This document shows, piece after piece, positions 1 to 64,000 of a DNA stretch of 64,000 nt. This stretch comes from Candidatus Shapirobacteria bacterium (GTDB lineage Bacteria > Patescibacteriota > Microgenomatia > UBA12405). The position numbers were made by a program, and so were the translations under genes. The notes beneath the pieces are model-generated. The model ran no database searches and had not been told where the DNA came from. It saw nothing but the letters and a program-made list of their open reading frames with translations. The number at the start of each line of letters is the position of its first letter. Position 1 is the first letter of the stretch. The stretch is taken from contig JBAZTV010000001.1 of NCBI GenBank assembly GCA_041661765.1, positions 7,755-71,754 of the forward strand, given 5' to 3'.

Positions 1-5
1 TCTAT

Positions 6-3000
6 TTGAATACCACCGGTAATTATAATACTGCCAGTGGTTATTGGTCTCTCTACGCAAATAGAACTGGTTCTTACAACACCGCCCTTGGTTATTATGC
101 CCTTGGTGCTGGCACCACATTAAATGCCAACATTGCCGTTGGTTATCGAGCTGGTTTAAATCTATCCATCGGTTCCAGTAATATTTTCTTAGGTAATGAC
201 AATGGCGCCACTGGTGCTTATGATAATCGTCTTTATATTGGTAATGGTCAAAATCCAATTATTTATGGTAATTTAGCTAATAATAATATTAGTATTGGTA
301 CCACTGCCACAGGTGCCCGTCTCACTGTCCTTGGTAATAGCAATTCTGTTACTTCCGATTTCACTTTATTAAATGGCGATGGCACCGCCAATCTTGAAAT
401 CCGCACTGGATTAACTGATTTAAATAATATTTTTATTGGAACTGGAGTTGGTCAAACCAATACTACTGGTAGCGCAAATACCGCTAATGGTTCTGAATCA
501 CTTCGCAATAACACTACCGGCTCATATAACACTGCCAATGGTTATTATTCACTCAATCAAAACATATCTGGTAGTTTTAATACCTCTTTTGGTATGTATT
601 CTTTAGAAGATAACACCACTGGCTCATATAACACTGCTTTGGGTAATCAATCAATTTATAACAATAAAACCGGTAACTATAATACTGCTGTTGGTATTAA
701 CTCCCTCGGATTAGGAACCACTTTAAATTCCAATATTGGTCTTGGTATGATGGCTGGCTACAACCTTTCCATCGGTTCCAGTAACATTTTCCTAGGCAAC
801 AATAATGGTGCTACTGGTGCTTATGATAATCGTCTTTACATTGGTAATGGTCAAAACCCTGTTATTTATGGTGATTTAGCTTTAGGTAATATTGGTATCG
901 GCACCACCAACCCTCGTTTCAAAGCCGAAATCAATAATGCTCTTTATGTCAGTGCTTTAAATGTTGGCATTACTGTTGCTTCTGAAAGTTTTTCTGGAAC
1001 ATCATTTGCTCCCACAAATTACACCACTGGCGTGGGCGATAGTGCTTTTGTTCGAGACGTCGCTAATTATCAAGACACTGCCGGCTCAGCCACAAATGGT
1101 GCCGTTCCAGCGTGGGGTTTCGCTTGGATCGAGACCACTGTTAATATGCCATCCTATGGTTATGTTAATTATTGGTGGAAAGTAAGTTCAGAGGCTAGCT
1201 ACGATTTCTTAGTCGTTTGTGTTGATCGAAGCACTTGTAATCTTACAAATTACGATAGACGTATTTCTGGTACCGTAGATTGGACTCAAGTTAATATTGC
1301 ACTTGCCGCTGGCAGTCACACCATTCGATGGGGTTACGCTAAAGATGGCTATACTGTTGGTGGCACCGATCAAGGTTGGATTGATAATATTACATTTGGA
1401 CTTTCTAGTGGCAATATCTATACCGATGGTAATATTAGTATTGGTACTACTACTGCTAATGCTCGCCTCACTATACTCGGAGACAGTAATCCTCATACTT
1501 CCGACCTTACCTTATTAAATGCCGACGGTACCCCTGGTATTGAAATTCGCACCGATTTAACATGGAACTTGCGAAACACTTTTATTGGATATAATGTTGG
1601 TGCTTCCAATACTAGTGGTGATAATAATACTGCTCTAGGTGCTTATTCTTTTATAAATAACACTAGTGGTTTCGCTAATACTTCTGTTGGCCGTTTTTCT
1701 CTCTATGCTAATATCTCTGGTTTTGGCAATAATGCTTTTGGTAGTGCCGCCCTGTCCAACAACACCACTGGCTACGATAATATTGCTTTTGGGAACAATA
1801 CCCTTTCAGATAATTTATCAGGTCATGATAATATCGCTATTGGTAGTGTTTCTATGTGGAACAATATAACAGGTAATAAAAACGTCGCTTTAGGTAGTGA
1901 GTCACTCTATTACAACAATAGTGATGAAAATGTTGCTATTGGTTATTATTCTCTTAACGAAAACATTGGTGGAACTGGTAATTCTGCCTTAGGCAGTCAG
2001 TCTCTCAAAAACAACACTTCTGGTAATTACAATACCGCCAGTGGATATAAATCACTCTATTTTAGTAATAATGGTTCAAATAATACCGCTTTAGGTAGTT
2101 TTGCGGGTTACAATATTGGTAATGGTAGTAGTAATGTTTTCTTAGGTTACGAAGCTGGTTACAACGAAACTGGTTCCAATAAACTTTATATTGCAAATTC
2201 TCAAAACAATACTCTTATCTACGGTAGCTTTTCTACTGGCAATGTCAGTATTGGCACTACTGTCAACACTGCTCGTCTAACAATAAAAGGAGACAGTGAT
2301 GTTAATAACCCCGATTTTATTCTCCTAAATGCTGATAATAGTACCAATCTTCAAATCAGGACTGGATTAACAGATTTAAATAATATTTATATTGGAAAAG
2401 GATCTGGATGGACTAATACCACTGGTAGTTATAACACCTCTAATGGTTCATTTGCTTTAAGTGGTAATACTACTGGTTCTAACAATACTGCTAATGGTTC
2501 ATTTGCTTTAGCTAGTAATACAACCGGTTATCAAAACACCGCCAATGGTTCATCAGCTTTAGTCAATAACATTTCTGGTAACATTAATGTCGCAATGGGA
2601 TACCAATCCCTCTATACCAATACCATTGGAGGCGGAAATGTCGCCATTGGAAGTAACTCACTCACTCAGAATATTAATGGAAACTGGAACACTGCTGTCG
2701 GTGAAGCAGCCCTAACCAGCAACACTTCTGGTGTCTATAACACCGCTTATGGACAAGGCTCTCTCGGACAAAATAGTACTGGGTCCTACAACACCGTCAT
2801 CGGTTCTTTGGCTGGTTATAGTGTTGGTATTGGTAGTAGTAATGTTTTTCTAGGTTACCAAGCTGGTTACAATGAAACTGGTTCCAACAAACTTTATATT
2901 GCAAATTCTCAAAACAATGCTCTTGTCTATGGTGATTTTTCCTCTGGCAACATCAGTATCGGCACTACTATCAACACTGCCCGACTCACAATAAAAGGAG

Positions 3001-5345
3001 ACAGTGATTCCGCCACTTCCGATTTCACTTTATTAAATGGCGATGGCACTACTAGTCTTGAAATCAGAACTGGTATTGGTGATTCGGCAAATACATTTAT
3101 TGGAATCAATGTTGGTTCTTCTAATACCACCGGATATCGTAATACTGGCCTTGGTTACGGTTCCCTAAGATTAAATACCACCGGATATCGTAACACCGCC
3201 ATTGGTTATGGTTCTCTAAGATCCAATACAGAAGGTTTTGATAACCTTGCTTTTGGTAATAATTCACTTTTTTACAACACCACTGGTAGTTCCAATGCTG
3301 CTTTCGGTGGCGTTTCCCTATTTAATAACACCACCGGTAACTATAATTCTGCTGTTGGTGGTGGTTCACTTTCCTCCAACACCGAAGGTTTTAATAACTC
3401 TGCTTTTGGTTATAATTCACTTTTTTGGAACACCACCGGATACCGTAACTCTACTTTTGGTAGTAATTCACTTTCCTCCAACACAACTGGCAACAATAAT
3501 ACTTCTCTTGGTTATTTTGCCCTCGGTTTCGGTACCACTTTAAATTCCAACATTGCTATTGGCTACGAGGCTGGTATGAACCTTTCTGTTGGTTCCAGTA
3601 ATATCTTCTTAGGCAACAGCAACGGTGCTGGTGGTGCTTACAGTAATCGTCTCTACATTGGTAATGGTCAAAGTCCAATTATTTATGGCGATTTAAGCAC
3701 TGGCTACGTCGGCATCGGCACCACCGCCCCAGGCACTCCATTTGCCGTCGCTGGTCTTACTGGTACTACCAGTGGAAATTATCTTCGCTACTACAATAAT
3801 AATTTTTATTACTATTCCTCCTCTGCTCGTTATAAAGATAATATTGAAGTTTTTGATGATGATTTCTCTAAAATTCTCAATATTGAACCAAAAATATTTA
3901 CCGATAAAACCAGCGGTGAAAGAAATATTGGTTTTATTGCCGAAGAAATGGATGCTGCTGGTCTTAATCATCTAGTCACCTACAAAAATGGATTACCAGA
4001 TACTGTTGAATATCAATTAGTTTCTGCATACCTTCTTCAGCTGGCTAAACAACAAAAAATTAAAATTGACAACATTAATAATGATCTATCCCTCACTCAA
4101 ACTGGTCAAATTTCCGTCAACACCAATGTTTCCGATGAAGTCCTCTCTTCTCTTGGCTACGACGGTGCCAAAAATGAAATTGAAGCTGCCACTTATTCTC
4201 TAACCGACACTCTCGGCAACACCGTCTCTCGTATTTCTCAATTCAGTGAAATCGCTTCCGCCAAAATCAAAACCGGTCTCCTTTCCGCCACCAACATCAT
4301 TACCAAAAATATGGTCGCTGAAAAAATCGTTTCACCTTCGGCCGACATAGGTTCACTGAAGGCGGCCACTGCCACTGTTTCTGGCACTCTTTCCGCTAAT
4401 AAAATCGAAACCAACGATCTAGCCGCTAATACCGCTACAGTCTCCACTCTTTATGCCGACAACATTATTTCCAAAGAAGGTTCAATTGGTGAATTAATGA
4501 CCGCCAAAGTCAGTGCCCTCCGCGATGAACTTAAAAATTTAGTTGCCCTAAATACTCAGTCTTCCGGAGCTTCAGCGGAGGAGACCACCCTCACTGGCAC
4601 TTCCCTTCAATCTCAATCATCCACCTGGTCAATGAATATTGCCAGTGATTCGGCCAAAATAACCGGTGATCTCGAACTCGGCAACAACCTCATTGTTGGT
4701 GCTAAACTTACCGTCAATGGCGACACTCAACTCGGCAATGCCTTCATCACCGGCACTTTCACTGCCGGCGAAATCGCCATTAAAGATAATTTTATCGAAA
4801 CCACCAACACCGCTCTCTATATCCAGCCATCACAAACCGGTTCAGTCCACATCATGGGCGACACTTTAGTCATCGCCGAAAACGGCAATATTCAAATCAA
4901 CGGCAATTTAACTGTTTCCGGTTCCCTCATGGCCAACCTCATCGTCGCCGACGAAATCCAAGCCAATAAATTAACCGCCGCCCAAATAAATTCCAATGAA
5001 ATTAAAATTGCTACCGATTCTGCCCAAACCATCGTTGCCGAATCTGGTTTCGGACAAATCGCCACCTCCTCTGCCAAACTAACCTCCAATGCCACCGCCG
5101 GCACCGCCACCCTCCCATCCGGCAAAACTGAAATTGTTATTACCAACGACAAAATCACCGCCAACTCCATGGTCTACCTCACCCCAGTCGGTTCCACCAA
5201 CAACCAAGTCCCCTACATCAAAACCAAAATGGTTTATTCCGAAGCTGAATTACTCGCCGACCCCACCTTACAAAATTACTTCACCATCTCTCTTGATAAT
5301 TATTTAGATAAAGATATCCAAATCAATTGGTGGATTATTAATTAA
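6..5345 (+). CDS. Giant repeat-rich surface/fibre-like protein (more than 1779 aa; 5' end truncated by the window edge, first codon TTG is not a real start). It has an internal intramolecular-chaperone (peptidase S74-like) domain and a C-terminal WWIIN domain.
   Basis: One uninterrupted 5.3 kb ORF. There are hundreds of short NTxGxxN(T/S)A-type repeats and about 5 super-repeats of roughly 250 aa (LYIGNGQNP.IYG...ISIGTT...ARLT..GDS...DF.LLN.DGT..LEIRTGLTDLNN). The segment SSSARYKDNIEVF...ILNIEPKIFTDK...ERNIGFIAEEMD...LV.Y.NG.PDTVEYQLVSAYLLQLAKQQ matches the autoproteolytic chaperone domain of phage tail spikes/endosialidases. The protein ends in ...DKDIQINWWIIN. Confidence 0.7.
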   Translation: MNTTGNYNTASGYWSLYANRTGSYNTALGYYALGAGTTLNANIAVGYRAGLNLSIGSSNIFLGNDNGATGAYDNRLYIGNGQNPIIYGNLANNNISIGTTATGARLTVLGNSNSVTSDFTLLNGDGTANLEIRTGLTDLNNIFIGTGVGQTNTTGSANTANGSESLRNNTTGSYNTANGYYSLNQNISGSFNTSFGMYSLEDNTTGSYNTALGNQSIYNNKTGNYNTAVGINSLGLGTTLNSNIGLGMMAGYNLSIGSSNIFLGNNNGATGAYDNRLYIGNGQNPVIYGDLALGNIGIGTTNPRFKAEINNALYVSALNVGITVASESFSGTSFAPTNYTTGVGDSAFVRDVANYQDTAGSATNGAVPAWGFAWIETTVNMPSYGYVNYWWKVSSEASYDFLVVCVDRSTCNLTNYDRRISGTVDWTQVNIALAAGSHTIRWGYAKDGYTVGGTDQGWIDNITFGLSSGNIYTDGNISIGTTTANARLTILGDSNPHTSDLTLLNADGTPGIEIRTDLTWNLRNTFIGYNVGASNTSGDNNTALGAYSFINNTSGFANTSVGRFSLYANISGFGNNAFGSAALSNNTTGYDNIAFGNNTLSDNLSGHDNIAIGSVSMWNNITGNKNVALGSESLYYNNSDENVAIGYYSLNENIGGTGNSALGSQSLKNNTSGNYNTASGYKSLYFSNNGSNNTALGSFAGYNIGNGSSNVFLGYEAGYNETGSNKLYIANSQNNTLIYGSFSTGNVSIGTTVNTARLTIKGDSDVNNPDFILLNADNSTNLQIRTGLTDLNNIYIGKGSGWTNTTGSYNTSNGSFALSGNTTGSNNTANGSFALASNTTGYQNTANGSSALVNNISGNINVAMGYQSLYTNTIGGGNVAIGSNSLTQNINGNWNTAVGEAALTSNTSGVYNTAYGQGSLGQNSTGSYNTVIGSLAGYSVGIGSSNVFLGYQAGYNETGSNKLYIANSQNNALVYGDFSSGNISIGTTINTARLTIKGDSDSATSDFTLLNGDGTTSLEIRTGIGDSANTFIGINVGSSNTTGYRNTGLGYGSLRLNTTGYRNTAIGYGSLRSNTEGFDNLAFGNNSLFYNTTGSSNAAFGGVSLFNNTTGNYNSAVGGGSLSSNTEGFNNSAFGYNSLFWNTTGYRNSTFGSNSLSSNTTGNNNTSLGYFALGFGTTLNSNIAIGYEAGMNLSVGSSNIFLGNSNGAGGAYSNRLYIGNGQSPIIYGDLSTGYVGIGTTAPGTPFAVAGLTGTTSGNYLRYYNNNFYYYSSSARYKDNIEVFDDDFSKILNIEPKIFTDKTSGERNIGFIAEEMDAAGLNHLVTYKNGLPDTVEYQLVSAYLLQLAKQQKIKIDNINNDLSLTQTGQISVNTNVSDEVLSSLGYDGAKNEIEAATYSLTDTLGNTVSRISQFSEIASAKIKTGLLSATNIITKNMVAEKIVSPSADIGSLKAATATVSGTLSANKIETNDLAANTATVSTLYADNIISKEGSIGELMTAKVSALRDELKNLVALNTQSSGASAEETTLTGTSLQSQSSTWSMNIASDSAKITGDLELGNNLIVGAKLTVNGDTQLGNAFITGTFTAGEIAIKDNFIETTNTALYIQPSQTGSVHIMGDTLVIAENGNIQINGNLTVSGSLMANLIVADEIQANKLTAAQINSNEIKIATDSAQTIVAESGFGQIATSSAKLTSNATAGTATLPSGKTEIVITNDKITANSMVYLTPVGSTNNQVPYIKTKMVYSEAELLADPTLQNYFTISLDNYLDKDIQINWWIIN

Positions 5346-5493
5346 ACTCAATCTCCCTAAATCCCTCTTTGACAAGAGGGATTTAATAATATTATTTACC
5401 TCCCCCGTCTTGTCAAAGAAGGGGGCCGGGGGGAAGATTGAAACAATCGAGGGGTTTTGAACAAAATTAAAAATTAATTGTTAAACTAAATAT

Positions 5494-6807
5494 ATGCCTC
5501 AACAATTTACCCAAGAACAAATTGAAAAACTTAAAAATCTCGGAATCGAAGTTAATCCCAAAGACACTATTACCAACGAAAATCAACTCGCCGACTTATC
5601 CACTCCCCAACCAACCGAAACACCAAATTTACCTCCACTACCTCAACCAACCGAAACAGAAAATAATAATTTCTCCCCTTCCTCAAGGGGAGATGCGGCA
5701 AATGCCGAGAGGGGTTTAGACAAAAAAAAGACCCCTCCAGTTTTCCCTCTCCTGTCCATTTCCGGTCTCACCCTTCTCTCTTTCGGCGGTCTCGTTTTTT
5801 TAAAAGGCAATGGTTCCCAATCCAACAATCCATCTAAAATCACTCCTTCACCCGTCCGTAGTCAACAAGACGTAGGAGGGCCCACACAAGTACCTAAGTC
5901 TATCCAACATTATCTTTTAACATCACAACAATATTTTTCCCAAGCCGTTTCTAAACAATCCACTGATAATTCATCCTCTGTCGAACTACTTAATAATTCA
6001 ATTATAGCCGCAACTCAGGCAATAAAAGAATTCCCAGACGACTATCGTGGCTACCAACAACGAGGTAATATTTACCAGGCTCTTACTAGTTCAAAACCCG
6101 ATCTTTTAGATCAATCTATATCTGATTTTGCCTCTGCTTTCAAATTAAATTCCAACTCTGCTGAAATCACCCGTTCCCTCGCTTCACTTTATGCCAAAAA
6201 AGGTGATGCCAATAAAACTATTCTCTATTTAAACCAAACCGTTGCTCTCGAACCAACCAAAGCCCAAAATTTTTATGACCTTGCCAAAATCCAGCAACAA
6301 GTCGGTCTTCTTTCTCAAGCCCTCGACACTTACAGTAAACTAACCACTCTAATCACCGATCCAACCCAAAAAATCCAAGTCGAATCCGAAAAAGCTGCCC
6401 TCGAAAAACTAGTTGCTCAAAATCCACGCTCTTCCGAAGCTTCAGCGCAGGAGAGCCAAATTTTACCACCCATCGCCGCTCCATCTTCTCTCGACTCTCC
6501 AACTATTCAAGCCATGGGCGAAGGAGGTCTCATTATTGCTGCTCCCGAAGAAGACAAATCAATTACTGTCACCAACCAAACTGAATCAAATTCTCTTTCC
6601 GGAACCTCAATTATTTCCTCTGGCCAAAAAGAAATTACTATTCCCAACAACAATATTTCTTCTACTTCCCAAGTATATGTCACTGTTACAAAAGGTGGCA
6701 AAAATCAAAATCTCCAAGTCATTTCAAAATCAGAAAAATCTTTCATTGTCGGTCTCGATTCCCCAATTTCCGAAGACATCGAATTCAAATGGTGGATCAT
6801 TAATTAA
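5494..6807 (+). CDS. Membrane-anchored protein with a TPR-like helical region and a C-terminal roughly 60 aa domain homologous to the C-terminus of the upstream giant protein (ends EDIEFKWWIIN)
   Basis: ORF of 437 aa with one predicted TM helix (VFPLLSISGLTLLSFGGLVFL). Its C-terminal SQVYVTVTKGGKNQNLQVI...FIVGLDSPISEDIEFKWWIIN aligns to SMVYLTPVGSTNNQVPYI...FTISLDNYLDKDIQINWWIIN of the 6..5345 protein. An in-frame repeat insert gives SPSSRGDAANAERG near the N-terminus. Confidence 0.55.
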   Translation: MPQQFTQEQIEKLKNLGIEVNPKDTITNENQLADLSTPQPTETPNLPPLPQPTETENNNFSPSSRGDAANAERGLDKKKTPPVFPLLSISGLTLLSFGGLVFLKGNGSQSNNPSKITPSPVRSQQDVGGPTQVPKSIQHYLLTSQQYFSQAVSKQSTDNSSSVELLNNSIIAATQAIKEFPDDYRGYQQRGNIYQALTSSKPDLLDQSISDFASAFKLNSNSAEITRSLASLYAKKGDANKTILYLNQTVALEPTKAQNFYDLAKIQQQVGLLSQALDTYSKLTTLITDPTQKIQVESEKAALEKLVAQNPRSSEASAQESQILPPIAAPSSLDSPTIQAMGEGGLIIAAPEEDKSITVTNQTESNSLSGTSIISSGQKEITIPNNNISSTSQVYVTVTKGGKNQNLQVISKSEKSFIVGLDSPISEDIEFKWWIIN

Positions 6808-6815
6808 ACCCACCC

Positions 6816-7127
6816 CTAACCCCTCCCTTGACAAGGAGGGGAAATTAAATTTGCTAATTTATTTTTTACAATATTGATTTGATTTAATATTTCATCATTA
6901 GTAAATCTAATAGTTTTAATTCCAATTTGATATAAAAATTTATCTCTAGTTTCATCATATCCTTTCCTTTTGTTATGTGAACTTCCATCAATTTCTATTG
7001 CTAAATTTAATTCAGAACAATAAAAATCCAAGATAAAACGGTTTATTGGTTTTTGTCTTAAAAACTTATATCCTGTTTTTCTCTTCATTAAAATTTCTCT
7101 CCATATTTTTTCTTCAGTCATAAACAA
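6816..7127 (-). CDS. DUF559-like (Vsr/endonuclease-fold) domain protein; the C-terminal end runs into a palindromic repeat
   Basis: The motif FILDFYCSELNLAIEIDGSSH...RD.FL...GI.TIRFTNDEI resembles the DUF559 endonuclease-like domain. The ORF tail PPCQGRG is a translation of the CCTTGTCAAGGGAGG repeat. Confidence 0.45.
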   Translation of the reverse strand: MFMTEEKIWREILMKRKTGYKFLRQKPINRFILDFYCSELNLAIEIDGSSHNKRKGYDETRDKFLYQIGIKTIRFTNDEILNQINIVKNKLANLISPPCQGRG

Positions 7128-7247
7128 TTTTTTTTCTCATATTTTTATTCCCCTCCTTGTCAAGGGAGGGGTTAGGGGTGGGTTAAAACAACAAATTGAT
7201 TTTAAATAATTAGTAATATTTTTCACACTTTAATAATAAAGTTTTAA

Positions 7248-7300
7248 GCCTCCCTGTCAAGGGAGGTGGATTCCGATGTAATCGGAAGACGGAGGGTTTT
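7248..7300. repeat. Family-1 structured repeat: hairpin A (GCCTCCC-TGTCAA-GGGAGG), hairpin B (TGGATTCCGATGTAATCGGAAGAC), then GGAGGGTTTT
   Basis: Direct reading. The same three-part organisation recurs more than 40 times in the window, with a conserved loop and tail but variable stems. Confidence 0.8.
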
Positions 7301-7429
7301 AAAAAAAGATTAATTTCTCTCCTTGTTAAGGGGAGATACCGGTTTATCCGGAGAGAAGATTTAAAATAAAAGGTGTTTCCAAACCAAAAACCTCCCTTTC
7401 TTCAAGAGAGGTTTAACTTCTTTATTATT

Positions 7430-7472
7430 TCTCCCCTATCAAGGGGAGATGCGGCGAATGCCGAGAGGGGTT
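7430..7472. repeat. Family-1 repeat: TCTCCCC-TATCAA-GGGGAGA + GATGCGGCGAATGCCGAGA + GGGGTT (a near-identical copy lies inside the CDS at about 5680..5730)
   Basis: Direct reading. Confidence 0.8.
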
Positions 7473-7473
7473 C

Positions 7474-9579
7474 TTATTGTGCCGGTGCCACAGTTACCTC
7501 AGCAACCGTTGGTTGTGCAAACTGCTCAGCTGGCACTTCCACCTTTTGTTCACTTCCCACATCCGTAGCTGCTCCTTGCACCTGCCCATCCGCTGGTGCT
7601 TTTGGTTGTTCCACAGGTTGCATCTGTTCTACTGGCTGTGCCTGTTGTATTGTTTGTGTCTGATTTTTGGCCGCCTCTGCCTTAGCTGCTTCAACTGCCT
7701 TAGCCTGTTGTTCAGTTAATTTTGCCAATTCAGCCTTCCAAGTTTCTAATTCTTTCACCGCTGTTTCATAATCAGTCGAATCAGCCGACACCAAAGTCAA
7801 AGCTTGTTCTAATCTAGCCACCGCCGCAGCCAATTTATTTTGTTGCTTAGCCGCATAAGACCAATTGTACCAAGCATTAGCAAAATCAGCCTTATTTGTT
7901 GCTGCCTGTTCAAAAGCTCTCTCTGCTTGCTCATAACTACCAGCCGCATAAAGCAAACCACCCATATCTAAAGAATAAACCGGATTAACTGGATCCAAAA
8001 TCACTGTTTGTTGATAAGCCTGATAACTCCAATCAGCCGCTCCATCCACCAATCCAACCAAAGTCTTATAAATTCCCGCCAAATTATACCAATACTCTGG
8101 ATTTTTTTGATTCAATGAAATTGCTGCCTTTGCCTCTCGTACAGATTGTTGCACCAAAGTCGAAGCCTTTGTTTTATCATCATCACTAATATCTGTTTTA
8201 CTCAACAAAGTCTGGGCTAAAGACAAATTTACTTGAGAATATGTTTTTCTATAACTTGCTAAATTTGGATTAAATCCAATTGCTTTAATCTGCAATTCAT
8301 AAGTTTTAGTTCCATCATTTTTAGTTGCTGCCACCAACGACTTTCTCATATAAAAATCACCCAAAAACATTCTTCCTGCCCAAAAACTACCAAAACCCAC
8401 TCCTACCAAAACCAACACTGCCACAACATAAGGCATCACATTAAAATTCTTTTCACCCACATTCAAAATCAATTTACTCTCCTTAGTTACAAGAATATTA
8501 TTTGACAAAATCCACACTAATAAAAACACTGTCAATAAATTCAATGGCAATAATAAAGATATAGCCAAAAATAAAGCCAATTGTCCAACTTTAACTGTCT
8601 TCTTTAATCTCAAAACCATTGCAATTAAATAGAAAACTAAAACCAAACCCACCACCCCTAACTCAGTCCAAATTTGCAAAATTCCCATTGAAGAAGATGA
8701 AAATGATCCAGACCAGTAATTTGTCAAATTAAAACTCACTGGTTTAAATGAATTAAAAGCTTCCAAAAAGTTACCAATTCCCACCCCAAAAATCGGAGCC
8801 ACTTTAAAAGTTTCCGCCGCAATTACCCAGGCACTTTTAAAATCCAAAAATATCCACCCAGCTTTAAAAGCTCTATAAATATCCAGTAAAAATAAAAGCG
8901 AGAAAAAGATTGTAGCTCCTGCCTCCATCCAATAATCCTTTAAATCAGATTTTTCTTTCACTTTCTTCAATAACCCCTTTAACCATCCAAAGATTAAAAA
9001 AAGAAACAAAGTCACTTCAGCTAAAACTGAACCAGTCAAAGACCATGCCGCATTGATCGACAATAATGGATCAGTTTTTGGAATCAATAATGGTAATTTA
9101 CTTGCTGGCAACAAAAAAACTATTAATGAAATAATACCTGAAATCAATCCCGCAATTGTCAAAAACAAAAATTGCTTCTTAGTTTCTTCCTTATCATTAA
9201 CTTGAAGCCACACAAAAAACAAAATGAAAAAAGAAATAACCGTCCCCATTCCCATTGGATTCATCAAAGACACCATCTTTGATCCAGTATCAAGTCTAAA
9301 AAACGTCACACCCGACCAAATCACAAAAATTAAAAACAACCAAAAAAGTTTATTTGTCTTTACTGTTTTTTCTTTATCAGTTATCAATTTGACTGTCCAT
9401 AAAATTAATGCCACAAAAGCCATCATTGCCAATGCTAAATTTTTTCCAAAACCAAACCCATCCAACACAACCGGAATAAAAACAATTGGGAAAATTAAAA
9501 AAATTGATCGGACAAAATATTTTAAAATGGTGTTCATAGATTCAGCATAACAAAAGCATTTTTTTTTGACAATCATCAA
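7474..9579 (-). CDS. Polytopic membrane protein with an O-antigen-ligase-like (Wzy_C-type) N-terminal domain and a C-terminal TPR/coiled-coil region
   Basis: ORF of 701 aa with 10 or more hydrophobic helices in the first roughly 430 aa, then TPR-like W/Y-rich helices (PEYWYNLAGIYK, AWYNWSYAAKQQ) and an A/E/K-rich coiled coil. Confidence 0.55.
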   Translation of the reverse strand: MMIVKKKCFCYAESMNTILKYFVRSIFLIFPIVFIPVVLDGFGFGKNLALAMMAFVALILWTVKLITDKEKTVKTNKLFWLFLIFVIWSGVTFFRLDTGSKMVSLMNPMGMGTVISFFILFFVWLQVNDKEETKKQFLFLTIAGLISGIISLIVFLLPASKLPLLIPKTDPLLSINAAWSLTGSVLAEVTLFLFLIFGWLKGLLKKVKEKSDLKDYWMEAGATIFFSLLFLLDIYRAFKAGWIFLDFKSAWVIAAETFKVAPIFGVGIGNFLEAFNSFKPVSFNLTNYWSGSFSSSSMGILQIWTELGVVGLVLVFYLIAMVLRLKKTVKVGQLALFLAISLLLPLNLLTVFLLVWILSNNILVTKESKLILNVGEKNFNVMPYVVAVLVLVGVGFGSFWAGRMFLGDFYMRKSLVAATKNDGTKTYELQIKAIGFNPNLASYRKTYSQVNLSLAQTLLSKTDISDDDKTKASTLVQQSVREAKAAISLNQKNPEYWYNLAGIYKTLVGLVDGAADWSYQAYQQTVILDPVNPVYSLDMGGLLYAAGSYEQAERAFEQAATNKADFANAWYNWSYAAKQQNKLAAAVARLEQALTLVSADSTDYETAVKELETWKAELAKLTEQQAKAVEAAKAEAAKNQTQTIQQAQPVEQMQPVEQPKAPADGQVQGAATDVGSEQKVEVPAEQFAQPTVAEVTVAPAQ

Positions 9580-9696
9580 AATAGCTCTTTCCCCGCACTT
9601 TTATCGCTTTAAAAATCCACCCCTGCCCCTCCTTTGACAAAAGGAGGGAAAATTCCCCTTTAGTCAAAGGGGAAAGCGGCGAAGCCGAAGGGGATT

Positions 9697-10794
9697 TTAC
9701 CTCAACACACTCAACGGATCCAAATTCCCATTTGGACCTTTAATTTCAAAATGCAAATGAGTTCCAGTTGAACGACCGGTACTTCCCATTGTTCCAATTT
9801 TTTGCCCTTGTCTCACCACTTGTCCAGCTTGAACAATCACTGAGTTAGTCACCATATGAGCATACAAAGTTGTATATCCATTTCCATGATTAATCACTAC
9901 AAAATTACCATAACCACCACCATTCCATCCAGCACTCGTCACTGTTCCACCTTGTGCCGCCACAATCGCTGGATTACTATGATTAGCAATATCCACAGCT
10001 CGGTGATACCAATAATATTTTTGACTGATTGTTCCCGAAGTTGGCCACATAAAATTACCTTCGCCTTTAACACCTGCCACTGGTGCCACCGTTCTAGCCG
10101 CATATCTTGTCTTATCCAAAACAGTCTCTTGTGGTTTTATTCCATCTGGAACAATCAATTCTTGTCCAGCACTCAACGCAAAAGTTTCATCATTACTAAA
10201 AGTATTAAAAGGATAATCAATAATATTTTGAGCATCCACCTGATACGCCTTAGCAATACTATAAATAGTTTCTCCTCTTTTTACTTTATATCGAACCCCC
10301 GTCACCGGTAATATTCTTAAAATCTGCCCCACCTTAATCGCACCAACCGTTTTCAAGCTATTTTCCCACATAATTGTATCAATCGTCACCCCAAATTTTT
10401 GAGCAATCGATGATACTGTATCTCCATCCACCACCCGATATTCCGTAGTTTCTCCTTTTGGTAATCCCGAAACTAAAGTATCTGCACCACTATTATCTGC
10501 TGCCATAATCAAATAAGTACTTCCCTCTCCTTGATTACCACTACTATTAATTAAAGCTTCCAATTGACTCGAAAAAACTATAGTTAAGAAAGCCAAAATT
10601 GCCATACTCGCCCCAATAAAAGTCTGAGAAAATCTACCTCTCTGTCGATACATCATTTTCGAAGTCAATACTTTTAAAAAAAAGGTCCAACCCAAAAAAG
10701 TTTTTCCAAATCCATTCAAAAATCTCCCCTGCGCCTTAAGGAATTCACTCCACAATCTTACTTCACTATTAATATTTTCTTTAAAATCCGACAT
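9697..10794 (-). CDS. LysM-domain M23-family metallopeptidase (cell-wall endopeptidase)
   Basis: N-terminal TM helix; two LysM-like segments (DGDTVSSIAQKFGV, RGETIYSIAKAYQV); C-terminal M23 motifs (HRAVDIA, GYGNFVVINHGNGYTTLYAHM, GSTGRSTGTHLHFEI). Confidence 0.75.
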   Translation of the reverse strand: MSDFKENINSEVRLWSEFLKAQGRFLNGFGKTFLGWTFFLKVLTSKMMYRQRGRFSQTFIGASMAILAFLTIVFSSQLEALINSSGNQGEGSTYLIMAADNSGADTLVSGLPKGETTEYRVVDGDTVSSIAQKFGVTIDTIMWENSLKTVGAIKVGQILRILPVTGVRYKVKRGETIYSIAKAYQVDAQNIIDYPFNTFSNDETFALSAGQELIVPDGIKPQETVLDKTRYAARTVAPVAGVKGEGNFMWPTSGTISQKYYWYHRAVDIANHSNPAIVAAQGGTVTSAGWNGGGYGNFVVINHGNGYTTLYAHMVTNSVIVQAGQVVRQGQKIGTMGSTGRSTGTHLHFEIKGPNGNLDPLSVLR

Positions 10795-10844
10795 GACTTT
10801 TATATTATACCAATTAAATTAAAAACCCACCCCATTCTTACCAA

Positions 10845-10875
10845 TTGTAGGGGTCAGGCATGCCTGACCCCTAAC
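10845..10875. repeat. GTAG-led perfect palindrome (TTGTAGGGGTCAGGCATGCCTGACCCCTAAC)
   Basis: 12-bp perfect stem. Adjacent to a second unit at 10889..10918. Confidence 0.75.
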
Positions 10876-10888
10876 TAAAAAATTAACC

Positions 10889-10918
10889 ATGTAGAGACGC
10901 CACGCATGGCGTCTCTAC
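10889..10918. repeat. GTAG-led perfect palindrome (ATGTAGAGACGCCACGCATGGCGTCTCTAC), family 4
   Basis: Near-identical copies at 16001..16030 (GTAGAGATGCCATGCGTGGCGTCTCTAC) and 16199..16228 (GTAGAGACGTTGCGCGCAACGTCTCTAC). Confidence 0.75.
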
Positions 10919-10981
10919 TAAAACAAAACAAATTAAATTCCCCTCCTTTAAGTCAAAGGAGGGGTTAGGGGTGGATTTTGT

Positions 10982-12412
10982 TTACTTTTTCCCAATCTTA
11001 TCCAAAAACTCCTGATTATTTTTAGTCTTAGCCATTTGGCCCAAAATCATCTCAGTAGTTTCTTCCGCCTTGCCTAAAGCATCAAACATTCTTCTAATTG
11101 AAATAATTTTAGCCATTACAGTTGGTTCTAAAAGTAAATTTTCCATTCTAGTTCCCGATCTCAAAATATCAAAAGCTGGAAAAATTCTTCTTTCAGCCAA
11201 ATTTCTTTCCAATCTCAATTCCATATTTCCAGTTCCCTTAAATTCTTCAAAAATCAAATCATCCATTTTTGAACCAGTATCCACCAAAGCTGTTCCAATA
11301 ATCGTCAACGAACCACCACCTTCAATTTTACGAGCGGCTCCAAAAAATCTTTTTGAAGGATACAAAGCAGCAGGGTCAAAACCACCCGACAATGTTCTCC
11401 CAGAAGTTGGAATTGCTAAATTGTAAGCTCGAGCCAGTCTGGTAATTGAGTCAAAAACAATAAACACATCTTTACCCATTTCTACCAATCTTTTAGCTCT
11501 TTCCATGGCAATTTCTGCCGATCGAGTTTGTTCTTCTGGTTTTTGATCAAAAGAAGACGCAATCACTTCACCTTTAATAAATCTTTGCATATCAGTCACT
11601 TCTTCTGGTCTTTCACCCACCAACACCGCCATCAAATGCACTTCTGGATAATTAATCGCAATACCTGCCGCAATTTCTTTCAATAAAGTAGTTTTACCAG
11701 CTTTAGGGGGTGACACCACCATACCTCTTTGACCAAATCCAATTGGTGAAAATAAATCAATAATTCTTGTCGAAGCTATATCAGCAGCAGTTTCCAGCTT
11801 TACCTGTTTTTGTGGATAAATTGGCACTAAATCTTTAAAATCTGGCCTATTTTGAACTTGTGATAATTCCAAATCATTAACTTTATCAATTCTCGTCATT
11901 GCCCAATATTTTTCATTTTCTTTAGGAGCCTTAGCTTGACCCAAAATCATATCCCCCACTCTTAATCCATACCGTCTAATTTGCATTGATCCAATAAAAG
12001 CATCTCTAACTGTTGGAATAAATTTAGGACGAACAAACCCCTGCCCATCTTGCATAATTTCCAAAGCCCCTAAAATAGACTCCGTTTGAACTGGAGCTGG
12101 TGGGTTATATTGAGCCTGTGGTCTTGGAGGTTGAATTGGTGCTTTTTGACCTGGTTGTACGTAAATAGTTTTTGGTTGTTCAGTTTTTACAAAAACCACT
12201 GCATTGTTATCTTTTGGTTTTTCTTCAGTTTTAACAGCCTCCCTGCTTGCCCGCCCACTGGCTGGGTCAAGGGAGGTGTTTCCGATTTCATCGGAAAGGG
12301 AGGGTTTAACCTCAGAGGGATTTTGAACAACAGGTTCTGCAACAGCAGAAACGGGTGGGTTTTTAACAACTGGATCCGCAACAACGACATCGTCGGTTTT
12401 TTTCTTTATCAT
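10982..12412 (-). CDS. rho: Transcription termination factor Rho with an extended N-terminal region that carries an in-frame nested palindromic-repeat insert
   Basis: Walker A and the Rho core (GQRGMVVSPPKAGKTTLLKEIA...VGERPEEVTDMQR...DSITRLARAYN) align residue by residue with bacterial Rho. The N-terminal segment SLSDEIGNTSLDPASGRASREAV is encoded by the composite repeat at about 12225..12330. Confidence 0.85.
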   Translation of the reverse strand: MIKKKTDDVVVADPVVKNPPVSAVAEPVVQNPSEVKPSLSDEIGNTSLDPASGRASREAVKTEEKPKDNNAVVFVKTEQPKTIYVQPGQKAPIQPPRPQAQYNPPAPVQTESILGALEIMQDGQGFVRPKFIPTVRDAFIGSMQIRRYGLRVGDMILGQAKAPKENEKYWAMTRIDKVNDLELSQVQNRPDFKDLVPIYPQKQVKLETAADIASTRIIDLFSPIGFGQRGMVVSPPKAGKTTLLKEIAAGIAINYPEVHLMAVLVGERPEEVTDMQRFIKGEVIASSFDQKPEEQTRSAEIAMERAKRLVEMGKDVFIVFDSITRLARAYNLAIPTSGRTLSGGFDPAALYPSKRFFGAARKIEGGGSLTIIGTALVDTGSKMDDLIFEEFKGTGNMELRLERNLAERRIFPAFDILRSGTRMENLLLEPTVMAKIISIRRMFDALGKAEETTEMILGQMAKTKNNQEFLDKIGKK

Positions 12413-13383
12413 TTTTTTTGGAAATTTTTAATCAATAATAATTACTTACGTAGGAACAGACCCTCGTGTCTGTTCAAATTAACAAAAAAACAAGGCAAAA
12501 ACGGGAAATTTCTTTATATTCAAACTAATTCTATCTATTAATAGCCTCTCTGTCAAGGGGTTCCCCCTCCTTTCGTCAAAGGAGGGGTTAGGGGTGGATT
12601 TAAAAATAGAGTTGAAAGTAGAAGACCTGCCCCCTCTTCTACTCTCAACTCTATTCTCAAAGCTAAATTAATTTAATTTAACCAACAGATCGGTTAATCT
12701 TAATTTGACTTTTCTACCAAATTTACCTATCTTAGATATTGAAGAAACAATGTTATTCGTGTTCCACCTGCTTTGAGAACATCGGTAGCTTTGTTTCTTT
12801 TTCGTTTCTTTAGCTAAAAATTCAAGTCATAGACGATGAATTTTTGTCTAAAGACACGATACCGGCGAAGCCGGTATATAACCGATTAAGTGAAATTCGG
12901 GGTATCAGCCCTTTTCTCTTTTCGGGTCTATTTTTAAAGTTACATCAAAATCAGCTTTCCTCTAAGTTTACCCATCTCTTTAAACTGTTTCTCCGCCCAA
13001 GTATCTTTTTTCTTGCCGGATTTTTTTGCGTTTTTAGAAGAAAACATTTTTTTAATTAATTGAAGCATTAAATTAGTATAACTCCCTTTTTGCCCTTGTC
13101 TATATCCTATATTAATTTGCCTCCCCAAAATCAACAATCCTATAATTTTTTATTTATAAAAAATAGGTTTATTTTTACCACTTTTAAACCATTTTCAGTC
13201 ATTGTGGATAACCTGAGGATAATTAAAATAAGGACTTCTCCCTTGCTTGTCCGTCCGTAGCTTTAGCGAAGGAGGATTAAGGAGAACTGCCCGCAGGGCT
13301 AAGTGGCTTTAAAACCAAAAAAAAAGGGAAAACACAATATCTAAAAAATTAGACATTATATTTCCCCTTAAGACAGACATACT

Positions 13384-13740
13384 TTAACACATTCCATCAG
13401 TCAGATAGAATTCCAAATAATCCTTTATCTCATCAACTCTCTTCCCGGTAAATACACTAATTGTATGAAAAACCTCTATTTGCTCCACCTTTAAGTATTT
13501 CCATTTTACTTCTTCTTTTCCCCACAACTTAAAACTAATTCTCGACCAAAACGTAATTTCTTTAACTTGCCACAACCCGGTTCTTAGAGAAAAACACAAA
13601 AACTGACTTACAATTTTATTACCATTTCTATTATTGATTACTTCCAATTCTAATCCGTTCATAACTGAGCTCCTAATCACCTCTGCCAATTCCATCATTT
13701 CAAAAACCTCCCTCACTTTCTTAAATAATTTCGATATCAA
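13384..13740 (-). CDS. Hypothetical protein (118 aa)
   Basis: ORF only; no recognisable motifs. Confidence 0.3.
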   Translation of the reverse strand: MISKLFKKVREVFEMMELAEVIRSSVMNGLELEVINNRNGNKIVSQFLCFSLRTGLWQVKEITFWSRISFKLWGKEEVKWKYLKVEQIEVFHTISVFTGKRVDEIKDYLEFYLTDGMC

Positions 13741-13928
13741 TAAAGTTAGTTATTAAAGTACTACTGGCCAATTATATCATCACATTTTTTTATTATGCCA
13801 ACATTATTATAAATAATAAAATATTTTAAAATGAAAAAGGCCCCGATCGAAAATTAAAAATTGATAACACATACGCGTCACCCATTTTTAATCACCTCTC
13901 AGAGCCCCTTAAACTAAAAGATAAATTA

Positions 13929-14348
13929 TTATTTTACCGAATGGCGATGTCCTCTATAAAAATCACTGCGTTTAAGTGGAATTTTTTTTATAACAAGTAT
14001 TATTCTTGTTATTTCATTTTCTTCTTGTATTTCTTCAAAAGAAACCTCCTTGAAAGAAAGAATCTCTGGATGAAATCCAATCTCATCATCTGTTTCTAAT
14101 ATTAATAAAACCAAAGATGATGAATTTTTCCCAAAATGTTCCATAAAATTAATAACATCAAAAAACTTACCCTCACAGACTATTATGCTTGTATTTTCAG
14201 AATCGACCACCATTTTATCAATAGTTTTTAAAATTGATTCTCCTTGGTAAAACACCACCTCTGGTCCATACACCTTCCAAATTATTTCCTTTAACTCTGG
14301 ATTTCTTTTCAAAACTCCATTAGAAACAACCACACTTTTTTTCTTCAT
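13929..14348 (-). CDS. Hypothetical protein (139 aa)
   Basis: ORF only; no recognisable motifs. Confidence 0.3.
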   Translation of the reverse strand: MKKKSVVVSNGVLKRNPELKEIIWKVYGPEVVFYQGESILKTIDKMVVDSENTSIIVCEGKFFDVINFMEHFGKNSSSLVLLILETDDEIGFHPEILSFKEVSFEEIQEENEITRIILVIKKIPLKRSDFYRGHRHSVK

Positions 14349-14545
14349 TACAAATTCCCCTTTTCTTATTTTTTATTCTGCATAAGCAGTAATCTAGACA
14401 CCTAGTGTCCACAGTACCACCTACAAGAATATTTAAATTTATCTCTTAATTTTCAAAGTACTTTAAATAACCACTACTATTCATGCTTTTTATAAATAGT
14501 GTAATCATTTAATTCTCAGCATTATATATTATAAGATACAAAAAG

Positions 14546-15928
14546 TCAAGTTTTTAACTCCTTCACATTCTTTATCTCCACCAATTTCCTCCCCAAACTT
14601 TTCGCTTCCTTCTTTCTTTTCTCCAAATTCCTCACCTTTCTCACTTCTCCCAACAAACTCACCTCACCCACATAAACAGGAAGATTTCTCTCCTTGTTAA
14701 GGAGAGATTTAGAGGGGTTTGAACCAAGGGGCAGATTTCGATACGAACTCCACATTGCCGCCAACACCGCCAAGTCCGCCGCCGTCTCATCAATTTTCAC
14801 TCCACCCGTCACCGACAAAAACACATCATATTTATACAAAGGTATCCCTAAACTTTTTTGAGCAATCGCCACCATTAATTGTCCCCGATTATAATCAATC
14901 CCCGAAAAAATTCTTTTCGGCATCGGCGCAAAACTTTCCACTACCAAAGCTTGAATTTCCAACATCATCGGTCTAGTTCCCTCCATCACAACAGTAACAG
15001 CACTCCCAATTTTACTTTCCTTACTCTCGATTAAATTAATTTCTTCCGATTTAATTTCTCGAAGTCCTTTTTCCTCCATTTTAAAAACCCCCACCTCATC
15101 CGTCGGACCAAACCGATTTTTACTAGTTCGAAGAATTCTTAAGTCCCCATTTTTTTCTCCCTCAAAATACAAAACCGTATCTACCATGTGTTCCAACAGT
15201 TTTGGTCCAGCAATATCCCCATCCTTCGTCACATGTCCCACAATAAAAATTGCCATCCCTTTTTTCTTTGCCATTTGTATTAATCTAAAAGTTGATTCCT
15301 TAATCTGACTTACAGATCCGGCTCCCCCAGATATCAGCGATCCGGAGCCATTGGCGTAGGACGCCATCACCTGAATCGAGTCTACCACCGCTATTTTGTA
15401 CAACTTTTGTGTTCGATCCAAAAACTCCTCCAATTCATCAATCGAATTTGTGCCTAAAACATCGAAGTTATTCGCATTTAAACCTAACCTTTTTACCCTC
15501 AACCCAATTTGCTCCGCCGATTCCTCCCCAGCCACATATAATCCACCTATCTTTCCAATTAATTGAGTCAATAAAGTACTCTTACCAATCCCTGGTTCTC
15601 CAGAAAAAAGTACCGCCGACCCTTGAACAATTCCTTTACCCAAAACTCTATCAAATTCGGAAATACCCGTAGAAAACACACATGAATTTGTAGGAACAGA
15701 CCCTCGTGTCTGTTCCTTGTTTTTATCAAAATCCCCTAAATTAACAATTTCTAATTTCTCTCCTCCAATTTTTATTTTATTTTTTATTTTTCCATTTCCT
15801 AAAAATTTATTTGAAACTTCTTTCAATGAATTCCACTCCCCACAACCACCACACTGCCCCGCCCATTTTCCAAATTCATTTCCACAATTACTACATACAA
15901 AAACCGTCTCTTTATTTTTCATTACCAA
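14546..15928 (-). CDS. radA: DNA repair protein RadA/Sms carrying two in-frame palindromic-repeat inserts
   Basis: N-terminal C4 zinc ribbon (CSNCGNEFGKWAGQCGGCGEW); RecA-like ATPase (GEPGIGKSTLLTQL) with KNRFGPT; C-terminal Lon-like domain. The insert NKEQTRGSVPTNSCV is encoded by the GTAGGAACAGACCCTCGTGTCTGTTC hairpin at 15688..15714, and NPSKSLLNKERNLP by the repeat at about 14685..14720. Confidence 0.85.
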   Translation of the reverse strand: MVMKNKETVFVCSNCGNEFGKWAGQCGGCGEWNSLKEVSNKFLGNGKIKNKIKIGGEKLEIVNLGDFDKNKEQTRGSVPTNSCVFSTGISEFDRVLGKGIVQGSAVLFSGEPGIGKSTLLTQLIGKIGGLYVAGEESAEQIGLRVKRLGLNANNFDVLGTNSIDELEEFLDRTQKLYKIAVVDSIQVMASYANGSGSLISGGAGSVSQIKESTFRLIQMAKKKGMAIFIVGHVTKDGDIAGPKLLEHMVDTVLYFEGEKNGDLRILRTSKNRFGPTDEVGVFKMEEKGLREIKSEEINLIESKESKIGSAVTVVMEGTRPMMLEIQALVVESFAPMPKRIFSGIDYNRGQLMVAIAQKSLGIPLYKYDVFLSVTGGVKIDETAADLAVLAAMWSSYRNLPLGSNPSKSLLNKERNLPVYVGEVSLLGEVRKVRNLEKRKKEAKSLGRKLVEIKNVKELKT

Positions 15929-16000
15929 TTATAACAATACTGCTCTGTACGGGCGAGGCGTGACTCGCCCTTAATAATTAATATTTATATATTTTATTAT

Positions 16001-16030
16001 TGTAGAGATGCCATGCGTGGCGTCTCTACA
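16001..16030. repeat. Family-4 GTAGAGA-palindrome copy
   Basis: Direct reading. Confidence 0.75.
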
Positions 16031-16164
16031 AATTTTAAAAATATTTCATCCTTTTTTAAGGGAGGATGTCAAAAAGACAGGAGGGTTTAAAAATAAATTT
16101 AAAAGATAAATTAATCAGAAAAAAATAAAAATTAATTTCTAGGGCCTCTCACGAAGTCACCACT

Positions 16165-16192
16165 AAAAATCCCCGATTTCTCGGGGATTTTT
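16165..16192 (-). terminator. Intrinsic terminator-like hairpin downstream of the S1 gene (AAAAATCCCCGA-TTTC-TCGGGGATTTTT, symmetric)
   Basis: Perfect 9-bp stem flanked by A/T runs immediately 3' of the CDS stop at 16241. Confidence 0.55.
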
Positions 16193-16198
16193 ATAATC

Positions 16199-16228
16199 AT
16201 GTAGAGACGTTGCGCGCAACGTCTCTAC
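16199..16228. repeat. Family-4 GTAGAGA-palindrome copy immediately 3' of the rpsA stop
   Basis: Direct reading. Confidence 0.75.
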
Positions 16229-16240
16229 TAAAACCACAAT

Positions 16241-17416
16241 TTACTTATAAATCACATTCTTCTTACTAGTCTCCACAATTCCCAAAGAGATTTTTCTCTT
16301 TTGGACATCAATACTTTCAATATAAACTTGAACTGTCTCACCTTCTTTTACTGTCACCCCACCAGTCAATTTAGAAATATGGATTAACCCTTCAACTCCA
16401 GTTTCCAATTTCACCAAAGCTCCAAAATTAGCAATTCGAACCACTTCACCTTCAACTTCTTTATCTTTTGGATATTTTTCTTCAATTATTGACCATGGAT
16501 CATCAGACAATCTCTTAATTGAAAATTGTAATCTACTATCATCCTTATTAATCAATTTAATTTTAACTTTATCTTTAGCTCTATACATTTGAGAAAGGTC
16601 ACTCACCTTTTCCCAAGAAATTTCCGAAATATGAACCAATCCTTCCAAATTTAAAGGTGCACCCTTATTATCAGTATTAACTCGAACAAAAATACCAAAT
16701 GGCTCAACTCTAACAATATCAGCATCAAAAACATCACCAACTGCTAAATTCTCAATTGCCCCAACCTCTTCACCCACTTTTTCCGGTTCAGACACTAATC
16801 TCTCCGAAAAAACCAATCTGTTTTTAGCTTGATCAACTTCCAAAACTTTAGTTTTGATTTTCTTACCCATCATTTTATCTGGATCACCATCATATTTACT
16901 TCCAATTTGAGAACCAGGAATAAATCCAAAAAAACCAAATGGTGCAACCACAACCGTTCCACCTCTATTTAATTCCTTAGCAAAGACAGTCACCTCACCA
17001 CCACTCTTTTCCTTTTCTTTAAAGTAGTTCCAACCATAGCCACTAGCTGCTCCACGAATTGAAGCCAAAATTTGGCCCTTATCATTTTCTGGTGATTTAA
17101 TTTGAACTTCAATTTCATCATTTACCTTCAAATCAGCCACATAATCTTTTACAAATTCAAACTCCTTTCCAGCTACCATTGCGTCGGTTTTACCACCAAC
17201 ATCAATATAAATTGCTTTATTCTTAATTGCTGTAATTCTCCCTTTAACTTCCTGTCCTTTTTTAAGTCCAACTAATTGAACTCCTTCCATCTTTAAAAGA
17301 TCCGCCATTGTTAAAGCAGCATCACTTTTTTTTACTTTTTTGTCCTTATTTTTCATATTTTTATCTTTTTTTTGTTTAGTCGACCGTAGCCTTGGCGAAG
17401 GTGACCCATAAAACAA
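16241..17416 (-). CDS. rpsA: Ribosomal protein S1-like protein with four S1 domains; the real start is probably internal (about 17356, MKNKDKK), since the first 20 codons are read from a repeat
   Basis: Four OB/S1-type repeats (GQEVKGRITAIKNKAIYIDVGG, GEVTVFAKELNRGGTVV, GDVFDADIVRVEPFGIFVRV, GEVVRIANFGALVKLETGVEGLIHIS). The N-terminal GSPSPRLRSTKQ is encoded by the GTCGACCGTAGCCTTGGCGAAGGTGACC hairpin. Confidence 0.7.
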   Translation of the reverse strand: MFYGSPSPRLRSTKQKKDKNMKNKDKKVKKSDAALTMADLLKMEGVQLVGLKKGQEVKGRITAIKNKAIYIDVGGKTDAMVAGKEFEFVKDYVADLKVNDEIEVQIKSPENDKGQILASIRGAASGYGWNYFKEKEKSGGEVTVFAKELNRGGTVVVAPFGFFGFIPGSQIGSKYDGDPDKMMGKKIKTKVLEVDQAKNRLVFSERLVSEPEKVGEEVGAIENLAVGDVFDADIVRVEPFGIFVRVNTDNKGAPLNLEGLVHISEISWEKVSDLSQMYRAKDKVKIKLINKDDSRLQFSIKRLSDDPWSIIEEKYPKDKEVEGEVVRIANFGALVKLETGVEGLIHISKLTGGVTVKEGETVQVYIESIDVQKRKISLGIVETSKKNVIYK

Positions 17417-17439
17417 AAAATCCCGATTTATTCGGGATT
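17415..17439 (-). terminator. Intrinsic terminator for the 23S-5S transcript (minus strand: CAATCCCGAATAAATCGGGATTTTTT)
   Basis: Hairpin with a 7-bp stem followed by a T6 run when read on the minus strand, about 135 nt 3' of the 5S gene. Confidence 0.55.
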
Positions 17440-17574
17440 GTAGGGGTACTCTTCCGTAGTTTTAGCGCAGGAGAGCCCAAATAAATTAATAATAAAACAC
17501 TTAAATTTATTGAATCGAATTCTTTTTAAGTCCCTCTTGTCAAAGAGGGATTTAGGGAGATTGTATTTAGTTTC

Positions 17575-17698
17575 TGAATTCTGGCCACGACCTATCTTCA
17601 AGATCCCTTGCGGGAAGACTATTGTCAGCGCTAAAGCGTTTCACTTCTCTGTTCGAAATGGGAAGAGGTGGTTCCACCTCGCTCCAATGACCAGAGTT
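17575..17698 (-). rRNA. rrf: 5S ribosomal RNA
   Basis: The reverse complement reads ...CCACCTCTTCCCATTTCGAACAGAGAAGTGAAACGCTTTAGCGCTGACAATAGT..., which matches the conserved 5S loop B/C region (CCCACCTGACCCCATGCCGAACTCAGAAGTGAAACGCCGTAGCGCCGATGGTAGT). The ends are approximate. Confidence 0.7.
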
Positions 17699-17799
17699 CA
17701 AAAACTAAACTAATCGAAATGTATTGTAATTTAATTAAAATTCTTTTTTCTTGGCCTCTAAATTGAGTTGCCCTATTCAGCTTCCAAACCCAAATTTTG

Positions 17800-20795
<2,996 letters not shown>

Positions 20796-20946
20796 CAATA
20801 TTTGGCAACTCAATTTAGTTGCCAAGAATAAACGAAATTGAAATTAAATTACTTTCGATTCAATAAATTGTTAATGTACAAATACTTAGTTAAAGGAGAT
20901 AAATTTCTTTGTCTCCTTATTTCTAACCATTTATTTAGTGGATTTA

Positions 20947-20972
20947 TCCACCGTAGCTTTAGCGTAGGTGGA
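20947..20972. repeat. Family-2 hairpin (TCCACC-GTAGCTTTAGCGTAG-GTGGA) abutting or overlapping the 3' end of tRNA-Ala
   Basis: Shares the CGTAGCTTTAGCG(A/T)AGG core with copies at 13258, 17385, 17449, 49065 and 49655, and with in-CDS copies at 4560 and 6427. Confidence 0.6.
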
Positions 20973-21042
20973 CCTGGGGAGAGTCGAACTCCCGACCTCC
21001 TCATTGCAAATGAGGCGCTATAACCAACTAAGCCACAGGCCC
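20969..21042 (-). tRNA. tRNA-Ala (anticodon TGC); CC of the CCA end is encoded
   Basis: Cloverleaf: acceptor GGGCCTG/CAGGTCC with the Ala-identity G3:U70 pair, D-arm GCTTAGTTGGTTATAGC, anticodon loop CATTTGCAATG, T-arm GGGAGTTCGACTCTCCC. Confidence 0.85.
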
Positions 21043-21080
21043 AAGTGCTTTCTTCTTTAAAGTACTGCTTTCAAGCATTA

Positions 21081-21108
21081 AAAAACCGAAAGCTAAATGC
21101 TTTCGGTC
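21081..21108 (-). terminator. Intrinsic terminator downstream of the DedA gene (minus strand: ACCGAAAGCATTTAGCTTTCGGTTTTTT)
   Basis: An 8-bp stem with a T6 run when read on the minus strand, 160 nt 3' of the CDS stop. Confidence 0.55.
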
Positions 21109-21267
21109 AATCTCCTATTTTACAATTTACTTTTCTAAGCGGGCAATCCCCCTTTATTAAAGTTTTTATTATTTTTTAGGTTGACTTTTAGCATCTCGAT
21201 AAGTGGAAGTATTCTACCTAATTTAAATATTCCCGTCAACACGCAAATCTATTTTCAATAGAACCAA

Positions 21268-21903
21268 TTATTTCTTCATTTTTACTTTAATTATTTCCAC
21301 TCCAATCGGTATCACTGAGACAAATATTATCGCCAATACCACATATTCAAAATTTGCTTTCATTACCGGAATATTTCCCAAAAAATACCCTCCAAAAATA
21401 AACAAAGTATTCCACAATAAAGATCCGATCACACTAAAAGTTAAAAATTTTAAATAAGGCATCTTCCCAATTCCTGCCACAAACGGAGCAAAAGTTCTCA
21501 CTATTGGTACAAACCTTGCCAAAATCACTGCCTTTGTCCCATATTTAGCATAAAAATCCTGTGTCTTCTCTAAATGTTTTCTTTTAAGAAATTTATTATT
21601 TGATTCAAATAGTTTTTGACCAACCAATCGTCCCACCCAATAGTTAACATTATCTCCAAGAAAAACTGCTGTTATTAACAATAAATAAAGTCCCACCACA
21701 TTAAACATTCCTTGTGCCGCCAAAGCTCCAGCTGCAAATAAAAGTGAATCACCTGGCAAAAACGGAGTGAACACCAATCCTGTCTCCATAAAAAGTATTC
21801 CCGCCAAAATTCCATAACTCAAAGTACCGTATGTTTGGGTAATAATTAAAAGATGTTCATCAATATGTAAAACAAAATCAATTATATTCATTAAAAATTC
21901 CAT
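21268..21903 (-). CDS. DedA/VTT-family membrane protein
   Basis: 211 aa with 4-5 TM helices. The motif FTPFLPGDSLLFAAGALAAQG is typical of the DedA/SNARE-associated (VTT) family. Confidence 0.7.
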   Translation of the reverse strand: MEFLMNIIDFVLHIDEHLLIITQTYGTLSYGILAGILFMETGLVFTPFLPGDSLLFAAGALAAQGMFNVVGLYLLLITAVFLGDNVNYWVGRLVGQKLFESNNKFLKRKHLEKTQDFYAKYGTKAVILARFVPIVRTFAPFVAGIGKMPYLKFLTFSVIGSLLWNTLFIFGGYFLGNIPVMKANFEYVVLAIIFVSVIPIGVEIIKVKMKK

Positions 21904-21906
21904 GTC

Positions 21907-23040
21907 CTAATTATACATTACCAACTCCCAAATACCCTTATCTTCTCCCTCATATCCCAACGCCCAAAATCCTACTCCTCCCAACTGATTTTGTTTCACC
22001 AAGTCAAGCTTTGCTTTCAAACTTCTCTCATTTTCAAAATATATCTGATGTATTTCCCCATCTTCTTCAAATACCACCCACGGCGTCATCGATAGTTCAT
22101 CAAAATTTGATGTAAGGGCAGACCCTTGTGTCTGCCCATCAAAAAACTCTTTCATCCGTTTCCAACTAGCCATTTGATACCAACCTCTAATCACTGGTGC
22201 TTCAAAATCTTTTGTATAAGTTTTCCATTCATATCCATAAAGCGGATAAGCCATCACTATTTTTTCTTTATTTATATTCAAAGCTAAAATTTTTTCCACC
22301 ACTTCCATAATATTTCTATCTCCTGGTTTCGATTCAATTGGTGCCACCGCTCCAGCATAATTCACCCCTGGTCGATGAAAATCATAAGCCATAATAATTA
22401 AATTATCGACTGAATTAATCAGACCATTAATTTGTTCCGCTGATCCCTTATTAATAGTGTTCACAAAAATATCTAAACTAATTTCTCCCAAATCACTTTC
22501 TTTTAACTTAGCCATAAAACCGACCATTTCTTCCGATAAAACTGCTGTCGGATTTCCTTGATATTCAAAATCCACATTAATCCCATCAAACTTTTCTGTT
22601 TGCCGAAGAGTTTTTAATTGATTAATCAAATTATTTTGGGCTTCAGTCGAAGCCATTAATCTATCAATTTTCTCATCAATAAACAGTTTAATCCCCAAAA
22701 TATTTTTGCCACCATTTTCCCAAATCAAGTCTTTTTGTTTTAAATAATTTTCATTATTTATTTTTTTCGATTGACCATCCCAAATCAAATTCCCTTTTTC
22801 ATCAACTTCTATTCCCAAAAAAATCAAATAATCAATTTCATCCGTATATTCAATTGTTTTTCCAACCATCCAAGTCGGCAAAAAACCAAATACTTTAATA
22901 GAAGCTCCCTTGTTAAGGGGAGATTTAGAGGGGTTTTGATTCTCAGACAACGGATTTAATATCTCCATTTTTCCATTCCAATAAAAATATCCAGCTAGTA
23001 TTACCAAAAATAATCCCAAACCTAAAAAAACCTTTTTCAT
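21907..23040 (-). CDS. Secreted glycoside-hydrolase family 18-like protein with an in-frame repeat insert
   Basis: N-terminal signal/TM. FDGINVDFEY matches the GH18 DxxDxDxE catalytic motif, and a TIM-barrel-like hydrophobic pattern is present. NPSKSPLNKGAS (repeat at about 22900..22940) and GQTQGSALTSNFD (hairpin at 22110..22136) are repeat-encoded inserts. Confidence 0.55.
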   Translation of the reverse strand: MKKVFLGLGLFLVILAGYFYWNGKMEILNPLSENQNPSKSPLNKGASIKVFGFLPTWMVGKTIEYTDEIDYLIFLGIEVDEKGNLIWDGQSKKINNENYLKQKDLIWENGGKNILGIKLFIDEKIDRLMASTEAQNNLINQLKTLRQTEKFDGINVDFEYQGNPTAVLSEEMVGFMAKLKESDLGEISLDIFVNTINKGSAEQINGLINSVDNLIIMAYDFHRPGVNYAGAVAPIESKPGDRNIMEVVEKILALNINKEKIVMAYPLYGYEWKTYTKDFEAPVIRGWYQMASWKRMKEFFDGQTQGSALTSNFDELSMTPWVVFEEDGEIHQIYFENERSLKAKLDLVKQNQLGGVGFWALGYEGEDKGIWELVMYN

Positions 23041-23309
23041 TTAATGAAAATCAAACCCAAATTCATAAATAATTCTTGCTTAATTGCCAAAACTACATTT
23101 TCATCAGCATTTTTTATTCGAATATTTTTTTCATCAAAAATCAACTCCGAATAACCTCTTTTAATCATTCTATCTACCATAATCTTAATTATTTCCACAT
23201 ATTCTTCATTTTTATTTTTTTCAAAATGTATCTCTACTATTTTATTCTTATCATCAAAAAATAATTCACCTATTTTTTCATCATTATCCCAAATATTTAT
23301 TTTTTTCAT
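23037..23309 (-). CDS. Small hypothetical protein (90 aa)
   Basis: ORF whose stop overlaps the downstream gene start (operon-style 4-nt overlap with the 23306..25012 gene). Confidence 0.35.
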   Translation of the reverse strand: MKKINIWDNDEKIGELFFDDKNKIVEIHFEKNKNEEYVEIIKIMVDRMIKRGYSELIFDEKNIRIKNADENVVLAIKQELFMNLGLIFIK

Positions 23310-25012
23310 AATTTAGATAAATATAAATTTCTAATTTGTTCCCTTGTAAATCCTTTCCTTTCCCAATGCATTTTACTCAACAATAAATTTAAATTTAAGC
23401 TTACTTTAAATTTGGATAAATTTTCTGAATCCATATACGTTTCAAATAATTCCTTCATATACCGAAACCTACTTTCCGACAATATCTGTAGTAAACTTGG
23501 ATCTTTAGTAAACATCATAAAACTCTCACAGAAATCTTCTCTTTTTTTAGTTGATTTCGATTTATTTCCTGCATATCCAACATACCAAGTTATTTCTGTT
23601 TCATCATCTCTCATCACATTTTCCCACTTCTTTAAGTCATCAACTCCTAAATCATTATGTACTCCATGACCAATTTCATGTGTTAAAGTATCCAAAAAAG
23701 CTCCTCTAATAAAAAATTCTTTTTTTTCATTATTATCACCATTATCCATTTCAAATGGTTCATAGATAGTAATATTTCCATAAATTAATTTTCCTTTATC
23801 ATTTAATATTGGTTTAAACTCACCAACTATTACTTTTTTAGTTTTTCCATTTGCATTATCTTCATTGTTTCCAAAATCAATATCATCTTCTGATCGCTCT
23901 CTCGATACCTCTATTTTTCCTATTTTTAAAAAAGCAGTGGGGAGAGTACCTTCCAAAAAGGCTTTCACTATACCCTCGGTAACTACTAATTTTTTACCAT
24001 CACTTGCCTCTAAACCTATTATTTTTATCTTAATTAAAGTTTTTTCCTCTCTTTTAGATTCAATAAAACATTGTTTTTCATCATCATTTTGAGGTAATAA
24101 TCCACTCTCTATTAATTTCTTTTCATCTTCTATAAACCTCTTCTCTATTGCTTTTAAAAATCTTGGATCATAGTGTGAATCATCAACCTCAGAATCAAAA
24201 TAGTAATGATGATCTAATAATTTTAAAAACAACATTGTTGGATTTTTAAAATTATTCGTCAGCCTATAAATCATATGTAAGGTATTAGTTTCAAGTAATT
24301 TTTCATTAACTCTATTCACCTTCTCTAATAAAGATTTTTTACTTATACTTTCACTTTTTTCATTTTTTCCATCAGACAAATTGTTTTTTTCTTGAAAATC
24401 TAAAAATCCATGATTATCACATCTACTTCTTATCTTTTTCAAAGACTCTTCAATTGAATATAGAGAATAAAGATCATTTTGTTCTAATTTCTCATCATCT
24501 CCCGATACTATCACTTCTCTCAATGAGAGAATATCATCAATTGATACAATATGACCAAGGAATTCATCATTTTTATTGTCTAAAAAATAATTCACTACTT
24601 TATTAAAATTAATTTGGCCCGAAAGTTCGTTTGCAAAGATTTTTATGTCCTCAACTACATAAGGTTTACACTCTTCTTTTAAAGAAAAAAACTCATTTTC
24701 TTTTTTATAAATTTCAAAACCTAAATTTACAATTTTAGTTATATTAGATTGATCTTTATATTCTTCTAAAAGTTTCTCTATCATTTCACTTTTTTCAGAT
24801 AAAGACATTTCATTATTATCTATAACAACAAAAAACGAATCATTTATTTGATCCCGATCACTTTCTGAAAGATTATCATAAAGTTCATTTCCTTCATTTC
24901 TCATTACATCTAAATGACTTTCTGTATTTTTAATATCACTTTCAACTACACTTCTAGACCTAGCCATTATCTCAACTTTAGAATAAAGTTCTCCAACACC
25001 AGTTGTTTCCAT
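23306..25012 (-). CDS. Large acidic protein with a C-terminal HExxH zincin-like metallopeptidase motif
   Basis: 568 aa, very E/D/K-rich. TLTHEIGHGVHNDLG and a downstream E (EDFCESFMMFT) are consistent with a zincin fold. No TM or signal peptide. Confidence 0.45.
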   Translation of the reverse strand: METTGVGELYSKVEIMARSRSVVESDIKNTESHLDVMRNEGNELYDNLSESDRDQINDSFFVVIDNNEMSLSEKSEMIEKLLEEYKDQSNITKIVNLGFEIYKKENEFFSLKEECKPYVVEDIKIFANELSGQINFNKVVNYFLDNKNDEFLGHIVSIDDILSLREVIVSGDDEKLEQNDLYSLYSIEESLKKIRSRCDNHGFLDFQEKNNLSDGKNEKSESISKKSLLEKVNRVNEKLLETNTLHMIYRLTNNFKNPTMLFLKLLDHHYYFDSEVDDSHYDPRFLKAIEKRFIEDEKKLIESGLLPQNDDEKQCFIESKREEKTLIKIKIIGLEASDGKKLVVTEGIVKAFLEGTLPTAFLKIGKIEVSRERSEDDIDFGNNEDNANGKTKKVIVGEFKPILNDKGKLIYGNITIYEPFEMDNGDNNEKKEFFIRGAFLDTLTHEIGHGVHNDLGVDDLKKWENVMRDDETEITWYVGYAGNKSKSTKKREDFCESFMMFTKDPSLLQILSESRFRYMKELFETYMDSENLSKFKVSLNLNLLLSKMHWERKGFTREQIRNLYLSKL

Positions 25013-25058
25013 TAAACTAGATTAAAGAAATTCATTTCAATAGTCAAATAAATCCAAT

Positions 25059-25466
25059 TTAATTCCTTATTTTTGTATATCTACTTTTTCCAAAAGCCAA
25101 AATTGGATAAAAAATCATCGGCAAAAATATCAATCCTAAAACAAATCCCATTGATTTTTTAAATGACTTAACCAAATTAAGCAGAACCACCAATCCAATA
25201 ATTATGTTAACTAAGGGAATAAACATTAAAAATATATACCAAATTGGCATCCCCACAATTTCCAATAAAACCACCATGTTATAAACTGGAACCAATGCCG
25301 CCCAGCCAGGTTTCCCGGCTTTCACAAAAATCTTCCAGGCCGATGCCAACATCAATATTAAAAATAAAAAACAAATAAAATTACCAAACATTCCCATTCC
25401 CCCAATTCCTGCCGCATAACCATAACCAGCATGATAACCAGAAGTATTATAAATGTAATTATTCAT
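25059..25466 (-). CDS. Small integral membrane protein (135 aa, 3-4 TM)
   Basis: Gly/Tyr-rich N-terminus followed by hydrophobic helices. Confidence 0.4.
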   Translation of the reverse strand: MNNYIYNTSGYHAGYGYAAGIGGMGMFGNFICFLFLILMLASAWKIFVKAGKPGWAALVPVYNMVVLLEIVGMPIWYIFLMFIPLVNIIIGLVVLLNLVKSFKKSMGFVLGLIFLPMIFYPILAFGKSRYTKIRN

Positions 25467-25545
25467 ACATTAATATTAATACACCATTTCCAAAAGTCAA
25501 ACGCTTTATCTACGATCTATCATCAACAATCCAAGATCTAATTTG

Positions 25546-25619
25546 TGGGTGATGGGGGACTCGAACCTCCGACCCCTGTCTTATCAGGACAGTGCTCTAA
25601 CCAACTGAGCTAATCACCC
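25546..25619 (-). tRNA. tRNA-Ile (anticodon GAT); CCA not encoded
   Basis: Acceptor GGGTGAT/ATCACCC, D-arm GCTCAGTTGGTTAGAGC, anticodon stem-loop CTGTC-CTGATAA-GACAG, T-loop TTCGAGT. One A:C mismatch in the T-stem. Confidence 0.75.
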
Positions 25620-25686
25620 GTACGTAAAAGTAAACCTATTGTAGCAATAAGTTTACTAAATTTAAATACCAAAACATCAATATCAG

Positions 25687-25742
25687 CCGCCCTGTCAAGG
25701 GAGGTGGCGATCCCGCAGCAGCGGGAAGAGACGGAGGGTTTT
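25687..25742. repeat. Family-1 repeat: CCCTGTCAAGGGAGG + TGGCGATCCCGCAGCAGCGGGAAGAGAC + GGAGGGTTTT
   Basis: Direct reading. More than 90% identical to the copy at 46341..46395. Confidence 0.8.
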
Positions 25743-25755
25743 AAAACAGAGAGGT

Positions 25756-26700
25756 TTAACAATGTTTCAAAAACATCTCCACTATTAATTTTGCCACATT
25801 AATTCCAGTCGACTTTTCAAATCCCTGAAATTGACATTGTCGATTCACTTCCAACACAAAACTATTTCCTTCATCATCTTTCATGATATCTACTCCACAA
25901 TAATCCAATCCACAAACATTAGCCACTTTTTCGGCAATTTCTCTATCTTTCTGAGACAAATCCCAACCTTCAACCTTTCCCCCTAAACTAAAATTACTTC
26001 TAAATTCATCTCCCACCGCCGATCTTTTCATGGCTCCAATTGCTTTTCCATCCAACACAATAATTCTCAAATCCCATCTGGTTGGTAAACATTTTTGCCA
26101 CAAAAACATCCCTACATTTTTTTCATTAATTCTTCTGACAAATTTTCTTAGTTCTTTAAAGTTTTCAAATTTTCTTACCGATTTACCTTGAAACCCTCTT
26201 TCATGTTTAGCAATTATCGGCCAACCAAAACTTTCCCCAATTTTGCTCTCTAAAACTTGTTCCTTCGTATAGAATATTTTTGTCGGAATTACTGACACCT
26301 CATTTTCTAAAAACACCCCATGTTGAGCAATTTTCCCCATTCTTGTCCAATGTAAATATCCTTCTTTATTAGCACAAAATATTGATTTTTCTGTAAGAGC
26401 AGACCCTTGTGTCTGCCCACTCAATAATCTTATTGCTAAATTTCTCGCCTCAGTATATTTTCCCGATCTAGTACCCGCCACCCTAAACCACATTCCCAAA
26501 GTATTTTTCCCATTAATTTCTTCTCCTTTAATAAAAACTTTCGCCTTTCCATTCTCTACATTAAAAGTCAAATCCTTATACAAAGCTCTATTCACTTCCA
26601 CTCCCAATTTCTTTGCCTCAGATTCCAATCTATCCACCTCAAATTGGCTTTGTCTTAACGACATTGTAAATGTAACGATTTTTTTATTCATAATTTTCAC
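25756..26700 (-). CDS. RimK-like ATP-grasp ligase (paralogue 1) with an in-frame GQTQGSA hairpin insert
   Basis: ATP-grasp motifs: the C-terminal LDYCGVDIMKDDEGNSFVLEVNRQCQFQGFEKSTGINVAKLIV is RimK/LysX-like. The insert is encoded by the hairpin at 26392..26418. Confidence 0.7.
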   Translation of the reverse strand: MKIMNKKIVTFTMSLRQSQFEVDRLESEAKKLGVEVNRALYKDLTFNVENGKAKVFIKGEEINGKNTLGMWFRVAGTRSGKYTEARNLAIRLLSGQTQGSALTEKSIFCANKEGYLHWTRMGKIAQHGVFLENEVSVIPTKIFYTKEQVLESKIGESFGWPIIAKHERGFQGKSVRKFENFKELRKFVRRINEKNVGMFLWQKCLPTRWDLRIIVLDGKAIGAMKRSAVGDEFRSNFSLGGKVEGWDLSQKDREIAEKVANVCGLDYCGVDIMKDDEGNSFVLEVNRQCQFQGFEKSTGINVAKLIVEMFLKHC

Positions 26701-26735
26701 TATTAATTAATAAGTCCCTCTTGTCAAAGAGGGAT

Positions 26736-27818
26736 TTAGGGAGATTTCAATGATACTAAAAATTTAACCATTTCCATTGGCACATCAATTCCAGTTGCCT
26801 CCATAAATCCCTTAAATTGTGGTCCTTTATTCACTTCCCAAATTATCGGCTGGCTCAAGTCATTATTTCTAAAAGCCACATCTACTCCTGCCACTGCCAA
26901 TCCACAAACCTTAGCTGCCTTAACTGCCAATTGTTTAATTTCTTCCGACAATTCAGCCAATTCAACCTTTCCTCCAGCTGAATAATTATTTTTAAATTCA
27001 TCTTTATTTTGACTGCTTCTTTTCATCACTCCCAACACTTTTTCTCCCAACACCAACACTCGAAAATCCCCATCATTAGGGATAAACTCTTGCAGCATAT
27101 ATCTTCTTCCCTCATCAATTTCACTTTTTCTCAAATCTCTTACCAATTTTTCTAATTGTTCCAAATTATCCGTCTTAAACACTCTCGTCCCCCTGTCTCC
27201 ACCCGAACCCTTAATAATTACTGGAAATTTCCAAATATAATCAGTCGAGCCAGAAATATTTTTTTGGAGCGCAACATCCGAGGTGCAATGCCGAAGGGCG
27301 TGAGCACCAACAAAAATGTTTTGGCGATCAGACTGATTATTCATAAATTCATACAAATACCACAAACTTCCATAAACTGTTTTCGGTACCTCTATTCCCG
27401 CTTCTTTCAAAGCCAACATTTGCCAAGCCTTACACGCCATACTTGGTTTTCCACTTTCCACTAATGGATCAACGATGATTGGTTTTTTTAAGTCTCCCTT
27501 TAAGTCAAAGGGAGATTTAGAGGGATTTTTTATCTGATTAATAATCAAATCAACTTCTTCCCAATGTTTTCCCGTCGTTCTAAAAAACAACACATCGTAA
27601 TCGTCTACTTTTTTATAATCATCAAATTGGTTTATTCTACTTTCCCCACTTAAATTTGGTCTAATTAAAATTTCTTTTTTTTCCGTATCAAAACAAACTT
27701 TGTTGTATGACACCAAATCCAAACTAACCCCCAATTTTTTAGCCGCCTTTTTAACCAACACCAAATGTTGACTTATCTTCCCTCCAAAAAACACTGCTAT
27801 TTTTGTTTGTTTGTTCAT
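26736..27818 (-). CDS. RimK-like ATP-grasp ligase (paralogue 2) with two in-frame repeat inserts
   Basis: KGSGGDRGTRVFK and LAVAGVDVAFRNND...IWEVNKGPQFKGFMEATGIDV are RimK-like. The inserts are KNPSKSPFDLKGDLKK (about 27485..27535) and HALRHCTSDVALQ (GC-rich element at 27267..27309). Confidence 0.7.
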   Translation of the reverse strand: MNKQTKIAVFFGGKISQHLVLVKKAAKKLGVSLDLVSYNKVCFDTEKKEILIRPNLSGESRINQFDDYKKVDDYDVLFFRTTGKHWEEVDLIINQIKNPSKSPFDLKGDLKKPIIVDPLVESGKPSMACKAWQMLALKEAGIEVPKTVYGSLWYLYEFMNNQSDRQNIFVGAHALRHCTSDVALQKNISGSTDYIWKFPVIIKGSGGDRGTRVFKTDNLEQLEKLVRDLRKSEIDEGRRYMLQEFIPNDGDFRVLVLGEKVLGVMKRSSQNKDEFKNNYSAGGKVELAELSEEIKQLAVKAAKVCGLAVAGVDVAFRNNDLSQPIIWEVNKGPQFKGFMEATGIDVPMEMVKFLVSLKSP

Positions 27819-27895
27819 TTTATGTTTAATATTTAATTATTTTTTATTTTAAGCCTCCCTGTCAAGAGAGGATGCCCGAAGGACAGGTGGGTTTT

Positions 27896-29260
27896 TTATT
27901 TTTTCGCACTAACTAAAAAATCCCCTAAATCCTTTCTCCCCAATAAAAATTTCGTTCTCAATTTTCCTCTATCTGCCACATTCACTGCTGTTATTACTTT
28001 TTTACCATTCAACCAAAAAGTAATTCCTATCACTGGTCGATCTATATGTTTTCCCAAACTTGATCGATAATTTCGATAATATAAAATTCTTTCTTTAGCT
28101 AATAATCCTAATTTTTCAGCCAAATCCCTATCGATTGAACTCCTAAACGCCCCAGTATCCACCTTAGCTCTTACATTTACCACTCGATGTTTTCCTTGCT
28201 TAATAATCGGGCTTTTTTGTAAAATTGGTTTAAATCCTTTTATGATTTTAACCTTAATTATTTCAATTGGTTCCACTGTTTTTCTTTTTTCCTTTTCTTC
28301 AACTTTCTCAAAAAAACTTTCTCCAAATAAATATTTAACCAAAGTAATTGCATGTTCCACACTTCTCACCGTAATTTCATCTACTTTTTCCATTCTCAAT
28401 TTTAATCCTGCCTTATTACAAATCTGAATCGAAAGTCCTGGTCTAGCATTCACTTCTAATACCATTGGTCCCTTTTCTTTATCTAAGACTACATCTACAC
28501 CCATAAATCCTAAAGCCGGAATTGCTCTTTGACAATTAATTGCCGTCTCTAAAATTTCTTTCCAAAACGGAATTTTAATTCCATTTACTTTTCTGTTTTT
28601 CTTTTTTCCATAATCATAAATTCGATAAATTTGTTCCCCTTTTCCTTCAACCCCAAAAGTTGTAATTCCTGTTGCCAAATCTACCCCTAAACCTATCGCT
28701 CCTTGTTGTAAATTTGCCTTACCTCCCGACGCTTCTGTCGGAATTCTAAACATCGCCATCACTGGCACATTATTATAAACAATCACTCTAATGTCTGGTG
28801 TTCCCGATTTAGTCAAAGCCAAAAACAATGGATGAATTTTAATTCTTTCTTCCACAAGTACCTTATCAGGCATCGCATGTAAACTATATTTCCCCGCCAA
28901 AATTTCTTGACAATGCAAACTTAAATCGCTACTACTAACAATTTCTCCATTCATTTTTTGCCACTCACCCGCCCATTTTCCTCTTTTTCGAATAATTAAA
29001 ATTCCCTCCCCGCCATATCCTGATTCTGGTTTAATCACAAAGTTTCCTTCCAAATCTTCCCATCGAAATTTTGCCAAGTCTTGGTCATTCTTAAATCTAG
29101 TAATCAACTTTGGCACCGACACCCCCGCTTTAGAAATTATTTTTTTAGTTTTAAATTTACTATCAGCAATCGCTCTACCACTAGCACTATTTTTCCTCAA
29201 ATAAATTTTATTTCTCTCATTCTTAGTCAGAAATTGCCGATATTTTCTTAAATTAAACAT
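27896..29260 (-). CDS. Fusion protein: alpha-L-glutamate-ligase-related ATP-grasp domain plus a C-terminal retropepsin-like domain (the RimK-associated putative ATP-dependent zinc protease family)
   Basis: N-terminal ...FVIKPESGYGGEGILII...GFMGVDVVLDKEKGPMVLEVNARPGLSIQ is ATP-grasp. The C-terminal VVNVRAKVDTGAFRSSID...ITFWLNGKKV carries a retropepsin-type DTGA motif. Confidence 0.7.
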   Translation of the reverse strand: MFNLRKYRQFLTKNERNKIYLRKNSASGRAIADSKFKTKKIISKAGVSVPKLITRFKNDQDLAKFRWEDLEGNFVIKPESGYGGEGILIIRKRGKWAGEWQKMNGEIVSSSDLSLHCQEILAGKYSLHAMPDKVLVEERIKIHPLFLALTKSGTPDIRVIVYNNVPVMAMFRIPTEASGGKANLQQGAIGLGVDLATGITTFGVEGKGEQIYRIYDYGKKKNRKVNGIKIPFWKEILETAINCQRAIPALGFMGVDVVLDKEKGPMVLEVNARPGLSIQICNKAGLKLRMEKVDEITVRSVEHAITLVKYLFGESFFEKVEEKEKRKTVEPIEIIKVKIIKGFKPILQKSPIIKQGKHRVVNVRAKVDTGAFRSSIDRDLAEKLGLLAKERILYYRNYRSSLGKHIDRPVIGITFWLNGKKVITAVNVADRGKLRTKFLLGRKDLGDFLVSAKK

Positions 29261-29311
29261 AATTTATTTATTTTGTTAAGTCTCCCCTGTCAAGGGGAGA
29301 TTTAGAGGGGT

Positions 29312-30178
29312 TTAAATCTTCTTAGTTCGTATCGCCCCTTTAAACCTATTAATTTCTGTCAATCTTATTCCTGAATAATTCCCAATCAATAAATTTGAAA
29401 CTAATACTACCAATATAATCAACTCCGGATATTTCAAAACCAAATTTTGAATTGAACCAAAACTCATAAATATCGATCCACTCATAGCCAAAACAATTGT
29501 TCCCGCCATTAATTTTTTAGCTTCCTTTTTACTTTTAACCAATTGAGTTCTTACAAACTCTTCAGTTAAAAGTATCATAAATAAAATTGGAAAAATTGAA
29601 ATCTCACTAATATCAATAACGTTAACAAAACTCGTCAATAACATTAATGCAAATACTGCTACTGAAATAAACATCAAATTAATTGCTCTTGCTGGCCAAA
29701 AATGAATCTTCAATTTTTTCAAAACCATATTACCCAAAAGAGAAATTCCCAAAATTAATGCAAACAACAACAATCCTCCAAAAAATCCCGTTGACAGAAA
29801 AGCCACCGCAATCATTGTCGGCATAAAGATTCCATAACCCGACAAGCCCACCACATAATGCAAAAAAGATACCAAAGTTGCTATTAATGGTAATAACAAT
29901 AACAAAACTATTGTATTAGTTGATACACCTCTATCAATTGCCGTCTTTATCATCCATCTAAAACTATTAAACCCATTCCATTTACCCACTTCATAACTAA
30001 TTTTATTACTTTTTGCTTCAGTAATATTAATCGTCGGCACCACTGTCGGCATTAAAGTTGCCGTTGGAGTTGCAGTTACCGTTGGTGTAATTATTGTCTT
30101 AGCTAAAATTGGTTTAAATCCAAAAGCTAAAAAACAAACAGCAAATACTATTAATAGTGGGGCAACTATTTTTTTCAT
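29312..30178 (-). CDS. Seven-TM membrane protein with an N-terminal signal peptide and a Thr/Pro-rich linker; probable partner of the ATP-grasp/protease genes
   Basis: 288 aa with seven hydrophobic helices after a TPTVTATPTATLMPTVVPT linker. It is co-oriented and tightly spaced (51 bp) with the upstream ligase-protease gene. Confidence 0.55.
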   Translation of the reverse strand: MKKIVAPLLIVFAVCFLAFGFKPILAKTIITPTVTATPTATLMPTVVPTINITEAKSNKISYEVGKWNGFNSFRWMIKTAIDRGVSTNTIVLLLLLPLIATLVSFLHYVVGLSGYGIFMPTMIAVAFLSTGFFGGLLLFALILGISLLGNMVLKKLKIHFWPARAINLMFISVAVFALMLLTSFVNVIDISEISIFPILFMILLTEEFVRTQLVKSKKEAKKLMAGTIVLAMSGSIFMSFGSIQNLVLKYPELIILVVLVSNLLIGNYSGIRLTEINRFKGAIRTKKI

Positions 30179-30335
30179 ATGTTTATTTTACTTTATATCT
30201 AGTTCTAAATCTGAGACCTGAAATTTGACATCTAAGATCTCTAATGTTGCGTATTATAACACCGATTTTTCAAAAAAAACCACCAAAGACTTCTCCCTTT
30301 GTTAAGGGGAGATGTCCGCAGGACAGAGAGGTTTT

Positions 30336-30349
30336 TTTATAGTATAATT
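30336..30349 (+). promoter_or_regulatory. Candidate -10 element TTTATAGTATAATT, 10 nt upstream of the ATG of pilin paralogue 1 (an identical 14-mer lies at 32226..32239 before paralogue 6); possible leaderless or short-leader promoter
   Basis: Identical 14-mer with a TATAAT core in both places, each sitting directly after a family-1 repeat tail (GGTTTTT). Confidence 0.35.
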
Positions 30350-30358
30350 CAAACAAAT

Positions 30359-30691
30359 ATGAACTCCGTTTTAGCCTTTAATCTTAGTGACATCCAACTT
30401 GGACAAACTTCTAACACTCTTGGCGGCAGTTACTCCACTACCAGTTCTCTTATTTCTATTATTCTCAAAACTTCCATTACTATTGCCAGTATTATTTTTC
30501 TTGGCCTTTTGATTTTTGGTGGAATTACCTTTATAATGAACGCAGGCAGTGGTGATTCCAAAAAAGCCGATCAAGGCAAAACAGCCATCACCAACGCTGT
30601 AATTGGATTCGCTATTGTGCTTTTAGCCTATACCATAATCCAAATTATCGAAGTTATTACTGGACTAAACATTTTAAATCCAAATTTATAA
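30359..30691 (+). CDS. VirB2/TrbC-like two-helix pilin candidate, paralogue 1 (the ORF-track start at 30299 reads through a repeat; ATG at 30359 preferred)
   Basis: Hydrophobic helix, loop AGSGDSKKADQGK, hydrophobic helix. Same architecture and loop motif as the five downstream paralogues. Confidence 0.55.
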   Translation: MNSVLAFNLSDIQLGQTSNTLGGSYSTTSSLISIILKTSITIASIIFLGLLIFGGITFIMNAGSGDSKKADQGKTAITNAVIGFAIVLLAYTIIQIIEVITGLNILNPNL

Positions 30692-30693
30692 TT

Positions 30694-30999
30694 ATGGCAT
30701 CAATTTTTGGAAACATTTCCAACCCCACTTCTTTTGCTAACGGTCCTCAAGGTTTCTTTGATTTTTTAAGCGCTATTTTTAAAGTTGCCGGCACAGTTGC
30801 TGGTATTTTCTTTATTATTAAAATAATTATGGCTGGTTTTAGTTACCTCAACGCTGGTGGAGATGAAAAGAAAATCTCCCAAGCTTGGGCTACCATTTGG
30901 CAAAGTATAGTTGGTTTCGTTATTGTTGCCTCTGCTTTTGTCATCGCCAGTGTCATCGGCAACTTAACTGGAATTAATATTCTTAACCCTACTCTATGA
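30694..30999 (+). CDS. VirB2/TrbC-like pilin candidate, paralogue 2
   Basis: TM helix, loop AGGDEKK, TM helix. 2-nt spacing from the previous gene. Confidence 0.55.
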   Translation: MASIFGNISNPTSFANGPQGFFDFLSAIFKVAGTVAGIFFIIKIIMAGFSYLNAGGDEKKISQAWATIWQSIVGFVIVASAFVIASVIGNLTGINILNPTL

Positions 31000-31340
31000 A
31001 CCATTTAACCAATAATCTTTTAGCCTACACTCTCACTGGTCCAGGTATTAAACCTGGATCCAATTCTGTTTCCACCTTAGAAAAAATTATTAGTTCTGTC
31101 ATTGGCATTTTAACCCTTGTTGGTGTTATTTACTTCACCATTCAAATAATTTTAGCCGGATATAAATTAATTGCTTCCCAAGGAGATCCAAAAGAATTCG
31201 AATCTGGTAAAAAAAGATTAACCACAAATATTATCGGTTTAGCTGTTATTGTTCTCGCCTACGGGCTCGGTGCCCTAATCGCCAGCTTACTCGGAATGAG
31301 CAGTATTTTTGATTTATCAACCGTTTTTAAACCAATTTAA
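30996..31340 (+). CDS. VirB2/TrbC-like pilin candidate, paralogue 3
   Basis: TM helix, loop SQGDPKE, TM helix. 4-nt overlap with the previous gene. Confidence 0.55.
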   Translation: MNHLTNNLLAYTLTGPGIKPGSNSVSTLEKIISSVIGILTLVGVIYFTIQIILAGYKLIASQGDPKEFESGKKRLTTNIIGLAVIVLAYGLGALIASLLGMSSIFDLSTVFKPI

Positions 31341-31341
31341 T

Positions 31342-31668
31342 ATGGCCATCACCAATCCTGTTTTAAAAAATAGTTCTAATATTAGTAGTAACCCCACTGG
31401 CTACTTTAACAGTGCCATTCAAACTATGATTTCTCTTTTTTTTATTTTTGGCCTAATCTACTTTATTTTTCATTTAGTTCTTGCCGGCTACAAAATGATT
31501 TCCTCTCAAGGGGATCCTAAAAAATATGAAGAGGCTCAACATAGCCTTATCTACTCTTTAATTGGTATTGCTATCGTCTTTTCCATTTTTGCCCTACTCA
31601 AAATTGTTGGCACTATTTTCGGTATCACCGGATTAGAAAGTTTAACCATTACCTGGCCATCCCTTTAA
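31342..31668 (+). CDS. VirB2/TrbC-like pilin candidate, paralogue 4 (start moved to the ATG right after the upstream stop)
   Basis: TM helix, loop SQGDPKK, TM helix. Confidence 0.55.
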   Translation: MAITNPVLKNSSNISSNPTGYFNSAIQTMISLFFIFGLIYFIFHLVLAGYKMISSQGDPKKYEEAQHSLIYSLIGIAIVFSIFALLKIVGTIFGITGLESLTITWPSL

Positions 31669-31717
31669 TATTTAAAATTTACTGGTAAAATTAATTAATA
31701 GTTATTAAATCAAAAAA

Positions 31718-32098
31718 ATGATCAAAGAAATAAAAAACAAAATTCAATTTGCAGCTGTTGCTGCTCCAATCTACGCCGCTCAAAGTTTAGAACTTACTGG
31801 TAAAGAGGGAAGCTTTTCTAACCTCGAAAATTTAACCATTAACGGTATGGTTTCTGGTGCTATTAGTTTAGTTTTAATTGTCGTGTCGTTAGTTTTCTTC
31901 TTTATTCTTGTCATCGGTGGTCTCAAGTGGATCACTTCTGGTGGAGATGAAAAAAAGGTTGCTGCCGCTCGTGCTGAAATTACCAATGCTTTAATCGGTT
32001 TAGTTATTGTCTTTGCCGCTTGGGCCATTATGAAACTTATTGGCTCCATCTTTGGCATCAACATCCTTGGAACTCTAACCATTCCAACTTTCCAATAA
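31718..32098 (+). CDS. VirB2/TrbC-like pilin candidate, paralogue 5
   Basis: TM helix, loop SGGDEKK, TM helix. Followed by a terminator hairpin. Confidence 0.55.
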   Translation: MIKEIKNKIQFAAVAAPIYAAQSLELTGKEGSFSNLENLTINGMVSGAISLVLIVVSLVFFFILVIGGLKWITSGGDEKKVAAARAEITNALIGLVIVFAAWAIMKLIGSIFGINILGTLTIPTFQ

Positions 32099-32114
32099 AA
32101 TCAATTTGATTTTT

Positions 32115-32144
32115 CACCCCTCCAATAATTTGGAGGGGTTTTTG
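32115..32144 (+). terminator. Intrinsic terminator after pilin paralogue 5 (CACCCCTCCAATAATTTGGAGGGGTTTTTG)
   Basis: An 8-bp GC-rich stem followed by a T5 run. Confidence 0.6.
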
Positions 32145-32244
32145 TTTAGACTTCTCCTTTTTTTTAATAAAAATAAAAGTGCCCTGTCAAGGGAAAGGTG
32201 GTACGAAGTACCAAAGGGTTTTAACTTTATAGTATAATTAATCC

Positions 32245-32598
32245 ATGAATTTAATCTCAAATATTTTCTCTCCTCCCCCAGTTTATGCCCAATCAGTTTG
32301 GAATAGTACTTGTGTTAAAGATACCGACGTCGCCACTATCCAAGGTTTTAATTGCCTTTTTGCTAATATTGCCCAAGTTATCGTTTATTTTGCTGGTCTT
32401 GCCTTTTTTATCATGTTCATTCGCGGTGGCTTCAGTTATCTAACTTCCAGTGGCGATCCAAAAAAAACAGCTAAAGCCACTTCCACCCTCACCCTGGCCA
32501 TTATTGGCCTAGTTGGAGTTATTATTTCCTACCTAATCATCAAATTCATCGGTGATTTTACAGGCATCAATATTACTGAGTTTAATATTCCCAGTTAA
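32245..32598 (+). CDS. VirB2/TrbC-like pilin candidate, paralogue 6
   Basis: TM helix, loop SSGDPKK, TM helix. It has its own upstream TTTATAGTATAATT element, identical to the one before paralogue 1. Confidence 0.55.
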   Translation: MNLISNIFSPPPVYAQSVWNSTCVKDTDVATIQGFNCLFANIAQVIVYFAGLAFFIMFIRGGFSYLTSSGDPKKTAKATSTLTLAIIGLVGVIISYLIIKFIGDFTGINITEFNIPS

Positions 32599-34085
32599 TG
32601 AAACGAATCTTAATCGTTTTATTATTTTTCTTATTTTTATTCCCCTCCTTGTCAAGGGAGGGGTCAGGGGTGGGTTTTGTCTACGCCCAACCAACAACTA
32701 TTTTATCTGAAAATCAATCCACCACTCCACCCACCGTCACCCCAGAAGAAAGTTTATGGACCAGATTTTGGAATTGGATTTCCAAAGTTTTTATTAAAAC
32801 TGATTACGCCATTGCCGAAAGATCAACCAAAAATATTAATTCTGACATGACCGAATATGGCACTACCTCAGACAATGGTAAACATTCATCTTCTGGCACT
32901 CGTCTCACCGATTCCCAAAGCCAAACCTGCTACAAAGGCAATGTTATTAAAAAAGTGATTTTAAATACTACTGGTTATCCCAACACTGACCTCACCCAAA
33001 TTTGTAATTCATCAAATGGTTGTGTTGTTTCCTCTGGTTCTGATTCTGATTGTAAAACAGTTTCTATTAAAGATTTAGCTCATTACTTTGTTCAAATTAA
33101 TAAACAATTCTATTGTGATAGTTCAAATAATTTAATTAATATTGAATCCAATATTACTAATGCTGTTATTGGCACCAGCCTTCCAGAAATTTCACAAAAC
33201 AATCTTAATTGTTATCAACAAATATATAATGATTTTTATCTAGTCCCTAAAAACGGTTCCACCGAAGAAGAAAATTCCAAAAATATAGTTCAAACTCCAA
33301 TTTCCGCCAGCAATCAAAGTTCCGGTGACAATGCCAATGCTACAAAAAATAAACTCAATAAAAATTTTATTCCTGCTAATAAAAATTGGAGTGGTTTAAA
33401 CAGCCTCCGCCCCGCTAGTTGGAAAAAAGGTCCATCAGAAGCTGGTACAGGTACCGGCACTGGATTTAATAGTGGTGGTGTCGTTAGTCCTGGTACGTGC
33501 AATGCCAAAGACAGCCACTGTCGAGGCATGAGCACCATTGGTGCTTTTGGTCTTTCTAAGTCAGGCAAAACTTATGAAGAAATACTTAAAAGTTATTACG
33601 GCGACATCACTCTTAAAACCATTGACATCTCCAATGCTAATATTACTATTATTCCCAATGATAACGACGACTGTTCATCAACCACTCTAAATCTCGAAAC
33701 TTACCTTAGTGGTCTTCAAGAAATACCCGATTCTTGGGGTGATTCCAGTGCAGGTGGTTATGAAAGTTTAAAAGCTCAAGTAGTAGCCGCTCGTACATAT
33801 GCTTACGTCTACACTCAAAATTTAACCAAATCAATTTGTACTAGTTCTAGTTGCCAAAATGCTCGTTGCAATGCCATTAATAGTAGTCCTAATTTAGACA
33901 AAGCAATTAAAGATACTGAAGGCCAAATTATTGTTGATTCAAATAATCAAACTCCATTCGCCACCGAATATGCTCGTTCCTTTTGCGGACCATCTCTATC
34001 CGTTACTTTTTCTAACCATACCACTCCTTCATTTAATGGTTATGATGCCGAAGTTCAAACCGGCGAAAAACTTTATTGTTTATAA
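32598..34085 (+). CDS. Secreted Cys-rich protein with a C-terminal SpoIID/LytB-like (lytic transglycosylase-type) domain
   Basis: N-terminal hydrophobic signal (partly repeat-encoded: FPSLSREGSGVGFVYA). C-terminal ...GGYESLKAQVVAARTYAYVYT... matches the conserved SpoIID/LytB signature (ALKAQAVAARTYA). Confidence 0.5.
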   Translation: MKRILIVLLFFLFLFPSLSREGSGVGFVYAQPTTILSENQSTTPPTVTPEESLWTRFWNWISKVFIKTDYAIAERSTKNINSDMTEYGTTSDNGKHSSSGTRLTDSQSQTCYKGNVIKKVILNTTGYPNTDLTQICNSSNGCVVSSGSDSDCKTVSIKDLAHYFVQINKQFYCDSSNNLINIESNITNAVIGTSLPEISQNNLNCYQQIYNDFYLVPKNGSTEEENSKNIVQTPISASNQSSGDNANATKNKLNKNFIPANKNWSGLNSLRPASWKKGPSEAGTGTGTGFNSGGVVSPGTCNAKDSHCRGMSTIGAFGLSKSGKTYEEILKSYYGDITLKTIDISNANITIIPNDNDDCSSTTLNLETYLSGLQEIPDSWGDSSAGGYESLKAQVVAARTYAYVYTQNLTKSICTSSSCQNARCNAINSSPNLDKAIKDTEGQIIVDSNNQTPFATEYARSFCGPSLSVTFSNHTTPSFNGYDAEVQTGEKLYCL

Positions 34086-35659
34086 AGCAATATTTTTTTA
34101 TGCTAAAATTATCTACAATGTCCGTCTCAAATATCTTACAGAAACTCAATTTCCGCGATACCAAATTAATTCCCCAATTTCCCAAATTAAATAAAAAAAT
34201 TAAATTTGCTTCCATTTTAATAGCTTTCGTTTTTCTAGGTTTTCTAGGACACAAAATCCTCGCCGCCGATACTGCCATCGAAAAATTTAAAGCCAAACAA
34301 GCTGCTATAGACAAGGGGAACAATCAAGAATCCTGGATGAACGAATCCATGATGAGTAATGCCATGTCTATTAATACTGCCATTGCCGGCACCATTCCCG
34401 ATTCTGTTCTTAATGGCACAGTCACCTCTTGGATCCCTGGCGGTATGATTGGTTTCACCAACAACGCTATCGCCACTCTTTATAATCCACCTGCCTCCGG
34501 TGTTCAGTATATTGCCGAAACTTTCAACAATTTTCTCGGCAAACCAGCCTACGCTACTAATGGTTATGACGGTTTAAAAGGTATTCAAAATATTTGGAAA
34601 TCCTTCAGAAATGCCGTTTATATTCTCTTTTCAATAGTTTTTGTTGGTATTGGCATTGCCATCATGCTCCGAGTCAAAATAAGTCAACAAGCCGTTATTT
34701 CCATTCAATCCGCCATACCTAGCTTAATCACTAGTCTTATTTTAGTAACTTTTTCCTATGCCATCGCCGGACTTCTTATTGATCTAAGTTATGTTTTTCA
34801 AGGTTTAGTTCTCGCTATACTTTTCAGTTCCAAAGGTGGATTAAATTCTGAACTTTTCCCCGGTTTTCTTAGTATTAGCCCTACATTTTCCAATCTTGTG
34901 ACTGCTGATTTTTGGACTGTTCTTCGTCTGACCTACAAAGCAGTCCCCATCGCAACTATGTCCGCACTATCAGGCATTGTTGCTGGAGCAATTGCTGGTC
35001 TTATAGGCGGATTCACAACTCTTATAACTGCTGGTATAGGTTGGGTCCCTGGCTTAATCGCTGGAGGCGCTGTTGGTGGGTTAGCTTTTATTCTTATATT
35101 TGCAATAATTCTAATAACAATTATCGTAAATGTCGTTAAGTTTTTCATTGGTATGGCTAAATGTTTTATTAATATTATTTTAAGGATAATTCTTGCTCCT
35201 CTTGAAATTGGTATGGGAGCAATTCCCAACAGTAAAATGAATTTTTCAAGTTGGATTTGGAATATAATTGCCAATTTAGCCGTTTTTCCACTCTCTCTTA
35301 TTTTCTTAGTTTTAGTTAACATGATTATCGACAGTGTCAACACAAGTAATCTTTGGGCTCCTCCAATGCTCGGCGGCAGTTGGTTATTAGGTCCTCTAAT
35401 CGGAATTAGCGCTTTAATGATTCTTGCCAAACTCCCAGCCATGATTCCAGAATTTATATTCCAACTCAAACCATCTCCATGGGGCAAAGCCATTGGTGAA
35501 AGTTTCGCTTCAATTGGTAAAACTGGTAAAATTGGCGAAGCTATTACAGGTGAAGGTCTTAATAGAGCATCAGATCTAACTGGTGAAGGCAATCGGTCAT
35601 GGCAAAGAGCCCTCAGAGGAGCCAACACCATATGGCAAAGAGCTCATAATAGACACTAA
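34076..35659 (+). CDS. Large polytopic membrane protein (8 or more TM helices), VirB6/TrbL-like by architecture
   Basis: 527 aa with multiple long hydrophobic helices separated by short loops and Gly/Ala-rich helices (GIVAGAIAGLIGGFTTLITAGIGWVPGLIAGGAVGGLAFILIFAIILITIIV). No enzymatic motifs. Confidence 0.45.
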   Translation: MFIKQYFFMLKLSTMSVSNILQKLNFRDTKLIPQFPKLNKKIKFASILIAFVFLGFLGHKILAADTAIEKFKAKQAAIDKGNNQESWMNESMMSNAMSINTAIAGTIPDSVLNGTVTSWIPGGMIGFTNNAIATLYNPPASGVQYIAETFNNFLGKPAYATNGYDGLKGIQNIWKSFRNAVYILFSIVFVGIGIAIMLRVKISQQAVISIQSAIPSLITSLILVTFSYAIAGLLIDLSYVFQGLVLAILFSSKGGLNSELFPGFLSISPTFSNLVTADFWTVLRLTYKAVPIATMSALSGIVAGAIAGLIGGFTTLITAGIGWVPGLIAGGAVGGLAFILIFAIILITIIVNVVKFFIGMAKCFINIILRIILAPLEIGMGAIPNSKMNFSSWIWNIIANLAVFPLSLIFLVLVNMIIDSVNTSNLWAPPMLGGSWLLGPLIGISALMILAKLPAMIPEFIFQLKPSPWGKAIGESFASIGKTGKIGEAITGEGLNRASDLTGEGNRSWQRALRGANTIWQRAHNRH

Positions 35660-35671
35660 TCTTATTTTCTA

Positions 35672-38278
35672 TTATTTATTTTTTTCCAAAAAAGTTTTCA
35701 TTAATTTCTTGGCCACTTCAACATTCCTTGAATCAATAGCTCTTTTCAAATCTTGATATATTCTTCCAGAATCTTTATTCTTAATTTCCTTTCTATTGAT
35801 CTTTTTAAATTCACCCAAAATATTTTTTATTTCAGAAGACTTCATATCATAATTAAAACTATCAGCTTGCTTTTTAATAAGAGATTTTGTTTGTGTCTTA
35901 TCACTAACCCACTGTGCTTGATTTCTAATTGTCACAAAAAATGATTGAGGATTTTCTCCTTTTTTCAAATCAAGACCCATATACCTCATTATTTCATTTA
36001 AATCAACATCATTATTACTTAACTTTAAAGTTTTAATTAAAAACTCTGATAGAAATATATTATAAGCCGCTTCCACTGCCTTCCCTTCAGAATTCTTATG
36101 TGGCTGGATTTTAAGACGAATATGTTCATTTGAAAGTCGTGACATGTCTGGCCCAAAAGATCCTAGTAAAATACTAGCCCACATAGCAGGATTTGATGTA
36201 TAAGTAAAAGTCCTCTCATTATTTATATTAATAAGATCAACCATACCAAAAGCCGATCTTACTTTATTTACAAACTTATCAACATCTCTCACATCTTCTT
36301 TACCTGTAACACAATTAAAAACCAAAGCTGCAGCCTCTTGTTGATCTCTAAAAAAATTTAAAGAATCAGATTGACCTTTTGCAAAACTGAAATCAACCTT
36401 CTTCTCTTGACCTACTAATTTTCCATTATCAAAATCAGCATACTTCCACAATAATGTTGATAAAGTCTCCCCGTCTTCTTTTTCAAAATTTTTACCATCC
36501 GGTTTACATAAATCTCTAGTTCCGCAAACAAAATCAAAAAATCCATAACAAGTTTTATTTGCAAATATTGGCAAAGTCCCATCTAGAATATTTTCTCTTA
36601 ATGTTTGTTTTCCAGTTATAGGTCTCTTTAAATCTTCTTCTAATTTCATTACAGTTTGAACATAATTTCCCAACGACCCACCAAACCACTCCGCTCCAAA
36701 TATACTTTCAAAAGGAACTTCGTTTCTGGATATTTTCAATTTCCCCAATGCTTTATATTCCATATTTAAAGTTCTTACTCCATCACTAACAATTCCCGTA
36801 AACGTTGGCAATAATCTCATTCTGTCGGCTAAACTCGAATCACCAAACATGTAAAATAAATTCCAAGCAGTATAGGCATTCATTTTATCCATATAATTAG
36901 CCTCTTTCCTTCCATTTTGATTGGCTAAAAATAAAGCCATTTCTTCCTTATAATTCCTAATTTCAAGTATTTTACCAAACACATCTTGATCAATATCCAT
37001 TGATCCTTTATCCTTCCCAAAAATACCTTCTATTTTTCTATCATTTTCATCCAAAAAATAATCCCATCTACCTTTATCCTTCCCAAAAATACCTTCTATT
37101 TTTCTATCATTTTCATCCTTAATAAACTTACCATCGTTATCTTGTTTATAAAACAACTTTTTATAAAATTTCTCTTTATATCTCATACAAGTTTTTCCAT
37201 TCTGGTCTGAATATTCCTCACATAAATCATGCAACATTTTACTCATCACCAACTTAAAATCTTCATTAAATAATTTTGTAAATTTTTCATTATCAAAAGC
37301 AGAATACATTTTATTTCCCCGAATTTTATCCAAATCTTTTCCAGCATAAAGTAAACTAGCTGCTCCATTATTAACCATCACCATATATTCAATTCTAGCC
37401 TGAGTTTCTCTACCCTCTTCGGTTTTACCTAGTTTTTTAAACCACTCTGGTGGAGTATATGTCTGCCATCTCATATCATCCATAAACTTCATCGCCATTG
37501 CCGCATTTTCCGGAGATATTTCCCATCTCGCTCCTCCTCTCATCTCTTGAGTATCTGGATCAGTAGTAAATGGTTCTACATCTACATCATCATCTAACTC
37601 CCTTTGATTTTTTCCAACTTCTATATTTTTATTTTCCAAAACCACCGACACTGCCAATTGTCCATATTGCTTTTCCAAAGAATCATCTGGTTTCTCCTTA
37701 GTCTCTTCTATTATTTGTTTTAAAACATTTTTAATAGAAACATTCTCATCGTCAATAATAGACGACACATTACTATTAATATCTAAAATTGACTTTCTTT
37801 CATTTTCACTCAATCGCGAGTCTGCTTCCACTACATACTTTCCTAATCCTTTCATTTCTACTGGTAAAAAATCATCAATTTGTTGCCCTGTTAACGCTGA
37901 AGTAATCAAACCTTCCGGATAATCTCTAAAAGAAAAATTAATTGCCCTAAAAGCCGTATTACCTAAAATATTCAAATTTTCTGTTGCTATAGTTTTTTGA
38001 ATATCAGTAGCAGATGGATTTTTAAGGGTTGATTCAATACCACCCACCACACTACCTTTTTCATCTGGTTGATATTTTGTCCCTAAATTTACAAAAATCT
38101 CTTGACAAACCAATTGCGATCTTTCTTCTTCAATCTGGCCAGCAAAAATTCCACTATTATCAACCAATTTTTTTGTTATATCTTGAGTTTTTTTATTATT
38201 CTCTTTCACTCTACTAACCTCGGCTGTTTTTTTCATAAACTCCATCGGATTTAATACTGGTGCTTCACTTCCACTCAT
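35672..38278 (-). CDS. Large hypothetical soluble protein (868 aa) with an internal 21-aa tandem duplication
   Basis: Long ORF with no TM. DENDRKIEGIFGKDKG occurs twice (DNA 37005..37118). Confidence 0.45.
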   Translation of the reverse strand: MSGSEAPVLNPMEFMKKTAEVSRVKENNKKTQDITKKLVDNSGIFAGQIEEERSQLVCQEIFVNLGTKYQPDEKGSVVGGIESTLKNPSATDIQKTIATENLNILGNTAFRAINFSFRDYPEGLITSALTGQQIDDFLPVEMKGLGKYVVEADSRLSENERKSILDINSNVSSIIDDENVSIKNVLKQIIEETKEKPDDSLEKQYGQLAVSVVLENKNIEVGKNQRELDDDVDVEPFTTDPDTQEMRGGARWEISPENAAMAMKFMDDMRWQTYTPPEWFKKLGKTEEGRETQARIEYMVMVNNGAASLLYAGKDLDKIRGNKMYSAFDNEKFTKLFNEDFKLVMSKMLHDLCEEYSDQNGKTCMRYKEKFYKKLFYKQDNDGKFIKDENDRKIEGIFGKDKGRWDYFLDENDRKIEGIFGKDKGSMDIDQDVFGKILEIRNYKEEMALFLANQNGRKEANYMDKMNAYTAWNLFYMFGDSSLADRMRLLPTFTGIVSDGVRTLNMEYKALGKLKISRNEVPFESIFGAEWFGGSLGNYVQTVMKLEEDLKRPITGKQTLRENILDGTLPIFANKTCYGFFDFVCGTRDLCKPDGKNFEKEDGETLSTLLWKYADFDNGKLVGQEKKVDFSFAKGQSDSLNFFRDQQEAAALVFNCVTGKEDVRDVDKFVNKVRSAFGMVDLININNERTFTYTSNPAMWASILLGSFGPDMSRLSNEHIRLKIQPHKNSEGKAVEAAYNIFLSEFLIKTLKLSNNDVDLNEIMRYMGLDLKKGENPQSFFVTIRNQAQWVSDKTQTKSLIKKQADSFNYDMKSSEIKNILGEFKKINRKEIKNKDSGRIYQDLKRAIDSRNVEVAKKLMKTFLEKNK

Positions 38279-38389
38279 ATGCCCTAATTATACCAAATCT
38301 AAATTCCTTCTTGTTAAATAAAAAGCCTCCATGTCAAGGGAGGTGGTCTGCTTTGCAGACCGGAGGGTTTAATTTGTTAAAATTATTTA

Positions 38390-40077
38390 TGCCTTCGCTT
38401 TTACCATCCTCCAACATTTCTTCCATCGAAAACCACATCCGTTCTTATCGTTCCGCTCTTCAATCAAATCTCGAAATTACCATCAATTCTCTTTCCAACT
38501 CTCATCTCAAAATGCATTCTCTCCTCCATTCTCTCGGTCACACTAAAGAAGTAGACTTTTCTGCTTTAACTTATTCCCTCGACCGTCTTCCCAAAATCAG
38601 TCACGAAGTTGAAAAAATAATCATGGGTCAAAGCCCAGAAGTTTTTGAAGAGTCTGGTTATAAAAGTGTTTCCAAATGGAAAGAAGTTAAATCAAAAAAT
38701 CGTCGTCGAGTTGCCTATCTTAATATTCAAAAAAAAACTTTGGCCTTTTTTATTGCCTCAGTTTCCGACATTGACGACCTCATTAATATTCTTATTACTC
38801 TTCAAGTCGAATGGAATAAATTAAACCAAGTTCTTCACAAAAATTATTCCCTCTTCTCTCTTCTTCAAAAAGATATTGGATCTGAAAAATTTTTTCAAAA
38901 ATTAAACATTGATCCCAAAAAATGGCAACTATTCACTTCTTCTCTCGGATCAAATTGGCGTTCTAAAATTAAAAAAATTTATCGTTCACCCATTAATCTC
39001 AAGGTTCAACTTCTAGCCGCCTCTTGGCTCAATTACACCAAATCCACTCAAAAATGGTGGAAAAATATTGCCACTAATGTCTCTCCTGCTTTTCACCTTT
39101 CTCATCAAGAAATTTATTTTGTCTCCAGTAATACCCATAGCTTAATGAACATTTTTACTGGTTTCCCCCTTGCCCACCAGTTTGAAATTCTTTCTGATTT
39201 AAAAATCAACCATCCAACTCTTTATCAAATTTGGGAACAAATCAAATCCAAAAATTCACTTTTAAACCCTTCCGATTTTATTTATTTTGTTTCCAAACAC
39301 TTTCTTTCCCATCCAGAAGTCAAAAAAAATTATCAAACTTTTCAAAAAAAACTAAGTATTTTCAATCTCCCAAACACTAATTATCTTGATATTACTTCCC
39401 AAATTTTTCCCATAAAAAATTTAATTAAATCAAAATATCTCGACCCGCGTCTTAAAATTAAAAAACCTCTCACTCTCGAAAAATCAAAAGCTTTAATTTT
39501 AAACATCGACTATCCTCTTGGCTTTGCTGCTTATCATATTCTCAGCGAAATCATGGAAAACGTTAAAAACATTAAAGGAGTTTATATTCTAGGCAAAGCT
39601 GCTGCTCTCAATAGCGAAGTCGGTGACATTCAAGTTCCCCGTCTTGTTTTTGATGAACATACTCAAAATTCTTATCTTTTTAAAAACTGTTTTAATAGCT
39701 TTTTCCCTTTCATCAACAATCAGGGTTCAATTTTAACCAACCAAAAAGCTGTTTCCGTCTTTGGCACTTTTCTTGAAAATAAGGCTCTTTTGAATTTTTA
39801 TTTTAAAAACAACATTACTGTTATTGAAATGGAATCCGGACCCTACTTAAGCGCTATCACCGAAAGCTGCTACGACCAACAAGCCCCAAAAAAATCTATT
39901 ATTGATCTCAATAATTGCCCCTTCGATCTCGGTATTATAAATTATACTTCCGATACTCCCTACTCTAGCCTTCAAAATCTAGGCGACAGTCAACTTGGCA
40001 TCACCGGTATCGAACCAGTCACCCTCGGCAGTTTAGCAATATTACAACGAATAATTAATCTTGAGGAAGAAAAATAA
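38390..40077 (+). CDS. Hypothetical protein (about 560 aa; the ORF-track start at 38260 reads through a palindromic repeat, so the ATG at 38390 is preferred)
   Basis: Long ORF. The first 40 codons of the track ORF (KKPPCQGRWSALQTGGFN) are a repeat translation. Confidence 0.45.
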
Positions 40078-40143
40078 ATTAAAACCCCTCCTTTAAGTCA
40101 AAGGAGGGGTAGGGGTGGATTTTGAAAAATAAAAAATAATTTT

Positions 40144-40437
40144 TTGTTAAAATTACCAATGACCCACACTGACCGACAAGTTTTGTTAATAAAACTTGAA
40201 CAAGCCAAAACCAAAATTAACATCGGCGCCAAATATCAACACACTAAAAGTAGTGGCCAATATCTTGTTTTAAATTTAGTAATCCAAGAAGACACTAAAG
40301 AAATCAGAGTTATTTATCAAGAACTTAATCAACAACCCGCTATTATTTGGAGTCGATCATTCGACGGTCCAGACGGTTGGACCACTCCCACCGAAATCAA
40401 CGGCCAACTCACCCACAGATTCACTAAAATAAAATAA
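40144..40437 (+). CDS. Small protein, possibly DUF1653-like
   Basis: 97 aa. Y..H.K..G.Y.VL.L...E.T.E..V.Y..L pattern; weak call. Confidence 0.35.
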   Translation: MLKLPMTHTDRQVLLIKLEQAKTKINIGAKYQHTKSSGQYLVLNLVIQEDTKEIRVIYQELNQQPAIIWSRSFDGPDGWTTPTEINGQLTHRFTKIK

Positions 40438-40489
40438 TAACTTCTCCCTTTTTCAAGGGGAGATGTCGAGCAAAGCGAGACAGAGGGGT

Positions 40490-42439
40490 TTAAGCCATCA
40501 ATTCTTCAAACTCTTCCTGATTTAAACTTTCCTTTTCTGCCAAAGCCTTTGCCACCTTTTCCAGTTTTTCTTTATTTTTCAATAAAACATTTTTAGCCTC
40601 ATTAAACGATTCATCTACAAATTTTTTAATTTCATCATCCACTTTTCCTTGCATTTTGTCAGAAATTTTTGATGGTTCCATATAAGCCTTACCAAAATCA
40701 CCTACATCAATTTGTGGTCCCAAATTAATTGGTCCCAAATCACTCATTCCCCACTCCACCACCATATTCCTTGCCATCCCAGTTGCATTCGAAATATCTG
40801 ATGCTGCCCCAGTCGTAATATCACCAAAAATAAGATCCTCTGCTGCTCTCCCCCCCATTGCCATTGCCATCTGTTTAATTAATTTACTTTTAGTGTAATG
40901 GATAATATCTTTTTGTGGTGGCACCAAAGTAAAACCCAATGCCATTCCTCGAGAAATTATTGAAATTTTTGACACCGGATCCAATTTTTCCACATAATTC
41001 ACCACCGCATGGCCAGCCTCATGATAAGCCGTCATCAATTTATCTTCATCACTTTGTGTTCGTTTCTTTTCCGCTCCTAATTTTACTTTTAAACTAGCAT
41101 CATCAATATCAGTCATACTAATTTTCGTTTTATTTAATCTAGCCGCCCCAATTGCCGACTCATTTAACATATTTTCCAATTCAGCCCCCGAAAACCCCAC
41201 TGTTGATTTAGCCACTAAATCCCAATTAACATCTTCTTCAAATGGTTTACCTTTCGCATGAATTTTTAATATTTCTTGTCTTGCTTCCAAGTCTGGTAAT
41301 TCTAAAACTACTCTTCGATCAAATCGGCCTGGTCTAAGCAATGCCGGATCCAATAAATCTCCTCTATTAGTTGCAGCCAACACCACCACTGCCGAAGTCG
41401 GTTCAAACCCATCCATCTCTACTAAAATTTGATTCAAAGTTTGTTCTCTTTCTCCATGTCCACCATCCATTCCTCCTCTAATTCTACCAATCGCATCAAT
41501 TTCATCAATAAAAATAATTGCTTTTCCTGCTTTTTTAGCTGTTCCAAACAAATCACGAACACGAGAAGCTCCCACACCCACCAACATTTCCATAAATTCA
41601 GATCCAGCCATACTATAAAATGGTACTCCAGCCTCTCCTGCTACTGCTTTTGCCAATAAAGTCTTACCAACTCCACTTGGTCCAACTAAAAGTACTCCTT
41701 TAGGCGCTCTCGCTCCCATTTTAAGATATTTTTCTGGATGTTTCAAAAAATCAACTATTTCCACTAAATCATTTTTCGCTTCTTCAACTCCTGCCACATC
41801 TTTAAAAGTTAAACTTTGTTTCCCTTTTATAAATAATTTTGCTGTCGACTTTCCAAAGCCAAACATTCCACCACCAGCTCCACCACCTTGCTTTTTAAAT
41901 AACCACAAAATAAACATTATTGGCAATCCTACAGACAAAACCAAAACTAAAAAATCTCCCAACATTTTCCATCCTCGTCTATTTTCTATTTGCAAATTTA
42001 ATGTCGACAAATCCACCCCCTCTTTCTGTAAAATTTCCGTCATAGAAATATCTACTTCTTTTGAAGCTACTAAAATTTTCTTCTCGTTTTTTAATGTTGC
42101 CACTATTTGACTATCAGCCACCACAATTTTTTCAACCTCATTATTTTTAGTTTTCTGAATCACTTCCGAAATTGGCACCTGAGAAACTGTCTCTGGTACC
42201 AAAAGTTGCATTAATGTCAATAAAATCCAATAACCTAAAACCAAATAAATTATAAATTTAACAATCTGTTTTGGTCCAATTTCAATCCTTTTAATTTTCA
42301 CCCCCGGTGGTAATCTATCCAAAAGTTCCTTAGGTATTTGATTTTTATCATTCTGTTTTTTAGTCTCATTTTGCTTTGCAGAATCTTTTTTCTGTTCTGG
42401 CCTCTTTATTTTTTTCTTTAAGTCTTCAAGGAATTTCAT
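40490..42439 (-). CDS. ftsH: ATP-dependent zinc metalloprotease FtsH
   Basis: N-terminal TMs; AAA+ Walker A (GPSGVGKTLLAKAVAGEA), Walker B (IIFIDEIDAIG) and the second region of homology; HEAGHA zinc motif. Confidence 0.9.
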   Translation of the reverse strand: MKFLEDLKKKIKRPEQKKDSAKQNETKKQNDKNQIPKELLDRLPPGVKIKRIEIGPKQIVKFIIYLVLGYWILLTLMQLLVPETVSQVPISEVIQKTKNNEVEKIVVADSQIVATLKNEKKILVASKEVDISMTEILQKEGVDLSTLNLQIENRRGWKMLGDFLVLVLSVGLPIMFILWLFKKQGGGAGGGMFGFGKSTAKLFIKGKQSLTFKDVAGVEEAKNDLVEIVDFLKHPEKYLKMGARAPKGVLLVGPSGVGKTLLAKAVAGEAGVPFYSMAGSEFMEMLVGVGASRVRDLFGTAKKAGKAIIFIDEIDAIGRIRGGMDGGHGEREQTLNQILVEMDGFEPTSAVVVLAATNRGDLLDPALLRPGRFDRRVVLELPDLEARQEILKIHAKGKPFEEDVNWDLVAKSTVGFSGAELENMLNESAIGAARLNKTKISMTDIDDASLKVKLGAEKKRTQSDEDKLMTAYHEAGHAVVNYVEKLDPVSKISIISRGMALGFTLVPPQKDIIHYTKSKLIKQMAMAMGGRAAEDLIFGDITTGAASDISNATGMARNMVVEWGMSDLGPINLGPQIDVGDFGKAYMEPSKISDKMQGKVDDEIKKFVDESFNEAKNVLLKNKEKLEKVAKALAEKESLNQEEFEELMA

Positions 42440-42550
42440 CCCATGATTATACCATCAAAATCGGTTCAAAAAATTAAAAAACAAAGACTTCCGCCCTTGC
42501 TTGCCCGCCTCTGGTGGGTTAAGGGAGGATGTCCGCAGGACAGGAGGGTT

Positions 42551-42868
42551 TTATCTTCCAATATTATTCACCAACTCCAACAATAATTCCCTATTATCCT
42601 TTTTACCCCGATTATCCTCCGCTGCCTTCACCCAAAACTCATGATTACATTTTTCACATTTATAAAAAATTCTAAAATTATCATTTCGACATTCCGCCGC
42701 TTCTGGTCTCATTAATCCCCTACAATGACTTGCCCTATCACCAGGAATTATTTCATCCACATGCTTTCCCCACAAACAATTTGGACAATGATCCGTCGTT
42801 CCATTTCCAATTATCTTTTCCCCACACACTTCGCAAACAAAATTCTCCACCACTTTTTTCATAACCAA
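42551..42868 (-). CDS. Zinc-ribbon protein, RNHCP-domain-like
   Basis: CEVCG...TDHCPNCLWGKH...CEKCNHEF; four Cys pairs. Confidence 0.45.
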   Translation of the reverse strand: MVMKKVVENFVCEVCGEKIIGNGTTDHCPNCLWGKHVDEIIPGDRASHCRGLMRPEAAECRNDNFRIFYKCEKCNHEFWVKAAEDNRGKKDNRELLLELVNNIGR

Positions 42869-42962
42869 TTATAAACCCTATCCCCACCCTTTCCCTTGAC
42901 AGGGCAAGGGTTTAAGCTCCCCTGTCAAGGGGAGCTGGCGAGCAAAGCGAGACTGAGGGGTT

Positions 42963-45959
42963 TTATTTACCAAGCTCAACCCCCATCCTAATATCCTCAT
43001 TCAGTTTTTGATTAAATAACAATTTTCCTCCCATCATACTAGCCTGTGGTTCCACCTGTAATGGTTGCCAATCTTTTGGAAAAGATACTAATGTCACCAA
43101 TCCAGTATCTCCAAACCCAGACTGTTTTTGAACATAACTCACATAAGAAAATTTGTCTTTACCTGTTAAGGTATTTGCACTAGAATATTTTATTTCCACC
43201 GTTTCTTTACTCAACACTGGTACTGTCACCAAAAAACCCACTTCTTTTTTTCCATTAATTTCTTTAATTCTAATTTCATCACCCGTATAAATTTTTCTTG
43301 AATTACTCTTATCATCAATCACACTAATTTGCGATAAACTAATATCCACAGGTAAATAAACCCTTAAATAATTTTTATATTCACCACCAGGAAAATCATT
43401 ACTTTTAGCCAAATTTTCATAATTAACTTTCAATGTCCTCTCCACTAAACTTTCATTAATATCTACCACCTGTTCCATACTTCTAGATAAAAAATAATTC
43501 GTTTTATTCACCCCAAAATTAGAATCCACTACAAATAAATAATCTGAAAAACAATTTTCTTTTGTACATTTCCCTTGATACATTGTTCCATCCCATCCTA
43601 AATCAGCTGCCAATTTAGCTGTTTCATTATTATTAAAAGCCAGTTGAATTTCATTTTTTTCCAATAAATCAACCAAAGAAAAAACTAATTCTAATTGCTG
43701 TTTCGCTTTTAACCCTTTTATTTCTTCAAACATTTGACTTCCCAAAGTCCCTAAGAAACTCGCCTTCTGAGTCGATCCCGGGAAAAATTTACTTTCTGAA
43801 TAATATTCTGCCTGTTCATATAAATTATCCTTAGTAATTTTTTCTTTAAAATCAGTCACATTAATTTCTCCAATCACTCCCACAATTGCTTTCGCCACTG
43901 CCAAATTAATTCCAATCACTCCATCCACCTTTTTATTAATTTCCTGACTTAAAAACCATTGGATATCTGCCGAAGCCTTTACAAAATCAGGATTCCAATT
44001 AGCATCTCTCATAAACCAGTTTGCTTCTCCTAAATAATTTTTTATTTCTATTGGTGGTTCCACATGTCCCTTTAATTGACCATCAGCTTCATAAACATCT
44101 TTTACTTCAAAATTTAAAAGTTTTCCATTTTGAAAACTCAAAATCGCATAACTTCCAATAAATCCTCCTGTTGCCCTCAATTCTGCTTCATTTTGAAGCA
44201 ATACTAAATATTCTCTTTTTCTTCCATCCAAACCCAACATTTCTGGTAAAATTTTTATTCCTTTCGACGCCAAATTCAATTTTTCTTTTATTTCCTTTAA
44301 ATCTTGGGCTTCTTTTTGTAAAGATATCCTCCATTTTGCTGGCATCCAACTATAATCACCGTTCAATCTTGCTAAAACTAAGCCCAACTCATTATCAAAA
44401 TTAACTAAATATTCTTCTTCTTTATTTAATTCATCAGAAAAATTTATTTCTCTTTCTTTAAAAATCGCCTGACTTATTAAATCCGCACTTTGACTGATCA
44501 CAATCGAATCTTTTTCCAGTTTCAAAACATCCTCCCCCACTTTAAGTAATGTCTGATAATTTCTAATTATTTCAAATTTATTTAATCCAGTATCGTCAAT
44601 TTGCTGATCAATTTCTTTAATCCTGGTTAAATTTTTATCCACCAAAGTTTCTACCTGTTTATATTTTTTCGCTTCAATTAAAACTACATTTTCTTTAATA
44701 TTATTAAAAGCCAAAACTGTCGATATTGTCCATTTTATTGGCACTATTAATAATAAAAAAATAATTAAAAATAAAAACGGCAGTGTCCATTTATTTTTTT
44801 TAAAAAATTTATTTTTAAATTTAAATTTCTCCCTTTTTTTAAGGGGAGATGTCTCCGCAACAGCGGAGACAGATAGGTTTTGAATTAACGGGGTGGGTTT
44901 TATTATTTCATCCTCAAAACTATCATCAAATTCCTCCACCACATTTTCTTTAAAAGCCTCCGGCTTAATCTTCTCCACCTCCAACCCCATCTTTTTTTGC
45001 TTATAAAAACTTTCTATCTCCTCTAATTCCCCTGCCCTGTCAAGGGAAGGGTTAGGGATGGGTTTCAAAATTTCCTCTTCCACCACCACCTCCATTTTTC
45101 TTTTATTGACCTCTCTTTTAATCGGCTCCGGCTCTTTTTTTATAGCCTCCCTGTCAAGGGAGGTGTCCCGATTTATCGGGACGGAGGGTTTTTTAGGTTT
45201 TCTACTTTCTTCATCAGCCCTCGAAAAAAAATATTGCAAAGTTTCTATTATTCCATCTTTAAAATCATTTTTTGGCTCCCATCGTAATTTTTTCACTGAC
45301 TCTTTCAATCTTTCTTCATCTATTTTTTCAATTTCAATCTCCTTTTGCATCACCTTATACCGTGTCATTTTTGCCTCATCTATCAGCACTTTTGCCACTT
45401 CTTCACTATTTGTCTCCTTACCCAAAATTAAAAAGAATTCTTTTTCCGTTCCCGACAAAAAACTCGCCCTTAAAATTGCTTCAACCAAATCTTCAATTGC
45501 CAAGATTCTAAACCTACTTTTTAAATTTGGTAACACCAAATTTTTATTAACCACTGCCAATTTTATTGCTTCCGCTAAAAAATTATCTTCGTCCATTCCT
45601 GGACCATAAACCCCTTCCGCTTCCACCATTCTCCAATTCAAATTTAAATTCTCTAAATCATTTTTTAAAAAATCAGCCTTCTTTTTATCATTTACGCAAA
45701 CCAATGTAATTTTTTCACCCTTAAACTGATCCATTTTCCACAGGTTTTTATCTCCCAAAAAATCAAAAACATAATTAAATTTACCACTAACTTCCGACAA
45801 ATCCATCAATAACTCAAAGTTCTTTATATCGCTTAATCCAACCACATATTCCCCCACCCCAACCACATTTATATCTTTATTCGACAATTCCTCCGCCAAT
45901 TTTTTAGCCGCAAATTGATCTATTCCAATAATTAAAGCGTAAGGCAATGCCGAATTCAT
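42963..45959 (-). CDS. 998-aa ORF: N-terminal Rossmann/epimerase-like soluble domain, a low-complexity linker that reads in-frame through three palindromic repeats, one TM helix, then a large extracytoplasmic domain (DUF4012-like, motif RATGGFIGSYA). Possibly two genes fused by the ORF finder.
   Basis: Continuous ORF. Repeats at 44828..44880, 45031..45070 and 45146..45194 are translated as SPLKKREKFKF..., NPSLDRAGELEE and TPLIQNLSVS... The TM segment is WTLPFLFLIIFLLLIVPI. Confidence 0.45.
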   Translation of the reverse strand: MNSALPYALIIGIDQFAAKKLAEELSNKDINVVGVGEYVVGLSDIKNFELLMDLSEVSGKFNYVFDFLGDKNLWKMDQFKGEKITLVCVNDKKKADFLKNDLENLNLNWRMVEAEGVYGPGMDEDNFLAEAIKLAVVNKNLVLPNLKSRFRILAIEDLVEAILRASFLSGTEKEFFLILGKETNSEEVAKVLIDEAKMTRYKVMQKEIEIEKIDEERLKESVKKLRWEPKNDFKDGIIETLQYFFSRADEESRKPKKPSVPINRDTSLDREAIKKEPEPIKREVNKRKMEVVVEEEILKPIPNPSLDRAGELEEIESFYKQKKMGLEVEKIKPEAFKENVVEEFDDSFEDEIIKPTPLIQNLSVSAVAETSPLKKREKFKFKNKFFKKNKWTLPFLFLIIFLLLIVPIKWTISTVLAFNNIKENVVLIEAKKYKQVETLVDKNLTRIKEIDQQIDDTGLNKFEIIRNYQTLLKVGEDVLKLEKDSIVISQSADLISQAIFKEREINFSDELNKEEEYLVNFDNELGLVLARLNGDYSWMPAKWRISLQKEAQDLKEIKEKLNLASKGIKILPEMLGLDGRKREYLVLLQNEAELRATGGFIGSYAILSFQNGKLLNFEVKDVYEADGQLKGHVEPPIEIKNYLGEANWFMRDANWNPDFVKASADIQWFLSQEINKKVDGVIGINLAVAKAIVGVIGEINVTDFKEKITKDNLYEQAEYYSESKFFPGSTQKASFLGTLGSQMFEEIKGLKAKQQLELVFSLVDLLEKNEIQLAFNNNETAKLAADLGWDGTMYQGKCTKENCFSDYLFVVDSNFGVNKTNYFLSRSMEQVVDINESLVERTLKVNYENLAKSNDFPGGEYKNYLRVYLPVDISLSQISVIDDKSNSRKIYTGDEIRIKEINGKKEVGFLVTVPVLSKETVEIKYSSANTLTGKDKFSYVSYVQKQSGFGDTGLVTLVSFPKDWQPLQVEPQASMMGGKLLFNQKLNEDIRMGVELGK
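45146..45194. repeat. Family-1 repeat (GCCTCCCTGTCAAGGGAGG + TGTCCCGATTTATCGGGAC + GGAGGGTTTTTT) lying in-frame inside the 42963..45959 ORF
   Basis: Direct reading. The hairpin B loop GATTTATCG is shared with copies at 49690, 51280 and 56715. Confidence 0.8.
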
Positions 45960-46024
45960 AGTTTATTTTAACTTAAATATTATTTACCGATCTATCTTAT
46001 TCCCCTCCTTTTTTAAGGAAGTTT

Positions 46025-46051
46025 TGTAGGGGCAGACCATTGTGTCTGCCC
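46025..46051. repeat. Family-3 hairpin: TGTAGGGGCAGACC-ATTGT-GTCTGCCC (second copy at 46209..46235 with CGTTGT)
   Basis: 8-bp perfect stem. Further copies lie inside CDSs at 22110..22136, 26392..26418 and 50706..50733. The sub-variant GTAGGAACAGACCCTCGTGTCTGTTC occurs at 12449..12475 and 15688..15714. Confidence 0.75.
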
Positions 46052-46208
46052 AACCATTAATCCCTTGCGGTTATATTTCGGCAATTATGCGGTTATTACC
46101 TTCAAAATATGTTCTAACTTTTATTATCCATACCTCCGAAACGTGAAAAAACGTCATAACCCAATTCCATAGTTTTGTCATAATTTTTAAATTTAAAAGG
46201 GAAATTTT

Positions 46209-46235
46209 ATGTAGGGGCAGACCGTTGTGTCTGCC
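46209..46235. repeat. Family-3 hairpin copy (TGTAGGGGCAGACCGTTGTGTCTGCCC)
   Basis: Direct reading. Confidence 0.75.
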
Positions 46236-46340
46236 CAAAATAAAAGGAAAAATAGTCCCAACCAATTTCAAATGGCCAAAATTAAAATCCAAAATCTGTA
46301 CTAATTTCAAGCAGGGGAATATATCAAAAATAAAAATAAA

Positions 46341-46395
46341 ACCTCCCTGTCAAGGGAGGTGGCGATCCCGCAACTGCGGGAGAGACGGAGGGTTT
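46341..46395. repeat. Family-1 repeat: near-identical copy of 25687..25742 (the hairpin B loop is CAACTG instead of CAGCAG)
   Basis: Direct reading. Confidence 0.8.
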
Positions 46396-46507
46396 GTTCC
46401 TGAAACGCTCCGCATTTCACCAGACATAAAAAATTCGTAGCAAAAAATATATAACGAGAAAAATAAAAAAACAAAGACTTCTCCTTTTGTTAAGGGGAGA
46501 TACCGGT

Positions 46508-47737
46508 TTACCCGGAGAGAGGATTTGAGGTTCTTTTCAGCGCTAAAATCGTCAACACACAAGCCAATGCTTCCGAAAAACCCGTCACCCAAGCCGCTCC
46601 AATAATTCCAAACCTTGGAATCATTAAAAGATTACCCATAAAATTAACCACCAACACCACCAAACCTAAAATCAATATTTGTTTTTGTCCACCTTTAGCA
46701 ATCAAAGTAAAACCAAATAGATGATTGATATAAGAGAAAAAGAGGGGAATCAAAAGAATTCTTAAAACTGTTATTGATGGTTCATACCCACCTCCAGCCA
46801 ATACCGTTACCATTAATGGCGCCAATAAATAGGCGAGAGGGATTAGCACCATTAAAGCCCCCAACATAATTAAAACTGACCATTTAAACAAATTTTTTTT
46901 ACCTTCCGATTTACCTGAAAAAACCGGAAAAACACTATTCACAAAATAATAAGCCGGTTGCACCATTGTCGAATAAATTTTATAAGCTAAACCATAAAAA
47001 GCCACTTCTTTGATTCCAATAAATTTATCAATCATTAATGAATCAATCGCCCTGTCATATCCAGTAAAAACTAACATATAAACACCCATCGGCCACGAAG
47101 CTTTTAAAAAACTTAAAACAAATTTTTTGTTTAAAATTTCTAATTTAAATGTCCCCAAAACCCTCTTCAATAATTTCCATCCAATACTTAAACTTAAAAT
47201 CCTAGCTATCAAATAAACCCCAAATACCCACATTAAACTAATCGGTTCATGCCAAACCAGCAAAACTATTAAAAATATTAACGGAAAAAGAATATCTATT
47301 ATCACTTTTAATCCCATTCTCAACTCTGTTTGAAAAATTATTTCCAAACTTCCAGCCACCGACGTAAACCAAATCATCATCAAAGCTACAAACACCTCAC
47401 CTTTAATCAAAGCAAAACCATTCCAACTAAAAATTAAAATTACCCCCAAAACAAAAGCAAATAAGGTCGTTAATAATCTTGCCCAAGTTACCTGCATGAA
47501 CAAATTATTTCTTTCCTTGCCGTTCTTTCCTGAAGCCTCTTTTACCCCTATCACTTTTGTTCCAAAATCAGATATCGAATCCAAAAGTAACAGCACTGAT
47601 GTCACTAAAATATAACTACCATAAACATCAGCTCCCAATTTTCTTGTCAGTAAACCAGTCGTTACTAAACTAATTAAAACAGTAATTCCTTTAGCTACAA
47701 TCTGCACCCAAGTATTTAACAGCGACTTTTTCAACAT
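46508..47737 (-). CDS. Polysaccharide/oligosaccharide flippase (Wzx-like, MOP superfamily)
   Basis: 409 aa with about 12 TM helices; N-terminal LLNTWVQIVAKGITVLISLVTTGLLTRKLG is typical of the polysaccharide biosynthesis protein family. Confidence 0.6.
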   Translation of the reverse strand: MLKKSLLNTWVQIVAKGITVLISLVTTGLLTRKLGADVYGSYILVTSVLLLLDSISDFGTKVIGVKEASGKNGKERNNLFMQVTWARLLTTLFAFVLGVILIFSWNGFALIKGEVFVALMMIWFTSVAGSLEIIFQTELRMGLKVIIDILFPLIFLIVLLVWHEPISLMWVFGVYLIARILSLSIGWKLLKRVLGTFKLEILNKKFVLSFLKASWPMGVYMLVFTGYDRAIDSLMIDKFIGIKEVAFYGLAYKIYSTMVQPAYYFVNSVFPVFSGKSEGKKNLFKWSVLIMLGALMVLIPLAYLLAPLMVTVLAGGGYEPSITVLRILLIPLFFSYINHLFGFTLIAKGGQKQILILGLVVLVVNFMGNLLMIPRFGIIGAAWVTGFSEALACVLTILALKRTSNPLSG

Positions 47738-47745
47738 TATCTATT

Positions 47746-49023
47746 TTAAACAATTCCCAACACTAATACTAACAACCAAACATTTTGTGGCAAAGTCAAC
47801 CAATAATGATCAACCAAACCACTAATAACCACTACTCCTAAAATTATTTTAAAAATCCAATTTATTTTTTTTCTAGAAAAATTTTCACTAAAAAATAAAA
47901 ACATTAAAAATAATCCCAATATTCCAACCTCACTCCAAGCCAAAATAAAAATATTATGAACCGGCTGCAACCAAAAAATTCCATTGTTTTTTTGAAACTC
48001 AGGTAATCTCACCAAAAAATTTCCCAAACCTACCCCAAATAAAGATGATTCTTTTACCATTTTAAATCCCGCCACATTCAATTGAATCCTTTTTCCAATT
48101 CCGTCTGAATCCCATCCGCCCAAAAAATTAGACACTTGATACTCCATATTAACCAACCTCAATCCAAAAATTATCACTCCAAAAAACAATAATATTAAAC
48201 CAAAAATATTAAACTTGTTTTTTATATTTTTTAATAAAAATCCCAAAATTAAACCCAAAGTCAAAATCCAAATTGTTCTACTCCCCGAAACCATTATTCC
48301 CATAAATCCCAACCAAAATACCACCCACCAAAAAGTATTATTAATATACCCTCTCTTTTTTAATTTAAGCCCCACCCTGTCAAGGGAGGGGTTTGGGGAG
48401 GGTTTCAACCACCACCATAACAATAAACTCACCAATAAAAACCCCGCCAAACTATTTGGATGAGAAAAAGTTCCATAAGCCCTAATTAAACCTCTTCCCA
48501 AAACTGACATTTGCGCGATTCCAATTGTATTAAAACTAAAACTTCTTTCCCCTAACCAATAAAAAATTCCATTTAAACTTCCACTTTTAGCCATTTGAGC
48601 CATCGCCAATAAACTCTCAAAAATAATCCAACAGGGGATAATTTTAATTAAATTTTCTTTTATTAAGGCTTTATTTTTTCTAAAATAAAAAAATGTTATT
48701 AATAATTGAGCCACCCTTAACCATTTATAAAATGCCACCCAAGGATTAACCGCCATTAAAATATTTATTCCCACAAAACCCAAAATCACCAAATTTTTAA
48801 AATTAAATAGCTGCTCCCTTGTCAAGGGGAGCTGTCTCGATTTTTGTCGAGACTGAGGGGTTTTAAAAAGTTCACTTCCAATTAAAATTACCCAAACCAA
48901 ATCCAATAAATACAAAGTAGGGGACAAATAATCAATCCTAATTCCCAATAAATAGCTCCATTCTGGCCAAAAATGCTTACCTAATTGAGTCGGAATTAAA
49001 AGCAAAAATAAAAATAGCCACAC
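47746..49023 (-). CDS. O-antigen polymerase/ligase-like (Wzy-type) polytopic membrane protein with two in-frame repeat inserts
   Basis: About 10 TM helices; WWVVFWLGFMGIMVSGSRTIWILTLGLILGF resembles the Wzy_C core. KPSPNPSLDRVGLKLKKRG (48365..48410) and the repeat at 48815..48860 are in-frame. Confidence 0.5.
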   Translation of the reverse strand: MWLFLFLLLIPTQLGKHFWPEWSYLLGIRIDYLSPTLYLLDLVWVILIGSELFKTPQSRQKSRQLPLTREQLFNFKNLVILGFVGINILMAVNPWVAFYKWLRVAQLLITFFYFRKNKALIKENLIKIIPCWIIFESLLAMAQMAKSGSLNGIFYWLGERSFSFNTIGIAQMSVLGRGLIRAYGTFSHPNSLAGFLLVSLLLWWWLKPSPNPSLDRVGLKLKKRGYINNTFWWVVFWLGFMGIMVSGSRTIWILTLGLILGFLLKNIKNKFNIFGLILLFFGVIIFGLRLVNMEYQVSNFLGGWDSDGIGKRIQLNVAGFKMVKESSLFGVGLGNFLVRLPEFQKNNGIFWLQPVHNIFILAWSEVGILGLFLMFLFFSENFSRKKINWIFKIILGVVVISGLVDHYWLTLPQNVWLLVLVLGIV

Positions 49024-49050
49024 AACCCAATCTTAACATATTAAATACTT

Positions 49051-49127
49051 CTCCCTTGCTTGTCCGTCCGCAGCTTTAGCAAAGGAGGATCAAGGGAGGT
49101 GGTCCGAAATTTCGGACCGGAGGGTTT
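49051..49127. repeat. Composite or nested repeat: a family-1 hairpin A split by an inserted CTTGTCCGTCCGCAGCTTTAGCAAAGGAGGAT unit (family 2), followed by hairpin B (TGGTCCGAAATTTCGGACC) and GGAGGGTTT
   Basis: CTCCCTTG[CTTGTCCGTCCGCAGCTTTAGCAAAGGAGGAT]CAAGGGAGG... Equivalent composites occur at 13240..13300, 12225..12330 (inside rho) and 49638..49717. Confidence 0.7.
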
Positions 49128-49133
49128 AATCCC

Positions 49134-49601
49134 TTAGGATTTCTTTATCACAATATGTCTCTCTTCACCTTCACCCTCTGATTCGCTCTCTATTCCTTCA
49201 ATTTCAGCTAATGTCATATGACAAATTCTTCTTTCATAAGAACTCATACTCGCCATCGGAACCGGATTACCAGTCTCCAACACTTTTTCAGCCAAAGACT
49301 TAACCATGTTTTCCAATCTTATTTTTTGTTCTCCTCGATAATTATTTACATCCAAAAGAACTCTAATTCCCTCACTAATTTGAGATCTGATAATTAAAGA
49401 TAAAACAAATTGGATTGAAGCTAAATTTCGACCTCTAAAACCAATTAATCCAGCTGGATTTTTAACTGTTATTCCAACTAAAACCTGATTTTCTTCACCA
49501 TCCACATCTTCCACAAAAGCTTTTTCCACTTCAAAATTCATTTTTTCCAAAAGTTCACAAGTGAATTTTAATATTTCTTCGTTTCTTTTTTTATTATCCA
49601 T
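49134..49601 (-). CDS. jag: Jag/KhpB-like RNA-binding protein (KH + R3H)
   Basis: 155 aa. The position directly downstream of yidC is canonical, and the GFRGRNLASIQFVL segment is R3H-like. Confidence 0.65.
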   Translation of the reverse strand: MDNKKRNEEILKFTCELLEKMNFEVEKAFVEDVDGEENQVLVGITVKNPAGLIGFRGRNLASIQFVLSLIIRSQISEGIRVLLDVNNYRGEQKIRLENMVKSLAEKVLETGNPVPMASMSSYERRICHMTLAEIEGIESESEGEGEERHIVIKKS

Positions 49602-49637
49602 AGTCGCTATTTTAACACGAAAATTTTAAAAAAATTG

Positions 49638-49717
49638 CTCTCTTGCTTGTCCGTTCGCAGCTTTAGCGTAGGAGGATCAAGGGAAGCTGTTCCGATTTAT
49701 CGGGACTGAGGGGTTTT
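49638..49717. repeat. Composite family-1/family-2 repeat (CTCTTGCTTGTCCGTTCGCAGCTTTAGCGTAGGAGGATCAAGGGAAG + CTGTTCCGATTTATCGGGAC + TGAGGGGTTTT)
   Basis: Direct reading; same nested organisation as 49051..49127. Confidence 0.7.
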
Positions 49718-50494
49718 ATTCATTTTATCAACTACTATTTGTTGAACCACCATAAAACCAGACGTTATAAACCAATATAAAAGCAACCCCAATGAAAAAC
49801 TCCAACCAATAAAAATTGTCATCAACGGCATCATATAAGTCGATTGAGTTCTCATCATCGCCATCATATCATCCTCTTTATCTTTAGTAGTATTAGCAAT
49901 TGATTCACTTACTTTTGGAGCAGGCATCATCAATTTAGCACTTAAATATTGTAAAAAACCCGAACCAAGTAAAAGTATCAATGGCAATATCAAACCTGAG
50001 TCCATTCCTTGAGAAAATATTTTTGCTGGAGTCTGTATTAAATCAGAACCAAAAAAACTCATATCAAATTTAAAATTTTGATCAATTCTAAAAGATTGAA
50101 TTAAATTATTATTAATCTTTTCCAAGGGAACTTTTCCTTCAGAAAAAAGACTCACCATATTAAAAGCATAAAAAAACAAAAGCAATACCGCTATTTGAAT
50201 AATCTGAGGTAAACAACCAGACAATGGATTAACTCCTTCTTGTTTATAAAGATCCATTTGAGCTTTAGCCAAAGCTTGTTTATCCTTTCCAAATTTCTCT
50301 TTTAATTTATTTAGTTTTGGTTGTAATTCTCTTATTCTTTTAGCCGATTTTAAACTTGGCATCACCAATGGTAATAAAACTAATCTAATCACCAATGTCA
50401 CTATAATAATGGCCAATCCAAAATTGCCTACCATATAATAAACAGCAAACAAAGCATTTACAAACGGAGCAAGAAATAAATTCATATCGTTCAT
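49697..50494 (-). CDS. yidC: Membrane protein insertase YidC (short form)
   Basis: 265 aa with 5 TM helices; ...QPKLNKLKEKFGKDKQALAKAQMDLYKQEGVNPLSGCLPQIIQ... is the conserved YidC/Oxa1 core. Confidence 0.85.
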   Translation of the reverse strand: MNDMNLFLAPFVNALFAVYYMVGNFGLAIIIVTLVIRLVLLPLVMPSLKSAKRIRELQPKLNKLKEKFGKDKQALAKAQMDLYKQEGVNPLSGCLPQIIQIAVLLLFFYAFNMVSLFSEGKVPLEKINNNLIQSFRIDQNFKFDMSFFGSDLIQTPAKIFSQGMDSGLILPLILLLGSGFLQYLSAKLMMPAPKVSESIANTTKDKEDDMMAMMRTQSTYMMPLMTIFIGWSFSLGLLLYWFITSGFMVVQQIVVDKMNKTPQSR

Positions 50495-50703
50495 TCTACC
50501 AAATCAATTCCACCTTTTGATAGGGGGTTGCATCTTAAAATTCTTTTTATTCCCAAAAACAAGCCCTTAATCACCCCATATTTTTTCACGGCTACATAAG
50601 TATATTCGGAACAAGTTGGTGTAAACCGACAATGATTTCCAATTCCAGTCCCAGAAATATATTTCTTATAAAAAACCAACATCTTCAATACTATTTTTTT
50701 CAT
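50491..50703 (-). CDS. yidD: Membrane protein insertion efficiency factor YidD
   Basis: CRFTPTCSEYTYVAVKKYGVIKG...RILRCNP is the YidD (DUF37) signature. Confidence 0.8.
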   Translation of the reverse strand: MKKIVLKMLVFYKKYISGTGIGNHCRFTPTCSEYTYVAVKKYGVIKGLFLGIKRILRCNPLSKGGIDLVE

Positions 50704-51069
50704 TTATGTACGGGCAGACCATTGTGTCTGCCCCTCAATAATTCTATTTATTTCTTTTTCAACTTCATCATATTTTTTACCTAAAATTTCTTTTTTCGTC
50801 AAAAAAATCACTCTTGTCCCATTTTCAAATTTTTCTAATTTTTTTCTGACTACTTCTGATAAGACTCTTCTAATTCTATTCCGATCCACCGCTTTTTTAG
50901 AAATCTTTTTCGACACTATAAACCCAAATTTTTTCTGATCATCATTTTCTTTACACGTCAAAAAACCAAAAAGAGGAGAGTATAAAATTCTCCCTTTATT
51001 TTTAATTTCAGCAAATTCCTTCTTCAACCTAATTCTATTTTCTCTTTTTAACACAACCAATTTTATCAT
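50704..51069 (-). CDS. rnpA: Ribonuclease P protein component; the last 10 codons are read from a GTACGGGCAGACCATTGTGTCTGCCC hairpin
   Basis: 121 aa, basic. The position between rpmH and yidD is canonical; KKISKKAVDRNRIRR is the RnpA RNR-like motif. Confidence 0.7.
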   Translation of the reverse strand: MIKLVVLKRENRIRLKKEFAEIKNKGRILYSPLFGFLTCKENDDQKKFGFIVSKKISKKAVDRNRIRRVLSEVVRKKLEKFENGTRVIFLTKKEILGKKYDEVEKEINRIIEGQTQWSART

Positions 51070-51080
51070 TTAATATAGAC

Positions 51081-51218
51081 TTAGCCAGTTATTTTCTTTC
51101 TACCCTTAGTTCTTCTTCTTTTAAGCACGTTTCTACCATCATGATCCATCATTCTTTTCAAAAATCCATGAACACGGGCATGTTTTTTTGCTTTTCGCTG
51201 TAAAGTCATTTTTGTCAT
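51081..51218 (-). CDS. rpmH: 50S ribosomal protein L34 (not in the supplied ORF track; found by translating the minus strand)
   Basis: Minus-strand translation MTKMTLQRKAKKHARVHGFLKRMMDHDGRNVLKRRRTKGRKKITG (45 aa) aligns with L34 (MKRTFQPS..K..R.HGFR.RM.T..GR.VL.RRR.KGRK.L). Confidence 0.8.
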   Translation of the reverse strand: MTKMTLQRKAKKHARVHGFLKRMMDHDGRNVLKRRRTKGRKKITG

Positions 51219-51488
51219 AGCTGCTATTTTATCATAAAAACTAACAATCTAATATTATTTAAACCCTCCTTGTCAAGGGAGGGTCTCCGATTTATCGGAG
51301 GGGTGGGTTTTGTTTAATTTGATATCTTTTCTTTTGTGGAAAACTCATCTAATATAAACATTACCCCAATCGATTTTTCCACAATTTCGATTTTAAACTC
51401 CTGCCTATTTAACCGTTATTTTTTATGATTTTAATCTCCCTTTAATCAAAGGGAGAAACTCCGCGACAGCGGAGAGAGGAATTTAAAA

Positions 51489-52832
51489 ATGGATATTGAA
51501 AGAATTTGGAAAAACACTCAAGAAGAGTTAAAAATAACTCTTGCCCCAGCTATCTTTCAAACTTTTGTTTTAAAAACCCAACTCATTAACCTTGAGAATA
51601 ATCTTGCCATTATTGGTTGTCCCAATACTTACTCTGTTGATTTCAACAAAAAACGCCACTATGACGTCATCAAAAACGCCCTAGACAATCAAACCAAAAA
51701 CAACAACACCCTTAATTTTATTGTCCAAGAAAATTTAAAAACCGATTTTGATACCACCAACAATACTCCACTTTTTTCCTATTCTCCCAACAGGGTTACT
51801 AATTCTTCTCTTCACCCAAAATACACTTTTGAAAACTTAGTTGTTGGTAATAGTAATAATTTTGCCTTTGCTGCCGCTCAAAGTATTGTTAAAAATCCCG
51901 GTCTTTCTTATAATCCTTTCTTTATTTGGGGTGGGGTAGGAGTTGGAAAAACTCATCTTATGCAGGCTATCGGACATGAACTTCTCAAAAAGAATCCTGA
52001 TTTAAAAATAAAATATTTTTCCGCTGAATCATTCGGCAACGAATTAATTGGTGCCCTTAAAACCAAAAACATGAATCATTTTAAAGAAAAATATCGTAAT
52101 TTAGACTGCATTCTCGTTGACGATATTCAATTTATCGCTGGTAAAGAATATACCCAACAGGAATTTTTTCACACTTTCAATGCCCTCCATATGAACGGTA
52201 AACAGGTTATTTTAACTTCCGATCGTAAACCTAGTGAAATTGACCATCTTGAAGATCGTCTTGTCTCTCGGTTTATGGGTGGCTTAACCGTCGATATTCA
52301 ACTTCCCGACTACGAAATGCGCATCGCTATTATCAGCCAAAAAATTGAAGAAAAGGGGATTCAAATTACTCCCGAGGCTGTTGAATTTTTAGCCAATAAT
52401 ATTGAATCAAATATTCGCGAAATTGAAGGTAAGCTTCAACAAATTTCCGTTCAATCTCTATCTCAACAAACAGGGGAGATAGATATTCTTTTTGTCCAAA
52501 AATTTTTCAATCCTTCCTCAACTTCTACTAATTTTAGTTTACCCACCACCAAATTAAATCCTCGTCATATTATTTCTGTCTGTGCTAAACATTTTAATAT
52601 TAAAACCAGTGACCTTTGTGGAAAAAGTCGCAAGAAAGAATTGGTCACCGCTCGTCACATTACTGCTTATTTACTCTTAACCCAAATAAACCTACCTTTA
52701 GAAGAAGTTGGACATCTTCTTGGTGGTCGTGATCATACCAGTATTATGCATGCTCGAGATAAAATAACCAACGACTTTTCCACTAATCCACAAACTCGTC
52801 AACTTATCAACCAAATCAAAAACACTTTTTAA
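51489..52832 (+). CDS. dnaA: Chromosomal replication initiator DnaA
   Basis: AAA+ Walker A GGVGVGKTHLMQAIG, Walker B LDCILVDDIQFIAGK, sensor motifs, and a C-terminal DNA-binding helix-turn-helix (TARHITAYLLL...GGRDHTSIMHA). Confidence 0.9.
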   Translation: MDIERIWKNTQEELKITLAPAIFQTFVLKTQLINLENNLAIIGCPNTYSVDFNKKRHYDVIKNALDNQTKNNNTLNFIVQENLKTDFDTTNNTPLFSYSPNRVTNSSLHPKYTFENLVVGNSNNFAFAAAQSIVKNPGLSYNPFFIWGGVGVGKTHLMQAIGHELLKKNPDLKIKYFSAESFGNELIGALKTKNMNHFKEKYRNLDCILVDDIQFIAGKEYTQQEFFHTFNALHMNGKQVILTSDRKPSEIDHLEDRLVSRFMGGLTVDIQLPDYEMRIAIISQKIEEKGIQITPEAVEFLANNIESNIREIEGKLQQISVQSLSQQTGEIDILFVQKFFNPSSTSTNFSLPTTKLNPRHIISVCAKHFNIKTSDLCGKSRKKELVTARHITAYLLLTQINLPLEEVGHLLGGRDHTSIMHARDKITNDFSTNPQTRQLINQIKNTF

Positions 52833-53143
52833 CCCTTAAAAAGTTTTCCACTTTACCGAACCACTTATCCACAATTTTATCCACATTTCATTTTTCATTT
52901 TTCCCCCGAAGTTTACCCAAACTCAAAAACAAACTATAAGCTATAGCTATTAATTTTTACCTTATTTTAAACCTTTTCTTACTTTATAACACTCCAATTA
53001 CTTTAATTAAATCATAACTTTCCGTTATTTTTAAAACTACCCCACTTATTAACACTCCCTACTAAACATTACTACTGTTTTGGATATTAATTATCTTTAT
53101 TAAAAACCTTTAAACCTAAACTATTTTTTGATAATATAAGTCA
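52833..53143. other. Candidate oriC: the dnaA-dnaN intergenic region with clustered DnaA boxes and an AT-rich unwinding region
   Basis: TTTTCCACT (52853..52861), TTATCCACA (52874..52882) and TTATCCACA (52886..52894), followed by about 200 bp of over 80% AT. Two further TTTTCCACA-type boxes lie upstream of dnaA (51335..51343 reverse, 51375..51383). Confidence 0.65.
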
Positions 53144-54262
53144 ATGAAACTTTCCCTTTTACAAGAAAATTTAAACACTGCATTAACTAATGTTTCTCGA
53201 TTCGTCTCTTCAAAAAATCAATTACCTATATTAAATAATATTTTATTGTCAACCGACAACGGTAGACTGAAACTTTCAGCTACTAATTTAGAATTAAGTA
53301 TTAATTATTGGATTGGAGCCAAAATTGAAGAAGAGGGGACAATAACTATTCCCTCAAAGGAGATAACTGAATTTGTTTCTTATTTAACCCCTGGAAAAAT
53401 TGATCTTTCTCTAAAAGGAAACAATCTTTTAAATTTATCTTCATCAAAAACCGAATCAACTTTCACCACTAATCCTTCCACTGATTATCCTGATTTCCCC
53501 ACCCTCAACCCAGATACTTGTTTTGAATTAGATTTAAACATTTTAACTCAAGCCGTTTCCCAAATTGCTTTTTCCGCTGCCACCGACGACAGTCGTCCAG
53601 TTTTAACCGCCATCCTTTGTCAATTTACTTCTGACAGTTTAAATTTAGTTGCTACCGATGGTTTTCGTTTATCTTTTAAAAAGATTAAACTAATTAATCC
53701 TATTGATTTAAAAACCGACCAAATCACCTTTTTAATTCCTGCCAAAAGCCTTTTAGAGGTCACTAAACTCGCTAAAACCAACACTAAAGTTAAAATAGGT
53801 TTAACATCTGACGAACATCAAGTGGTCTTCGTTCTAGATGATGTAGAGCTGGTTTCTCGACTTATTGAAGGGGAGTATCCCGCCTATCAAAGAATAGTTC
53901 CAGAATCTTTTTCCACTAAAGTCTTTTTAAATAAAGATGAATTAACCCAAGCTGTTAAAATCGCCTCTGTTTTTGCTAAAGAATCAGCCAATATTGTTCG
54001 TTTTAATATTAAAACCAATTTTATTGAACTTACTGCCAACGCTCCTCAAATCGGTCAAAACAAAGCCACTGTCGATGCTAAAATAGAAGGCGAAACCCTA
54101 GAAATCGCCTTTAATTATAAATTTTTAATAGATTTTCTTAGCGTTTGCAAAAGCCAAGAAATTATTATCGAGTTAAATGAATCCCTAACCCCAGCCTTTT
54201 TTCACGATCAATCAGATAAAGATTTCTCCCACATCATCATGCCAGTCAGATTGCAAGACTAA
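53144..54262 (+). CDS. dnaN: DNA polymerase III beta sliding clamp
   Basis: 372 aa with three-domain clamp periodicity. The N-terminal ...LPILNNILLSTDNGRLKLSATNLELSI is typical DnaN, and the position after dnaA is canonical. Confidence 0.85.
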   Translation: MKLSLLQENLNTALTNVSRFVSSKNQLPILNNILLSTDNGRLKLSATNLELSINYWIGAKIEEEGTITIPSKEITEFVSYLTPGKIDLSLKGNNLLNLSSSKTESTFTTNPSTDYPDFPTLNPDTCFELDLNILTQAVSQIAFSAATDDSRPVLTAILCQFTSDSLNLVATDGFRLSFKKIKLINPIDLKTDQITFLIPAKSLLEVTKLAKTNTKVKIGLTSDEHQVVFVLDDVELVSRLIEGEYPAYQRIVPESFSTKVFLNKDELTQAVKIASVFAKESANIVRFNIKTNFIELTANAPQIGQNKATVDAKIEGETLEIAFNYKFLIDFLSVCKSQEIIIELNESLTPAFFHDQSDKDFSHIIMPVRLQD

Positions 54263-54663
54263 TTTATTTTAGAAATTTGAAATTCAAAACTATCTGTTTT
54301 AAATAGTGGATTTTTTTCCAACCATTCTTTAAATTCAGTCTCAGCTTTATCTTTATCTTCTTCTTTTTCAATTAAAATTACCAACACCCCAGGTTTTAAA
54401 TACCCTGCTATTTCCATTATTTTACCTTTATAAGGTATTACTACCACCTCATTATTTTCAGATCTAGGATTGTCAGACTCATATTCAATTATAGTTGGTG
54501 TTATTATTTGTGTCGGTACTACAATCTGGCTTGGTGGCGTAATAGTAATATTTTCAGTATTATTAGTTTGTGTACTTCCATAAAAAACCTTTAATATAAT
54601 TAACACTATTACCAAAAAACCTAAAAAAAACAACATAAAATATTTTTTTAAAAATTCAATCAT
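54259..54663 (-). CDS. Small bitopic membrane protein (134 aa)
   Basis: One N-terminal TM helix; downstream of the hydrolase and VirB4 genes on the same strand. Confidence 0.4.
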   Translation of the reverse strand: MIEFLKKYFMLFFLGFLVIVLIILKVFYGSTQTNNTENITITPPSQIVVPTQIITPTIIEYESDNPRSENNEVVVIPYKGKIMEIAGYLKPGVLVILIEKEEDKDKAETEFKEWLEKNPLFKTDSFEFQISKIN

Positions 54664-54682
54664 TGTTTTATTCTAACTTAAT

Positions 54683-56623
54683 TTATAAAATTCTTGCAAA
54701 TTTTGTAAATCTTGAATAAGTTCCCATTTTTACAAAACCCGATCCTCCTCCACAAATATCAAGATTTCCCCCGGCTCCATCATGAATCCATAATAAATTA
54801 CCAGATGAATCTCTTCCTGCAAAAATTCCAATATGATCATTTGATCCCTCAATTCCTATATCACCCAATTGTAGGCTATTACTTGATATGCTTTTATCTT
54901 TCGCGCCAGCATAAATACTTGCCACATTACCCCTAGTCTCTATTCCAAGTTGATGGTAAGTCCAAATTACAAAACCAGAACAATCTAATCCATAAACATT
55001 TCTATCTGATCCAGAAGGAGAATTATTATTACCAAAGTTAGTAGTACCCCAATTCATATCAATGCCCCTCACTGGTTCACCAGATTGGTGACCTCCACCA
55101 TACCAGTAACAAACTTTGTTTAATAAAGAGCTAGCCATATCCACCACCATTTGTCCTGTAACTGTTTGGTTTGGATCAACTGTTGGTAAAACAATCGGAC
55201 CTGAAGATGAGATATATGGGGTTTCTGAAAATATAGAAGTGGAAGTTTCTGCTTCTTCCGGTGGTACTAAACTTGAAACTGAATTTCCCATTAATATTTG
55301 ATATCCAAATAATCCCCCAAAAACTAAAAGTATTATTGGTCCCATCACTGCTGCCGATACTGCTCCAATTAAAAGAAACGGCAAACCCACAATAAACATA
55401 CCACCACCAATAATTGCCCCACCTACTTTTCCAAAATTTTCTTCCAAACCCTTTTTAATTCCTATTCCCAATTTTTCCGCTATTTTACTAACTACATTTT
55501 TTAATATTTTAGCCGCCGCCGCTACTGCCACCACAATCGCCCCTATTCCAGTTGCCGAAATTGCCGCTGCCCCAGCTGCGGTTGCCGCTCCTGCCGCCGC
55601 CGCAGTACCAGTCGTTGCCGCTGCTTTAACTCCACCACTTAAAATTCCACTTAAAACCGTTGAAATACCCTTTTGAAAACCTTGTTCTGCTATGACGCCT
55701 AAAGAATTTTTTGCAAATTCACTAATTGCTTGATTTCCAATTTTGCTTATTAACTTTTGTTTTGTCCCAAACATTGTCTTATTCAGCCATCCGCCTGTCA
55801 ATTTATCCACTCTTCTATACCAACCCAAATAACCTTGAGTTCTAGAAAATAAATTACTCACACCCTGATCGTTAAAACCAGAAATTACATTTTCAAATGA
55901 TCGCACTTCTTTTATATCCTTCGGAAGATTTACATTTTTTAAGACACCTCTAATTGATTCATATCTATTTTTAATTTCTTTTACTTCTTCCGGCTTCTTA
56001 GTTAAGAAATTAGTTACGCCTCTTAAATCAGTCCAAGCATTCTCTAACTTACCTGGACCAAATTGGTTATTATTTTGTAGTGCCTCGTCTTTTTGCTCGT
56101 CAATTATACTTTCACTAAAATATATTTCCGAAACTAACTTCCCATACGCCCTTACATTATTTGATTCTTCTGCCTTCAAATCGGGATTCATTTTTTTAGT
56201 TTCTTCTAGTAGTTTTTTTTCAAAAACTTCCTTTTTAAACTCATTTATTCCATCTACATTTTCTTTCTTCCACTTATTCATCTCTATTTTTATTTTTTTT
56301 ACTTCAATCTCCGTCTCTTTTTTATCTTCTACTATTAAATTTTTTGAAACCACTTCTATCAAATCTTTTATTTCTTCTCCACTTGTTTTTATCTCTTCTT
56401 CTCCAAAAATAGACTTAATTTTAGATTCAAGTTCATTTTTTAGATTACCATCCCCATTTAAATTTTTTGTTATTTTTTCACCTAATTCTACTATTTTCTG
56501 TTCAACTGGATTTTTATTTTTTTTGTAATCATCTATATTAAAAACTTTCGCACCACCAGAAAAAACATCTCGATCAATATCTTGTAAAGCTGAACTTCCA
56601 TCCGTTCTGTTTGCCATTACCAA
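54683..56623 (-). CDS. Membrane-anchored cell-wall hydrolase with a C-terminal NlpC/P60 (CHAP-like) domain; analogous to Gram-positive T4SS hydrolases of the PrgK/TraG type
   Basis: Coiled-coil N-terminus; Ala/Gly-rich TM region (AAATTGTAAAAGAATAAGAAAISATGIGAIVVAV...); C-terminal YGLDCSGFVIWTY...H.GIFAG (Cys-His papain-like NlpC/P60 signature). Confidence 0.6.
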   Translation of the reverse strand: MVMANRTDGSSALQDIDRDVFSGGAKVFNIDDYKKNKNPVEQKIVELGEKITKNLNGDGNLKNELESKIKSIFGEEEIKTSGEEIKDLIEVVSKNLIVEDKKETEIEVKKIKIEMNKWKKENVDGINEFKKEVFEKKLLEETKKMNPDLKAEESNNVRAYGKLVSEIYFSESIIDEQKDEALQNNNQFGPGKLENAWTDLRGVTNFLTKKPEEVKEIKNRYESIRGVLKNVNLPKDIKEVRSFENVISGFNDQGVSNLFSRTQGYLGWYRRVDKLTGGWLNKTMFGTKQKLISKIGNQAISEFAKNSLGVIAEQGFQKGISTVLSGILSGGVKAAATTGTAAAAGAATAAGAAAISATGIGAIVVAVAAAAKILKNVVSKIAEKLGIGIKKGLEENFGKVGGAIIGGGMFIVGLPFLLIGAVSAAVMGPIILLVFGGLFGYQILMGNSVSSLVPPEEAETSTSIFSETPYISSSGPIVLPTVDPNQTVTGQMVVDMASSLLNKVCYWYGGGHQSGEPVRGIDMNWGTTNFGNNNSPSGSDRNVYGLDCSGFVIWTYHQLGIETRGNVASIYAGAKDKSISSNSLQLGDIGIEGSNDHIGIFAGRDSSGNLLWIHDGAGGNLDICGGGSGFVKMGTYSRFTKFARIL

Positions 56624-56635
56624 ATTATATCAATC

Positions 56636-59221
56636 TTAAACTATCCCGTCTCCAAACAATTTATCATAATCCATCTTATTGTCTTCTTTTTTAAATTCTC
56701 CCTTGTCAAGGGGAGATGTCGATTTATCGACAGAGGGGTTTGAATCAAATATTGGTTGTGGTTTTCTTGCCAATTGTGGTGGTTGAGGTATTCTTTGTTC
56801 TTCAGTTTTAACAAAAATCGGTTTTTTATTTTCCGAGACCACTACAACTTCTGGCCTTTTAAATAACACCGACTCAGTTTTTAACTCCGGTTTTATTTCA
56901 GTCATCGCTACTGTGGGATTAAAGGAGGTGTTCCGCAGTGGCGGAACGGAGGGTTTTACTTCAATTTCCACTGGTTTTATTTCGGGAACACTAACTTTAG
57001 GAGTAAAATTAATGGTTCTTATTTCATCAGTTTTATTAGCAGTCAATGCTGACTCAACTGGTTTTACCTCCATCGGTTTTATTTCTAAAACATTAAAATT
57101 AGTTGTCGTTTCAGGCATTTTAATCTCCATTGATTTTATTTGCCCTGCCCTGTCAAGGGAAGGGTTAGTGAAGGGTTTAGGTACTTCTGGTGGGACTGAG
57201 GGGTTTTGAACCGGAATTTTATTTTCAATCTCTACAGTTTTTATTTCTGGAATATTAAATTTTGGCGCCACTGGAGTCGTTTTTACCTCGACTGGTTTTA
57301 AGTCTCCCTTGTCAAAGGGAGATTTAGAGGGATTGAAAACAGCTGATGGGTTTTGAAACGGTTTCGTTTCTATCGGTTTAATTAGTGGTTTCATTCCATT
57401 ATTTGGCTTTTGATCACTCAATAAACTTTGCTTTTTTAAAATATCTTCTGGATTAGAAGTAATTAAATTATGTTCATCAGCCGAAGCAATTATTTGAATT
57501 GCCACATGGTTTTGCCCAGCAAAGAAAATTCCTTCACCTTTACTTGCCGATAATAATAATTGTTTTTCTCCCTGACTCAAATAAAATACTTCTCCAATTT
57601 GGTCAATAGCCGCACTATGTTGTTTTAATAAAATTTGAATTGAACTATTAGTAACTATTTCTTTACCATAAGCAGTTTTCAAAAAATCATCAACATCTTG
57701 GGTAATTGTTGTCACTCCCAAATAGTATTTTCTGCCTCTTTTAACAATTCCTCTTAAAAATTCAGCTGAATCATCATGTTGCATCAAATACCAGGCTTCA
57801 TCCACCACCAATATTCTTTTTTTCAATGTCTTTTTAACAACCGTCCAAATATAATCCAAAATAATTTGCATTGCCACAGGTCTCAAAGCATCTTCCAAAT
57901 TTCTAATTCCAAAAACTACAAATTTATTAGTTAAATTAACCGTTGTCTTTTGGTTAAAAATTCCCGAAAAGGATCCTTTAATATATTTTTCCAATCTGGC
58001 TGCCAAACCTTTAGCTTTTTCATCTTCCATTCCAATCAAAGATTTATACAAATCCTCAATTAATGGTGGTTCTTTGTCTTGAGTTACTGGATCAGGAGTA
58101 ATCCCTTTCATCTTATAAGCATCCATCATTGCTCTATCCATAATTGATTCCTCAATCGGATCCATTTCACCCAACATCACTTTTAATAGTTTATGTAAAG
58201 ATAAGATCTTAGTATTTAAACCATTTTCACCCTGTTCTTCGGCTAAAGTTAAATCAAACGGATTAATTTTTGAACCTTCACCATAACCAAATGCAATATA
58301 TTGGCCGCCAGAATTATCACACAATTCTTTGTATTCATTTTCCGGGTCAATCACAATAACATCCGTTCCCATCATTAATGATCTAAGAACCTCCAATTTA
58401 ATTAAATAAGATTTACCAGCTCCAGCCATAGCAAAAACAACTGAATTATAATTTGGCATTGAAAATCTATCAAAAATTACCAAAGACCCATTATGCATAT
58501 TAATCCCATACATAATTCCCTGATCATCTGATAAATCTGACGACACAAAAGGGAAAGTAGTTGCCAAAGAGGTAGTATCCATATTTCGACTAACTGCCAA
58601 TCTATCTTGGCAAATAGGTAAAGTCGATACAAATCCATCTTCCATTTGTAACGTCGCTTTTTTACTTATAATCAACAACGATCCCAAGGCTGCCTCTAAA
58701 TTTTTATTTACTCTATCCAGTTCAACTATAGAATCAGCCGTTATCGTTACATAAAGTCCAAATTGAAAAAATCTTTCTTCGCCTTTAACCAAATTAGCCT
58801 GCAAATTCAAAGCATCCTCCAATTTCGCTTGTGTTGCTGGATTAATCAATCTACCCCTTTGAATATCAGTACTTAACTCGGCCTCCATTTCTGTGATTTT
58901 TCGGCGAAGATCATCTAAAACTTCTTTTCCATCGGTCGGATAAATAAACATTGAAATATTTAAAGAAGAATCAAAGTTAATCAATGACGACAACCAATTA
59001 ATTCCCACAAATCTCGGATATGCCGCAACAAATAAAGTTCGATAATATTTATTATCAATTCTAATATGGTTAAAATCCACTTCCAAAGCTGATGGAGCAA
59101 TTATATCTTTAGTTGTCACCAACCCTTGAGTGAAATCTCTTTTATTTGGATCAACTACCTCTGTTGGTGTTGCTGGATTATTTACTACTGTTGTTTTTTT
59201 ATTAATATTAAAAAGTTTCAT
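56636..59221 (-). CDS. virB4: VirB4/TrbE/CagE-family T4SS ATPase with a C-terminal extension of about 270 aa that reads through four palindromic repeats
   Basis: Walker A VFAMAGAGKSYLIKLEVL; Walker B ILVVDEAWYLM; conserved RKYYLGVTTITQDVDDF. The tail contains SKSPFDKGDLKP, NPSLDRAGQIK and TSPLDKGEFKK, encoded by repeats at 56697..57331. Confidence 0.8.
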   Translation of the reverse strand: MKLFNINKKTTVVNNPATPTEVVDPNKRDFTQGLVTTKDIIAPSALEVDFNHIRIDNKYYRTLFVAAYPRFVGINWLSSLINFDSSLNISMFIYPTDGKEVLDDLRRKITEMEAELSTDIQRGRLINPATQAKLEDALNLQANLVKGEERFFQFGLYVTITADSIVELDRVNKNLEAALGSLLIISKKATLQMEDGFVSTLPICQDRLAVSRNMDTTSLATTFPFVSSDLSDDQGIMYGINMHNGSLVIFDRFSMPNYNSVVFAMAGAGKSYLIKLEVLRSLMMGTDVIVIDPENEYKELCDNSGGQYIAFGYGEGSKINPFDLTLAEEQGENGLNTKILSLHKLLKVMLGEMDPIEESIMDRAMMDAYKMKGITPDPVTQDKEPPLIEDLYKSLIGMEDEKAKGLAARLEKYIKGSFSGIFNQKTTVNLTNKFVVFGIRNLEDALRPVAMQIILDYIWTVVKKTLKKRILVVDEAWYLMQHDDSAEFLRGIVKRGRKYYLGVTTITQDVDDFLKTAYGKEIVTNSSIQILLKQHSAAIDQIGEVFYLSQGEKQLLLSASKGEGIFFAGQNHVAIQIIASADEHNLITSNPEDILKKQSLLSDQKPNNGMKPLIKPIETKPFQNPSAVFNPSKSPFDKGDLKPVEVKTTPVAPKFNIPEIKTVEIENKIPVQNPSVPPEVPKPFTNPSLDRAGQIKSMEIKMPETTTNFNVLEIKPMEVKPVESALTANKTDEIRTINFTPKVSVPEIKPVEIEVKPSVPPLRNTSFNPTVAMTEIKPELKTESVLFKRPEVVVVSENKKPIFVKTEEQRIPQPPQLARKPQPIFDSNPSVDKSTSPLDKGEFKKEDNKMDYDKLFGDGIV

Positions 59222-59925
59222 TCCATTTGCCCTCCTGTCACTACCGGTGCTTGATAATTTACATTTTGAACCTTTTGGCTAACGGCAGTTTCTTCATTAT
59301 AAGTTCTATAAAAAAGATCAATTACTTCTTTATTATTCAAAGGTTTTATTTCCAACCCTAGTCTCGAAAAAAGTCTCAATAAGTGATCTACTTTTGGTTC
59401 CAAATTAATTTTAGCCTTTTCTAAAATATATTCTTTAGTAAATGGTAATTCCTGACCCCTGCCTTGCTGTAAAAACATTTTTATTCCTTTAGTTCCACCA
59501 GTTTTAATTCCCAACTCCAAAGACGAAAAAGTAATCGCAATATAAAACGATTTTGATAAAATATCACTCTTTTTAACTGTTTCTTCGATAAATTTTCTAT
59601 ATAGACTAATCCTTTCCTTTAGGCGCGGGTTTAATTGCTTTTCCTCCATATTTTGCAAATTTTTTAAATAAGAACTTACATCTTTGGCATGTGATTGAAT
59701 AATAATTTGTATTGGAAAATTTAAAGAATTTATAATTCCTCCATAAGCAAAGACTAAAGCCGATTGTTCTGGCTCAGACAACAAATCAAAATTAACAGAC
59801 GACACACTTAATACCTTTGAGCAAGATCCATCTTTCATAATCACAATCCCATCAACCACATCTTCTATTGGTAAATGTTCCTGAGTACTTCCTTTAATAG
59901 CAATCTTTAGTGGATCTGTTGGCAT
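59218..59925 (-). CDS. Hypothetical cytoplasmic protein (235 aa) co-transcribed upstream of virB4
   Basis: 4-nt overlap with the virB4 start. No motifs. Confidence 0.4.
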   Translation of the reverse strand: MPTDPLKIAIKGSTQEHLPIEDVVDGIVIMKDGSCSKVLSVSSVNFDLLSEPEQSALVFAYGGIINSLNFPIQIIIQSHAKDVSSYLKNLQNMEEKQLNPRLKERISLYRKFIEETVKKSDILSKSFYIAITFSSLELGIKTGGTKGIKMFLQQGRGQELPFTKEYILEKAKINLEPKVDHLLRLFSRLGLEIKPLNNKEVIDLFYRTYNEETAVSQKVQNVNYQAPVVTGGQME

Positions 59926-59928
59926 ATT

Positions 59929-60843
59929 TTAATTATTAGAAATAATTCTAATTGGTTGAACTATTTGTTCATTTAAATCTATATTAACTCTATCAAAATT
60001 ATAACCATCTTTTTCCGCAATTATCAGATATCTACCATTTGCCAAAGGAGTTGTTATTTTAAATTGACCTAAAGAATTTGTTTTTAATACCCTTGAAGGG
60101 TTTCCTTGTTCATCTTGGACTTCAATAATTACTCCATCAATTATCGCTCCCTCCATATTCGTTGCCATACCCACTATTACATTAGGTACTTCTGGAATAT
60201 CTGGCATTGGAATAGAGCCAAAAATTGCTTTTCCTGTCGCTCCTAATTTTTCTGTTTTAAGATTTAAATTTGCTTTTTGATCTTTCCAATCTTCTACTTT
60301 TTCTTCAACTTTTTCACTCGGACTTACTTCTACTGCTAGTTTTTTTTCAGTGATTATTTTTTTAATTTCAGGTTTTGCTTCAAGTTCTATATTAATTTCT
60401 TCTTTAGTTCCACCTTTTTTTATTCCAATTACACCTATTGCATCTTTTAATTTATTTCCCCAAAGATTAGATTTTAATCGTCCTCCAGTCATTACAATAT
60501 CATCTTCATTCTGGTTTATATTTTTTGTTAAATCTAAATCAAGCCAATTTTTATTAGCCTTTCTCCGATAAATATAAATTGTTGGTGAATAAATTGCTTT
60601 TAAAAATGAAAAAATCCATACTTCCAATGGTCTATCCTCGAAAGGTATAAAAGCCAAAACTAATCCACCCCCAGCAAAAAGTAATATTAACGGCCACTTT
60701 ACCAAAATTATTAATTTAGTTGAATTAATCATTATTGCCAAAACTATTCCCACTGCCGCCTTCAAAAATTGCTTCAACGTCATATCTCCCACAAGTTTAA
60801 ATTCATAGGATGATATTTGCTGTGGAATCGCGTGCTGTTCCAT
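59929..60843 (-). CDS. Bitopic/2-TM membrane protein with an extracytoplasmic carboxypeptidase-regulatory-like beta-sandwich (NGRYLIIAEKDGYNF)
   Basis: N-terminal hydrophobic helices, then a soluble domain. First gene of the virB4-containing minus-strand block. Confidence 0.4.
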   Translation of the reverse strand: MEQHAIPQQISSYEFKLVGDMTLKQFLKAAVGIVLAIMINSTKLIILVKWPLILLFAGGGLVLAFIPFEDRPLEVWIFSFLKAIYSPTIYIYRRKANKNWLDLDLTKNINQNEDDIVMTGGRLKSNLWGNKLKDAIGVIGIKKGGTKEEINIELEAKPEIKKIITEKKLAVEVSPSEKVEEKVEDWKDQKANLNLKTEKLGATGKAIFGSIPMPDIPEVPNVIVGMATNMEGAIIDGVIIEVQDEQGNPSRVLKTNSLGQFKITTPLANGRYLIIAEKDGYNFDRVNIDLNEQIVQPIRIISNN

Positions 60844-60932
60844 CCTTTAATTCTACCAGTAAACGGTTTAATTTAAAATAAAAATGAAGTCGCCCTGTCA
60901 AGGGAGATGTCCGAAGGACAGAGGGTTTTAAT

Positions 60933-61886
60933 TTGATAAACTACCTTATGTCAAAATTAGTCATTGTTGATGGTCATGCCATTATTCATCGAGCCTATCA
61001 TTCAATTCCACCCTTAACTTCCAATGGTCAACCCGTCAATGCTCTCTACGGTTTTTACTCCATGCTTCTCACTGCCATAAACACTCTTAATCCTAAATAT
61101 TTAGTCGTTTGCCTCGATTCTCCCGGTCCTAATTTTCGCAACCATGAATTTTTAGGTTATCGGGCTAAACGTAAACCAGCAGATTCTGATTTAATTTCTC
61201 AATTACCATTACTAGAATCAACCTTAAAACAGGCTGAAATTACCACTTTTTCTATGGGAGGGTTTGAAGCCGATGATTTAATTGCCACTATTACTGCCAA
61301 AGCTCTCAAAAAAATAAATAAAAATAAGCGAAAGTTGATTGACGAAATTATCATTATCACTGGTGATAAAGATTTAATGCAATTAGTCGACAAAAAGGTT
61401 TCTCTTTTTGTCCCTATTCGCGGTCTTTCGGAAACTAAAATGTTTAAACCAAATGATGTCGAAGAAAAACTCGGAGTTTTACCTACTCAAGTTATCGACC
61501 TAAAGGCTCTAATGGGAGATATGTCCGACAATTACCCTGGTGTTGCTGGCATCGGTCCTAAAGTCGCCACTGATCTCCTTTCTGAATATCAAAATTTAGA
61601 CAATATTTATCAAAATTTAGACAATATTAAACCATCCATTAGGGAAAAATTAGAAAATAGTAAAGATAATGCCTATCTTTCGCAAAAATTAGCCACGCTT
61701 ATCAGTAATATTCCTCTCAATTTTAAACTTTCTTCCGCTAGATGGACCCCAACCTCTTTCACTAATTTAATTTCTCTCTTTAAAACCTTTAATTTTAAAT
61801 CTTTAGTTCAACGAGTTGAAAAACAAAATCCAATTAAAATTAATCATAAAAATGAAATCCAAACACACCAAACCTCACTATTCTAA
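60933..61886 (+). CDS. Stand-alone 5'-3' exonuclease (FEN-like, the PolA N-terminal domain family)
   Basis: LVIVDGHAIIHRAYHS...; acidic clusters (GFEADDLIATI, ITGDKDLMQL); H3TH-like GIGPKVATDLL. Confidence 0.8.
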   Translation: MINYLMSKLVIVDGHAIIHRAYHSIPPLTSNGQPVNALYGFYSMLLTAINTLNPKYLVVCLDSPGPNFRNHEFLGYRAKRKPADSDLISQLPLLESTLKQAEITTFSMGGFEADDLIATITAKALKKINKNKRKLIDEIIIITGDKDLMQLVDKKVSLFVPIRGLSETKMFKPNDVEEKLGVLPTQVIDLKALMGDMSDNYPGVAGIGPKVATDLLSEYQNLDNIYQNLDNIKPSIREKLENSKDNAYLSQKLATLISNIPLNFKLSSARWTPTSFTNLISLFKTFNFKSLVQRVEKQNPIKINHKNEIQTHQTSLF

Positions 61887-63105
61887 AGAAAAGTCGCCCC
61901 TGTCAAAGGGAGATGCCCGCAGGGCAGAGGGGTTTGTTCCAAAAATAGTTTTAGTCCAAGACTACATCAAAGAATTCGGAGGTGCTGAGTCCGTTCTCGA
62001 AACATTATCTGAAATTTTCCCTAAAGCTCCTATTTACACCACTCTCTATAAACCAGAATTTCTTGGTCCTCATCAATCTCGTCTCCAAAAAAAATGGGAG
62101 AGCCGGGTCCATCAAAGCTTTTTTCAATATATTCCTTTTGTCCACAAAATCATCAGCCCTCTTCGTCTTTTATCTCCCTTAGCCTTTAAATCTTTTGATT
62201 TTTCTAAGTTCGACATCATTATTACTTCAGCCACTGGTGCCTATTTCCCTAATTTAATTAACAAAAAAAGTGCCAAATTAGTTTGTTATTGCCACACTCC
62301 ACCTCGTTATCTTTATGGTCTTCCTACTGCTCGTAACTTCACTAAAAATAAATTCATTTATGCCTTAATTCAGGTTTTAAATCACCTTTTGAGAATTATC
62401 GATTTCAAATCTTCCCAAAATGTTGACCAATTTATCGCCAATTCTCAAACCACCGCCGACCGCATCAAAAAATTCTACCGCCGCGATTCCATCATTATTA
62501 ATCCGCCTATTGAAACAATAAAAGAAAAGGCGAGCGATGGTGATGTTTCCGCGCGCAATATCCGAGGTGCACTACCGAAGGGCGTGAGCACGGAAAAATT
62601 ATCATCCGAGCCATATTTCTTAACCGGTGGCCGATTAGCTCGTGCCAAACGTTACGACATCGCCATTCAAGCCTGCAATCAATTAAATTTAAAATTAAAA
62701 ATTTTCGGCCGTGATTTTGCCAATTTTTCCGATGAATTAAAAGCCATGGCTGGCCCTACTATTGAATTTTTAGGTGAAGTTACTCAAGACCAAAAAGACC
62801 TACTTTATTCCCAAGCCCAAGCTTTTATTTTTTGTTCCGACAACGAAGATTTTGGCATGGTTCCAGTCGAATCTATGGCCCATGGCTGTCCAGTCATTGC
62901 CTATAAAAGTGGGGGAACCACTGAGACTGTTATCGACAGTAAAACTGGTGTTTTTTTTGATGAATTAACCCCTAAATCATGTGCCACCGCCATTCAAAAA
63001 TTTCAAAAATTAAAAATCAATTCCAAAGACTGCATTTCCCGCGCTGCCGATTTCTCCACCGAAAAATTTGTTTCCAAAATTAAAAAACTAGTTTTTAGCC
63101 TTTAA
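61816..63105 (+). CDS. GT4-family (GT-B) glycosyltransferase. The start is uncertain: the track ORF overlaps the exonuclease by 70 nt, and the N-terminus and one internal loop are repeat-encoded.
   Basis: C-terminal EX7E-type motif ...FCSDNEDFGMVPVESMAHGCPVIAYKSGGTTETV. KSPLSKGDARRAEGFVP (61895..61940) and SARNIRGALPKGVST (62551..62593) are repeat translations. Confidence 0.65.
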   Translation: MKNKIQLKLIIKMKSKHTKPHYSKEKSPLSKGDARRAEGFVPKIVLVQDYIKEFGGAESVLETLSEIFPKAPIYTTLYKPEFLGPHQSRLQKKWESRVHQSFFQYIPFVHKIISPLRLLSPLAFKSFDFSKFDIIITSATGAYFPNLINKKSAKLVCYCHTPPRYLYGLPTARNFTKNKFIYALIQVLNHLLRIIDFKSSQNVDQFIANSQTTADRIKKFYRRDSIIINPPIETIKEKASDGDVSARNIRGALPKGVSTEKLSSEPYFLTGGRLARAKRYDIAIQACNQLNLKLKIFGRDFANFSDELKAMAGPTIEFLGEVTQDQKDLLYSQAQAFIFCSDNEDFGMVPVESMAHGCPVIAYKSGGTTETVIDSKTGVFFDELTPKSCATAIQKFQKLKINSKDCISRAADFSTEKFVSKIKKLVFSL

Positions 63106-63516
63106 TTTTCTCCATTCTTCATTCATTGCTTTATCTAGTGTTACCAGATCAACTTTATTTTTTTTACAATAATCCAATAAGATTAAATCCACCAAACCCA
63201 TTTTATTGTCTTTATATAAATTATCAAATACTTTTCCATCAAAATCTAATTTAGTTTCATTAATAAAACCAAAAATTTTATTATTCAACATGCTTATTTT
63301 TATTTTTTTGAGATCATTCTTTAAAATTCTCTTATATTTTAAAATTGACAACGTTTCAATTAAAACTAATAAATGAATCAAAGGTCTATCGTTCTTTTTT
63401 TGTAGTTTTTGAAAAATATCTACCGCTTTATCGTGCTGGCGATCATTAACATCATAAAAAGCAATCCATACACAGCTGTCAACTAATATTTTATTTTTTT
63501 CCATATAATATCTCAT
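63088..63516 (-). CDS. vapC: PIN-domain ribonuclease toxin (VapC-like)
   Basis: ILVDSCVWIAFYDVNDRQHDKA... with conserved acidic residues in a PIN arrangement. Overlaps the upstream small gene by 26 nt. Confidence 0.65.
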   Translation of the reverse strand: MRYYMEKNKILVDSCVWIAFYDVNDRQHDKAVDIFQKLQKKNDRPLIHLLVLIETLSILKYKRILKNDLKKIKISMLNNKIFGFINETKLDFDGKVFDNLYKDNKMGLVDLILLDYCKKNKVDLVTLDKAMNEEWRKLKAKN

Positions 63517-63790
63517 CTATTCTCATACTATAATTCGTTTTTTTATTACCTTTCGGTTGTGTTGCCCAAATTTTTTCCAAATCATTCCAAAATCCATCCC
63601 AATTAGGTTTCCATTTTTTTGATTTTATTTGTGGAAATACTTTTGCCACCACCACATTCCCTCTTTTTACATTAATCGTTCCCTGACCAGCAATCATTTG
63701 GTCAATATAATTAGAGATGTTATTTCTAAAATCAGATATTTGTACTGTAATTGTCATTTGTACAAAAATTTTATCAAATTTGTACATCAA
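63491..63790 (-). CDS. Antitoxin-like small protein (Phd/YefM or VapB-type) paired with the PIN toxin
   Basis: 99 aa. N-terminal MTITVQISDFRNNISNYIDQMIAGQG resembles the Phd/YefM antitoxin fold; gene-pair architecture. Confidence 0.5.
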   Translation of the reverse strand: MMYKFDKIFVQMTITVQISDFRNNISNYIDQMIAGQGTINVKRGNVVVAKVFPQIKSKKWKPNWDGFWNDLEKIWATQPKGNKKTNYSMRIDEILYGKK

Positions 63791-63799
63791 GTCAATAAC

Positions 63800-64000
63800 T
63801 TAGCCTTTCAACCATTTTTGTGTCTCCAATGCCGCTCGACAGCCTTCACCCGCCGCCAGAATTGCTTGTCGATGATTTTCATTCACACAATCTCCAGCTG
63901 CAAAAATCCCTTCCATACTAGTCATAGTTACTAATTTTTCATTTTTACCTACTATTATTTGACCTGTTTCTCTTAACTCTACCAATCCCTCCAAAAATTT
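63800..64000 (-). CDS. trxB: C-terminal fragment of a thioredoxin-reductase-like FAD/NAD(P) oxidoreductase (the gene continues past the window edge)
   Basis: ...GQIIVGKNEKLVTMTSMEGIFAAGDCVNENHRQAILAAGEGCRAALETQKWL is the TrxB C-terminal signature (GIFAAGD...A.G.G..AA). Confidence 0.6.
   Translation of the reverse strand, partial: KFLEGLVELRETGQIIVGKNEKLVTMTSMEGIFAAGDCVNENHRQAILAAGEGCRAALETQKWLKG

What the first reader, a model, noticed from the sequence alone, without database searches (positions are those of the whole stretch)
25756..30178. Three tandem RimK-like ATP-grasp ligases, one fused to a retropepsin-like protease, plus a 7TM protein: candidate ribosome-independent peptide-tagging or signalling system
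Four co-directional genes. Two are stand-alone RimK-type ATP-grasp ligases, 314 and 360 aa, both with repeat insertions. The third is a 454-aa protein combining an alpha-L-glutamate-ligase-related ATP-grasp domain with a C-terminal retropepsin-like domain (VRAKVDTGAFRSSID), the family often annotated as putative ATP-dependent zinc protease. The fourth is a signal-peptide 7TM membrane protein. A ligase/retropepsin-like protease/7TM neighbourhood has been noted in comparative-genomics work as a predicted peptide-synthesis or peptide-modification system of unknown product. Here it is expanded to three ligases and the ligase and protease are fused, which would couple amino-acid addition and processing in one polypeptide. 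A small membrane protein (25059..25466) and a large acidic HExxH protein (23306..25012) lie immediately downstream on the same strand and may belong to the same unit. No substrate or function is known.
Basis: partly seen in the sequence, partly recalled or inferred. Interest (0 to 1): 0.75.

Follow-up and report, generated by a model that had tools for sequence, protein, structure and literature searches.

The report
Membrane-linked peptide ligase–protease gene cluster
This is a real, conserved four-gene cluster in an ultra-small (Candidatus Shapirobacteria) bacterium: a membrane protein, a peptide-building enzyme fused to a peptide-cutting enzyme, and two more peptide-building enzymes. It is a rearranged relative of the recently named Pseudomonas "Rlo" stress-tolerance system, whose product is still unknown.

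Summary
Four co-directional minus-strand genes encode:
- a 7TM_transglut membrane protein (288 aa)
- an ATP-grasp ligase (ATPgrasp_ST / TIGR02291 type) fused to a retropepsin-like DTGA domain (454 aa)
- two divergent RimK-family ligases (360 and 314 aa)

Across 69 species-level loci, mostly Shapirobacteria/Woesebacteria, the 7TM gene precedes the fusion in 66/66 testable cases. Two RimK-like genes follow in 33/45, one in 11/45, none in 1/45. The 7TM + fusion core also occurs in other Patescibacteria.

The C-terminal domain profile best matches the RloA crystal structures (9g59, E=5e-9). It keeps K-x-D-T-G-A and two arginines at conserved family positions, which I map by inference to RloA's poly-glutamate-binding residues.

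Relatives fuse the same ligase to MATCAP carboxypeptidase, to a second ATP-grasp domain, or to the 7TM domain.

The cluster is a compact variant of the rloABC-type system: no transglutaminase ectodomain, a cytosolic fused protease, extra ligases. The likely mechanism, inferred and not shown, is membrane-docked build-and-trim of an acidic peptide.

The downstream HExxH and DUF5684 genes lie beyond a tRNA, are absent from close relatives, and are not part of the unit.

Verdict: new variant of a known kind.

The parts
29312..30178 (-). 7TM membrane protein (288 aa). It has a signal-peptide-like N-terminus, a Pro/Thr-rich linker and a 7TM_transglut domain (aa 88-283 = nt 29330-29917). It corresponds to the 7TM half of RloB and has no inactive-transglutaminase ectodomain.
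   Evidence: Pfam PF14402 E=5.9e-27. NCBIfam RloB NF052267 matches only profile positions 312-506 of 508, at 61.6 bits against a cut-off of 900. It lies directly upstream of the fusion in 66/66 loci and is 100% identical to a protein of an NCBI Ca. Shapirobacteria MAG.
28316..29260 (-). ATP-grasp ligase domain of the 454-aa fusion protein (aa 1-315), of the RloC-like ATPgrasp_ST / TIGR02291 type.
   Evidence: PF14397 E=2e-63. TIGR02291 E=1.3e-79, 267.5 bits against a cut-off of 314. AF2 pLDDT is about 90, and the top Foldseek hits are cyanophycin synthetase, Ddl, RimK and ArgX/LysX. K77, E269 and N271 are invariant in 60 sequences down to about 38% identity.
27896..28273 (-). Retropepsin-like (PF05618 / RimB-RloA family) aspartic protease domain of the fusion (aa 330-454, plus the stop codon). 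The catalytic DTGA is at aa 368-371 (nt 28148-28159).
   Evidence: The profile of 13 orthologous domains hits RloA structures 9g59 (E=5.3e-9) and 9g58 (3.7e-6), then 2pma, ApRick and DDI1. K366, D368, G370, A371, R408, R431, G441, R442, D444 and L445 are invariant. The domain has no Cys and lacks the long flap insertion. AF2 predicts a beta-rich fold with pLDDT about 85-90.
26736..27818 (-). RimK-like ATP-grasp ligase 2 (360 aa), with variable loop insertions at about aa 101-110 and 168-190.
   Evidence: PF08443 E=9.2e-29. TIGR00768 scores 128.3 bits against a cut-off of 143.4, and the S6-Glu ligase equivalog 66 against 331. The best PDB matches are RimK 7qyr/7qys/5zct, with the EVN motif kept. 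It is present downstream of the fusion in 44/45 loci with enough sequence.
25756..26700 (-). RimK-like ATP-grasp ligase 1 (314 aa; the likely true start is the ATG at 26691), with an in-frame repeat-derived insertion at aa about 97-105.
   Evidence: PF08443 E=1.6e-28. TIGR00768 scores 130.3 bits against 143.4, and the S6-Glu ligase equivalog 61 against 331. It matches RimK 5zct/4iwx with the EVN motif kept. It is 37% identical to ligase 2 in the ATP-grasp core only. It is present in 33/45 loci.
29261..29311 (-). Spacer between the 7TM and fusion genes. It carries a palindromic repeat (CCCCTTGACAGGGG on the gene strand). Similar copies lie in the other spacers (27843-27895, 26710-26750, 25676-25707).
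   Evidence: Repeat families D6/D8/D9/D14. The motif CCYTGTCAARGG occurs 20 times in the window against 0.04 expected, 18 of the 20 in one orientation. Sequences were read. The scan found TTGACA-17/18-AATAAT/AATAGT promoter-like matches upstream of both RimK-like genes. Function was not tested.

Best explanation
Identity (high confidence). This is a conserved four-gene operon of a Candidatus Shapirobacteria (Patescibacteria/CPR) genome. It belongs to the same kind of system as the Pseudomonas rloABC operon and the 'ATP-grasp + retropepsin-like peptidase + 7TM' neighbourhood predicted from comparative genomics, but in a compact, rearranged form.
- The RloC-type ligase and the RloA/RimB-type aspartic protease are one cytosolic polypeptide.
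- The RloB-type membrane protein keeps only its 7TM half.
- Two divergent RimK-family ligases have been added.

Mechanism (inferred, moderate confidence).
1. The fusion protein docks on the conserved cytoplasmic C-terminal tail of the 7TM protein.
2. Its ATP-grasp domain uses ATP to add amino acids, most likely glutamate or other acidic residues, one at a time to a carboxyl end. This makes an alpha-linked acidic oligo- or polypeptide, either free or on an unknown acceptor.
3. The two RimK-like paralogues prime, extend or diversify that chain.
4. The fused retropepsin domain must dimerise to form its two-aspartate active site. It cuts long chains and so limits or releases the product, as RimB does for RimK.
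5. The 7TM protein passes the product, or its effect, to the cell envelope.

Fusing the protease to the ligase guarantees one trimming enzyme per ligase. In Pseudomonas, losing the proteases is harmful only while the ligase and the 7TM protein are present, which fits this design.

Shown here: gene order, domain identities, conservation of catalytic and substrate-groove residues, synteny and the range of fusions.
Not shown: the amino acid used, the acceptor, the product, export, or any phenotype.
For: Domains.

Synteny: the 7TM gene precedes the fusion in 66/66 loci. Two RimK-like genes follow in 33/45, one in 11/45 and none in 1/45. The same 7TM + fusion core occurs in distant Patescibacteria (L068, L070, L072).

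Protease domain: the profile matches the RloA crystal structures best. K-x-D-T-G-A, R408 and R431 are invariant down to about 38% identity. In RloA, K46, D48, R114 and R137 are needed for cleaving runs of at least 8 Glu in vitro, and R114 and R137 also for function in vivo (PMC12239564). The domain has no cysteines and no long flap, like cytosolic RimB rather than periplasmic RloA.

Ligase domain: AF2 pLDDT 86. The nearest solved folds are peptide- or amide-forming ATP-grasp enzymes, including RimK bound to RpsF. The K77/E269/N271 ATP-Mg motif is invariant. The fusion protein carries a net charge of about +38, which fits an acidic substrate.

Fusions that point to physical coupling: 7TM_transglut is fused to the ligase N-terminus in four independent representatives (P0351, P0367, P0373, P0387). 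Of the 85 best family representatives, 31 have the ligase fused to a MATCAP carboxypeptidase domain and 28 have a significant PF05618 hit. Other fusions or neighbours include a second ATP-grasp domain and an M17 aminopeptidase.

Genetics in the homologous system: deleting rloB or rloC suppresses the rloA1-3 triple protease mutant.
Against: - No product, substrate or phenotype is known for any Patescibacteria member.
- Even in Pseudomonas the RloC product and the RloB function are unknown.
- TIGR02291, TIGR00768 and PF05618 all score just below their curated cut-offs for the window proteins.
- Glutamate specificity is extrapolated from RimK and RloA. The mapping of R408/R431 onto RloA R114/R137 rests on conserved motif positions and a numbering offset, not on a structural superposition.
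- The 7TM model is of low confidence (pLDDT 63) and resembles no solved transporter, so export is a guess.
- In Pseudomonas the protease acts outside the cytoplasm. Here it cannot, so the logic of the two systems may differ.
- Synteny among closely related MAGs is partly just shared ancestry.
Confidence: 0.6

Rival explanations
1. Envelope glycan or cell-wall precursor decoration. The ligases attach amino acids by amide bonds to carboxyl groups of a sugar acid, a peptidoglycan-like stem or a lipid-linked intermediate (the 'sugar-transfer associated' reading of PF14397). The 7TM protein flips or positions that intermediate. The peptidase removes or edits the added residues.
For: - The Pfam family name and description fit this reading.
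- One relative fuses the ligase-protease to a YdjC-like carbohydrate deacetylase (P0248).
- Three glycosyltransferase genes lie upstream in L070.
- GH18 and DedA/VTT genes follow the cluster in many Shapirobacteria.
- Structural neighbours include D-Ala-D-Ala ligases.
- rlo mutants in Pseudomonas show cell-shape, ampicillin and hypo-osmotic phenotypes.
Against: - The recurrent partners are peptidases that act on peptide chains: retropepsin, MATCAP carboxypeptidase and M17 aminopeptidase.
- The protease groove keeps residues at the positions that in RloA bind poly-Glu.
- A tRNA gene separates GH18/DedA from the cluster, and they are not linked to it in distant lineages.
Confidence: 0.2
2. Signalling module. 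The 7TM protein is a receptor whose variable ectodomain senses an external cue and switches the docked ligase/protease on or off. The peptide product or modification then acts inside the cell.
For: - The ectodomain varies: none, a PT-linker, PKD, or inactive transglutaminase.
- The 7TM core and cytoplasmic tail are strongly conserved.
- The 7TM domain is directly fused to the ligase in some relatives.
Against: - Many Patescibacteria versions have no ectodomain at all (220-221 aa).
- There is no output domain or regulator in the neighbourhood.
- Conserved charged residues within the predicted helices (H107, E206, E207, R210) or in the loops between them (H159, R164, D189) fit transport or catalysis at least as well.
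Confidence: 0.1
3. The two stand-alone ligases are ordinary RimK enzymes that polyglutamylate ribosomal protein S6, and they merely sit next to an unrelated 7TM/fusion pair.
For: Their best PDB and NCBIfam matches are to the RimK family. The cluster lies beside rRNA/tRNA genes.
Against: - Scores against the S6-Glu ligase equivalog are 61-66 bits against a cut-off of 331, and the RimK subfamily model is also below its cut-off.
- There are two diverged paralogues (37% identity, core only).
- The link to the 7TM/fusion pair is tight (44/45 loci with room have at least one), and distant lineages have a different ATP-grasp ligase in the same position.
Confidence: 0.07
4. A RiPP (graspetide/microviridin-like) or anti-phage defence cluster.
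For: There are weak hits to ATP-grasp RiPP maturase models (E about 1e-5, 23 bits against cut-offs of 350-425). Ligases, a protease and a membrane protein resemble RiPP cluster logic.
Against: - There is no room for a precursor-peptide gene: the spacers are 35-77 bp and filled by repeats.
- No PADLOC model matches any of the proteins.
- The cluster sits at a fixed housekeeping position next to the rRNA genes.
Confidence: 0.03

Closest known systems
rloABC operon of Pseudomonas aeruginosa / P. fluorescens (Lormand et al. 2025, mBio, PMC12239564)
   Same: It has the same three protein families:
- a PF05618 retropepsin-like protease with K-x-D-T-G-A and conserved arginines at the same family positions (the best PDB hits are the RloA structures 9g59/9g58)
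- a PF14402 7TM domain
- a TIGR02291/PF14397 ATP-grasp ligase
The genes are adjacent and co-directional.
   Different: - Here the protease is fused to the C-terminus of the ligase. It has no signal peptide, no conserved disulfide and no long flap, so it must act in the cytoplasm.
- The 7TM protein lacks the inactive-transglutaminase ectodomain.
- Two extra RimK-family ligases are present.
- The host is a Patescibacteria genome, whereas that paper found 96% of RloB hits in Proteobacteria.
RimK-RimB(-RimA) system (ribosomal protein S6 poly-glutamylation and its removal)
   Same: A cytosolic ATP-grasp alpha-L-glutamate ligase is paired with a cytosolic PF05618 aspartic protease that binds the ligase and trims poly-Glu (as summarised in PMC12239564). 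The window's protease domain is of the cytosolic type, and two genes are RimK-family.
   Different: - The protease's partner ligase here is the ATPgrasp_ST type, not RimK.
- The RimK-like genes fail the S6-ligase equivalog cut-off.
- An obligatory 7TM partner is present, and there is no RimA.
- S6 as substrate was not tested.
ATP-grasp / peptidase / 7TM-inactive-transglutaminase neighbourhood predicted by Iyer, Abhiman, Burroughs & Aravind 2009 (Mol Biosyst 5:1636). The Pfam names PF14397 and PF14402 are, to my recollection, derived from it.
   Same: The domain families and the predicted logic of peptide synthesis or modification coupled to a membrane protein are the same. This rests on the Pfam descriptions and my recollection, because the paper could not be read here.
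   Different: The Patescibacteria architecture (ligase-retropepsin fusion, transglutaminase-less 7TM, added RimK/MATCAP/M17 partners) was not found described in the searchable literature.
Eukaryotic tubulin C-terminal 'write-erase' enzymes: TTL/TTLL ATP-grasp ligases with MATCAP/CCP carboxypeptidases
   Same: ATP-grasp ligases that add Tyr or Glu to an acidic C-terminal tail are paired with peptidases that remove them. Of the 85 closest family representatives, 31 carry a fused MATCAP (PF08014) domain and 11 give weak TTL hits.
   Different: The window itself has no MATCAP gene; its HExxH protein shows no similarity to MATCAP. There is no tubulin-like substrate. The analogy is functional and no direct descent is shown.
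Cyanophycin synthetase/cyanophycinase and poly-gamma-glutamate synthesis/degradation (CapBCA/PgdS)
   Same: These are ribosome-independent poly-amino-acid synthesis by ATP-dependent ligases paired with a dedicated hydrolase. Cyanophycin synthetase is the top structural neighbour of the ligase domain.
   Different: The ligase families and domain organisation differ, and scores against the cyanophycin synthetase models are negligible (about 25-29 bits against a cut-off of 850). There is no Mur-like domain.

Membership tests
rloABC-type system | ATP-grasp ligase of the RloC type (TIGR02291 / PF14397) | tested here: inconclusive
   PF14397 scores 214.7 bits against a cut-off of 31.4 (met). TIGR02291 is matched almost end to end (9-309 against 11-307 of 317, E=1.3e-79) but at 267.5 bits, below the 314.2 equivalog cut-off. 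That TIGR02291 is the RloC family is my inference from its name and its known Pseudomonas/Vibrio distribution.
rloABC-type system | Inner-membrane protein with a 7TM domain plus a periplasmic inactive-transglutaminase domain (RloB) | tested here: not met
   The 7TM half is present (PF14402, 95 bits). The RloB model NF052267 is matched only over positions 312-506 of 508, at 61.6 bits against a cut-off of 900. The N-terminal 87 aa are a signal-like segment plus a PT-rich linker.
rloABC-type system | Retropepsin-like PF05618 protease with catalytic DTGA and a basic substrate groove | tested here: met
   The profile hits RloA structures 9g59 (E=5.3e-9) and 9g58 (E=3.7e-6). K366-x-D368-T-G-A371, R408 and R431 are invariant. 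The single-sequence Pfam score of 26.6 is just under the cut-off of 27, but orthologues score 37-42 bits.
rloABC-type system | The protease is secreted (N-terminal signal peptide, conserved disulfide) | tested here: not met
   The domain is the C-terminal part of a 454-aa protein with no hydrophobic segment, behind an ATP-dependent ligase. It has zero cysteines. Periplasmic orthologues have the disulfide and cytosolic RimB does not.
rloABC-type system | Role in hypo-osmotic stress tolerance, cell shape and biofilm, with ligase/7TM loss suppressing protease loss | not testable with these tools
   This needs genetics, and there is no cultured Shapirobacteria system.
RimK (S6-L-glutamate ligase) / RimB system | RimK equivalog-level similarity | tested here: not met
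   PRK10446 scores 61.3 and 66.4 bits against a cut-off of 331. The TIGR00768 subfamily scores 130.3 and 128.3 against 143.4.
RimK (S6-L-glutamate ligase) / RimB system | Cytosolic PF05618 protease that partners the ligase | tested here: met
   The protease domain is covalently fused to a cytosolic ATP-grasp ligase, although that ligase is not of the RimK type.
RimK (S6-L-glutamate ligase) / RimB system | Ribosomal protein S6 with a Glu-rich C-terminus as acceptor | not tested
ATP-grasp amidoligase superfamily | ATP-grasp fold with a conserved Lys and the E-x-N Mg/ATP motif (established knowledge of the superfamily) | tested here: met
   In the fusion, K77, E269 and N271 are invariant, and the fold matches RimK/Ddl/CphA at E about 1e-9. 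RimK-like 1 and 2 keep the EVN motif aligned to the RimK structures.
Graspetide/microviridin RiPP clusters | A precursor peptide gene next to the ATP-grasp maturases | tested here: not met
   The spacers are 35-77 bp and are occupied by repeats. Maturase models score about 23 bits against cut-offs of 350-425.
Known anti-phage defence systems (PADLOC) | A match to any defence protein model | tested here: not met
   None of the seven proteins gave a hit at E<=0.01.

The most novel reading that the evidence does not exclude
The Patescibacteria module may be an ancient, self-contained 'write-and-erase' machine for a ribosome-independent acidic peptide. A membrane-docked ligase carries its own eraser on the same chain: a retropepsin, and in many relatives also a MATCAP carboxypeptidase. 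Its product would be a previously unknown envelope-associated or exported poly-amino acid that matters for the surface biology of these ultra-small, host-attached bacteria. On this reading, the proteobacterial Rlo system (secreted protease, transglutaminase ectodomain) and perhaps the eukaryotic TTL/TTLL-MATCAP pairing are later elaborations of the same ligase-peptidase partnership, and Rlo is not a Gammaproteobacterial invention derived from rimK/rimB.
Probability: 0.12. Interest if true: 0.8.

Novelty: new variant of a known kind. Interest (0 to 1): 0.55.

Why it matters
The rlo system affects antibiotic tolerance, biofilm and cell shape in Pseudomonas, but what its ligase makes and what its 7TM protein does are unknown.

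The Patescibacteria versions supply natural fusion evidence that had not been pointed out in the literature I could search:
- the ligase is covalently joined to the protease in this window and across Patescibacteria
- the ligase is joined to the 7TM domain in four independent lineages
- the ligase is joined to MATCAP-type carboxypeptidases in about a third of the closest family representatives

This argues that ligase, eraser and membrane protein work as one physical unit on a peptide chain. It also gives a minimal two-gene version (a 220-aa 7TM protein plus the fusion) that should be easier to reconstitute than the Pseudomonas system.

The system also extends well beyond Proteobacteria, which bears on the proposal that rlo arose from rim within Gammaproteobacteria.

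For the biology of these ultra-small bacteria, it marks a well-conserved (74-96% identity among the top 120 database hits) and probably envelope-related function in organisms with very small genomes.

Tried and rejected
1. HExxH protein (23306-25012) as a divergent MATCAP/DUF1704 partner. BLASTP against the L070 MATCAP found nothing. It has no Pfam or NCBIfam hit, no PADLOC hit and no PDB hit for its C-terminal 214 aa. It is absent from all 69 related loci. I rejected it as part of the unit.
2. DUF5684 gene as part of the unit. It was found only in L064 and lies beyond tRNA-Ile. Rejected.
4. A Foldseek search of the AlphaFold database for the taxonomic spread of the fusion could not be run because the library was unavailable.
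5. The 2009 comparative-genomics paper (PMC3268129) is not held, so its exact prediction is cited from memory and from the Pfam descriptions only.
6. Literature on the Patescibacteria variant, or on MATCAP/DUF1704 together with ATP-grasp, returned nothing relevant.
8. A strict K-x-D-[TS]-G-A text search found the motif in only 27 of 104 long representatives. Many distant members therefore either lack the retropepsin domain (they have MATCAP, TPR and others instead) or have a diverged one. I did not resolve which.

Full report
**1. What is in the sequence**

The minus strand carries four closely spaced, co-directional ORFs at exactly the reported coordinates:
- 29312-30178 (288 aa)
- 27896-29260 (454 aa)
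- 26736-27818 (360 aa)
- 25756-26700 (314 aa)

The spacers between them are 51, 77 and 35 bp. The motif VRAKVDTGAFRSSID lies at residues 362-376 of the 454-aa protein.

A tRNA-Ile(GAT) gene at 25545-25619 follows the last ligase. After it come DUF5684 (25059-25466), a 568-aa acidic HExxH protein, a 90-aa ORF, a GH18-family protein, a DedA/VTT protein, tRNA-Ala, 23S and 5S rRNA.

The organism is a Candidatus Shapirobacteria (Patescibacteria/CPR). The 7TM protein is 100% identical to one from an NCBI Shapirobacteria MAG, and the nearest loci are Shapirobacteria/Woesebacteria MAGs.

**2. Domain identities**

RimK-like ligases (314 and 360 aa):
- Both match Pfam RimK (E about 1e-28) and the NCBIfam RimK subfamily TIGR00768. 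They score 130 and 128 bits, just under the 143.4 cut-off.
- They score far below the equivalog cut-offs for S6-Glu ligase (61-66 against 331), LysX, MptN, CofF, glutathione synthase and cyanophycin synthetase.
- Their closest solved relatives are RimK structures, and the E-V-N Mg/ATP motif is preserved.
- They are 37% identical to each other, over the ATP-grasp core only.

Fusion protein (454 aa):
- It matches ATPgrasp_ST (E=2e-63) and, almost end to end, TIGR02291 'alpha-L-glutamate ligase-like protein' (E=1.3e-79; 267 bits against a cut-off of 314).
- Its C-terminus gives sub-threshold hits to Zn_protease PF05618 (26.6 bits against 27) and to generic aspartyl-protease models.

7TM protein (288 aa):
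- It matches 7TM_transglut well above threshold.
- It matches the NCBIfam model of RloB only over that model's C-terminal 7TM half (positions 312-506 of 508).
- Its first 87 residues are a signal-peptide-like segment and a Pro/Thr-rich linker, not a transglutaminase domain.

**3. Is the DTGA region really a retropepsin-like protease?**

A profile of 13 orthologous C-terminal domains (A1) was searched against all PDB sequences. The hits, in order, were:
- 9g59 (E=5.3e-9) and 9g58 (3.7e-6), the RloA(Pfl) and RloA2(Pa) crystal structures of Lormand et al.
- 2pma, the Legionella PF05618 protein
- the Rickettsia retropepsin ApRick
- DDI1

Across 60 fusion proteins down to about 38% identity, K366, D368, G370, A371, R408, R431, G441, R442, D444 and L445 are invariant, and T369 is nearly so.

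In RloA, K46, D48, R114 and R137 line a basic groove. Mutating them impairs cleavage of runs of at least 8 glutamates in vitro, and R114A and R137A also abolish complementation in vivo (PMC12239564). By motif position (K-x-D-T-G-A; 'R-P'; 'D/N-R') and a numbering offset of about 22 residues, these correspond to K366, D368, R408 and R431. This mapping is an inference from the alignments, not from a structural superposition.

The fused domain lacks the 25-30-residue segment that forms the long flexible flaps of RloA (alignments). It has no cysteines. Periplasmic RloA orthologues carry a conserved disulfide, and cytosolic RimB does not.

The fusion protein has no hydrophobic segment. The protease domain is therefore catalytically plausible and cytosolic.

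AlphaFold2 with a 60-sequence alignment gives a confident two-domain model (mean pLDDT 86). It has a disordered linker at 316-324 and a beta-rich C-terminal domain. The nearest solved folds of the N-terminal domain are cyanophycin synthetase, D-Ala-D-Ala ligases, RimK (including the RimK-RpsF complex), ArgX/LysX and PsnB, at E about 1e-9.

**4. Conservation of the neighbourhood**

A scan of one genome per GTDB species returned 69 loci. tBLASTn with the window proteins showed:
- The 7TM gene lies directly upstream of the fusion in 66 of 66 loci with enough upstream sequence.
- Of the 45 loci with enough downstream sequence, 33 have both RimK-like genes in the same order and 11 have a single RimK-like gene. 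That single gene is closer to ligase 2 (36-42% identity) than to ligase 1 (26-33%).
- One locus, L068, has none.
- GH18 and DedA genes often follow.
- The HExxH and 90-aa proteins were found in none of the loci, and DUF5684 in one.

In the closest relatives (L001, L004, L005, L053) the order is cluster, tRNA-Ile, GH18, DedA, tRNA-Ala, 23S, 5S. In L001, only 96 nt separate tRNA-Ile from GH18. The 2.5-kb, 30% G+C block 23037-25466 in the window is therefore an insertion that the close relatives lack. It is not part of the system.

**5. The wider family**

The PF14397 + PF05618 fusion (about 430-475 aa) is common across Patescibacteria: Portnoybacteria, the Parcubacteria group, Moranbacteria and unclassified lineages.

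Examples of the neighbourhood:
- L068: a 489-aa PKD + 7TM protein precedes the fusion, with no further ligase.
- L070: a 221-aa 7TM protein, the fusion, a RimK-family ligase and a MATCAP/QEGLA (DUF1704) metallocarboxypeptidase lie in a row.
- L072: a 220-aa 7TM protein, the fusion, a 498-aa ATP-grasp_3 ligase and an M17 aminopeptidase lie in a row.

An exhaustive search of 1.84 billion 50%-identity representatives found 2165 relatives (371 at E<=1e-30). Of the 150 listed, 44 are 700-899 aa long. Among the best 85, all have ATPgrasp_ST, 31 also have a fused MATCAP domain, 28 have a significant PF05618 hit and 11 give weak TTL hits.

Individual architectures:
- ligase-retropepsin-MATCAP (P0246, P0263)
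- ligase-retropepsin-second ATP-grasp (P0283)
- ligase-retropepsin-YdjC (P0248)
- ligase-TPR
- 7TM_transglut fused to the N-terminus of the ligase in four representatives (P0351, P0367, P0387, and P0373, which also has a transglutaminase core)

The two of these representatives that carry a source name are an 'uncultured bacterium' accession, which I believe from its prefix comes from an aquifer metagenome, and a Patescibacteria-group MAG.

**6. How it most likely works**

Shown:
- three ATP-grasp amidoligases with intact nucleotide/Mg motifs
- a catalytically intact, cytosolic, RimB/RloA-type protease domain on the same chain as one of them
- an always-adjacent 7TM protein that other lineages fuse directly ahead of the ligase
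- recurrent additional ligases and exopeptidases

Inferred:
- With an N-out start (signal-like peptide) and seven helices, the C-terminus of the 7TM protein is cytoplasmic. Its invariant tail (N262...R284) is where the ligase sits.
- The ligase polymerises or appends amino acids in an ATP-dependent manner. Glutamate or acidic residues are the best guess, for three reasons: the RimK/TIGR02291 kinship, the conserved basic protease groove, and the +38 net charge of the fusion protein.
- The RimK-like paralogues prime, extend or diversify the chain.
- The retropepsin domain, dimerised, cuts over-long chains.
- The 7TM protein has conserved charged residues within its predicted helices (H107, E206, E207, R210) or in the loops between them (H159, R164, D189). 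It conveys the product or its effect to the envelope.

The Pseudomonas genetics fit a 'product must be trimmed' logic. The triple protease mutant cannot grow in low-osmolarity medium, and deleting rloB or rloC restores growth. Fusing the protease to the ligase would hard-wire that safeguard.

One important difference remains. In Pseudomonas trimming happens outside the cytoplasm, whereas here it must happen inside. In that respect the window resembles RimK/RimB, where the protease binds and regulates the ligase.

**7. Rivals**

- The main rival is that the acceptor is a glycan or cell-wall intermediate rather than a peptide. This is supported by the family's 'sugar-transfer associated' label, the YdjC fusion, nearby glycosyltransferases, the GH18/DedA neighbours, Ddl-like structural neighbours and the envelope phenotypes of rlo mutants.
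- A receptor/signalling role for the 7TM protein is possible.
- Ordinary S6-modifying RimK, a RiPP cluster and an anti-phage system are disfavoured by the sub-threshold equivalog scores, the lack of space for a precursor gene and the absence of PADLOC hits.

**8. Comparison with what is known, and novelty**

It works most like Rlo and Rim. As for membership, it meets the ligase, 7TM and protease family criteria of an rlo-type system. It fails two features of the described RloABC: the inactive-transglutaminase ectodomain and the secreted protease. It also fails the RimK equivalog test.

I therefore file it as a new variant of a known kind, not as a member of rloABC sensu stricto. NCBI already annotates these proteins generically ('sugar-transfer associated ATP-grasp domain-containing protein', '7TM domain-containing protein'), so the genes themselves are not new. 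I found no paper describing the Patescibacteria architecture or the ligase-MATCAP fusions, but the searchable library is incomplete.

**9. Limits**

- No function was demonstrated.
- Three key HMM scores sit just under curated cut-offs.
- The 7TM model is weak and has no informative structural neighbour.
- Much of the synteny comes from related MAGs.
- Many record titles are unreliable. For example, 'uncultured Gammaproteobacteria' and one 'Methanoperedens' contig carry a typical Shapirobacteria-type locus.

Noticed in passing
window, genome-wide; e.g. 29276-29316, 27843-27895, 26710-26750, 25676-25707, 7130-7184, 32622-32676: A family of short palindromic repeats with the core CCYTGTCAARGG. 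It occurs 20 times in the window against 0.04 expected, and 18 of the 20 copies share one orientation, so TTGACA (the sigma-70 -35 consensus) reads on the strand of most genes. A copy sits in every spacer of the ligase cluster, 25-45 nt before the start codons. The scan found TTGACA-17/18-AATAAT/AATAGT matches before both RimK-like genes. These may be portable promoters, RNA hairpins or both.
   Followed up: partly
window 22103-22146, 26384-26427 (also 12441-12484, 15690-15715, 46017-46060, 46202-46245, 50699-50742); 22899-22939, 27504-27527: Repeat copies are inserted in frame inside coding genes. GGGCAGACCCTTGTGTCTGCCC encodes 'GQTQGSALT' in both the GH18 protein and RimK-like 1. A GTCAAAGGGAGATTTAGAGGG-type copy encodes 'NPSKSP...' in GH18 and RimK-like 2. 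The RimK-like 1 insertion is missing in more than 80% of orthologues, so the proteins tolerate recent repeat insertions in surface loops.
   Followed up: partly
window 17579-25619; L001, L004, L005, L053: The rRNA operon is split. tRNA-Ile and tRNA-Ala, normally the 16S-23S spacer tRNAs, are separated by protein-coding genes (GH18 and DedA, plus the insertion here) and are followed by 23S and 5S. There is no 16S gene anywhere in the window, and the ligase cluster occupies the position upstream of tRNA-Ile. The arrangement is conserved in four close relatives.
   Followed up: partly
window 23037-25466: A low-G+C (about 30%) block inserted between tRNA-Ile and GH18 and absent from the close relatives. 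It holds a DUF5684 membrane protein, a 568-aa acidic protein with an HEIGH motif and a 90-aa ORF. The last two match no Pfam, NCBIfam or PADLOC model, and the C-terminal 214 aa of the 568-aa protein find no PDB relative. Origin and function are unknown.
   Followed up: partly
window 30299-34085 (+ strand): Six tandem paralogous small membrane proteins (101-130 aa) run divergently from the cluster. Two were tested and match T4SS_pilin PF18895. A 495-aa secreted protein with a SpoIID (peptidoglycan-cleaving) domain follows them.
   Followed up: partly
window 6-5345 (+ strand): A very large ORF (1779 aa, running in from near the window edge) is built from 51-nt (17-aa) and longer periodic repeats rich in N-T-x-G / N-T-A-x-G motifs. 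It is probably a repetitive surface protein. I did not analyse it.
   Followed up: no
L070 8179-9321; representatives P0246, P0260, P0263, P0273 and others: MATCAP (PF08014; NCBIfam 'QEGLA motif protein') is the family of the eukaryotic tubulin tyrosine carboxypeptidase. It is a neighbour of this ligase, or is fused to it, in about a third of the closest family representatives (31 of 85). I found no paper linking MATCAP/DUF1704 with ATP-grasp ligases in bacteria.
   Followed up: partly
L002, L007-L012, L014-L016 and others; L032: Many species-representative MAGs that carry this typical Shapirobacteria-type locus are titled 'uncultured Gammaproteobacteria bacterium', and one contig is titled 'Candidatus Methanoperedens sp.'. 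These look like placeholder labels or mis-binned contigs and should not be read as occurrences outside Patescibacteria.
   Followed up: no
window 30253-30261 (minus strand): An extended -10-like element (TGTTATAAT) lies about 75 nt upstream of the 7TM start codon, in the 120-bp divergent region. It was read by eye. The consensus scan, which requires a -35 hexamer, did not report it. It is a candidate promoter of the operon and was not tested.
   Followed up: no

Follow-up and report, generated by a model that had tools for sequence, protein, structure and literature searches.

Six divergent type IV secretion pilin-like genes in fixed order on the chromosome of a Candidatus Shapirobacteria bacterium

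Six small pilin-like genes follow one another in a MAG of Candidatus Shapirobacteria, an ultra-small bacterium of the Patescibacteria/CPR, and the locus raises the question of whether they encode interchangeable variants of one pilin or different parts of one structure. A large part of the bacterial diversity still uncultured is patescibacterial; Shapirobacteria belong to the class Microgenomatia. This kind of array is already known. Quinonero-Coronel et al. 2025 (PMC12102498) describe "VirB2 arrays" of 2-11 genes with a mean identity of 25% as frequent in Microgenomatia. In Southlakia epibionticum ML1, the one species in which a Patescibacteria T4SS has been tested and proved essential, a six-pilin array is essential (Wang et al. 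2023, PMC10633639; PMC12857230). The additions made here are the fixed gene order, the dN/dS values, the neighbouring genes, the promoters and the division into two units. As a whole, the locus is best explained as a chromosomal VirB2-like pilin array of a Patescibacteria T4SS, a reading that we regard as probable.

The window, meaning the whole 64-kb stretch of DNA that was analysed, contains six co-oriented + strand ORFs at 30359-32598 with products of 101-126 aa (Table 1). A profile search over every stop-to-stop ORF in the window recovered exactly these six (E 1e-27 to 1e-51), and all six pilins pass the gathering threshold of 26.6 bits for Pfam PF18895 (T4SS_pilin). The family is precomputed for all homologues among the matches listed, close homologues are publicly annotated as, among others, 'pilin' and 'type IV secretion system pilin', and orthologues of pilin 1 show 52-91% identity. 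For pilin 4, public contigs call the start at 31342; an upstream TTG used as start would give a product of 119 aa. The gaps between successive genes are +2, -4, +1, +49 and +146 nt. Pilins 1-4 are thus tightly packed, with a 4-nt overlap (ATGA) between pilins 2 and 3, and pilin 5 comes 49 nt later. The spacing of '-4 to +50' nt given in the first-pass annotation fails at the last gap, in which a terminator-like hairpin and a copy of a repeat element are located.

Table 1. Coordinates of the pilin array, its associated elements and the T4SS-related genes of the window
Feature	Position	Strand	Evidence or remark
Two-hairpin repeat element, first copy	30269..30335	+	Repeat families D10, D17; window-wide element
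Promoter-like site P1: AGGACA, 17 nt, TATAAT	30320..30349	+	Consensus scan, 10/12 matches
Pilin paralogue 1 (class 1), 110 aa	30359..30691	+	PF18895 33.1 bits; two TM helices
Pilin paralogue 2 (class 2), 101 aa	30694..30999	+	PF18895 33.9 bits
Pilin paralogue 3 (class 3), 114 aa	30996..31340	+	PF18895 35.1 bits
Pilin paralogue 4 (class 4), 108 aa	31342..31668	+	PF18895 34.1 bits
Pilin paralogue 5 (class 5), 126 aa	31718..32098	+	PF18895 36.2 bits
Intrinsic-terminator-like hairpin, 10-bp stem ACCCCTCCAA/TTGGAGGGGT, then TTTTTGTTT	32116..32147	+	
Two-hairpin repeat, second copy: CCCTGTCAAGGG ... GGTACGAAGTACC ... GGGTTTT	32168..32225	+	Family D9; fold
14-mer with -10 box TATAAT (32233-32238)	32226..32239	+	Conserved before class-6 ATG
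Pilin paralogue 6 (class 6), 117 aa	32245..32598	+	PF18895 31.5 bits
Secreted SpoIID-domain protein (peptidoglycan lytic transglycosylase type)	32598..34085	+	PF08486 E=6e-10
519-aa polytopic membrane protein, VirB6-like candidate	34100..35659	+	
Membrane-anchored NlpC/P60 hydrolase, virB4 cluster	54683..56623	-	PF00877
VirB4-like T4SS ATPase	56636..59221	-	P-loop_TraG 103 bits, AAA_10, DUF87
235-aa and 304-aa proteins, upstream of virB4	59218..60843	-	

By hydropathy, and for pilin 5 also by structure modelling, every pilin forms a membrane hairpin of two helices whose short loop contains Lys. Two strong hydrophobic segments per protein (Kyte-Doolittle peaks of 2.1-3.3) flank a charged loop of ~10 residues, and the AF2 model of pilin 5 agrees with the hydropathy, placing helices at residues 34-73 and 78-112 around a 4-residue loop (pLDDT ~90). 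The loop motifs of pilins 1-6 read GSGDSKK, AGGDEKK, SQGDPKE, SQGDPKK, SGGDEKK and SSGDPKK. Compared with the pattern (A/S)(G/Q)GD(P/E)K(K/E) proposed earlier, paralogue 1 carries S in the P/E slot, which makes the common core GD(P/E/S)K(K/E); the varied C-termini (ILNPNL, ILNPTL and so on) match the translated ORFs. Together, the ORFs, PF18895 scores and hydropathy bear out the initial description of six paralogous two-helix pilin-like genes. The N-terminus of pilin 5 is K-rich and continues as AAVAAPIYA↓AQS, resembling a signal peptide. Pilin 6 has a brief leader that ends in VYA↓QS, and its N-terminal segment carries a conserved Cys pair; the class 6 consensus retains 'c..' and 'TIqG.EC'.

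The comparison of array length, proposed for strains, was made across species. Exactly six genes in the class order 1-2-3-4-5-6 were found in 49 of 54 species-level genomes. Extra copies belong to class 5 only, which is present two or three times in 3 of the 54 species, and none of the other classes is lost or gained. Pairwise identity within the Shapirobacteria array is 25-40%; identity is 44-92% among positional orthologues but 21-40% from one class to another, and each class has invariant residues particular to it. dN/dS is 0.06-0.11 for all six pilins and higher, 0.19-0.27, for the two downstream genes. Judged from these sequence comparisons, the six are ancient, non-interchangeable paralogue classes held under strong purifying selection in at least 49 species, and each of them appears to be a separate component of one structure, not a variant that another could replace. 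The fixed gene order speaks to the non-redundancy of the six, not to their co-assembly.

The contrary reading, that the six are major pilins able to stand in for one another and retained for antigenic variation or adaptation to different host strains, has precedents. Bartonella Trw trwL (VirB2) and Anaplasma virB2 are likewise tandemly multiplied VirB2-type genes of host-associated bacteria, and PMC12102498 cites their interpretation as surface structures that vary; it suggests antigenic or host adaptation for Patescibacteria as well. The strong divergence of the paralogues and the multiplied class 5 of a few species would also suit such a reading, which the first-pass annotation had put forward as 'antigenic or host-range diversification'. 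Unlike the Bartonella and Anaplasma arrays, however, that of Shapirobacteria keeps a constant number and order of genes, on which purifying selection acts. The fixed class order and a dN/dS of 0.06-0.11 in every paralogue favour non-redundant subunits over antigenic variation, and the 1:1 orthology, the class-specific invariant residues and the constancy of all classes save class 5 point the same way. In addition, pilins 1-5 have a single predicted promoter (see below) and are tightly packed or overlapping, so that they should be co-expressed rather than switched. Interchangeable pilins are therefore an unlikely explanation, and the heteropolymeric or multi-part assembly named in the same annotation as an alternative fits the fixed order, the 1:1 orthology and the low dN/dS better.

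The neighbourhood of the array connects it to a T4SS. The SpoIID gene starts within the stop of pilin 6, and its product is a candidate functional analogue of VirB1; in other genomes this slot is occupied by SLT plus SpoIID, or by VanY. For the 519-aa protein, a fold search gave the T4SS proteins DotA and TrwI/VirB6 as best PDB matches. Neither it nor 29 homologues matched Pfam TrbL/VirB6, a PDB profile search with it returned nothing relevant and no solved VirB6 chain, and Pfam scans of 30 homologues produced just sporadic DUF6861 and glycine-zipper noise. As a polytopic protein with these fold matches, it is a specific candidate for the VirB6 that has escaped profile searches in Microgenomatia. 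The public gene call starts at 34100, and a 527-aa TTG-start version has no public record. In related genomes, too, a wall hydrolase and a protein of putative VirB6-like fold lie directly 3' of the array. The 868-aa neighbour (35672-38278, -) was considered as a further part of the system and rejected; it has no family match and appears to be soluble, with no obvious hydrophobic segment.

The second group of T4SS genes lies 24 kb from the array, next to dnaA/dnaN, with housekeeping genes between. The VirB4-like protein has a low-complexity C-terminal tail of ~260 aa that contains repeat elements, and the 304-aa protein is PrgI/VirB3-like and membrane-embedded, its PrgI match being sub-threshold (21.5 vs 27 bits). 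The presence of VirB4-like, PrgI-like and NlpC/P60 genes at this distance, and of a hydrolase and a VirB6-like candidate downstream, agrees with the expectation that T4SS genes would be conserved nearby. No coupling-protein or relaxase family was found among the scanned ORFs of at least 150 aa. The VirB4/PrgI/NlpC/P60 arrangement beside dnaA matches the Microgenomatia arrangement in PMC12102498. This locus also shares with the reported Patescibacteria arrays the PF18895 family, tandem divergent paralogues (25% mean identity vs 25-40% here), a chromosomal location in a monoderm, an MPF-FATA-like VirB4, a T4SS close to dnaA, and the failure to find a relaxase or coupling protein. The pilins of S. 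epibionticum are described as lying inside the T4SS cluster, whereas here 24 kb separate them from virB4, and the genes linked to them are those for a SpoIID-type hydrolase and the VirB6-like candidate. In the accessible text of PMC12102498, PMC10633639 and PMC12857230, no description was found of a fixed six-class order, of leaderless promoters or of a two-unit layout. The locus is no new kind of system; its invariant order speaks for pilins that are separate components of a single machine.

A mechanism can be proposed for such a VirB2-like array. The pilins would be inserted in the cytoplasmic membrane, their two termini facing outwards and the GDxKK loop inwards, and the VirB4 ATPase encoded beside dnaA would extract them on the VirB6-like platform. 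They would then assemble as one multi-component filament or stalk that passes the wall where the hydrolase has opened it. The major subunit is likely to be class 5, since duplication is confined to it and it ranks among the two best-conserved classes; the others may be minor subunits or act at the tip or base. Judging by the analogous Southlakia epibionticum, the machine is probably used for epibiotic host-cell contact rather than conjugation. A more specific version, which we put forward tentatively, is that one heteromeric filament or stalk in a monoderm requires all six in a defined stoichiometry, with class 5 as major subunit, classes 1-4 as co-translated minor subunits and class 6 as base or adaptor. 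It is equally tentative that class 6 is made together with the wall hydrolase and with the 519-aa protein, the latter being the highly divergent VirB6 so far missing from Microgenomatia. If true, a heteromeric six-class filament would be the first heteropolymeric VirB2-type assembly and would parallel major/minor pilin systems. In type IV pili and T2SS pseudopili, too, the major and minor pilins are a fixed set of divergent paralogues whose genes are grouped, one subunit being abundant and several scarce; their fold and leader are unrelated, and the likeness is an analogy only.

How close the proteins are to canonical VirB2 bears on whether a filament is to be expected at all. Canonical VirB2/TrbC proteins (PF04956; Agrobacterium VirB2, R388 TrwL) have a similar size, two hydrophobic helices and a short basic loop, and their leader end (VirB2 ...AAA↓QSAGG) can be compared with the A-x-A↓Q-like sites visible by sequence inspection in paralogues 5 and 6. 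An adjacent lytic transglycosylase gene is also shared, as is, by prediction, a functional link to VirB6 and VirB4. Canonical systems differ in having one pilin gene, next to virB3, in a diderm, where here six classes occur in a monoderm. Against the PF04956 gathering threshold of 27.9 bits, paralogue 3 alone scores, at a sub-threshold 23.4 bits (E 6.9e-5), and the other five have no match; some class-3 orthologues have precomputed or weak PF04956 matches. The hhalign comparison of the pilin profiles A4 and A6 with an alignment of six annotated VirB2/TrbC proteins gave probabilities of 1.4% and 0.2%, a weak negative given the small profiles. The label of VirB2/TrbC-like pilins used at first thus stands in so far as all six pass PF18895, but direct homology to TrbC/VirB2 does not emerge. 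PDB sequence-profile searches with the six pilins returned designed proteins only (E>1), and Foldseek with the pilin 5 model against PDB returned generic helical hairpins (E>1) with no VirB2/TraA in the top 50, which is uninformative since the model is itself a two-helix hairpin. The best NCBIfam match of all six is NF045849 (Mbov_0395 family, Mycoplasma ICEs), a family of two-TM pilin-like conjugal transfer proteins, with scores of 24.6-32.0 bits that all lie below its 40-bit cut-off; Mbov_0395 belongs to a wall-less or monoderm T4SS, and a mobile element carries its one gene.

These results leave some room for the view that the six are small integral membrane components which stay in the membrane, for example as channel or scaffold subunits of a T4SS or of another envelope machine, and make no filament, so that 'pilin' would be a misnomer. 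The negative hhalign result and the distance between the array and virB4 are in keeping with it, and according to PMC12857230 no pilus has been seen for a monoderm T4SS. The Pfam T4SS_pilin threshold is nevertheless reached, paralogue 3 and its orthologues retain weak TrbC/VirB2 matches, and the array is linked to a wall hydrolase and a VirB6-like candidate. In the R388 system, VirB2 polymerises on a VirB6-type platform. We consider the membrane-component view quite improbable. An origin in an unrelated two-TM family (holins, bacteriocin immunity proteins or type IV pilins) is effectively refuted: small two-TM proteins are generic, as the hairpins returned by the fold search illustrate, but none of the six matches a holin or immunity family in Pfam or PHROGs, all have two TM helices rather than one, the class III prepilin leader (G↓F/M-x-x-x-E) is absent from all six N-termini, and the genes are chromosomal and conserved in a housekeeping context, with no phage context. 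The only PHROG matches of the pilins are to an unnamed membrane family and an unknown family (E ~0.004-0.006).

Under the VirB2-like array reading, the expression of the genes is also of interest. As the first-pass annotation had observed, there are two copies of the 14-mer TTTATAGTATAATT (30336-30349 and 32226-32239), and the window contains exactly these two; 9 nt lie between the first and the pilin 1 ATG, 5 nt between the second and the pilin 6 ATG. By chance, we estimate that ~30 identical AT-rich 14-mer pairs would be expected per 64 kb, so that a pair is not rare, and with up to 2 mismatches the 14-mer is no more frequent than in shuffles. The argument therefore rests on position before start codons and on conservation, not on copy number. 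The -10 box TATAAT of P1 (30343-30348) lies 10 nt from the pilin 1 ATG; that of pilin 6 lies 6 nt from its ATG, which would make the A of the ATG the predicted transcription start. A -10 box was found upstream of class-1 pilins in 45 of 61 species (exact TATAAT in 41), and a -10-like box 5-8 nt upstream of the class-6 ATG in 63 of 68 (6 nt in 41). Since the boxes are 6-10 nt from the ATG, we infer that the mRNAs of both units are leaderless or nearly so.

A repeat copy directly precedes each 14-mer, as had been pointed out. The first adjoins promoter 1 and supplies the -35-like AGGACA from its second hairpin, and the second lies just upstream of promoter 2. The accompanying suggestion that the repeats carry promoters with them was rejected, since -10 boxes also occur in genomes with a different or no repeat upstream: related genome L004 has the identical 14-mer at pilin 1 behind unrelated sequence, and in L006 and L008 the -10 box persists although the repeat element is absent. 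The predicted -10 box is conserved independently of the adjoining repeat.

At 32116..32147, the terminator-like hairpin would end the transcription unit of pilins 1-5; a hairpin and T-run of different sequence are found at the same position in L004, L006 and L008. Two units are thereby predicted, one running from a promoter through pilins 1-5 to the terminator and the other from a promoter through pilin 6 and the SpoIID hydrolase to the VirB6-like candidate. The proposal of two units with very short leaders gains support from the occurrence of the -10 box in dozens of species and from the conservation of the terminator, and the limits that these conserved predicted leaderless promoters and the terminator set to the two expression units could be tested with metatranscriptomes. 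Nine other ORFs in the window, including those for FtsH, the 868-aa protein and an M23 peptidase, also have TATAAT 5-10 nt before the ATG.

Six ORFs of 101-126 aa lie in one orientation in the array and, in a search of the 64-kb window, are the sole matches to a profile built from the family. The same starts appear in public gene calls from three metagenome contigs with an identical locus, and the proteins are identical to the hypothetical proteins WCT51_02595-02620 of a Candidatus Shapirobacteria MAG (Patescibacteria). All six score above the curated threshold of Pfam PF18895 T4SS_pilin (31.5-36.2 bits versus 26.6) and are members of this family, in support of the first-pass annotation, which had read the array as pilin genes. 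In NCBIfam each matches best, though under cut-off, the 'Mbov_0395 pilin-like conjugal transfer protein' of Mycoplasma ICEs. The proposed affinity to TrbC/VirB2 stood in part: paralogue 3 matches the Pfam TrbC/VirB2 profile below threshold (23.4 bits versus 27.9) and precomputed TrbC hits are present on some of its orthologues, but hhalign comparison with six annotated VirB2/TrbC proteins (from plasmids) was negative. By sequence the six do not qualify as TrbC/VirB2, and the case for that assignment comes from architecture and context. Neither the sequence search nor the fold search of the PDB with a pilin query was informative. A holin or immunity protein identity can be dismissed, since no such family in Pfam or PHROGs matched any of the six.

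Each protein begins with 20-40 hydrophilic residues, followed by a helix of strong hydrophobicity; a loop some 10 residues long bears [GAS][SGQ]GD[SEP]K[KE] and leads into another hydrophobic helix, which ends in a short tail. In the AlphaFold2 model of paralogue 5, the two helices (34-73 and 78-112, pLDDT about 90) are long and antiparallel, and a turn of four residues at SGGD connects them. The positive-inside rule would put the loop with its Lys in the cytoplasm and both termini outside; VirB2-type pilins have this membrane topology, as established for F and T pilins. The intergenic gaps are, in array order, +2, -4, +1, +49 and +146 nt; the spacing of -4 to +50 nt reported initially holds for the first four and left out the last.

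The window is chromosomal and holds 23S and 5S rRNA, tRNAs, rho, radA, ftsH, yidC, dnaA and dnaN. A VirB4-like ATPase (P-loop_TraG, 103 bits) is encoded about 24 kb from the array, adjoining dnaA/dnaN, together with a PrgI/VirB3-like membrane protein and an NlpC/P60 hydrolase. Among the scanned ORFs of at least 150 aa, none matched a coupling-protein or relaxase family. This context agrees with the picture of Patescibacteria T4SSs in PMC12102498: MPF-FATA-related, usually without a relaxase, often near dnaA, and with VirB2-like pilins.

Conservation of the array was assessed across species. Positional orthology is strict in the four genomes compared by hand (44-92% identity on the diagonal versus 21-40% off it), and each paralogue has a dN/dS of 0.06-0.11 against the closest relative of the window, below both downstream genes. 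Using the downstream membrane protein, 80 species-representative loci were retrieved (321 species have a relative); each pilin ORF was assigned by class-specific HMMs, and the 54 loci with sufficient upstream sequence were counted. Exactly six pilins in the order 1-2-3-4-5-6 were found in 49 of the 54. Three loci carry additional copies, in every case of class 5, one is truncated by the flank, and one has no pilins within 7 kb. Every class has its own invariant residues (61-72 sequences); for example, class 6 retains a Cys pair and class 5 retains FFF..GGLKW..S.GD.K.V..AR.QITNAL. The first-pass annotation and the literature offer host adaptation, through antigenic or host-range diversification, as an explanation for the divergent copies. 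The fixed order, strict orthology and class-specific residues speak against it, with class 5 as a possible exception, and are what would be expected of six different parts rather than interchangeable antigenic variants.

The six classes may each occupy a distinct place in the assembly: class 5 would make up the bulk of it, classes 1-4 would be minor subunits co-expressed with one another, and class 6 would be produced along with a VirB6-like platform. This platform and the VirB4 ATPase would extract the pilins and assemble them through a hole that the linked hydrolase makes. By analogy, a role in host contact or exchange is probable, as has been suggested for S. epibionticum.

The 14-mer preceding pilins 1 and 6, TTTATAGTATAATT, includes a perfect TATAAT. 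This box is 10 nt from the ATG of pilin 1 and six nt from that of pilin 6, where the usual start site would fall on the A of the ATG; both distances recur in three other genomes despite completely different upstream sequence. In the cross-species set, class 6 has a -10-like box 5-8 nt ahead of the ATG in 63 of 68 cases (41 at 6 nt), and class 1 has one 5-11 nt ahead in 45 of 61. Classes 2 and 5 are intermediate (16/63 and 16/72), and the box occurs in 1/65 for class 3 and 8/66 for class 4, exact TATAAT in neither. Pilin 5 is followed by a GC-rich 10-bp hairpin with a T-run, and an equivalent terminator is at the same place in the other compared genomes. From the conserved boxes and terminator we infer, with good support, two transcription units with very short leaders, as originally proposed. 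The further idea that the repeat element upstream of both predicted promoters carries them was rejected: the repeat copies are real, yet the box is kept amid wholly different upstream sequence in the three genomes. Nine other ORFs in the window, including the ftsH, NlpC/P60, 868-aa and M23 peptidase genes, have TATAAT 5-10 nt before the ATG, which therefore suggests that leaderless or near-leaderless transcripts are a genome-wide habit. Such transcripts would explain why no obvious Shine-Dalgarno sequences precede the pilin genes.

Comparable arrays have been described. Quinonero-Coronel et al. (2025) counted 441 VirB2 arrays, each with 2-11 genes, across 383 assemblies (PMC12102498). Wang et al. 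(2023) described a predicted pilin series within the essential T4SS cluster of Southlakia epibionticum (PMC10633639), and a 2025 review speaks of six sequence-divergent VirB2-like pilins in that organism and remarks that it would be striking for a monoderm T4SS to bear a pilus (PMC12857230). The array is therefore a correctly recognized feature of a known kind, its observation confirmed; it is of modest interest for its fixed six-class architecture, for the VirB6-like candidate beside it and for its layout in two units with predicted leaderless transcripts.

Positions of features in the window
Feature	Position	Strand
ORF of at least 1779 aa, extends past window start	6-5345	+
5S rRNA, 23S rRNA and tRNA-Ala, contiguous	within 17579-25619	-
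tRNA-Ala	20967-21042	-
tRNA-Ile	25545-25619	-
Three ATP-grasp proteins (two RimK-like, ATPgrasp_ST) and 7TM_transglut membrane protein	25756-30178	-
Six pilin genes	30359-32598	+
Hairpin and T-run after pilin 5	32116-32147	
SpoIID-type hydrolase gene	32598-34085	
519-aa polytopic VirB6-like candidate	34100-35659	
868-aa protein, apparently soluble, no family match	35672-38278	-
DUF6909 protein	38512-40077	+
VirB4-like ORF, C-terminal ~260 aa, long Pro/Lys/Val-rich low-complexity tail	56636-57420	-
ATGs of unrelated ORFs with TATAAT 5-9 nt upstream	10794, 15922, 21903, 38278, 42439, 42862, 56617	-
Repeat element, example copies	7238-7269, 29276-29316, 30269-30335, 32168-32225, 32622-32676, 42911-42951, 45136-45192, 56692-56732, 57298-57338	
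Second repeat family	12450-12475, 15690-15715, 22112-22137, 26393-26418, 46026-46051, 46211-46236, 50708-50733	

The ATP-grasp cluster is transcribed divergently from the array and syntenic with it in all four related genomes examined; in every related genome examined, the 868-aa and DUF6909 genes come after the pilin/VirB6-like unit. The 868-aa protein has an internal near-exact duplication, with DENDRKIEGIFGKDKG present twice. In the ORF at the window start, a 51-nt (17-aa) unit with the pattern N-T-x-G-x-x-N-T-A-x-G is repeated dozens of times, and the ORF also encodes a Peptidase_S74 (endosialidase chaperone) domain; its product is probably a fibre or adhesin. Between tRNA-Ala and tRNA-Ile lie protein-coding genes (VTT, GH18, a 568-aa unknown) spanning about 4.5 kb, and no 16S rRNA is present in the window. 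The window has a strongly negative GC skew throughout 1-64000 (-0.1 to -0.47), with no sign change at dnaA (51489) or dnaN.

The repeat element (35-55 nt) is pervasive and fills many intergenic gaps across the window. It consists of a hairpin, CTCCCC-TGTCAA-GGGGAG, followed by a second variable hairpin or ATTTAGA and then GAGGGGTTT; the nine copies scored under strict criteria all lie on the + strand. The element is also found in frame within ORFs, namely GH18, Wzy, a DUF4012 protein and the VirB4-like tail, which has at least three copies (encoding, for instance, NPSKSPFDKGDLKP and SPLDKGEFKK). This tail may be translated, or the stop codon may be mis-set. In the SpoIID-like gene the element encodes FPSLSREGSGVGFV within the signal peptide in the window genome and in the related locus L004, but the orthologues in L006 and L008 are without it, which shows that it was inserted in frame, in a way that recalls the palindromic elements of Rickettsia. 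A second repeat family (D13, D18) is a GC-rich hairpin, GTAGGGGCAGACC-nTTGTG-TCTGCCC, in seven copies, and the terminator after pilin 5 in L004 is a hairpin similar to it.

What the first reader, a model, noticed from the sequence alone, without database searches (positions are those of the whole stretch)
32598..35659. Pilin array is followed by a secreted SpoIID/LytB-like enzyme and a VirB6-like polytopic membrane protein
Directly downstream, on the same strand with 0- to 9-nt spacing, are two genes. The first is a Cys-rich exported protein whose C-terminus carries the SpoIID/LytB signature (GGYESLKAQVVAARTYAYVYT), a peptidoglycan lytic transglycosylase-type domain that fits the wall-piercing role of VirB1-like enzymes. 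The second is a 527-aa membrane protein with 8 or more helices and Gly/Ala zipper helices, like VirB6/TrbL channel subunits. Together with the VirB4 and NlpC/P60 block 20 kb away, this forms a minimal monoderm-type T4SS-like or pilus apparatus with no relaxase or coupling protein in the window.
Basis: partly seen in the sequence, partly recalled or inferred. Interest (0 to 1): 0.6.

Follow-up and report, generated by a model that had tools for sequence, protein, structure and literature searches.

The report
Pilus-assembly genes of a CPR secretion system
Two genes after a six-gene pilin array in a Candidatus Shapirobacteria (CPR) chromosome encode a fast-evolving exported protein with a rearranged SpoIID-type wall-cutting domain and a large membrane protein that is the best candidate for the so-far missing VirB6 subunit of this group's type IV secretion/pilus machine.

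Summary
ORF 32598-34085 is an exported, Cys-rich protein. Its C-terminus matches Pfam SpoIID (40 bits, cut-off 23). ORF 34076/34100-35659 is an 8-TM protein with Gly-zipper helices.

Both genes are co-oriented and tightly coupled to the sixth of six VirB2-like pilin genes. About 19 kb away lies a PrgI/VirB3-like, TrsD-like, VirB4 and NlpC/P60 block next to dnaA. This is the known chromosomal T4SS of Patescibacteria (PMC12102498, PMC10633639).

New details:
- The order pilins, then a variable 'slot' protein, then the membrane protein holds in about 70 of 83 species-level loci. It also holds in distant relatives with different flanks. In one of these (L089) the membrane gene lies within 3 kb of the PrgI/TrsD genes.
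- The slot protein is modular and hypervariable. Positional equivalents carry SpoIID, SLT, VanY, GH5 or C39-like domains, or no enzyme domain.
- The SpoIID domain here is short and circularly permuted, and it keeps the catalytic Glu.
- The membrane protein gives no sequence signal against VirB6/TrbL. Its only fold matches in the PDB are TrwI/VirB6 chains, and these are weak.
- A terminator after pilin 5 is conserved.

Verdict: a new variant of a known system, of moderate interest.

The parts
30299..30691 (+). VirB2-like pilin 1. The likely true start is ATG 30359, giving about 110 aa.
   Evidence: PF18895 at 32.6 bits, above the gathering score of 26.6. It is a positional orthologue in 56 loci.
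30694..30999 (+). VirB2-like pilin 2.
   Evidence: PF18895 at 33.9 bits. Positional orthologue.
30996..31340 (+). VirB2-like pilin 3.
   Evidence: PF18895 at 35.1 bits, plus a weak TrbC/VirB2 PF04956 hit.
31309..31668 (+). VirB2-like pilin 4. The likely start is ATG 31342.
   Evidence: PF18895 at 34.1 bits.
31718..32098 (+). VirB2-like pilin 5. It is the most conserved pilin and the last gene before the terminator.
   Evidence: PF18895 at 36.2 bits. Median identity to the window is 61% across 47 loci.
32116..32147 (+). Intrinsic-terminator-like hairpin (ACCCCTCCAA-TAAT-TTGGAGGGGT) followed by a T-run, between pilin 5 and pilin 6.
   Evidence: An equivalent hairpin plus T-run is present in the pilin5-pilin6 gap of 42 of 56 loci and in 0 of 56 for each of the other inter-pilin gaps.
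32245..32598 (+). VirB2-like pilin 6. It is translationally coupled (TAATG) to the next gene.
   Evidence: PF18895 at 31.5 bits. The overlap is visible.
32598..33482 (+). Slot protein, N-terminal part. It comprises a signal peptide (aa 1-31) and an orphan Cys-containing module (to about aa 295).
   Evidence: The module is shared by 58 of 65 positional equivalents (iterative HMM). It occurs alone as 240-300 aa proteins or fused to other enzyme domains. It has no Pfam or PDB match. AF2 pLDDT is 82-93 only for aa 110-210.
33483..34085 (+). Slot protein, C-terminal part. It is a short (about 195 aa), circularly permuted SpoIID/LytB-type domain. The candidate catalytic Glu is E375 (nt 33720-33722).
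   Evidence: PF08486 at 40.1 bits. TIGR02870 positions 303-337/338 match aa 307-341, while TIGR02669 positions 5-90/270 match aa 363-450. The same order swap appears against SpoIID structures 5i1t and 5txu. E375, R399, H307, C414 and C419 are invariant in 31 homologues. pLDDT is 83-97.
34076..35659 (+). Polytopic membrane protein (8 hydrophobic segments, Gly-zipper helices) and candidate VirB6 equivalent. The probable start is ATG 34100.
   Evidence: The top 7 PDB Foldseek hits are TrwI/VirB6 chains. The gene always follows the pilin array and slot gene. There is no Pfam or NCBIfam family.
54259..54663 (-). Small bitopic protein (134 aa) downstream of NlpC/P60. Its homologues sit directly upstream of the membrane gene in other genomes.
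   Evidence: phmmer E 1e-6 to 7e-9 to ORFs in L005, L013, L026, L046, L081 and L082, each lying between the slot gene and the membrane gene.
54683..56623 (-). Membrane-anchored NlpC/P60 peptidoglycan endopeptidase of the VirB4 block.
   Evidence: PF00877 at 30 bits, above the gathering score of 23. TM segments at aa 346-446.
56636..59221 (-). VirB4-like ATPase of the monoderm CD1110 type.
   Evidence: NF045971 at 381.9 bits, cut-off 325. PF19044 TraG P-loop.
59218..59925 (-). TrsD-like protein (VirB4 N-terminal-like).
   Evidence: NF041427 TrsD at E 3e-8, below its cut-off. It is homologous at 6e-70 to the gene next to PrgI in L089.
59929..60843 (-). PrgI/VirB3-like membrane protein with a C-terminal CarboxypepD_reg-like domain.
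   Evidence: Weak PF12666 PrgI and PF13620 hits. Two TM segments. It is homologous at 3e-53 to the PrgI-like gene in L089.

Best explanation
The two genes form the distal part of a pilin6, slot protein, membrane protein transcription unit. This unit belongs to the chromosomal, conjugation-derived type IV secretion/pilus system of Patescibacteria, here in a Candidatus Shapirobacteria genome.

The 8-TM protein is proposed to be the VirB6 equivalent. It would form the membrane platform or channel that takes VirB2-like pilins out of the membrane and assembles or gates the pilus. The VirB4 ATPase, encoded with PrgI/VirB3-like and TrsD-like partners 21 kb away, would power it.

The upstream gene encodes a Sec-exported protein of two parts. 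One is a lineage-specific, fast-evolving N-terminal module, presumed to dock to the apparatus. The other is an exchangeable envelope-degrading domain. In this genome that domain is a minimal, circularly permuted SpoIID-type lytic transglycosylase, which would locally cut glycan strands so that the pilus or channel can cross the wall (a VirB1-like role).

Shown: the gene structure, the domain matches, the synteny, the linkage to the VirB4 block, the domain swapping, and the conserved catalytic Glu.

Inferred: VirB6 homology, enzymatic activity, docking of the N-module, which wall is cut, and the stoichiometric control by the terminator after pilin 5.
For: - Six PF18895 pilins lie directly upstream, and the SpoIID Pfam hit is above threshold.
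- A VirB4 (CD1110 type), TrsD, PrgI and NlpC/P60 block sits next to dnaA/dnaN, as described for Microgenomatia in PMC12102498.
- The order six pilins, slot gene, membrane gene is found in nearly all of 83 loci from species-representative genomes. It also holds in distant family members with unrelated flanks (L085, L086, L087, L089).
- In L089 the membrane gene is followed within 3 kb by homologues of the window's PrgI-like (3e-53) and TrsD-like (6e-70) genes.
- The 134-aa gene of the VirB4 block has homologues immediately upstream of the membrane gene in six loci.
- Pilin 6 and the slot gene overlap as TAATG, and 14 nt separate the slot gene from the membrane gene. A conserved terminator follows pilin 5 in 42 of 56 loci.
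- Foldseek of the AF2 model (pLDDT 75, TM core 80-95) against the PDB gives TrwI/VirB6 chains as the top 7 hits. The best has E 2.4e-3 and probability 1.0. The best unrelated hit has E 0.22 and probability 0.13.
- In S. epibionticum the VirB6 next to the six essential pilins was likewise recognised only by fold, at TM 0.50.
- Slot proteins carry SpoIID (12), SLT (8), VanY (5) or GH5 (2) domains, or C39-like peptidase domains. 58 of 65 share the N-module.
- The catalytic GEM-motif Glu is invariant: E375, equivalent to C. difficile SpoIID E101 (PMC6221140).
Against: - There is no sequence-level link of the membrane protein to VirB6/TrbL. Pfam and NCBIfam give nothing. Consensus sequences give nothing. 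hhalign against a 36-sequence Agrobacterium-type VirB6 profile gives probability below 1%. A profile search of PDB sequences gives nothing.
- The SpoIID-like domain is short and permuted. It fails the full-length TIGR02669 cut-off, and its AF2 model finds no SpoIID structure by Foldseek.
- Canonical SpoIID needs glycan strands already stripped of peptides by an amidase (PMC6221140). No amidase partner was identified.
- GH5 domains in some positional equivalents do not fit a purely self-peptidoglycan role.
- Much of the synteny comes from one class (Microgenomatia), where flanking housekeeping genes are also syntenic.
Confidence: 0.72

Rival explanations
1. The slot protein is not a VirB1-like self-wall hole-puncher. 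It is a host-directed module. It would be mounted on, or exported by, the pilus/T4SS, occupying a VirB5-like position between the pilins and VirB6. Its exchangeable enzyme domain would attack the envelope of the organism the epibiont attaches to.
For: - It is the fastest-evolving gene of the locus: median 24.6% identity, against 42.7% for the membrane protein and 47-61% for the pilins.
- Enzyme domains of different bond specificity are swapped among related genomes. They include GH5 'cellulase' domains that do not act on peptidoglycan and C39/C70-like peptidases.
- A separate NlpC/P60 hydrolase already sits in the VirB4 block and could serve the self-wall role.
- The gene order pilins, slot, VirB6-like mirrors virB2...virB5-virB6 of the Ti plasmid.
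- The CPR T4SS is essential for epibiotic growth (PMC10633639).
Against: - About half of the positional equivalents have no recognisable enzyme domain.
- There is no fold or sequence similarity of the N-module to VirB5, adhesins or phage receptor-binding proteins.
- Hosts of Shapirobacteria are unknown.
- Monoderm T4SS hydrolases are also notoriously modular.
Confidence: 0.3
2. The membrane protein is a CPR-specific component unrelated to VirB6. It could be a pilin insertase, maturation factor or exporter, or a transporter. It would work with the pilin array without being the T4SS channel subunit.
For: - All sequence and profile tests against VirB6/TrbL were negative.
- Foldseek TM-scores are low.
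- Weak hits to YidC-type insertase models recur in 5-7 family members, at E of 0.06 or worse.
- At 520-560 aa with an extra N-terminal extracytoplasmic region, it is larger than minimal VirB6 proteins (about 300 aa).
Against: - The only consistent structural matches are VirB6 chains.
- No other polytopic candidate for the obligatory VirB6 role is linked to the T4SS genes in the window.
- VirB6 proteins are too divergent for sequence tests in general. Agrobacterium VirB6 does not find R388 TrwI by phmmer.
- Three of 47 distant members give sub-threshold hits to mycoplasma ICE transmembrane conjugation proteins.
- 'Extended' VirB6 proteins are known (PMC12857230).
Confidence: 0.22
3. Both genes are ordinary cell-envelope housekeeping genes, for example wall remodelling at division. 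They lie next to the pilin array only because gene order is frozen in this lineage.
For: - Flanking housekeeping genes (FtsH, DUF6909, ATP-grasp cluster) are also syntenic across Shapirobacteria.
- SpoIID/LytB proteins have general wall-remodelling roles in non-sporulating bacteria (general knowledge).
Against: - The association survives in lineages where the flanks differ, and in L089 it joins the VirB4 module.
- The SpoIID domain is not conserved at the position, so it is not a housekeeping orthologue.
- The slot gene is translationally coupled to pilin 6.
- Homologues of the 134-aa protein shuttle between the two T4SS blocks.
Confidence: 0.05

Closest known systems
Chromosomal T4SS of Patescibacteria (S. 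epibionticum SEML1_0006-0019, Wang et al. 2023, PMC10633639; survey by Quinonero-Coronel et al. 2025, PMC12102498)
   Same: - MPF_FATA-type VirB4 with TrsD-like and PrgI-like partners near dnaA.
- An array of six divergent VirB2-like pilins.
- A VirB6 candidate next to the pilins, recognisable only by fold.
- Wall hydrolases nearby.
- No relaxase or T4CP in the cluster.
   Different: - Here the system is split into two blocks about 19 kb apart.
- The VirB6 candidate is a 520-aa family not picked up by the published HMM survey, which found VirB6 'scarce' in Microgenomatia.
- A hypervariable slot protein with swappable hydrolase domains lies between the pilins and the VirB6 candidate. As far as I could find, this has not been described.
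VirB6/TrbL (PF04610), e.g. A. tumefaciens VirB6 and R388 TrwI (PDB 7O3V, 8RT9, 8RTD)
   Same: - Polytopic inner-membrane protein with at least 5 TM helices.
- Encoded with VirB2 pilins and VirB4.
- TrwI chains are the top structural matches.
   Different: - No detectable sequence or profile similarity.
- Almost twice the length.
- N-terminal signal/anchor plus an extracytoplasmic region of about 110 aa, and Gly-zipper helices.
- TM-scores are only 0.30-0.37.
SpoIID/LytB lytic transglycosylases (B. subtilis and C. difficile SpoIID; PDB 4RWR, 5I1T, 5TXU)
   Same: - The conserved GEM...ALKAQ.VAARTY catalytic segment with the catalytic Glu.
- The C..CQ motif.
- The GHG.GMSQ.GA...Y..IL..YY segment.
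   Different: - The segments are in swapped order (circular permutation).
- The domain is about 195 aa instead of about 270 aa.
- It is fused to an orphan N-terminal module.
- The context is a T4SS, not sporulation. No SpoIIP/SpoIIM partners were identified.
VirB1-type T4SS peptidoglycan hydrolases (VirB1; monoderm TraG of pIP501, PrgK, CwlT, TcpG)
   Same: - An exported wall-degrading enzyme encoded inside a T4SS cluster.
- Modular, with varying hydrolase domains.
- The glycan-cutting domain (here SpoIID; SLT in sister genomes) is complemented by a peptidase (NlpC/P60) elsewhere in the system.
   Different: - A SpoIID-type domain is not among the hydrolase domains listed for T4SS-associated VirB1-type enzymes in PMC12102498.
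- The glycosidase and peptidase activities are on two proteins in two blocks.
- The conserved part is a non-enzymatic orphan module.

Membership tests
VirB6/TrbL (PF04610) | Sequence match to the family models (Pfam PF04610, NCBIfam VirB6/TrbL models) | tested here: not met
   There was no hit for the window protein. There was none for 45 close members, none for 47 distant members and none for family consensus sequences.
VirB6/TrbL (PF04610) | Profile-profile similarity to bona fide VirB6 proteins | tested here: not met
   hhalign of A1 and A4 against the 36-sequence Agrobacterium-type VirB6 alignment A5 gave probability 0.1-0.2%. The test covers only one VirB6 clade. VirB6 proteins do not find each other either.
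VirB6/TrbL (PF04610) | Fold similarity to a solved VirB6 (R388 TrwI) | tested here: inconclusive
VirB6/TrbL (PF04610) | Polytopic membrane protein with at least 5 TM helices | tested here: met
   Eight hydrophobic segments and long helices in the AF2 model.
VirB6/TrbL (PF04610) | Genetic linkage to VirB2, VirB3 and VirB4 genes | tested here: met
   The gene follows the pilin array in about 70 loci. It is adjacent to PrgI-like and TrsD-like genes in L089. It is 21 kb from VirB4 in the window.
VirB6/TrbL (PF04610) | Oligomeric platform that binds pilin/VirB5 at the base of the stalk | not testable with these tools
   This needs multimer modelling or cryo-EM/cryo-ET.
SpoIID/LytB (PF08486, TIGR02669) | Pfam SpoIID domain above the gathering score | tested here: met
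   40.1 bits against 23, at aa 363-445. The domain is also precomputed on 60+ homologues.
SpoIID/LytB (PF08486, TIGR02669) | Full-length SpoIID/LytB domain in canonical order (TIGR02669 cut-off) | tested here: not met
   63.2 bits is below the cut-off of 83.3. The canonical C-terminal segment (aa 307-342) precedes the canonical N-terminal segment (aa 363-450). The same order is found in all 28 CPR homologues in which both motifs were found.
SpoIID/LytB (PF08486, TIGR02669) | Catalytic glutamate of the GEM motif (C. difficile E101) | tested here: met
   E375 is invariant in 31 homologues within the consensus LGEMP. The motif correspondence is read from the alignment, and E101 is documented in PMC6221140. 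The HMMER alignment places the gap 4 residues off, so the equivalence is by motif.
SpoIID/LytB (PF08486, TIGR02669) | Fold similarity to solved SpoIID | tested here: inconclusive
   Foldseek of the AF2 model (C-domain pLDDT 83-97) found no SpoIID chain. Sequential aligners handle permutations poorly.
SpoIID/LytB (PF08486, TIGR02669) | Lytic transglycosylase activity on denuded glycan strands | not testable with these tools
   This needs a biochemical assay.
VirB1-type T4SS wall hydrolase | Exported peptidoglycan-degrading domain encoded within the T4SS gene set | tested here: met
   The protein has a signal peptide and a SpoIID domain and is coupled to pilin 6. Positional equivalents carry SLT or VanY domains.
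VirB1-type T4SS wall hydrolase | Homology to VirB1 (SLT, PF01464) or to the CD419/TrsG profiles | tested here: not met
   The window protein has no SLT match. 8 of 65 positional equivalents do. The CONJScan profiles were not available.
VirB1-type T4SS wall hydrolase | Facilitates assembly of the apparatus across the producer's wall | not testable with these tools
   This needs genetics or biochemistry.
Patescibacteria-clade T4SS (MPF_FATA-derived) | VirB4 of the monoderm type with TrsD-like and PrgI-like neighbours, near dnaA, with a VirB2-like pilin array and no relaxase or T4CP nearby | tested here: met
   NF045971 at 382 bits, at or above the cut-off. TrsD and PrgI hits are weak. dnaA/dnaN lie at 51489-54262. 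There are six PF18895 genes. No relaxase or T4CP domains were found in the window. This matches the description in PMC12102498.

The most novel reading that the evidence does not exclude
The gene between the pilin array and the VirB6 candidate encodes an exchangeable 'warhead'. An orphan docking module would place the protein on or through the T4SS pilus, in a VirB5-like position. It would carry a cassette-like enzyme domain (permuted SpoIID, SLT, VanY, GH5, C39-like) tuned to the envelope of the particular host that each Microgenomatia lineage parasitises. The locus would then be a host-range determinant and a direct molecular handle on the still unknown hosts of these CPR bacteria.
Probability: 0.25. 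Interest if true: 0.8.

Novelty: new variant of a known kind. Interest (0 to 1): 0.5.

Why it matters
The T4SS of Patescibacteria is essential for epibiotic growth in the one tractable species. Its composition outside Saccharimonadia is poorly defined.

The published survey found VirB6 'scarce' in Microgenomatia and VirB1 homologues mostly absent. This locus offers concrete candidates for both:
- A large family of membrane proteins (at least 3,500 clusters at 50% identity), fixed downstream of the pilin array.
- A modular hydrolase-bearing protein in front of it.

The locus also shows that the six pilins are ancient positional orthologues with a conserved internal terminator. This argues for a defined hetero-oligomeric structure with controlled stoichiometry rather than a variable antigen array.

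If the swappable enzyme domain targets the host envelope, it could help predict the hosts of uncultivated CPR lineages.

Tried and rejected
- **Family scans of the membrane protein.** Pfam and NCBIfam scans were run on the protein, 92 relatives and family consensus sequences. They gave no VirB6/TrbL hit. Weak hits to mycoplasma ICE transmembrane proteins appeared in 3 of 47 distant members. They were not reproduced in the 45 close members or in the consensus sequences, so I treat them as a hint only. DUF6861 and Gly-zipper hits look compositional.
- **Searches against PDB sequences.** A profile search with the membrane family found nothing relevant. Agrobacterium VirB6 against PDB found nothing, not even TrwI.
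- **hhalign against VirB6.** Comparisons with a single VirB6 and with a 36-sequence VirB6 profile were negative.
- **tblastn of VirB6 against plasmids.** It reached only Rhizobiales, too narrow for a broad profile.
- **Foldseek of the slot-protein model.** Searches against PDB and BFVD gave nothing, for either the N-module or the SpoIID-like domain.
- **N-module searches.** The N-module profile against PDB sequences and Pfam gave nothing.
- **Cluster look-up of distant relatives.** It gave no organism names.
- **Housekeeping idea rejected.** I rejected the idea that the SpoIID-like gene is a housekeeping or sporulation orthologue, because the domain is not conserved at the position.
- **ATP-grasp cluster rejected.** I rejected the idea that the divergent 7TM_transglut/ATP-grasp cluster belongs to the system, because it is not linked in the distant loci.
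- **868-aa gene not included.** The convergent 868-aa gene is not detectably homologous to the large proteins at the same position in distant loci, so it was not included as a part.

Full report
**Source and setting.** The window is a chromosomal stretch of a Candidatus Shapirobacteria (Microgenomatia, CPR/Patescibacteria) genome. The exact SpoIID-like protein is on record from a 445-kb contig annotated as Shapirobacteria (P0121), and nearly all relatives of both proteins are from Shapirobacteria or Woesebacteria MAGs. dnaA and dnaN lie at 51489-54262. A 23S-5S rRNA pair lies at 17579-20794.

**Observation.** Both ORFs are real.
- Gene 1 (32598-34085, 495 aa) starts with an ATG that overlaps the stop of the sixth pilin gene as TAATG. 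It has a signal peptide, is Cys-rich, and matches Pfam SpoIID above the gathering score (40.1 against 23 bits, aa 363-445).
- Gene 2 is 527 aa from TTG 34076. Public gene calls use ATG 34100, 14 nt after the stop of gene 1. It has eight hydrophobic segments. Its AF2 model has a confident helical membrane core (mean pLDDT 75, and 80-95 over aa 170-470).
- The six upstream genes all pass PF18895 T4SS_pilin.
- A VirB4 of the monoderm CD1110 type (382 bits, cut-off 325), a TrsD-like protein, a PrgI/VirB3-like protein and an NlpC/P60 hydrolase lie at 54683-60843.
- No relaxase or coupling-protein domain occurs in any ORF of 100 aa or more.

**What is already known.**
- Wang et al. 2023 (PMC10633639) showed that an unusual T4SS with six essential pilins is required for epibiotic growth of Southlakia epibionticum.
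- Quinonero-Coronel et al. 2025 (PMC12102498) showed that most Patescibacteria carry a chromosomal MPF_FATA-derived VirB4 with TrsD and PrgI, often near dnaA. VirB2 arrays are abundant in Microgenomatia, relaxases are absent, VirB1 homologues are rare, and VirB6 is 'scarce' in Microgenomatia, 'suggesting extreme sequence divergence'.
- The window is therefore an instance of a known system. The question is what the two genes add.

**Synteny.** A scan of species-representative genomes with the membrane-protein profile found 545 relatives. I analysed the best 80 loci plus three others.
- The order is almost invariant. ATP-grasp genes and a 7TM_transglut gene lie on the minus strand. Then come six pilin genes, one variable 'slot' gene, the membrane gene, a variable large gene on the minus strand, DUF6909 and FtsH.
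- Because housekeeping flanks are also syntenic, I looked at more distant family members. In L085, L086, L087 and L089 the flanks differ, but pilins, a large slot protein and the membrane protein persist in that order.
- In L089 the membrane gene is followed within 3 kb by homologues of the window's PrgI-like (3e-53) and TrsD-like (6e-70) genes. The two blocks that are about 19 kb apart in the window are therefore contiguous elsewhere.
- The 134-aa bitopic protein that follows NlpC/P60 in the window (54259-54663) has homologues located immediately upstream of the membrane gene in six other loci.
- Together these observations tie both genes of the finding to the VirB4 machine.

**The slot protein.**
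- The protein at this position is the fastest-evolving gene in the locus. Its median identity to the window across 47 loci is 24.6%. The membrane protein is at 42.7%, the pilins at 47-61% and the ATP-grasp protein at 75%.
- An iterative HMM started from the N-terminal 295 aa recovers 58 of 65 positional equivalents.
- This module also occurs alone as 240-300 aa proteins, or fused to Peptidase_C39_2/C70 domains.
- Pfam scanning of all 65 equivalents finds SpoIID in 12, SLT in 8, VanY in 5 and GH5 cellulase in 2. Most of the rest show no enzyme domain. Two further distant loci carry GH5.
- The N-module has no Pfam, PDB-sequence or fold match.
- The conserved entity is thus an orphan module, and the wall- or glycan-degrading domain is interchangeable. 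That excludes a sporulation or division orthologue and fits a secretion-system accessory hydrolase.

**The SpoIID-like domain is atypical.**
- Against NCBIfam and against solved SpoIID structures, aa 307-342 (HCRGMS..GA..L..SGKTYEEILKSYYG) align to the extreme C-terminus of SpoIID. Aa 363-450 align to its N-terminal catalytic segment.
- The same order is seen in all 28 CPR homologues in which both motifs were found.
- The domain is about 195 aa rather than about 270 aa, and it fails the full-length TIGR02669 cut-off.
- The Glu of the GEM motif is invariant. It is E375 here, within the family consensus LGEMP. It corresponds by motif to the catalytic E101 of C. difficile SpoIID (PMC6221140). R399, C414 and C419 are also invariant.
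- I infer an active, circularly permuted mini-SpoIID lytic transglycosylase. This is not shown: Foldseek did not recover SpoIID from the model, and canonical SpoIID needs peptide-stripped glycan.

**The membrane protein.**
- The family is large: 3,583 clusters at 50% identity with E up to 1e-3.
- No sequence method links it to VirB6/TrbL. Pfam and NCBIfam scans of 92 members and of consensus sequences found nothing. A profile search against PDB sequences found nothing. hhalign against an Agrobacterium-type VirB6 profile gave probability below 1%.
- These negatives are weak evidence, because Agrobacterium VirB6 itself does not find R388 TrwI.
- Structurally, the top 7 Foldseek hits in the PDB, and also the ninth, are TrwI/VirB6 chains. 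The best has E 2.4e-3 and probability 1.0. The next unrelated hit has E 0.22 and probability 0.13. TM-scores are only 0.30-0.37.
- In S. epibionticum the VirB6 next to the six pilins was also identified only by fold, at TM 0.50.
- No other polytopic candidate is linked to the T4SS genes in this window.
- I regard a VirB6-equivalent role as the best explanation (about 0.6 for true homology, higher for the role). Formal family membership is not demonstrated.

**Operon architecture.**
- A textbook hairpin plus T-run follows pilin 5 (32116-32147).
- An equivalent element is present in the pilin5-pilin6 gap of 42 of 56 loci. It is never present in the other four inter-pilin gaps.
- Pilin 6, the slot gene and the membrane gene thus form a distal unit. 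This unit is probably expressed at a lower level than pilins 1-5, as for major and minor pilus components in other systems (inference).
- The six pilins are positional orthologues: 96-100% of best hits between loci fall on the same array position. The array is therefore an ancient fixed set, not a rapidly varying one.

**Mechanism proposed.**
- VirB4, with its PrgI/VirB3-like and TrsD-like partners, energises extraction of pilins from the membrane.
- The 8-TM protein provides the VirB6-like assembly platform or channel.
- The slot protein docks through its N-module and uses its enzyme domain to open a path through a wall, together with the NlpC/P60 endopeptidase of the VirB4 block.
- Whether that wall is the cell's own (a VirB1-like role) or the host's is unresolved. 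The hypervariability and the GH5 variants keep the host-directed reading alive (about 0.25-0.3).

**Verdict.** The system is known. The VirB6 candidate family for Microgenomatia, the modular slot protein with a permuted SpoIID domain, the conserved internal terminator and the positional orthology of the pilins are, as far as the searched literature shows, undescribed. I classify it as a new variant of a known kind, with interest about 0.5.

Noticed in passing
window 30299-32598, and 56 related loci: The six pilin genes are positional orthologues. The best hit of each pilin in another genome is at the same array position in 96-100% of 3,080 comparisons per position. The array is an ancient fixed set of six paralogues, and S. 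epibionticum also has six. This argues against an antigenic-variation type array.
   Followed up: yes
window 32116-32147: A strong intrinsic-terminator-like hairpin plus T-run lies between pilin 5 and pilin 6. It is conserved in 42 of 56 loci and absent from all other inter-pilin gaps. It probably sets the ratio of pilins 1-5 to pilin 6, the slot protein and the membrane protein. A TATAAT box at 32233-32238 lies only 6 nt before the pilin 6 ATG, which raises the possibility of a leaderless internal transcript.
   Followed up: partly
window 33483-34085 (aa 296-495 of the slot protein): The SpoIID/LytB homology is circularly permuted and shortened. The canonical C-terminal GHGxGMSQ...YY segment precedes the catalytic N-terminal segment. 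The same order is found in 28 CPR homologues, and possibly also in a few 420-aa non-CPR 'SpoIID/LytB' proteins (P0180, P0194, P0200-P0202).
   Followed up: partly
window 54259-54663 (-); L005, L013, L026, L046, L081, L082: A 134-aa bitopic protein is encoded after NlpC/P60 in the VirB4 block here. Its homologues are encoded between the slot gene and the membrane gene in other genomes. It is a likely further component of the apparatus, of unknown role.
   Followed up: partly
L001 14167-15798; L009: Some genomes carry a second paralogue of the membrane protein a few kb downstream of the first. They also carry an extra slot-like gene with an SLT domain and a seventh pilin.
   Followed up: no
window 25756-30178 (-): A divergently oriented cluster lies immediately upstream of the pilin array in nearly all Shapirobacteria loci. 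It comprises 7TM_transglut, ATPgrasp_ST (with a C-terminal RimB-like or aspartyl-protease-like region) and two RimK-type ATP-grasp genes. It is not linked to the array in the more distant loci L085-L089, so the association is probably lineage synteny rather than function.
   Followed up: partly
window 35672-38278 (-): A convergent 868-aa protein ends 12 nt from the stop of the membrane gene. It has no domain hits or TM segments and contains an internal duplication (DENDRKIEGIFGKDKG twice). A large, poorly conserved minus-strand gene occupies this position in many loci, including L089 (893 aa, between the membrane gene and PrgI). S. epibionticum also has a 999-aa T4SS-cluster protein. A possible relation was not established.
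   Followed up: partly
window 6-5345 (+): A 1,779-aa ORF has a Peptidase_S74 domain (intramolecular chaperone of endosialidase/tail-fibre type) at aa 1272-1318. It may be a giant surface fibre or adhesin.
   Followed up: no
window 17579-21042 (-): 23S and 5S rRNA genes lie with a tRNA upstream, but there is no 16S gene adjacent. The next gene is a VTT/DedA protein. The rRNA operon therefore appears unlinked.
   Followed up: no
window 54683-56623 (-): The NlpC/P60 protein of the VirB4 block has a long charged N-terminal region and Gly/Ala-rich TM segments (aa 346-446) before the C-terminal peptidase. This resembles membrane-anchored VirB1-like hydrolases of Gram-positive T4SSs.
   Followed up: no
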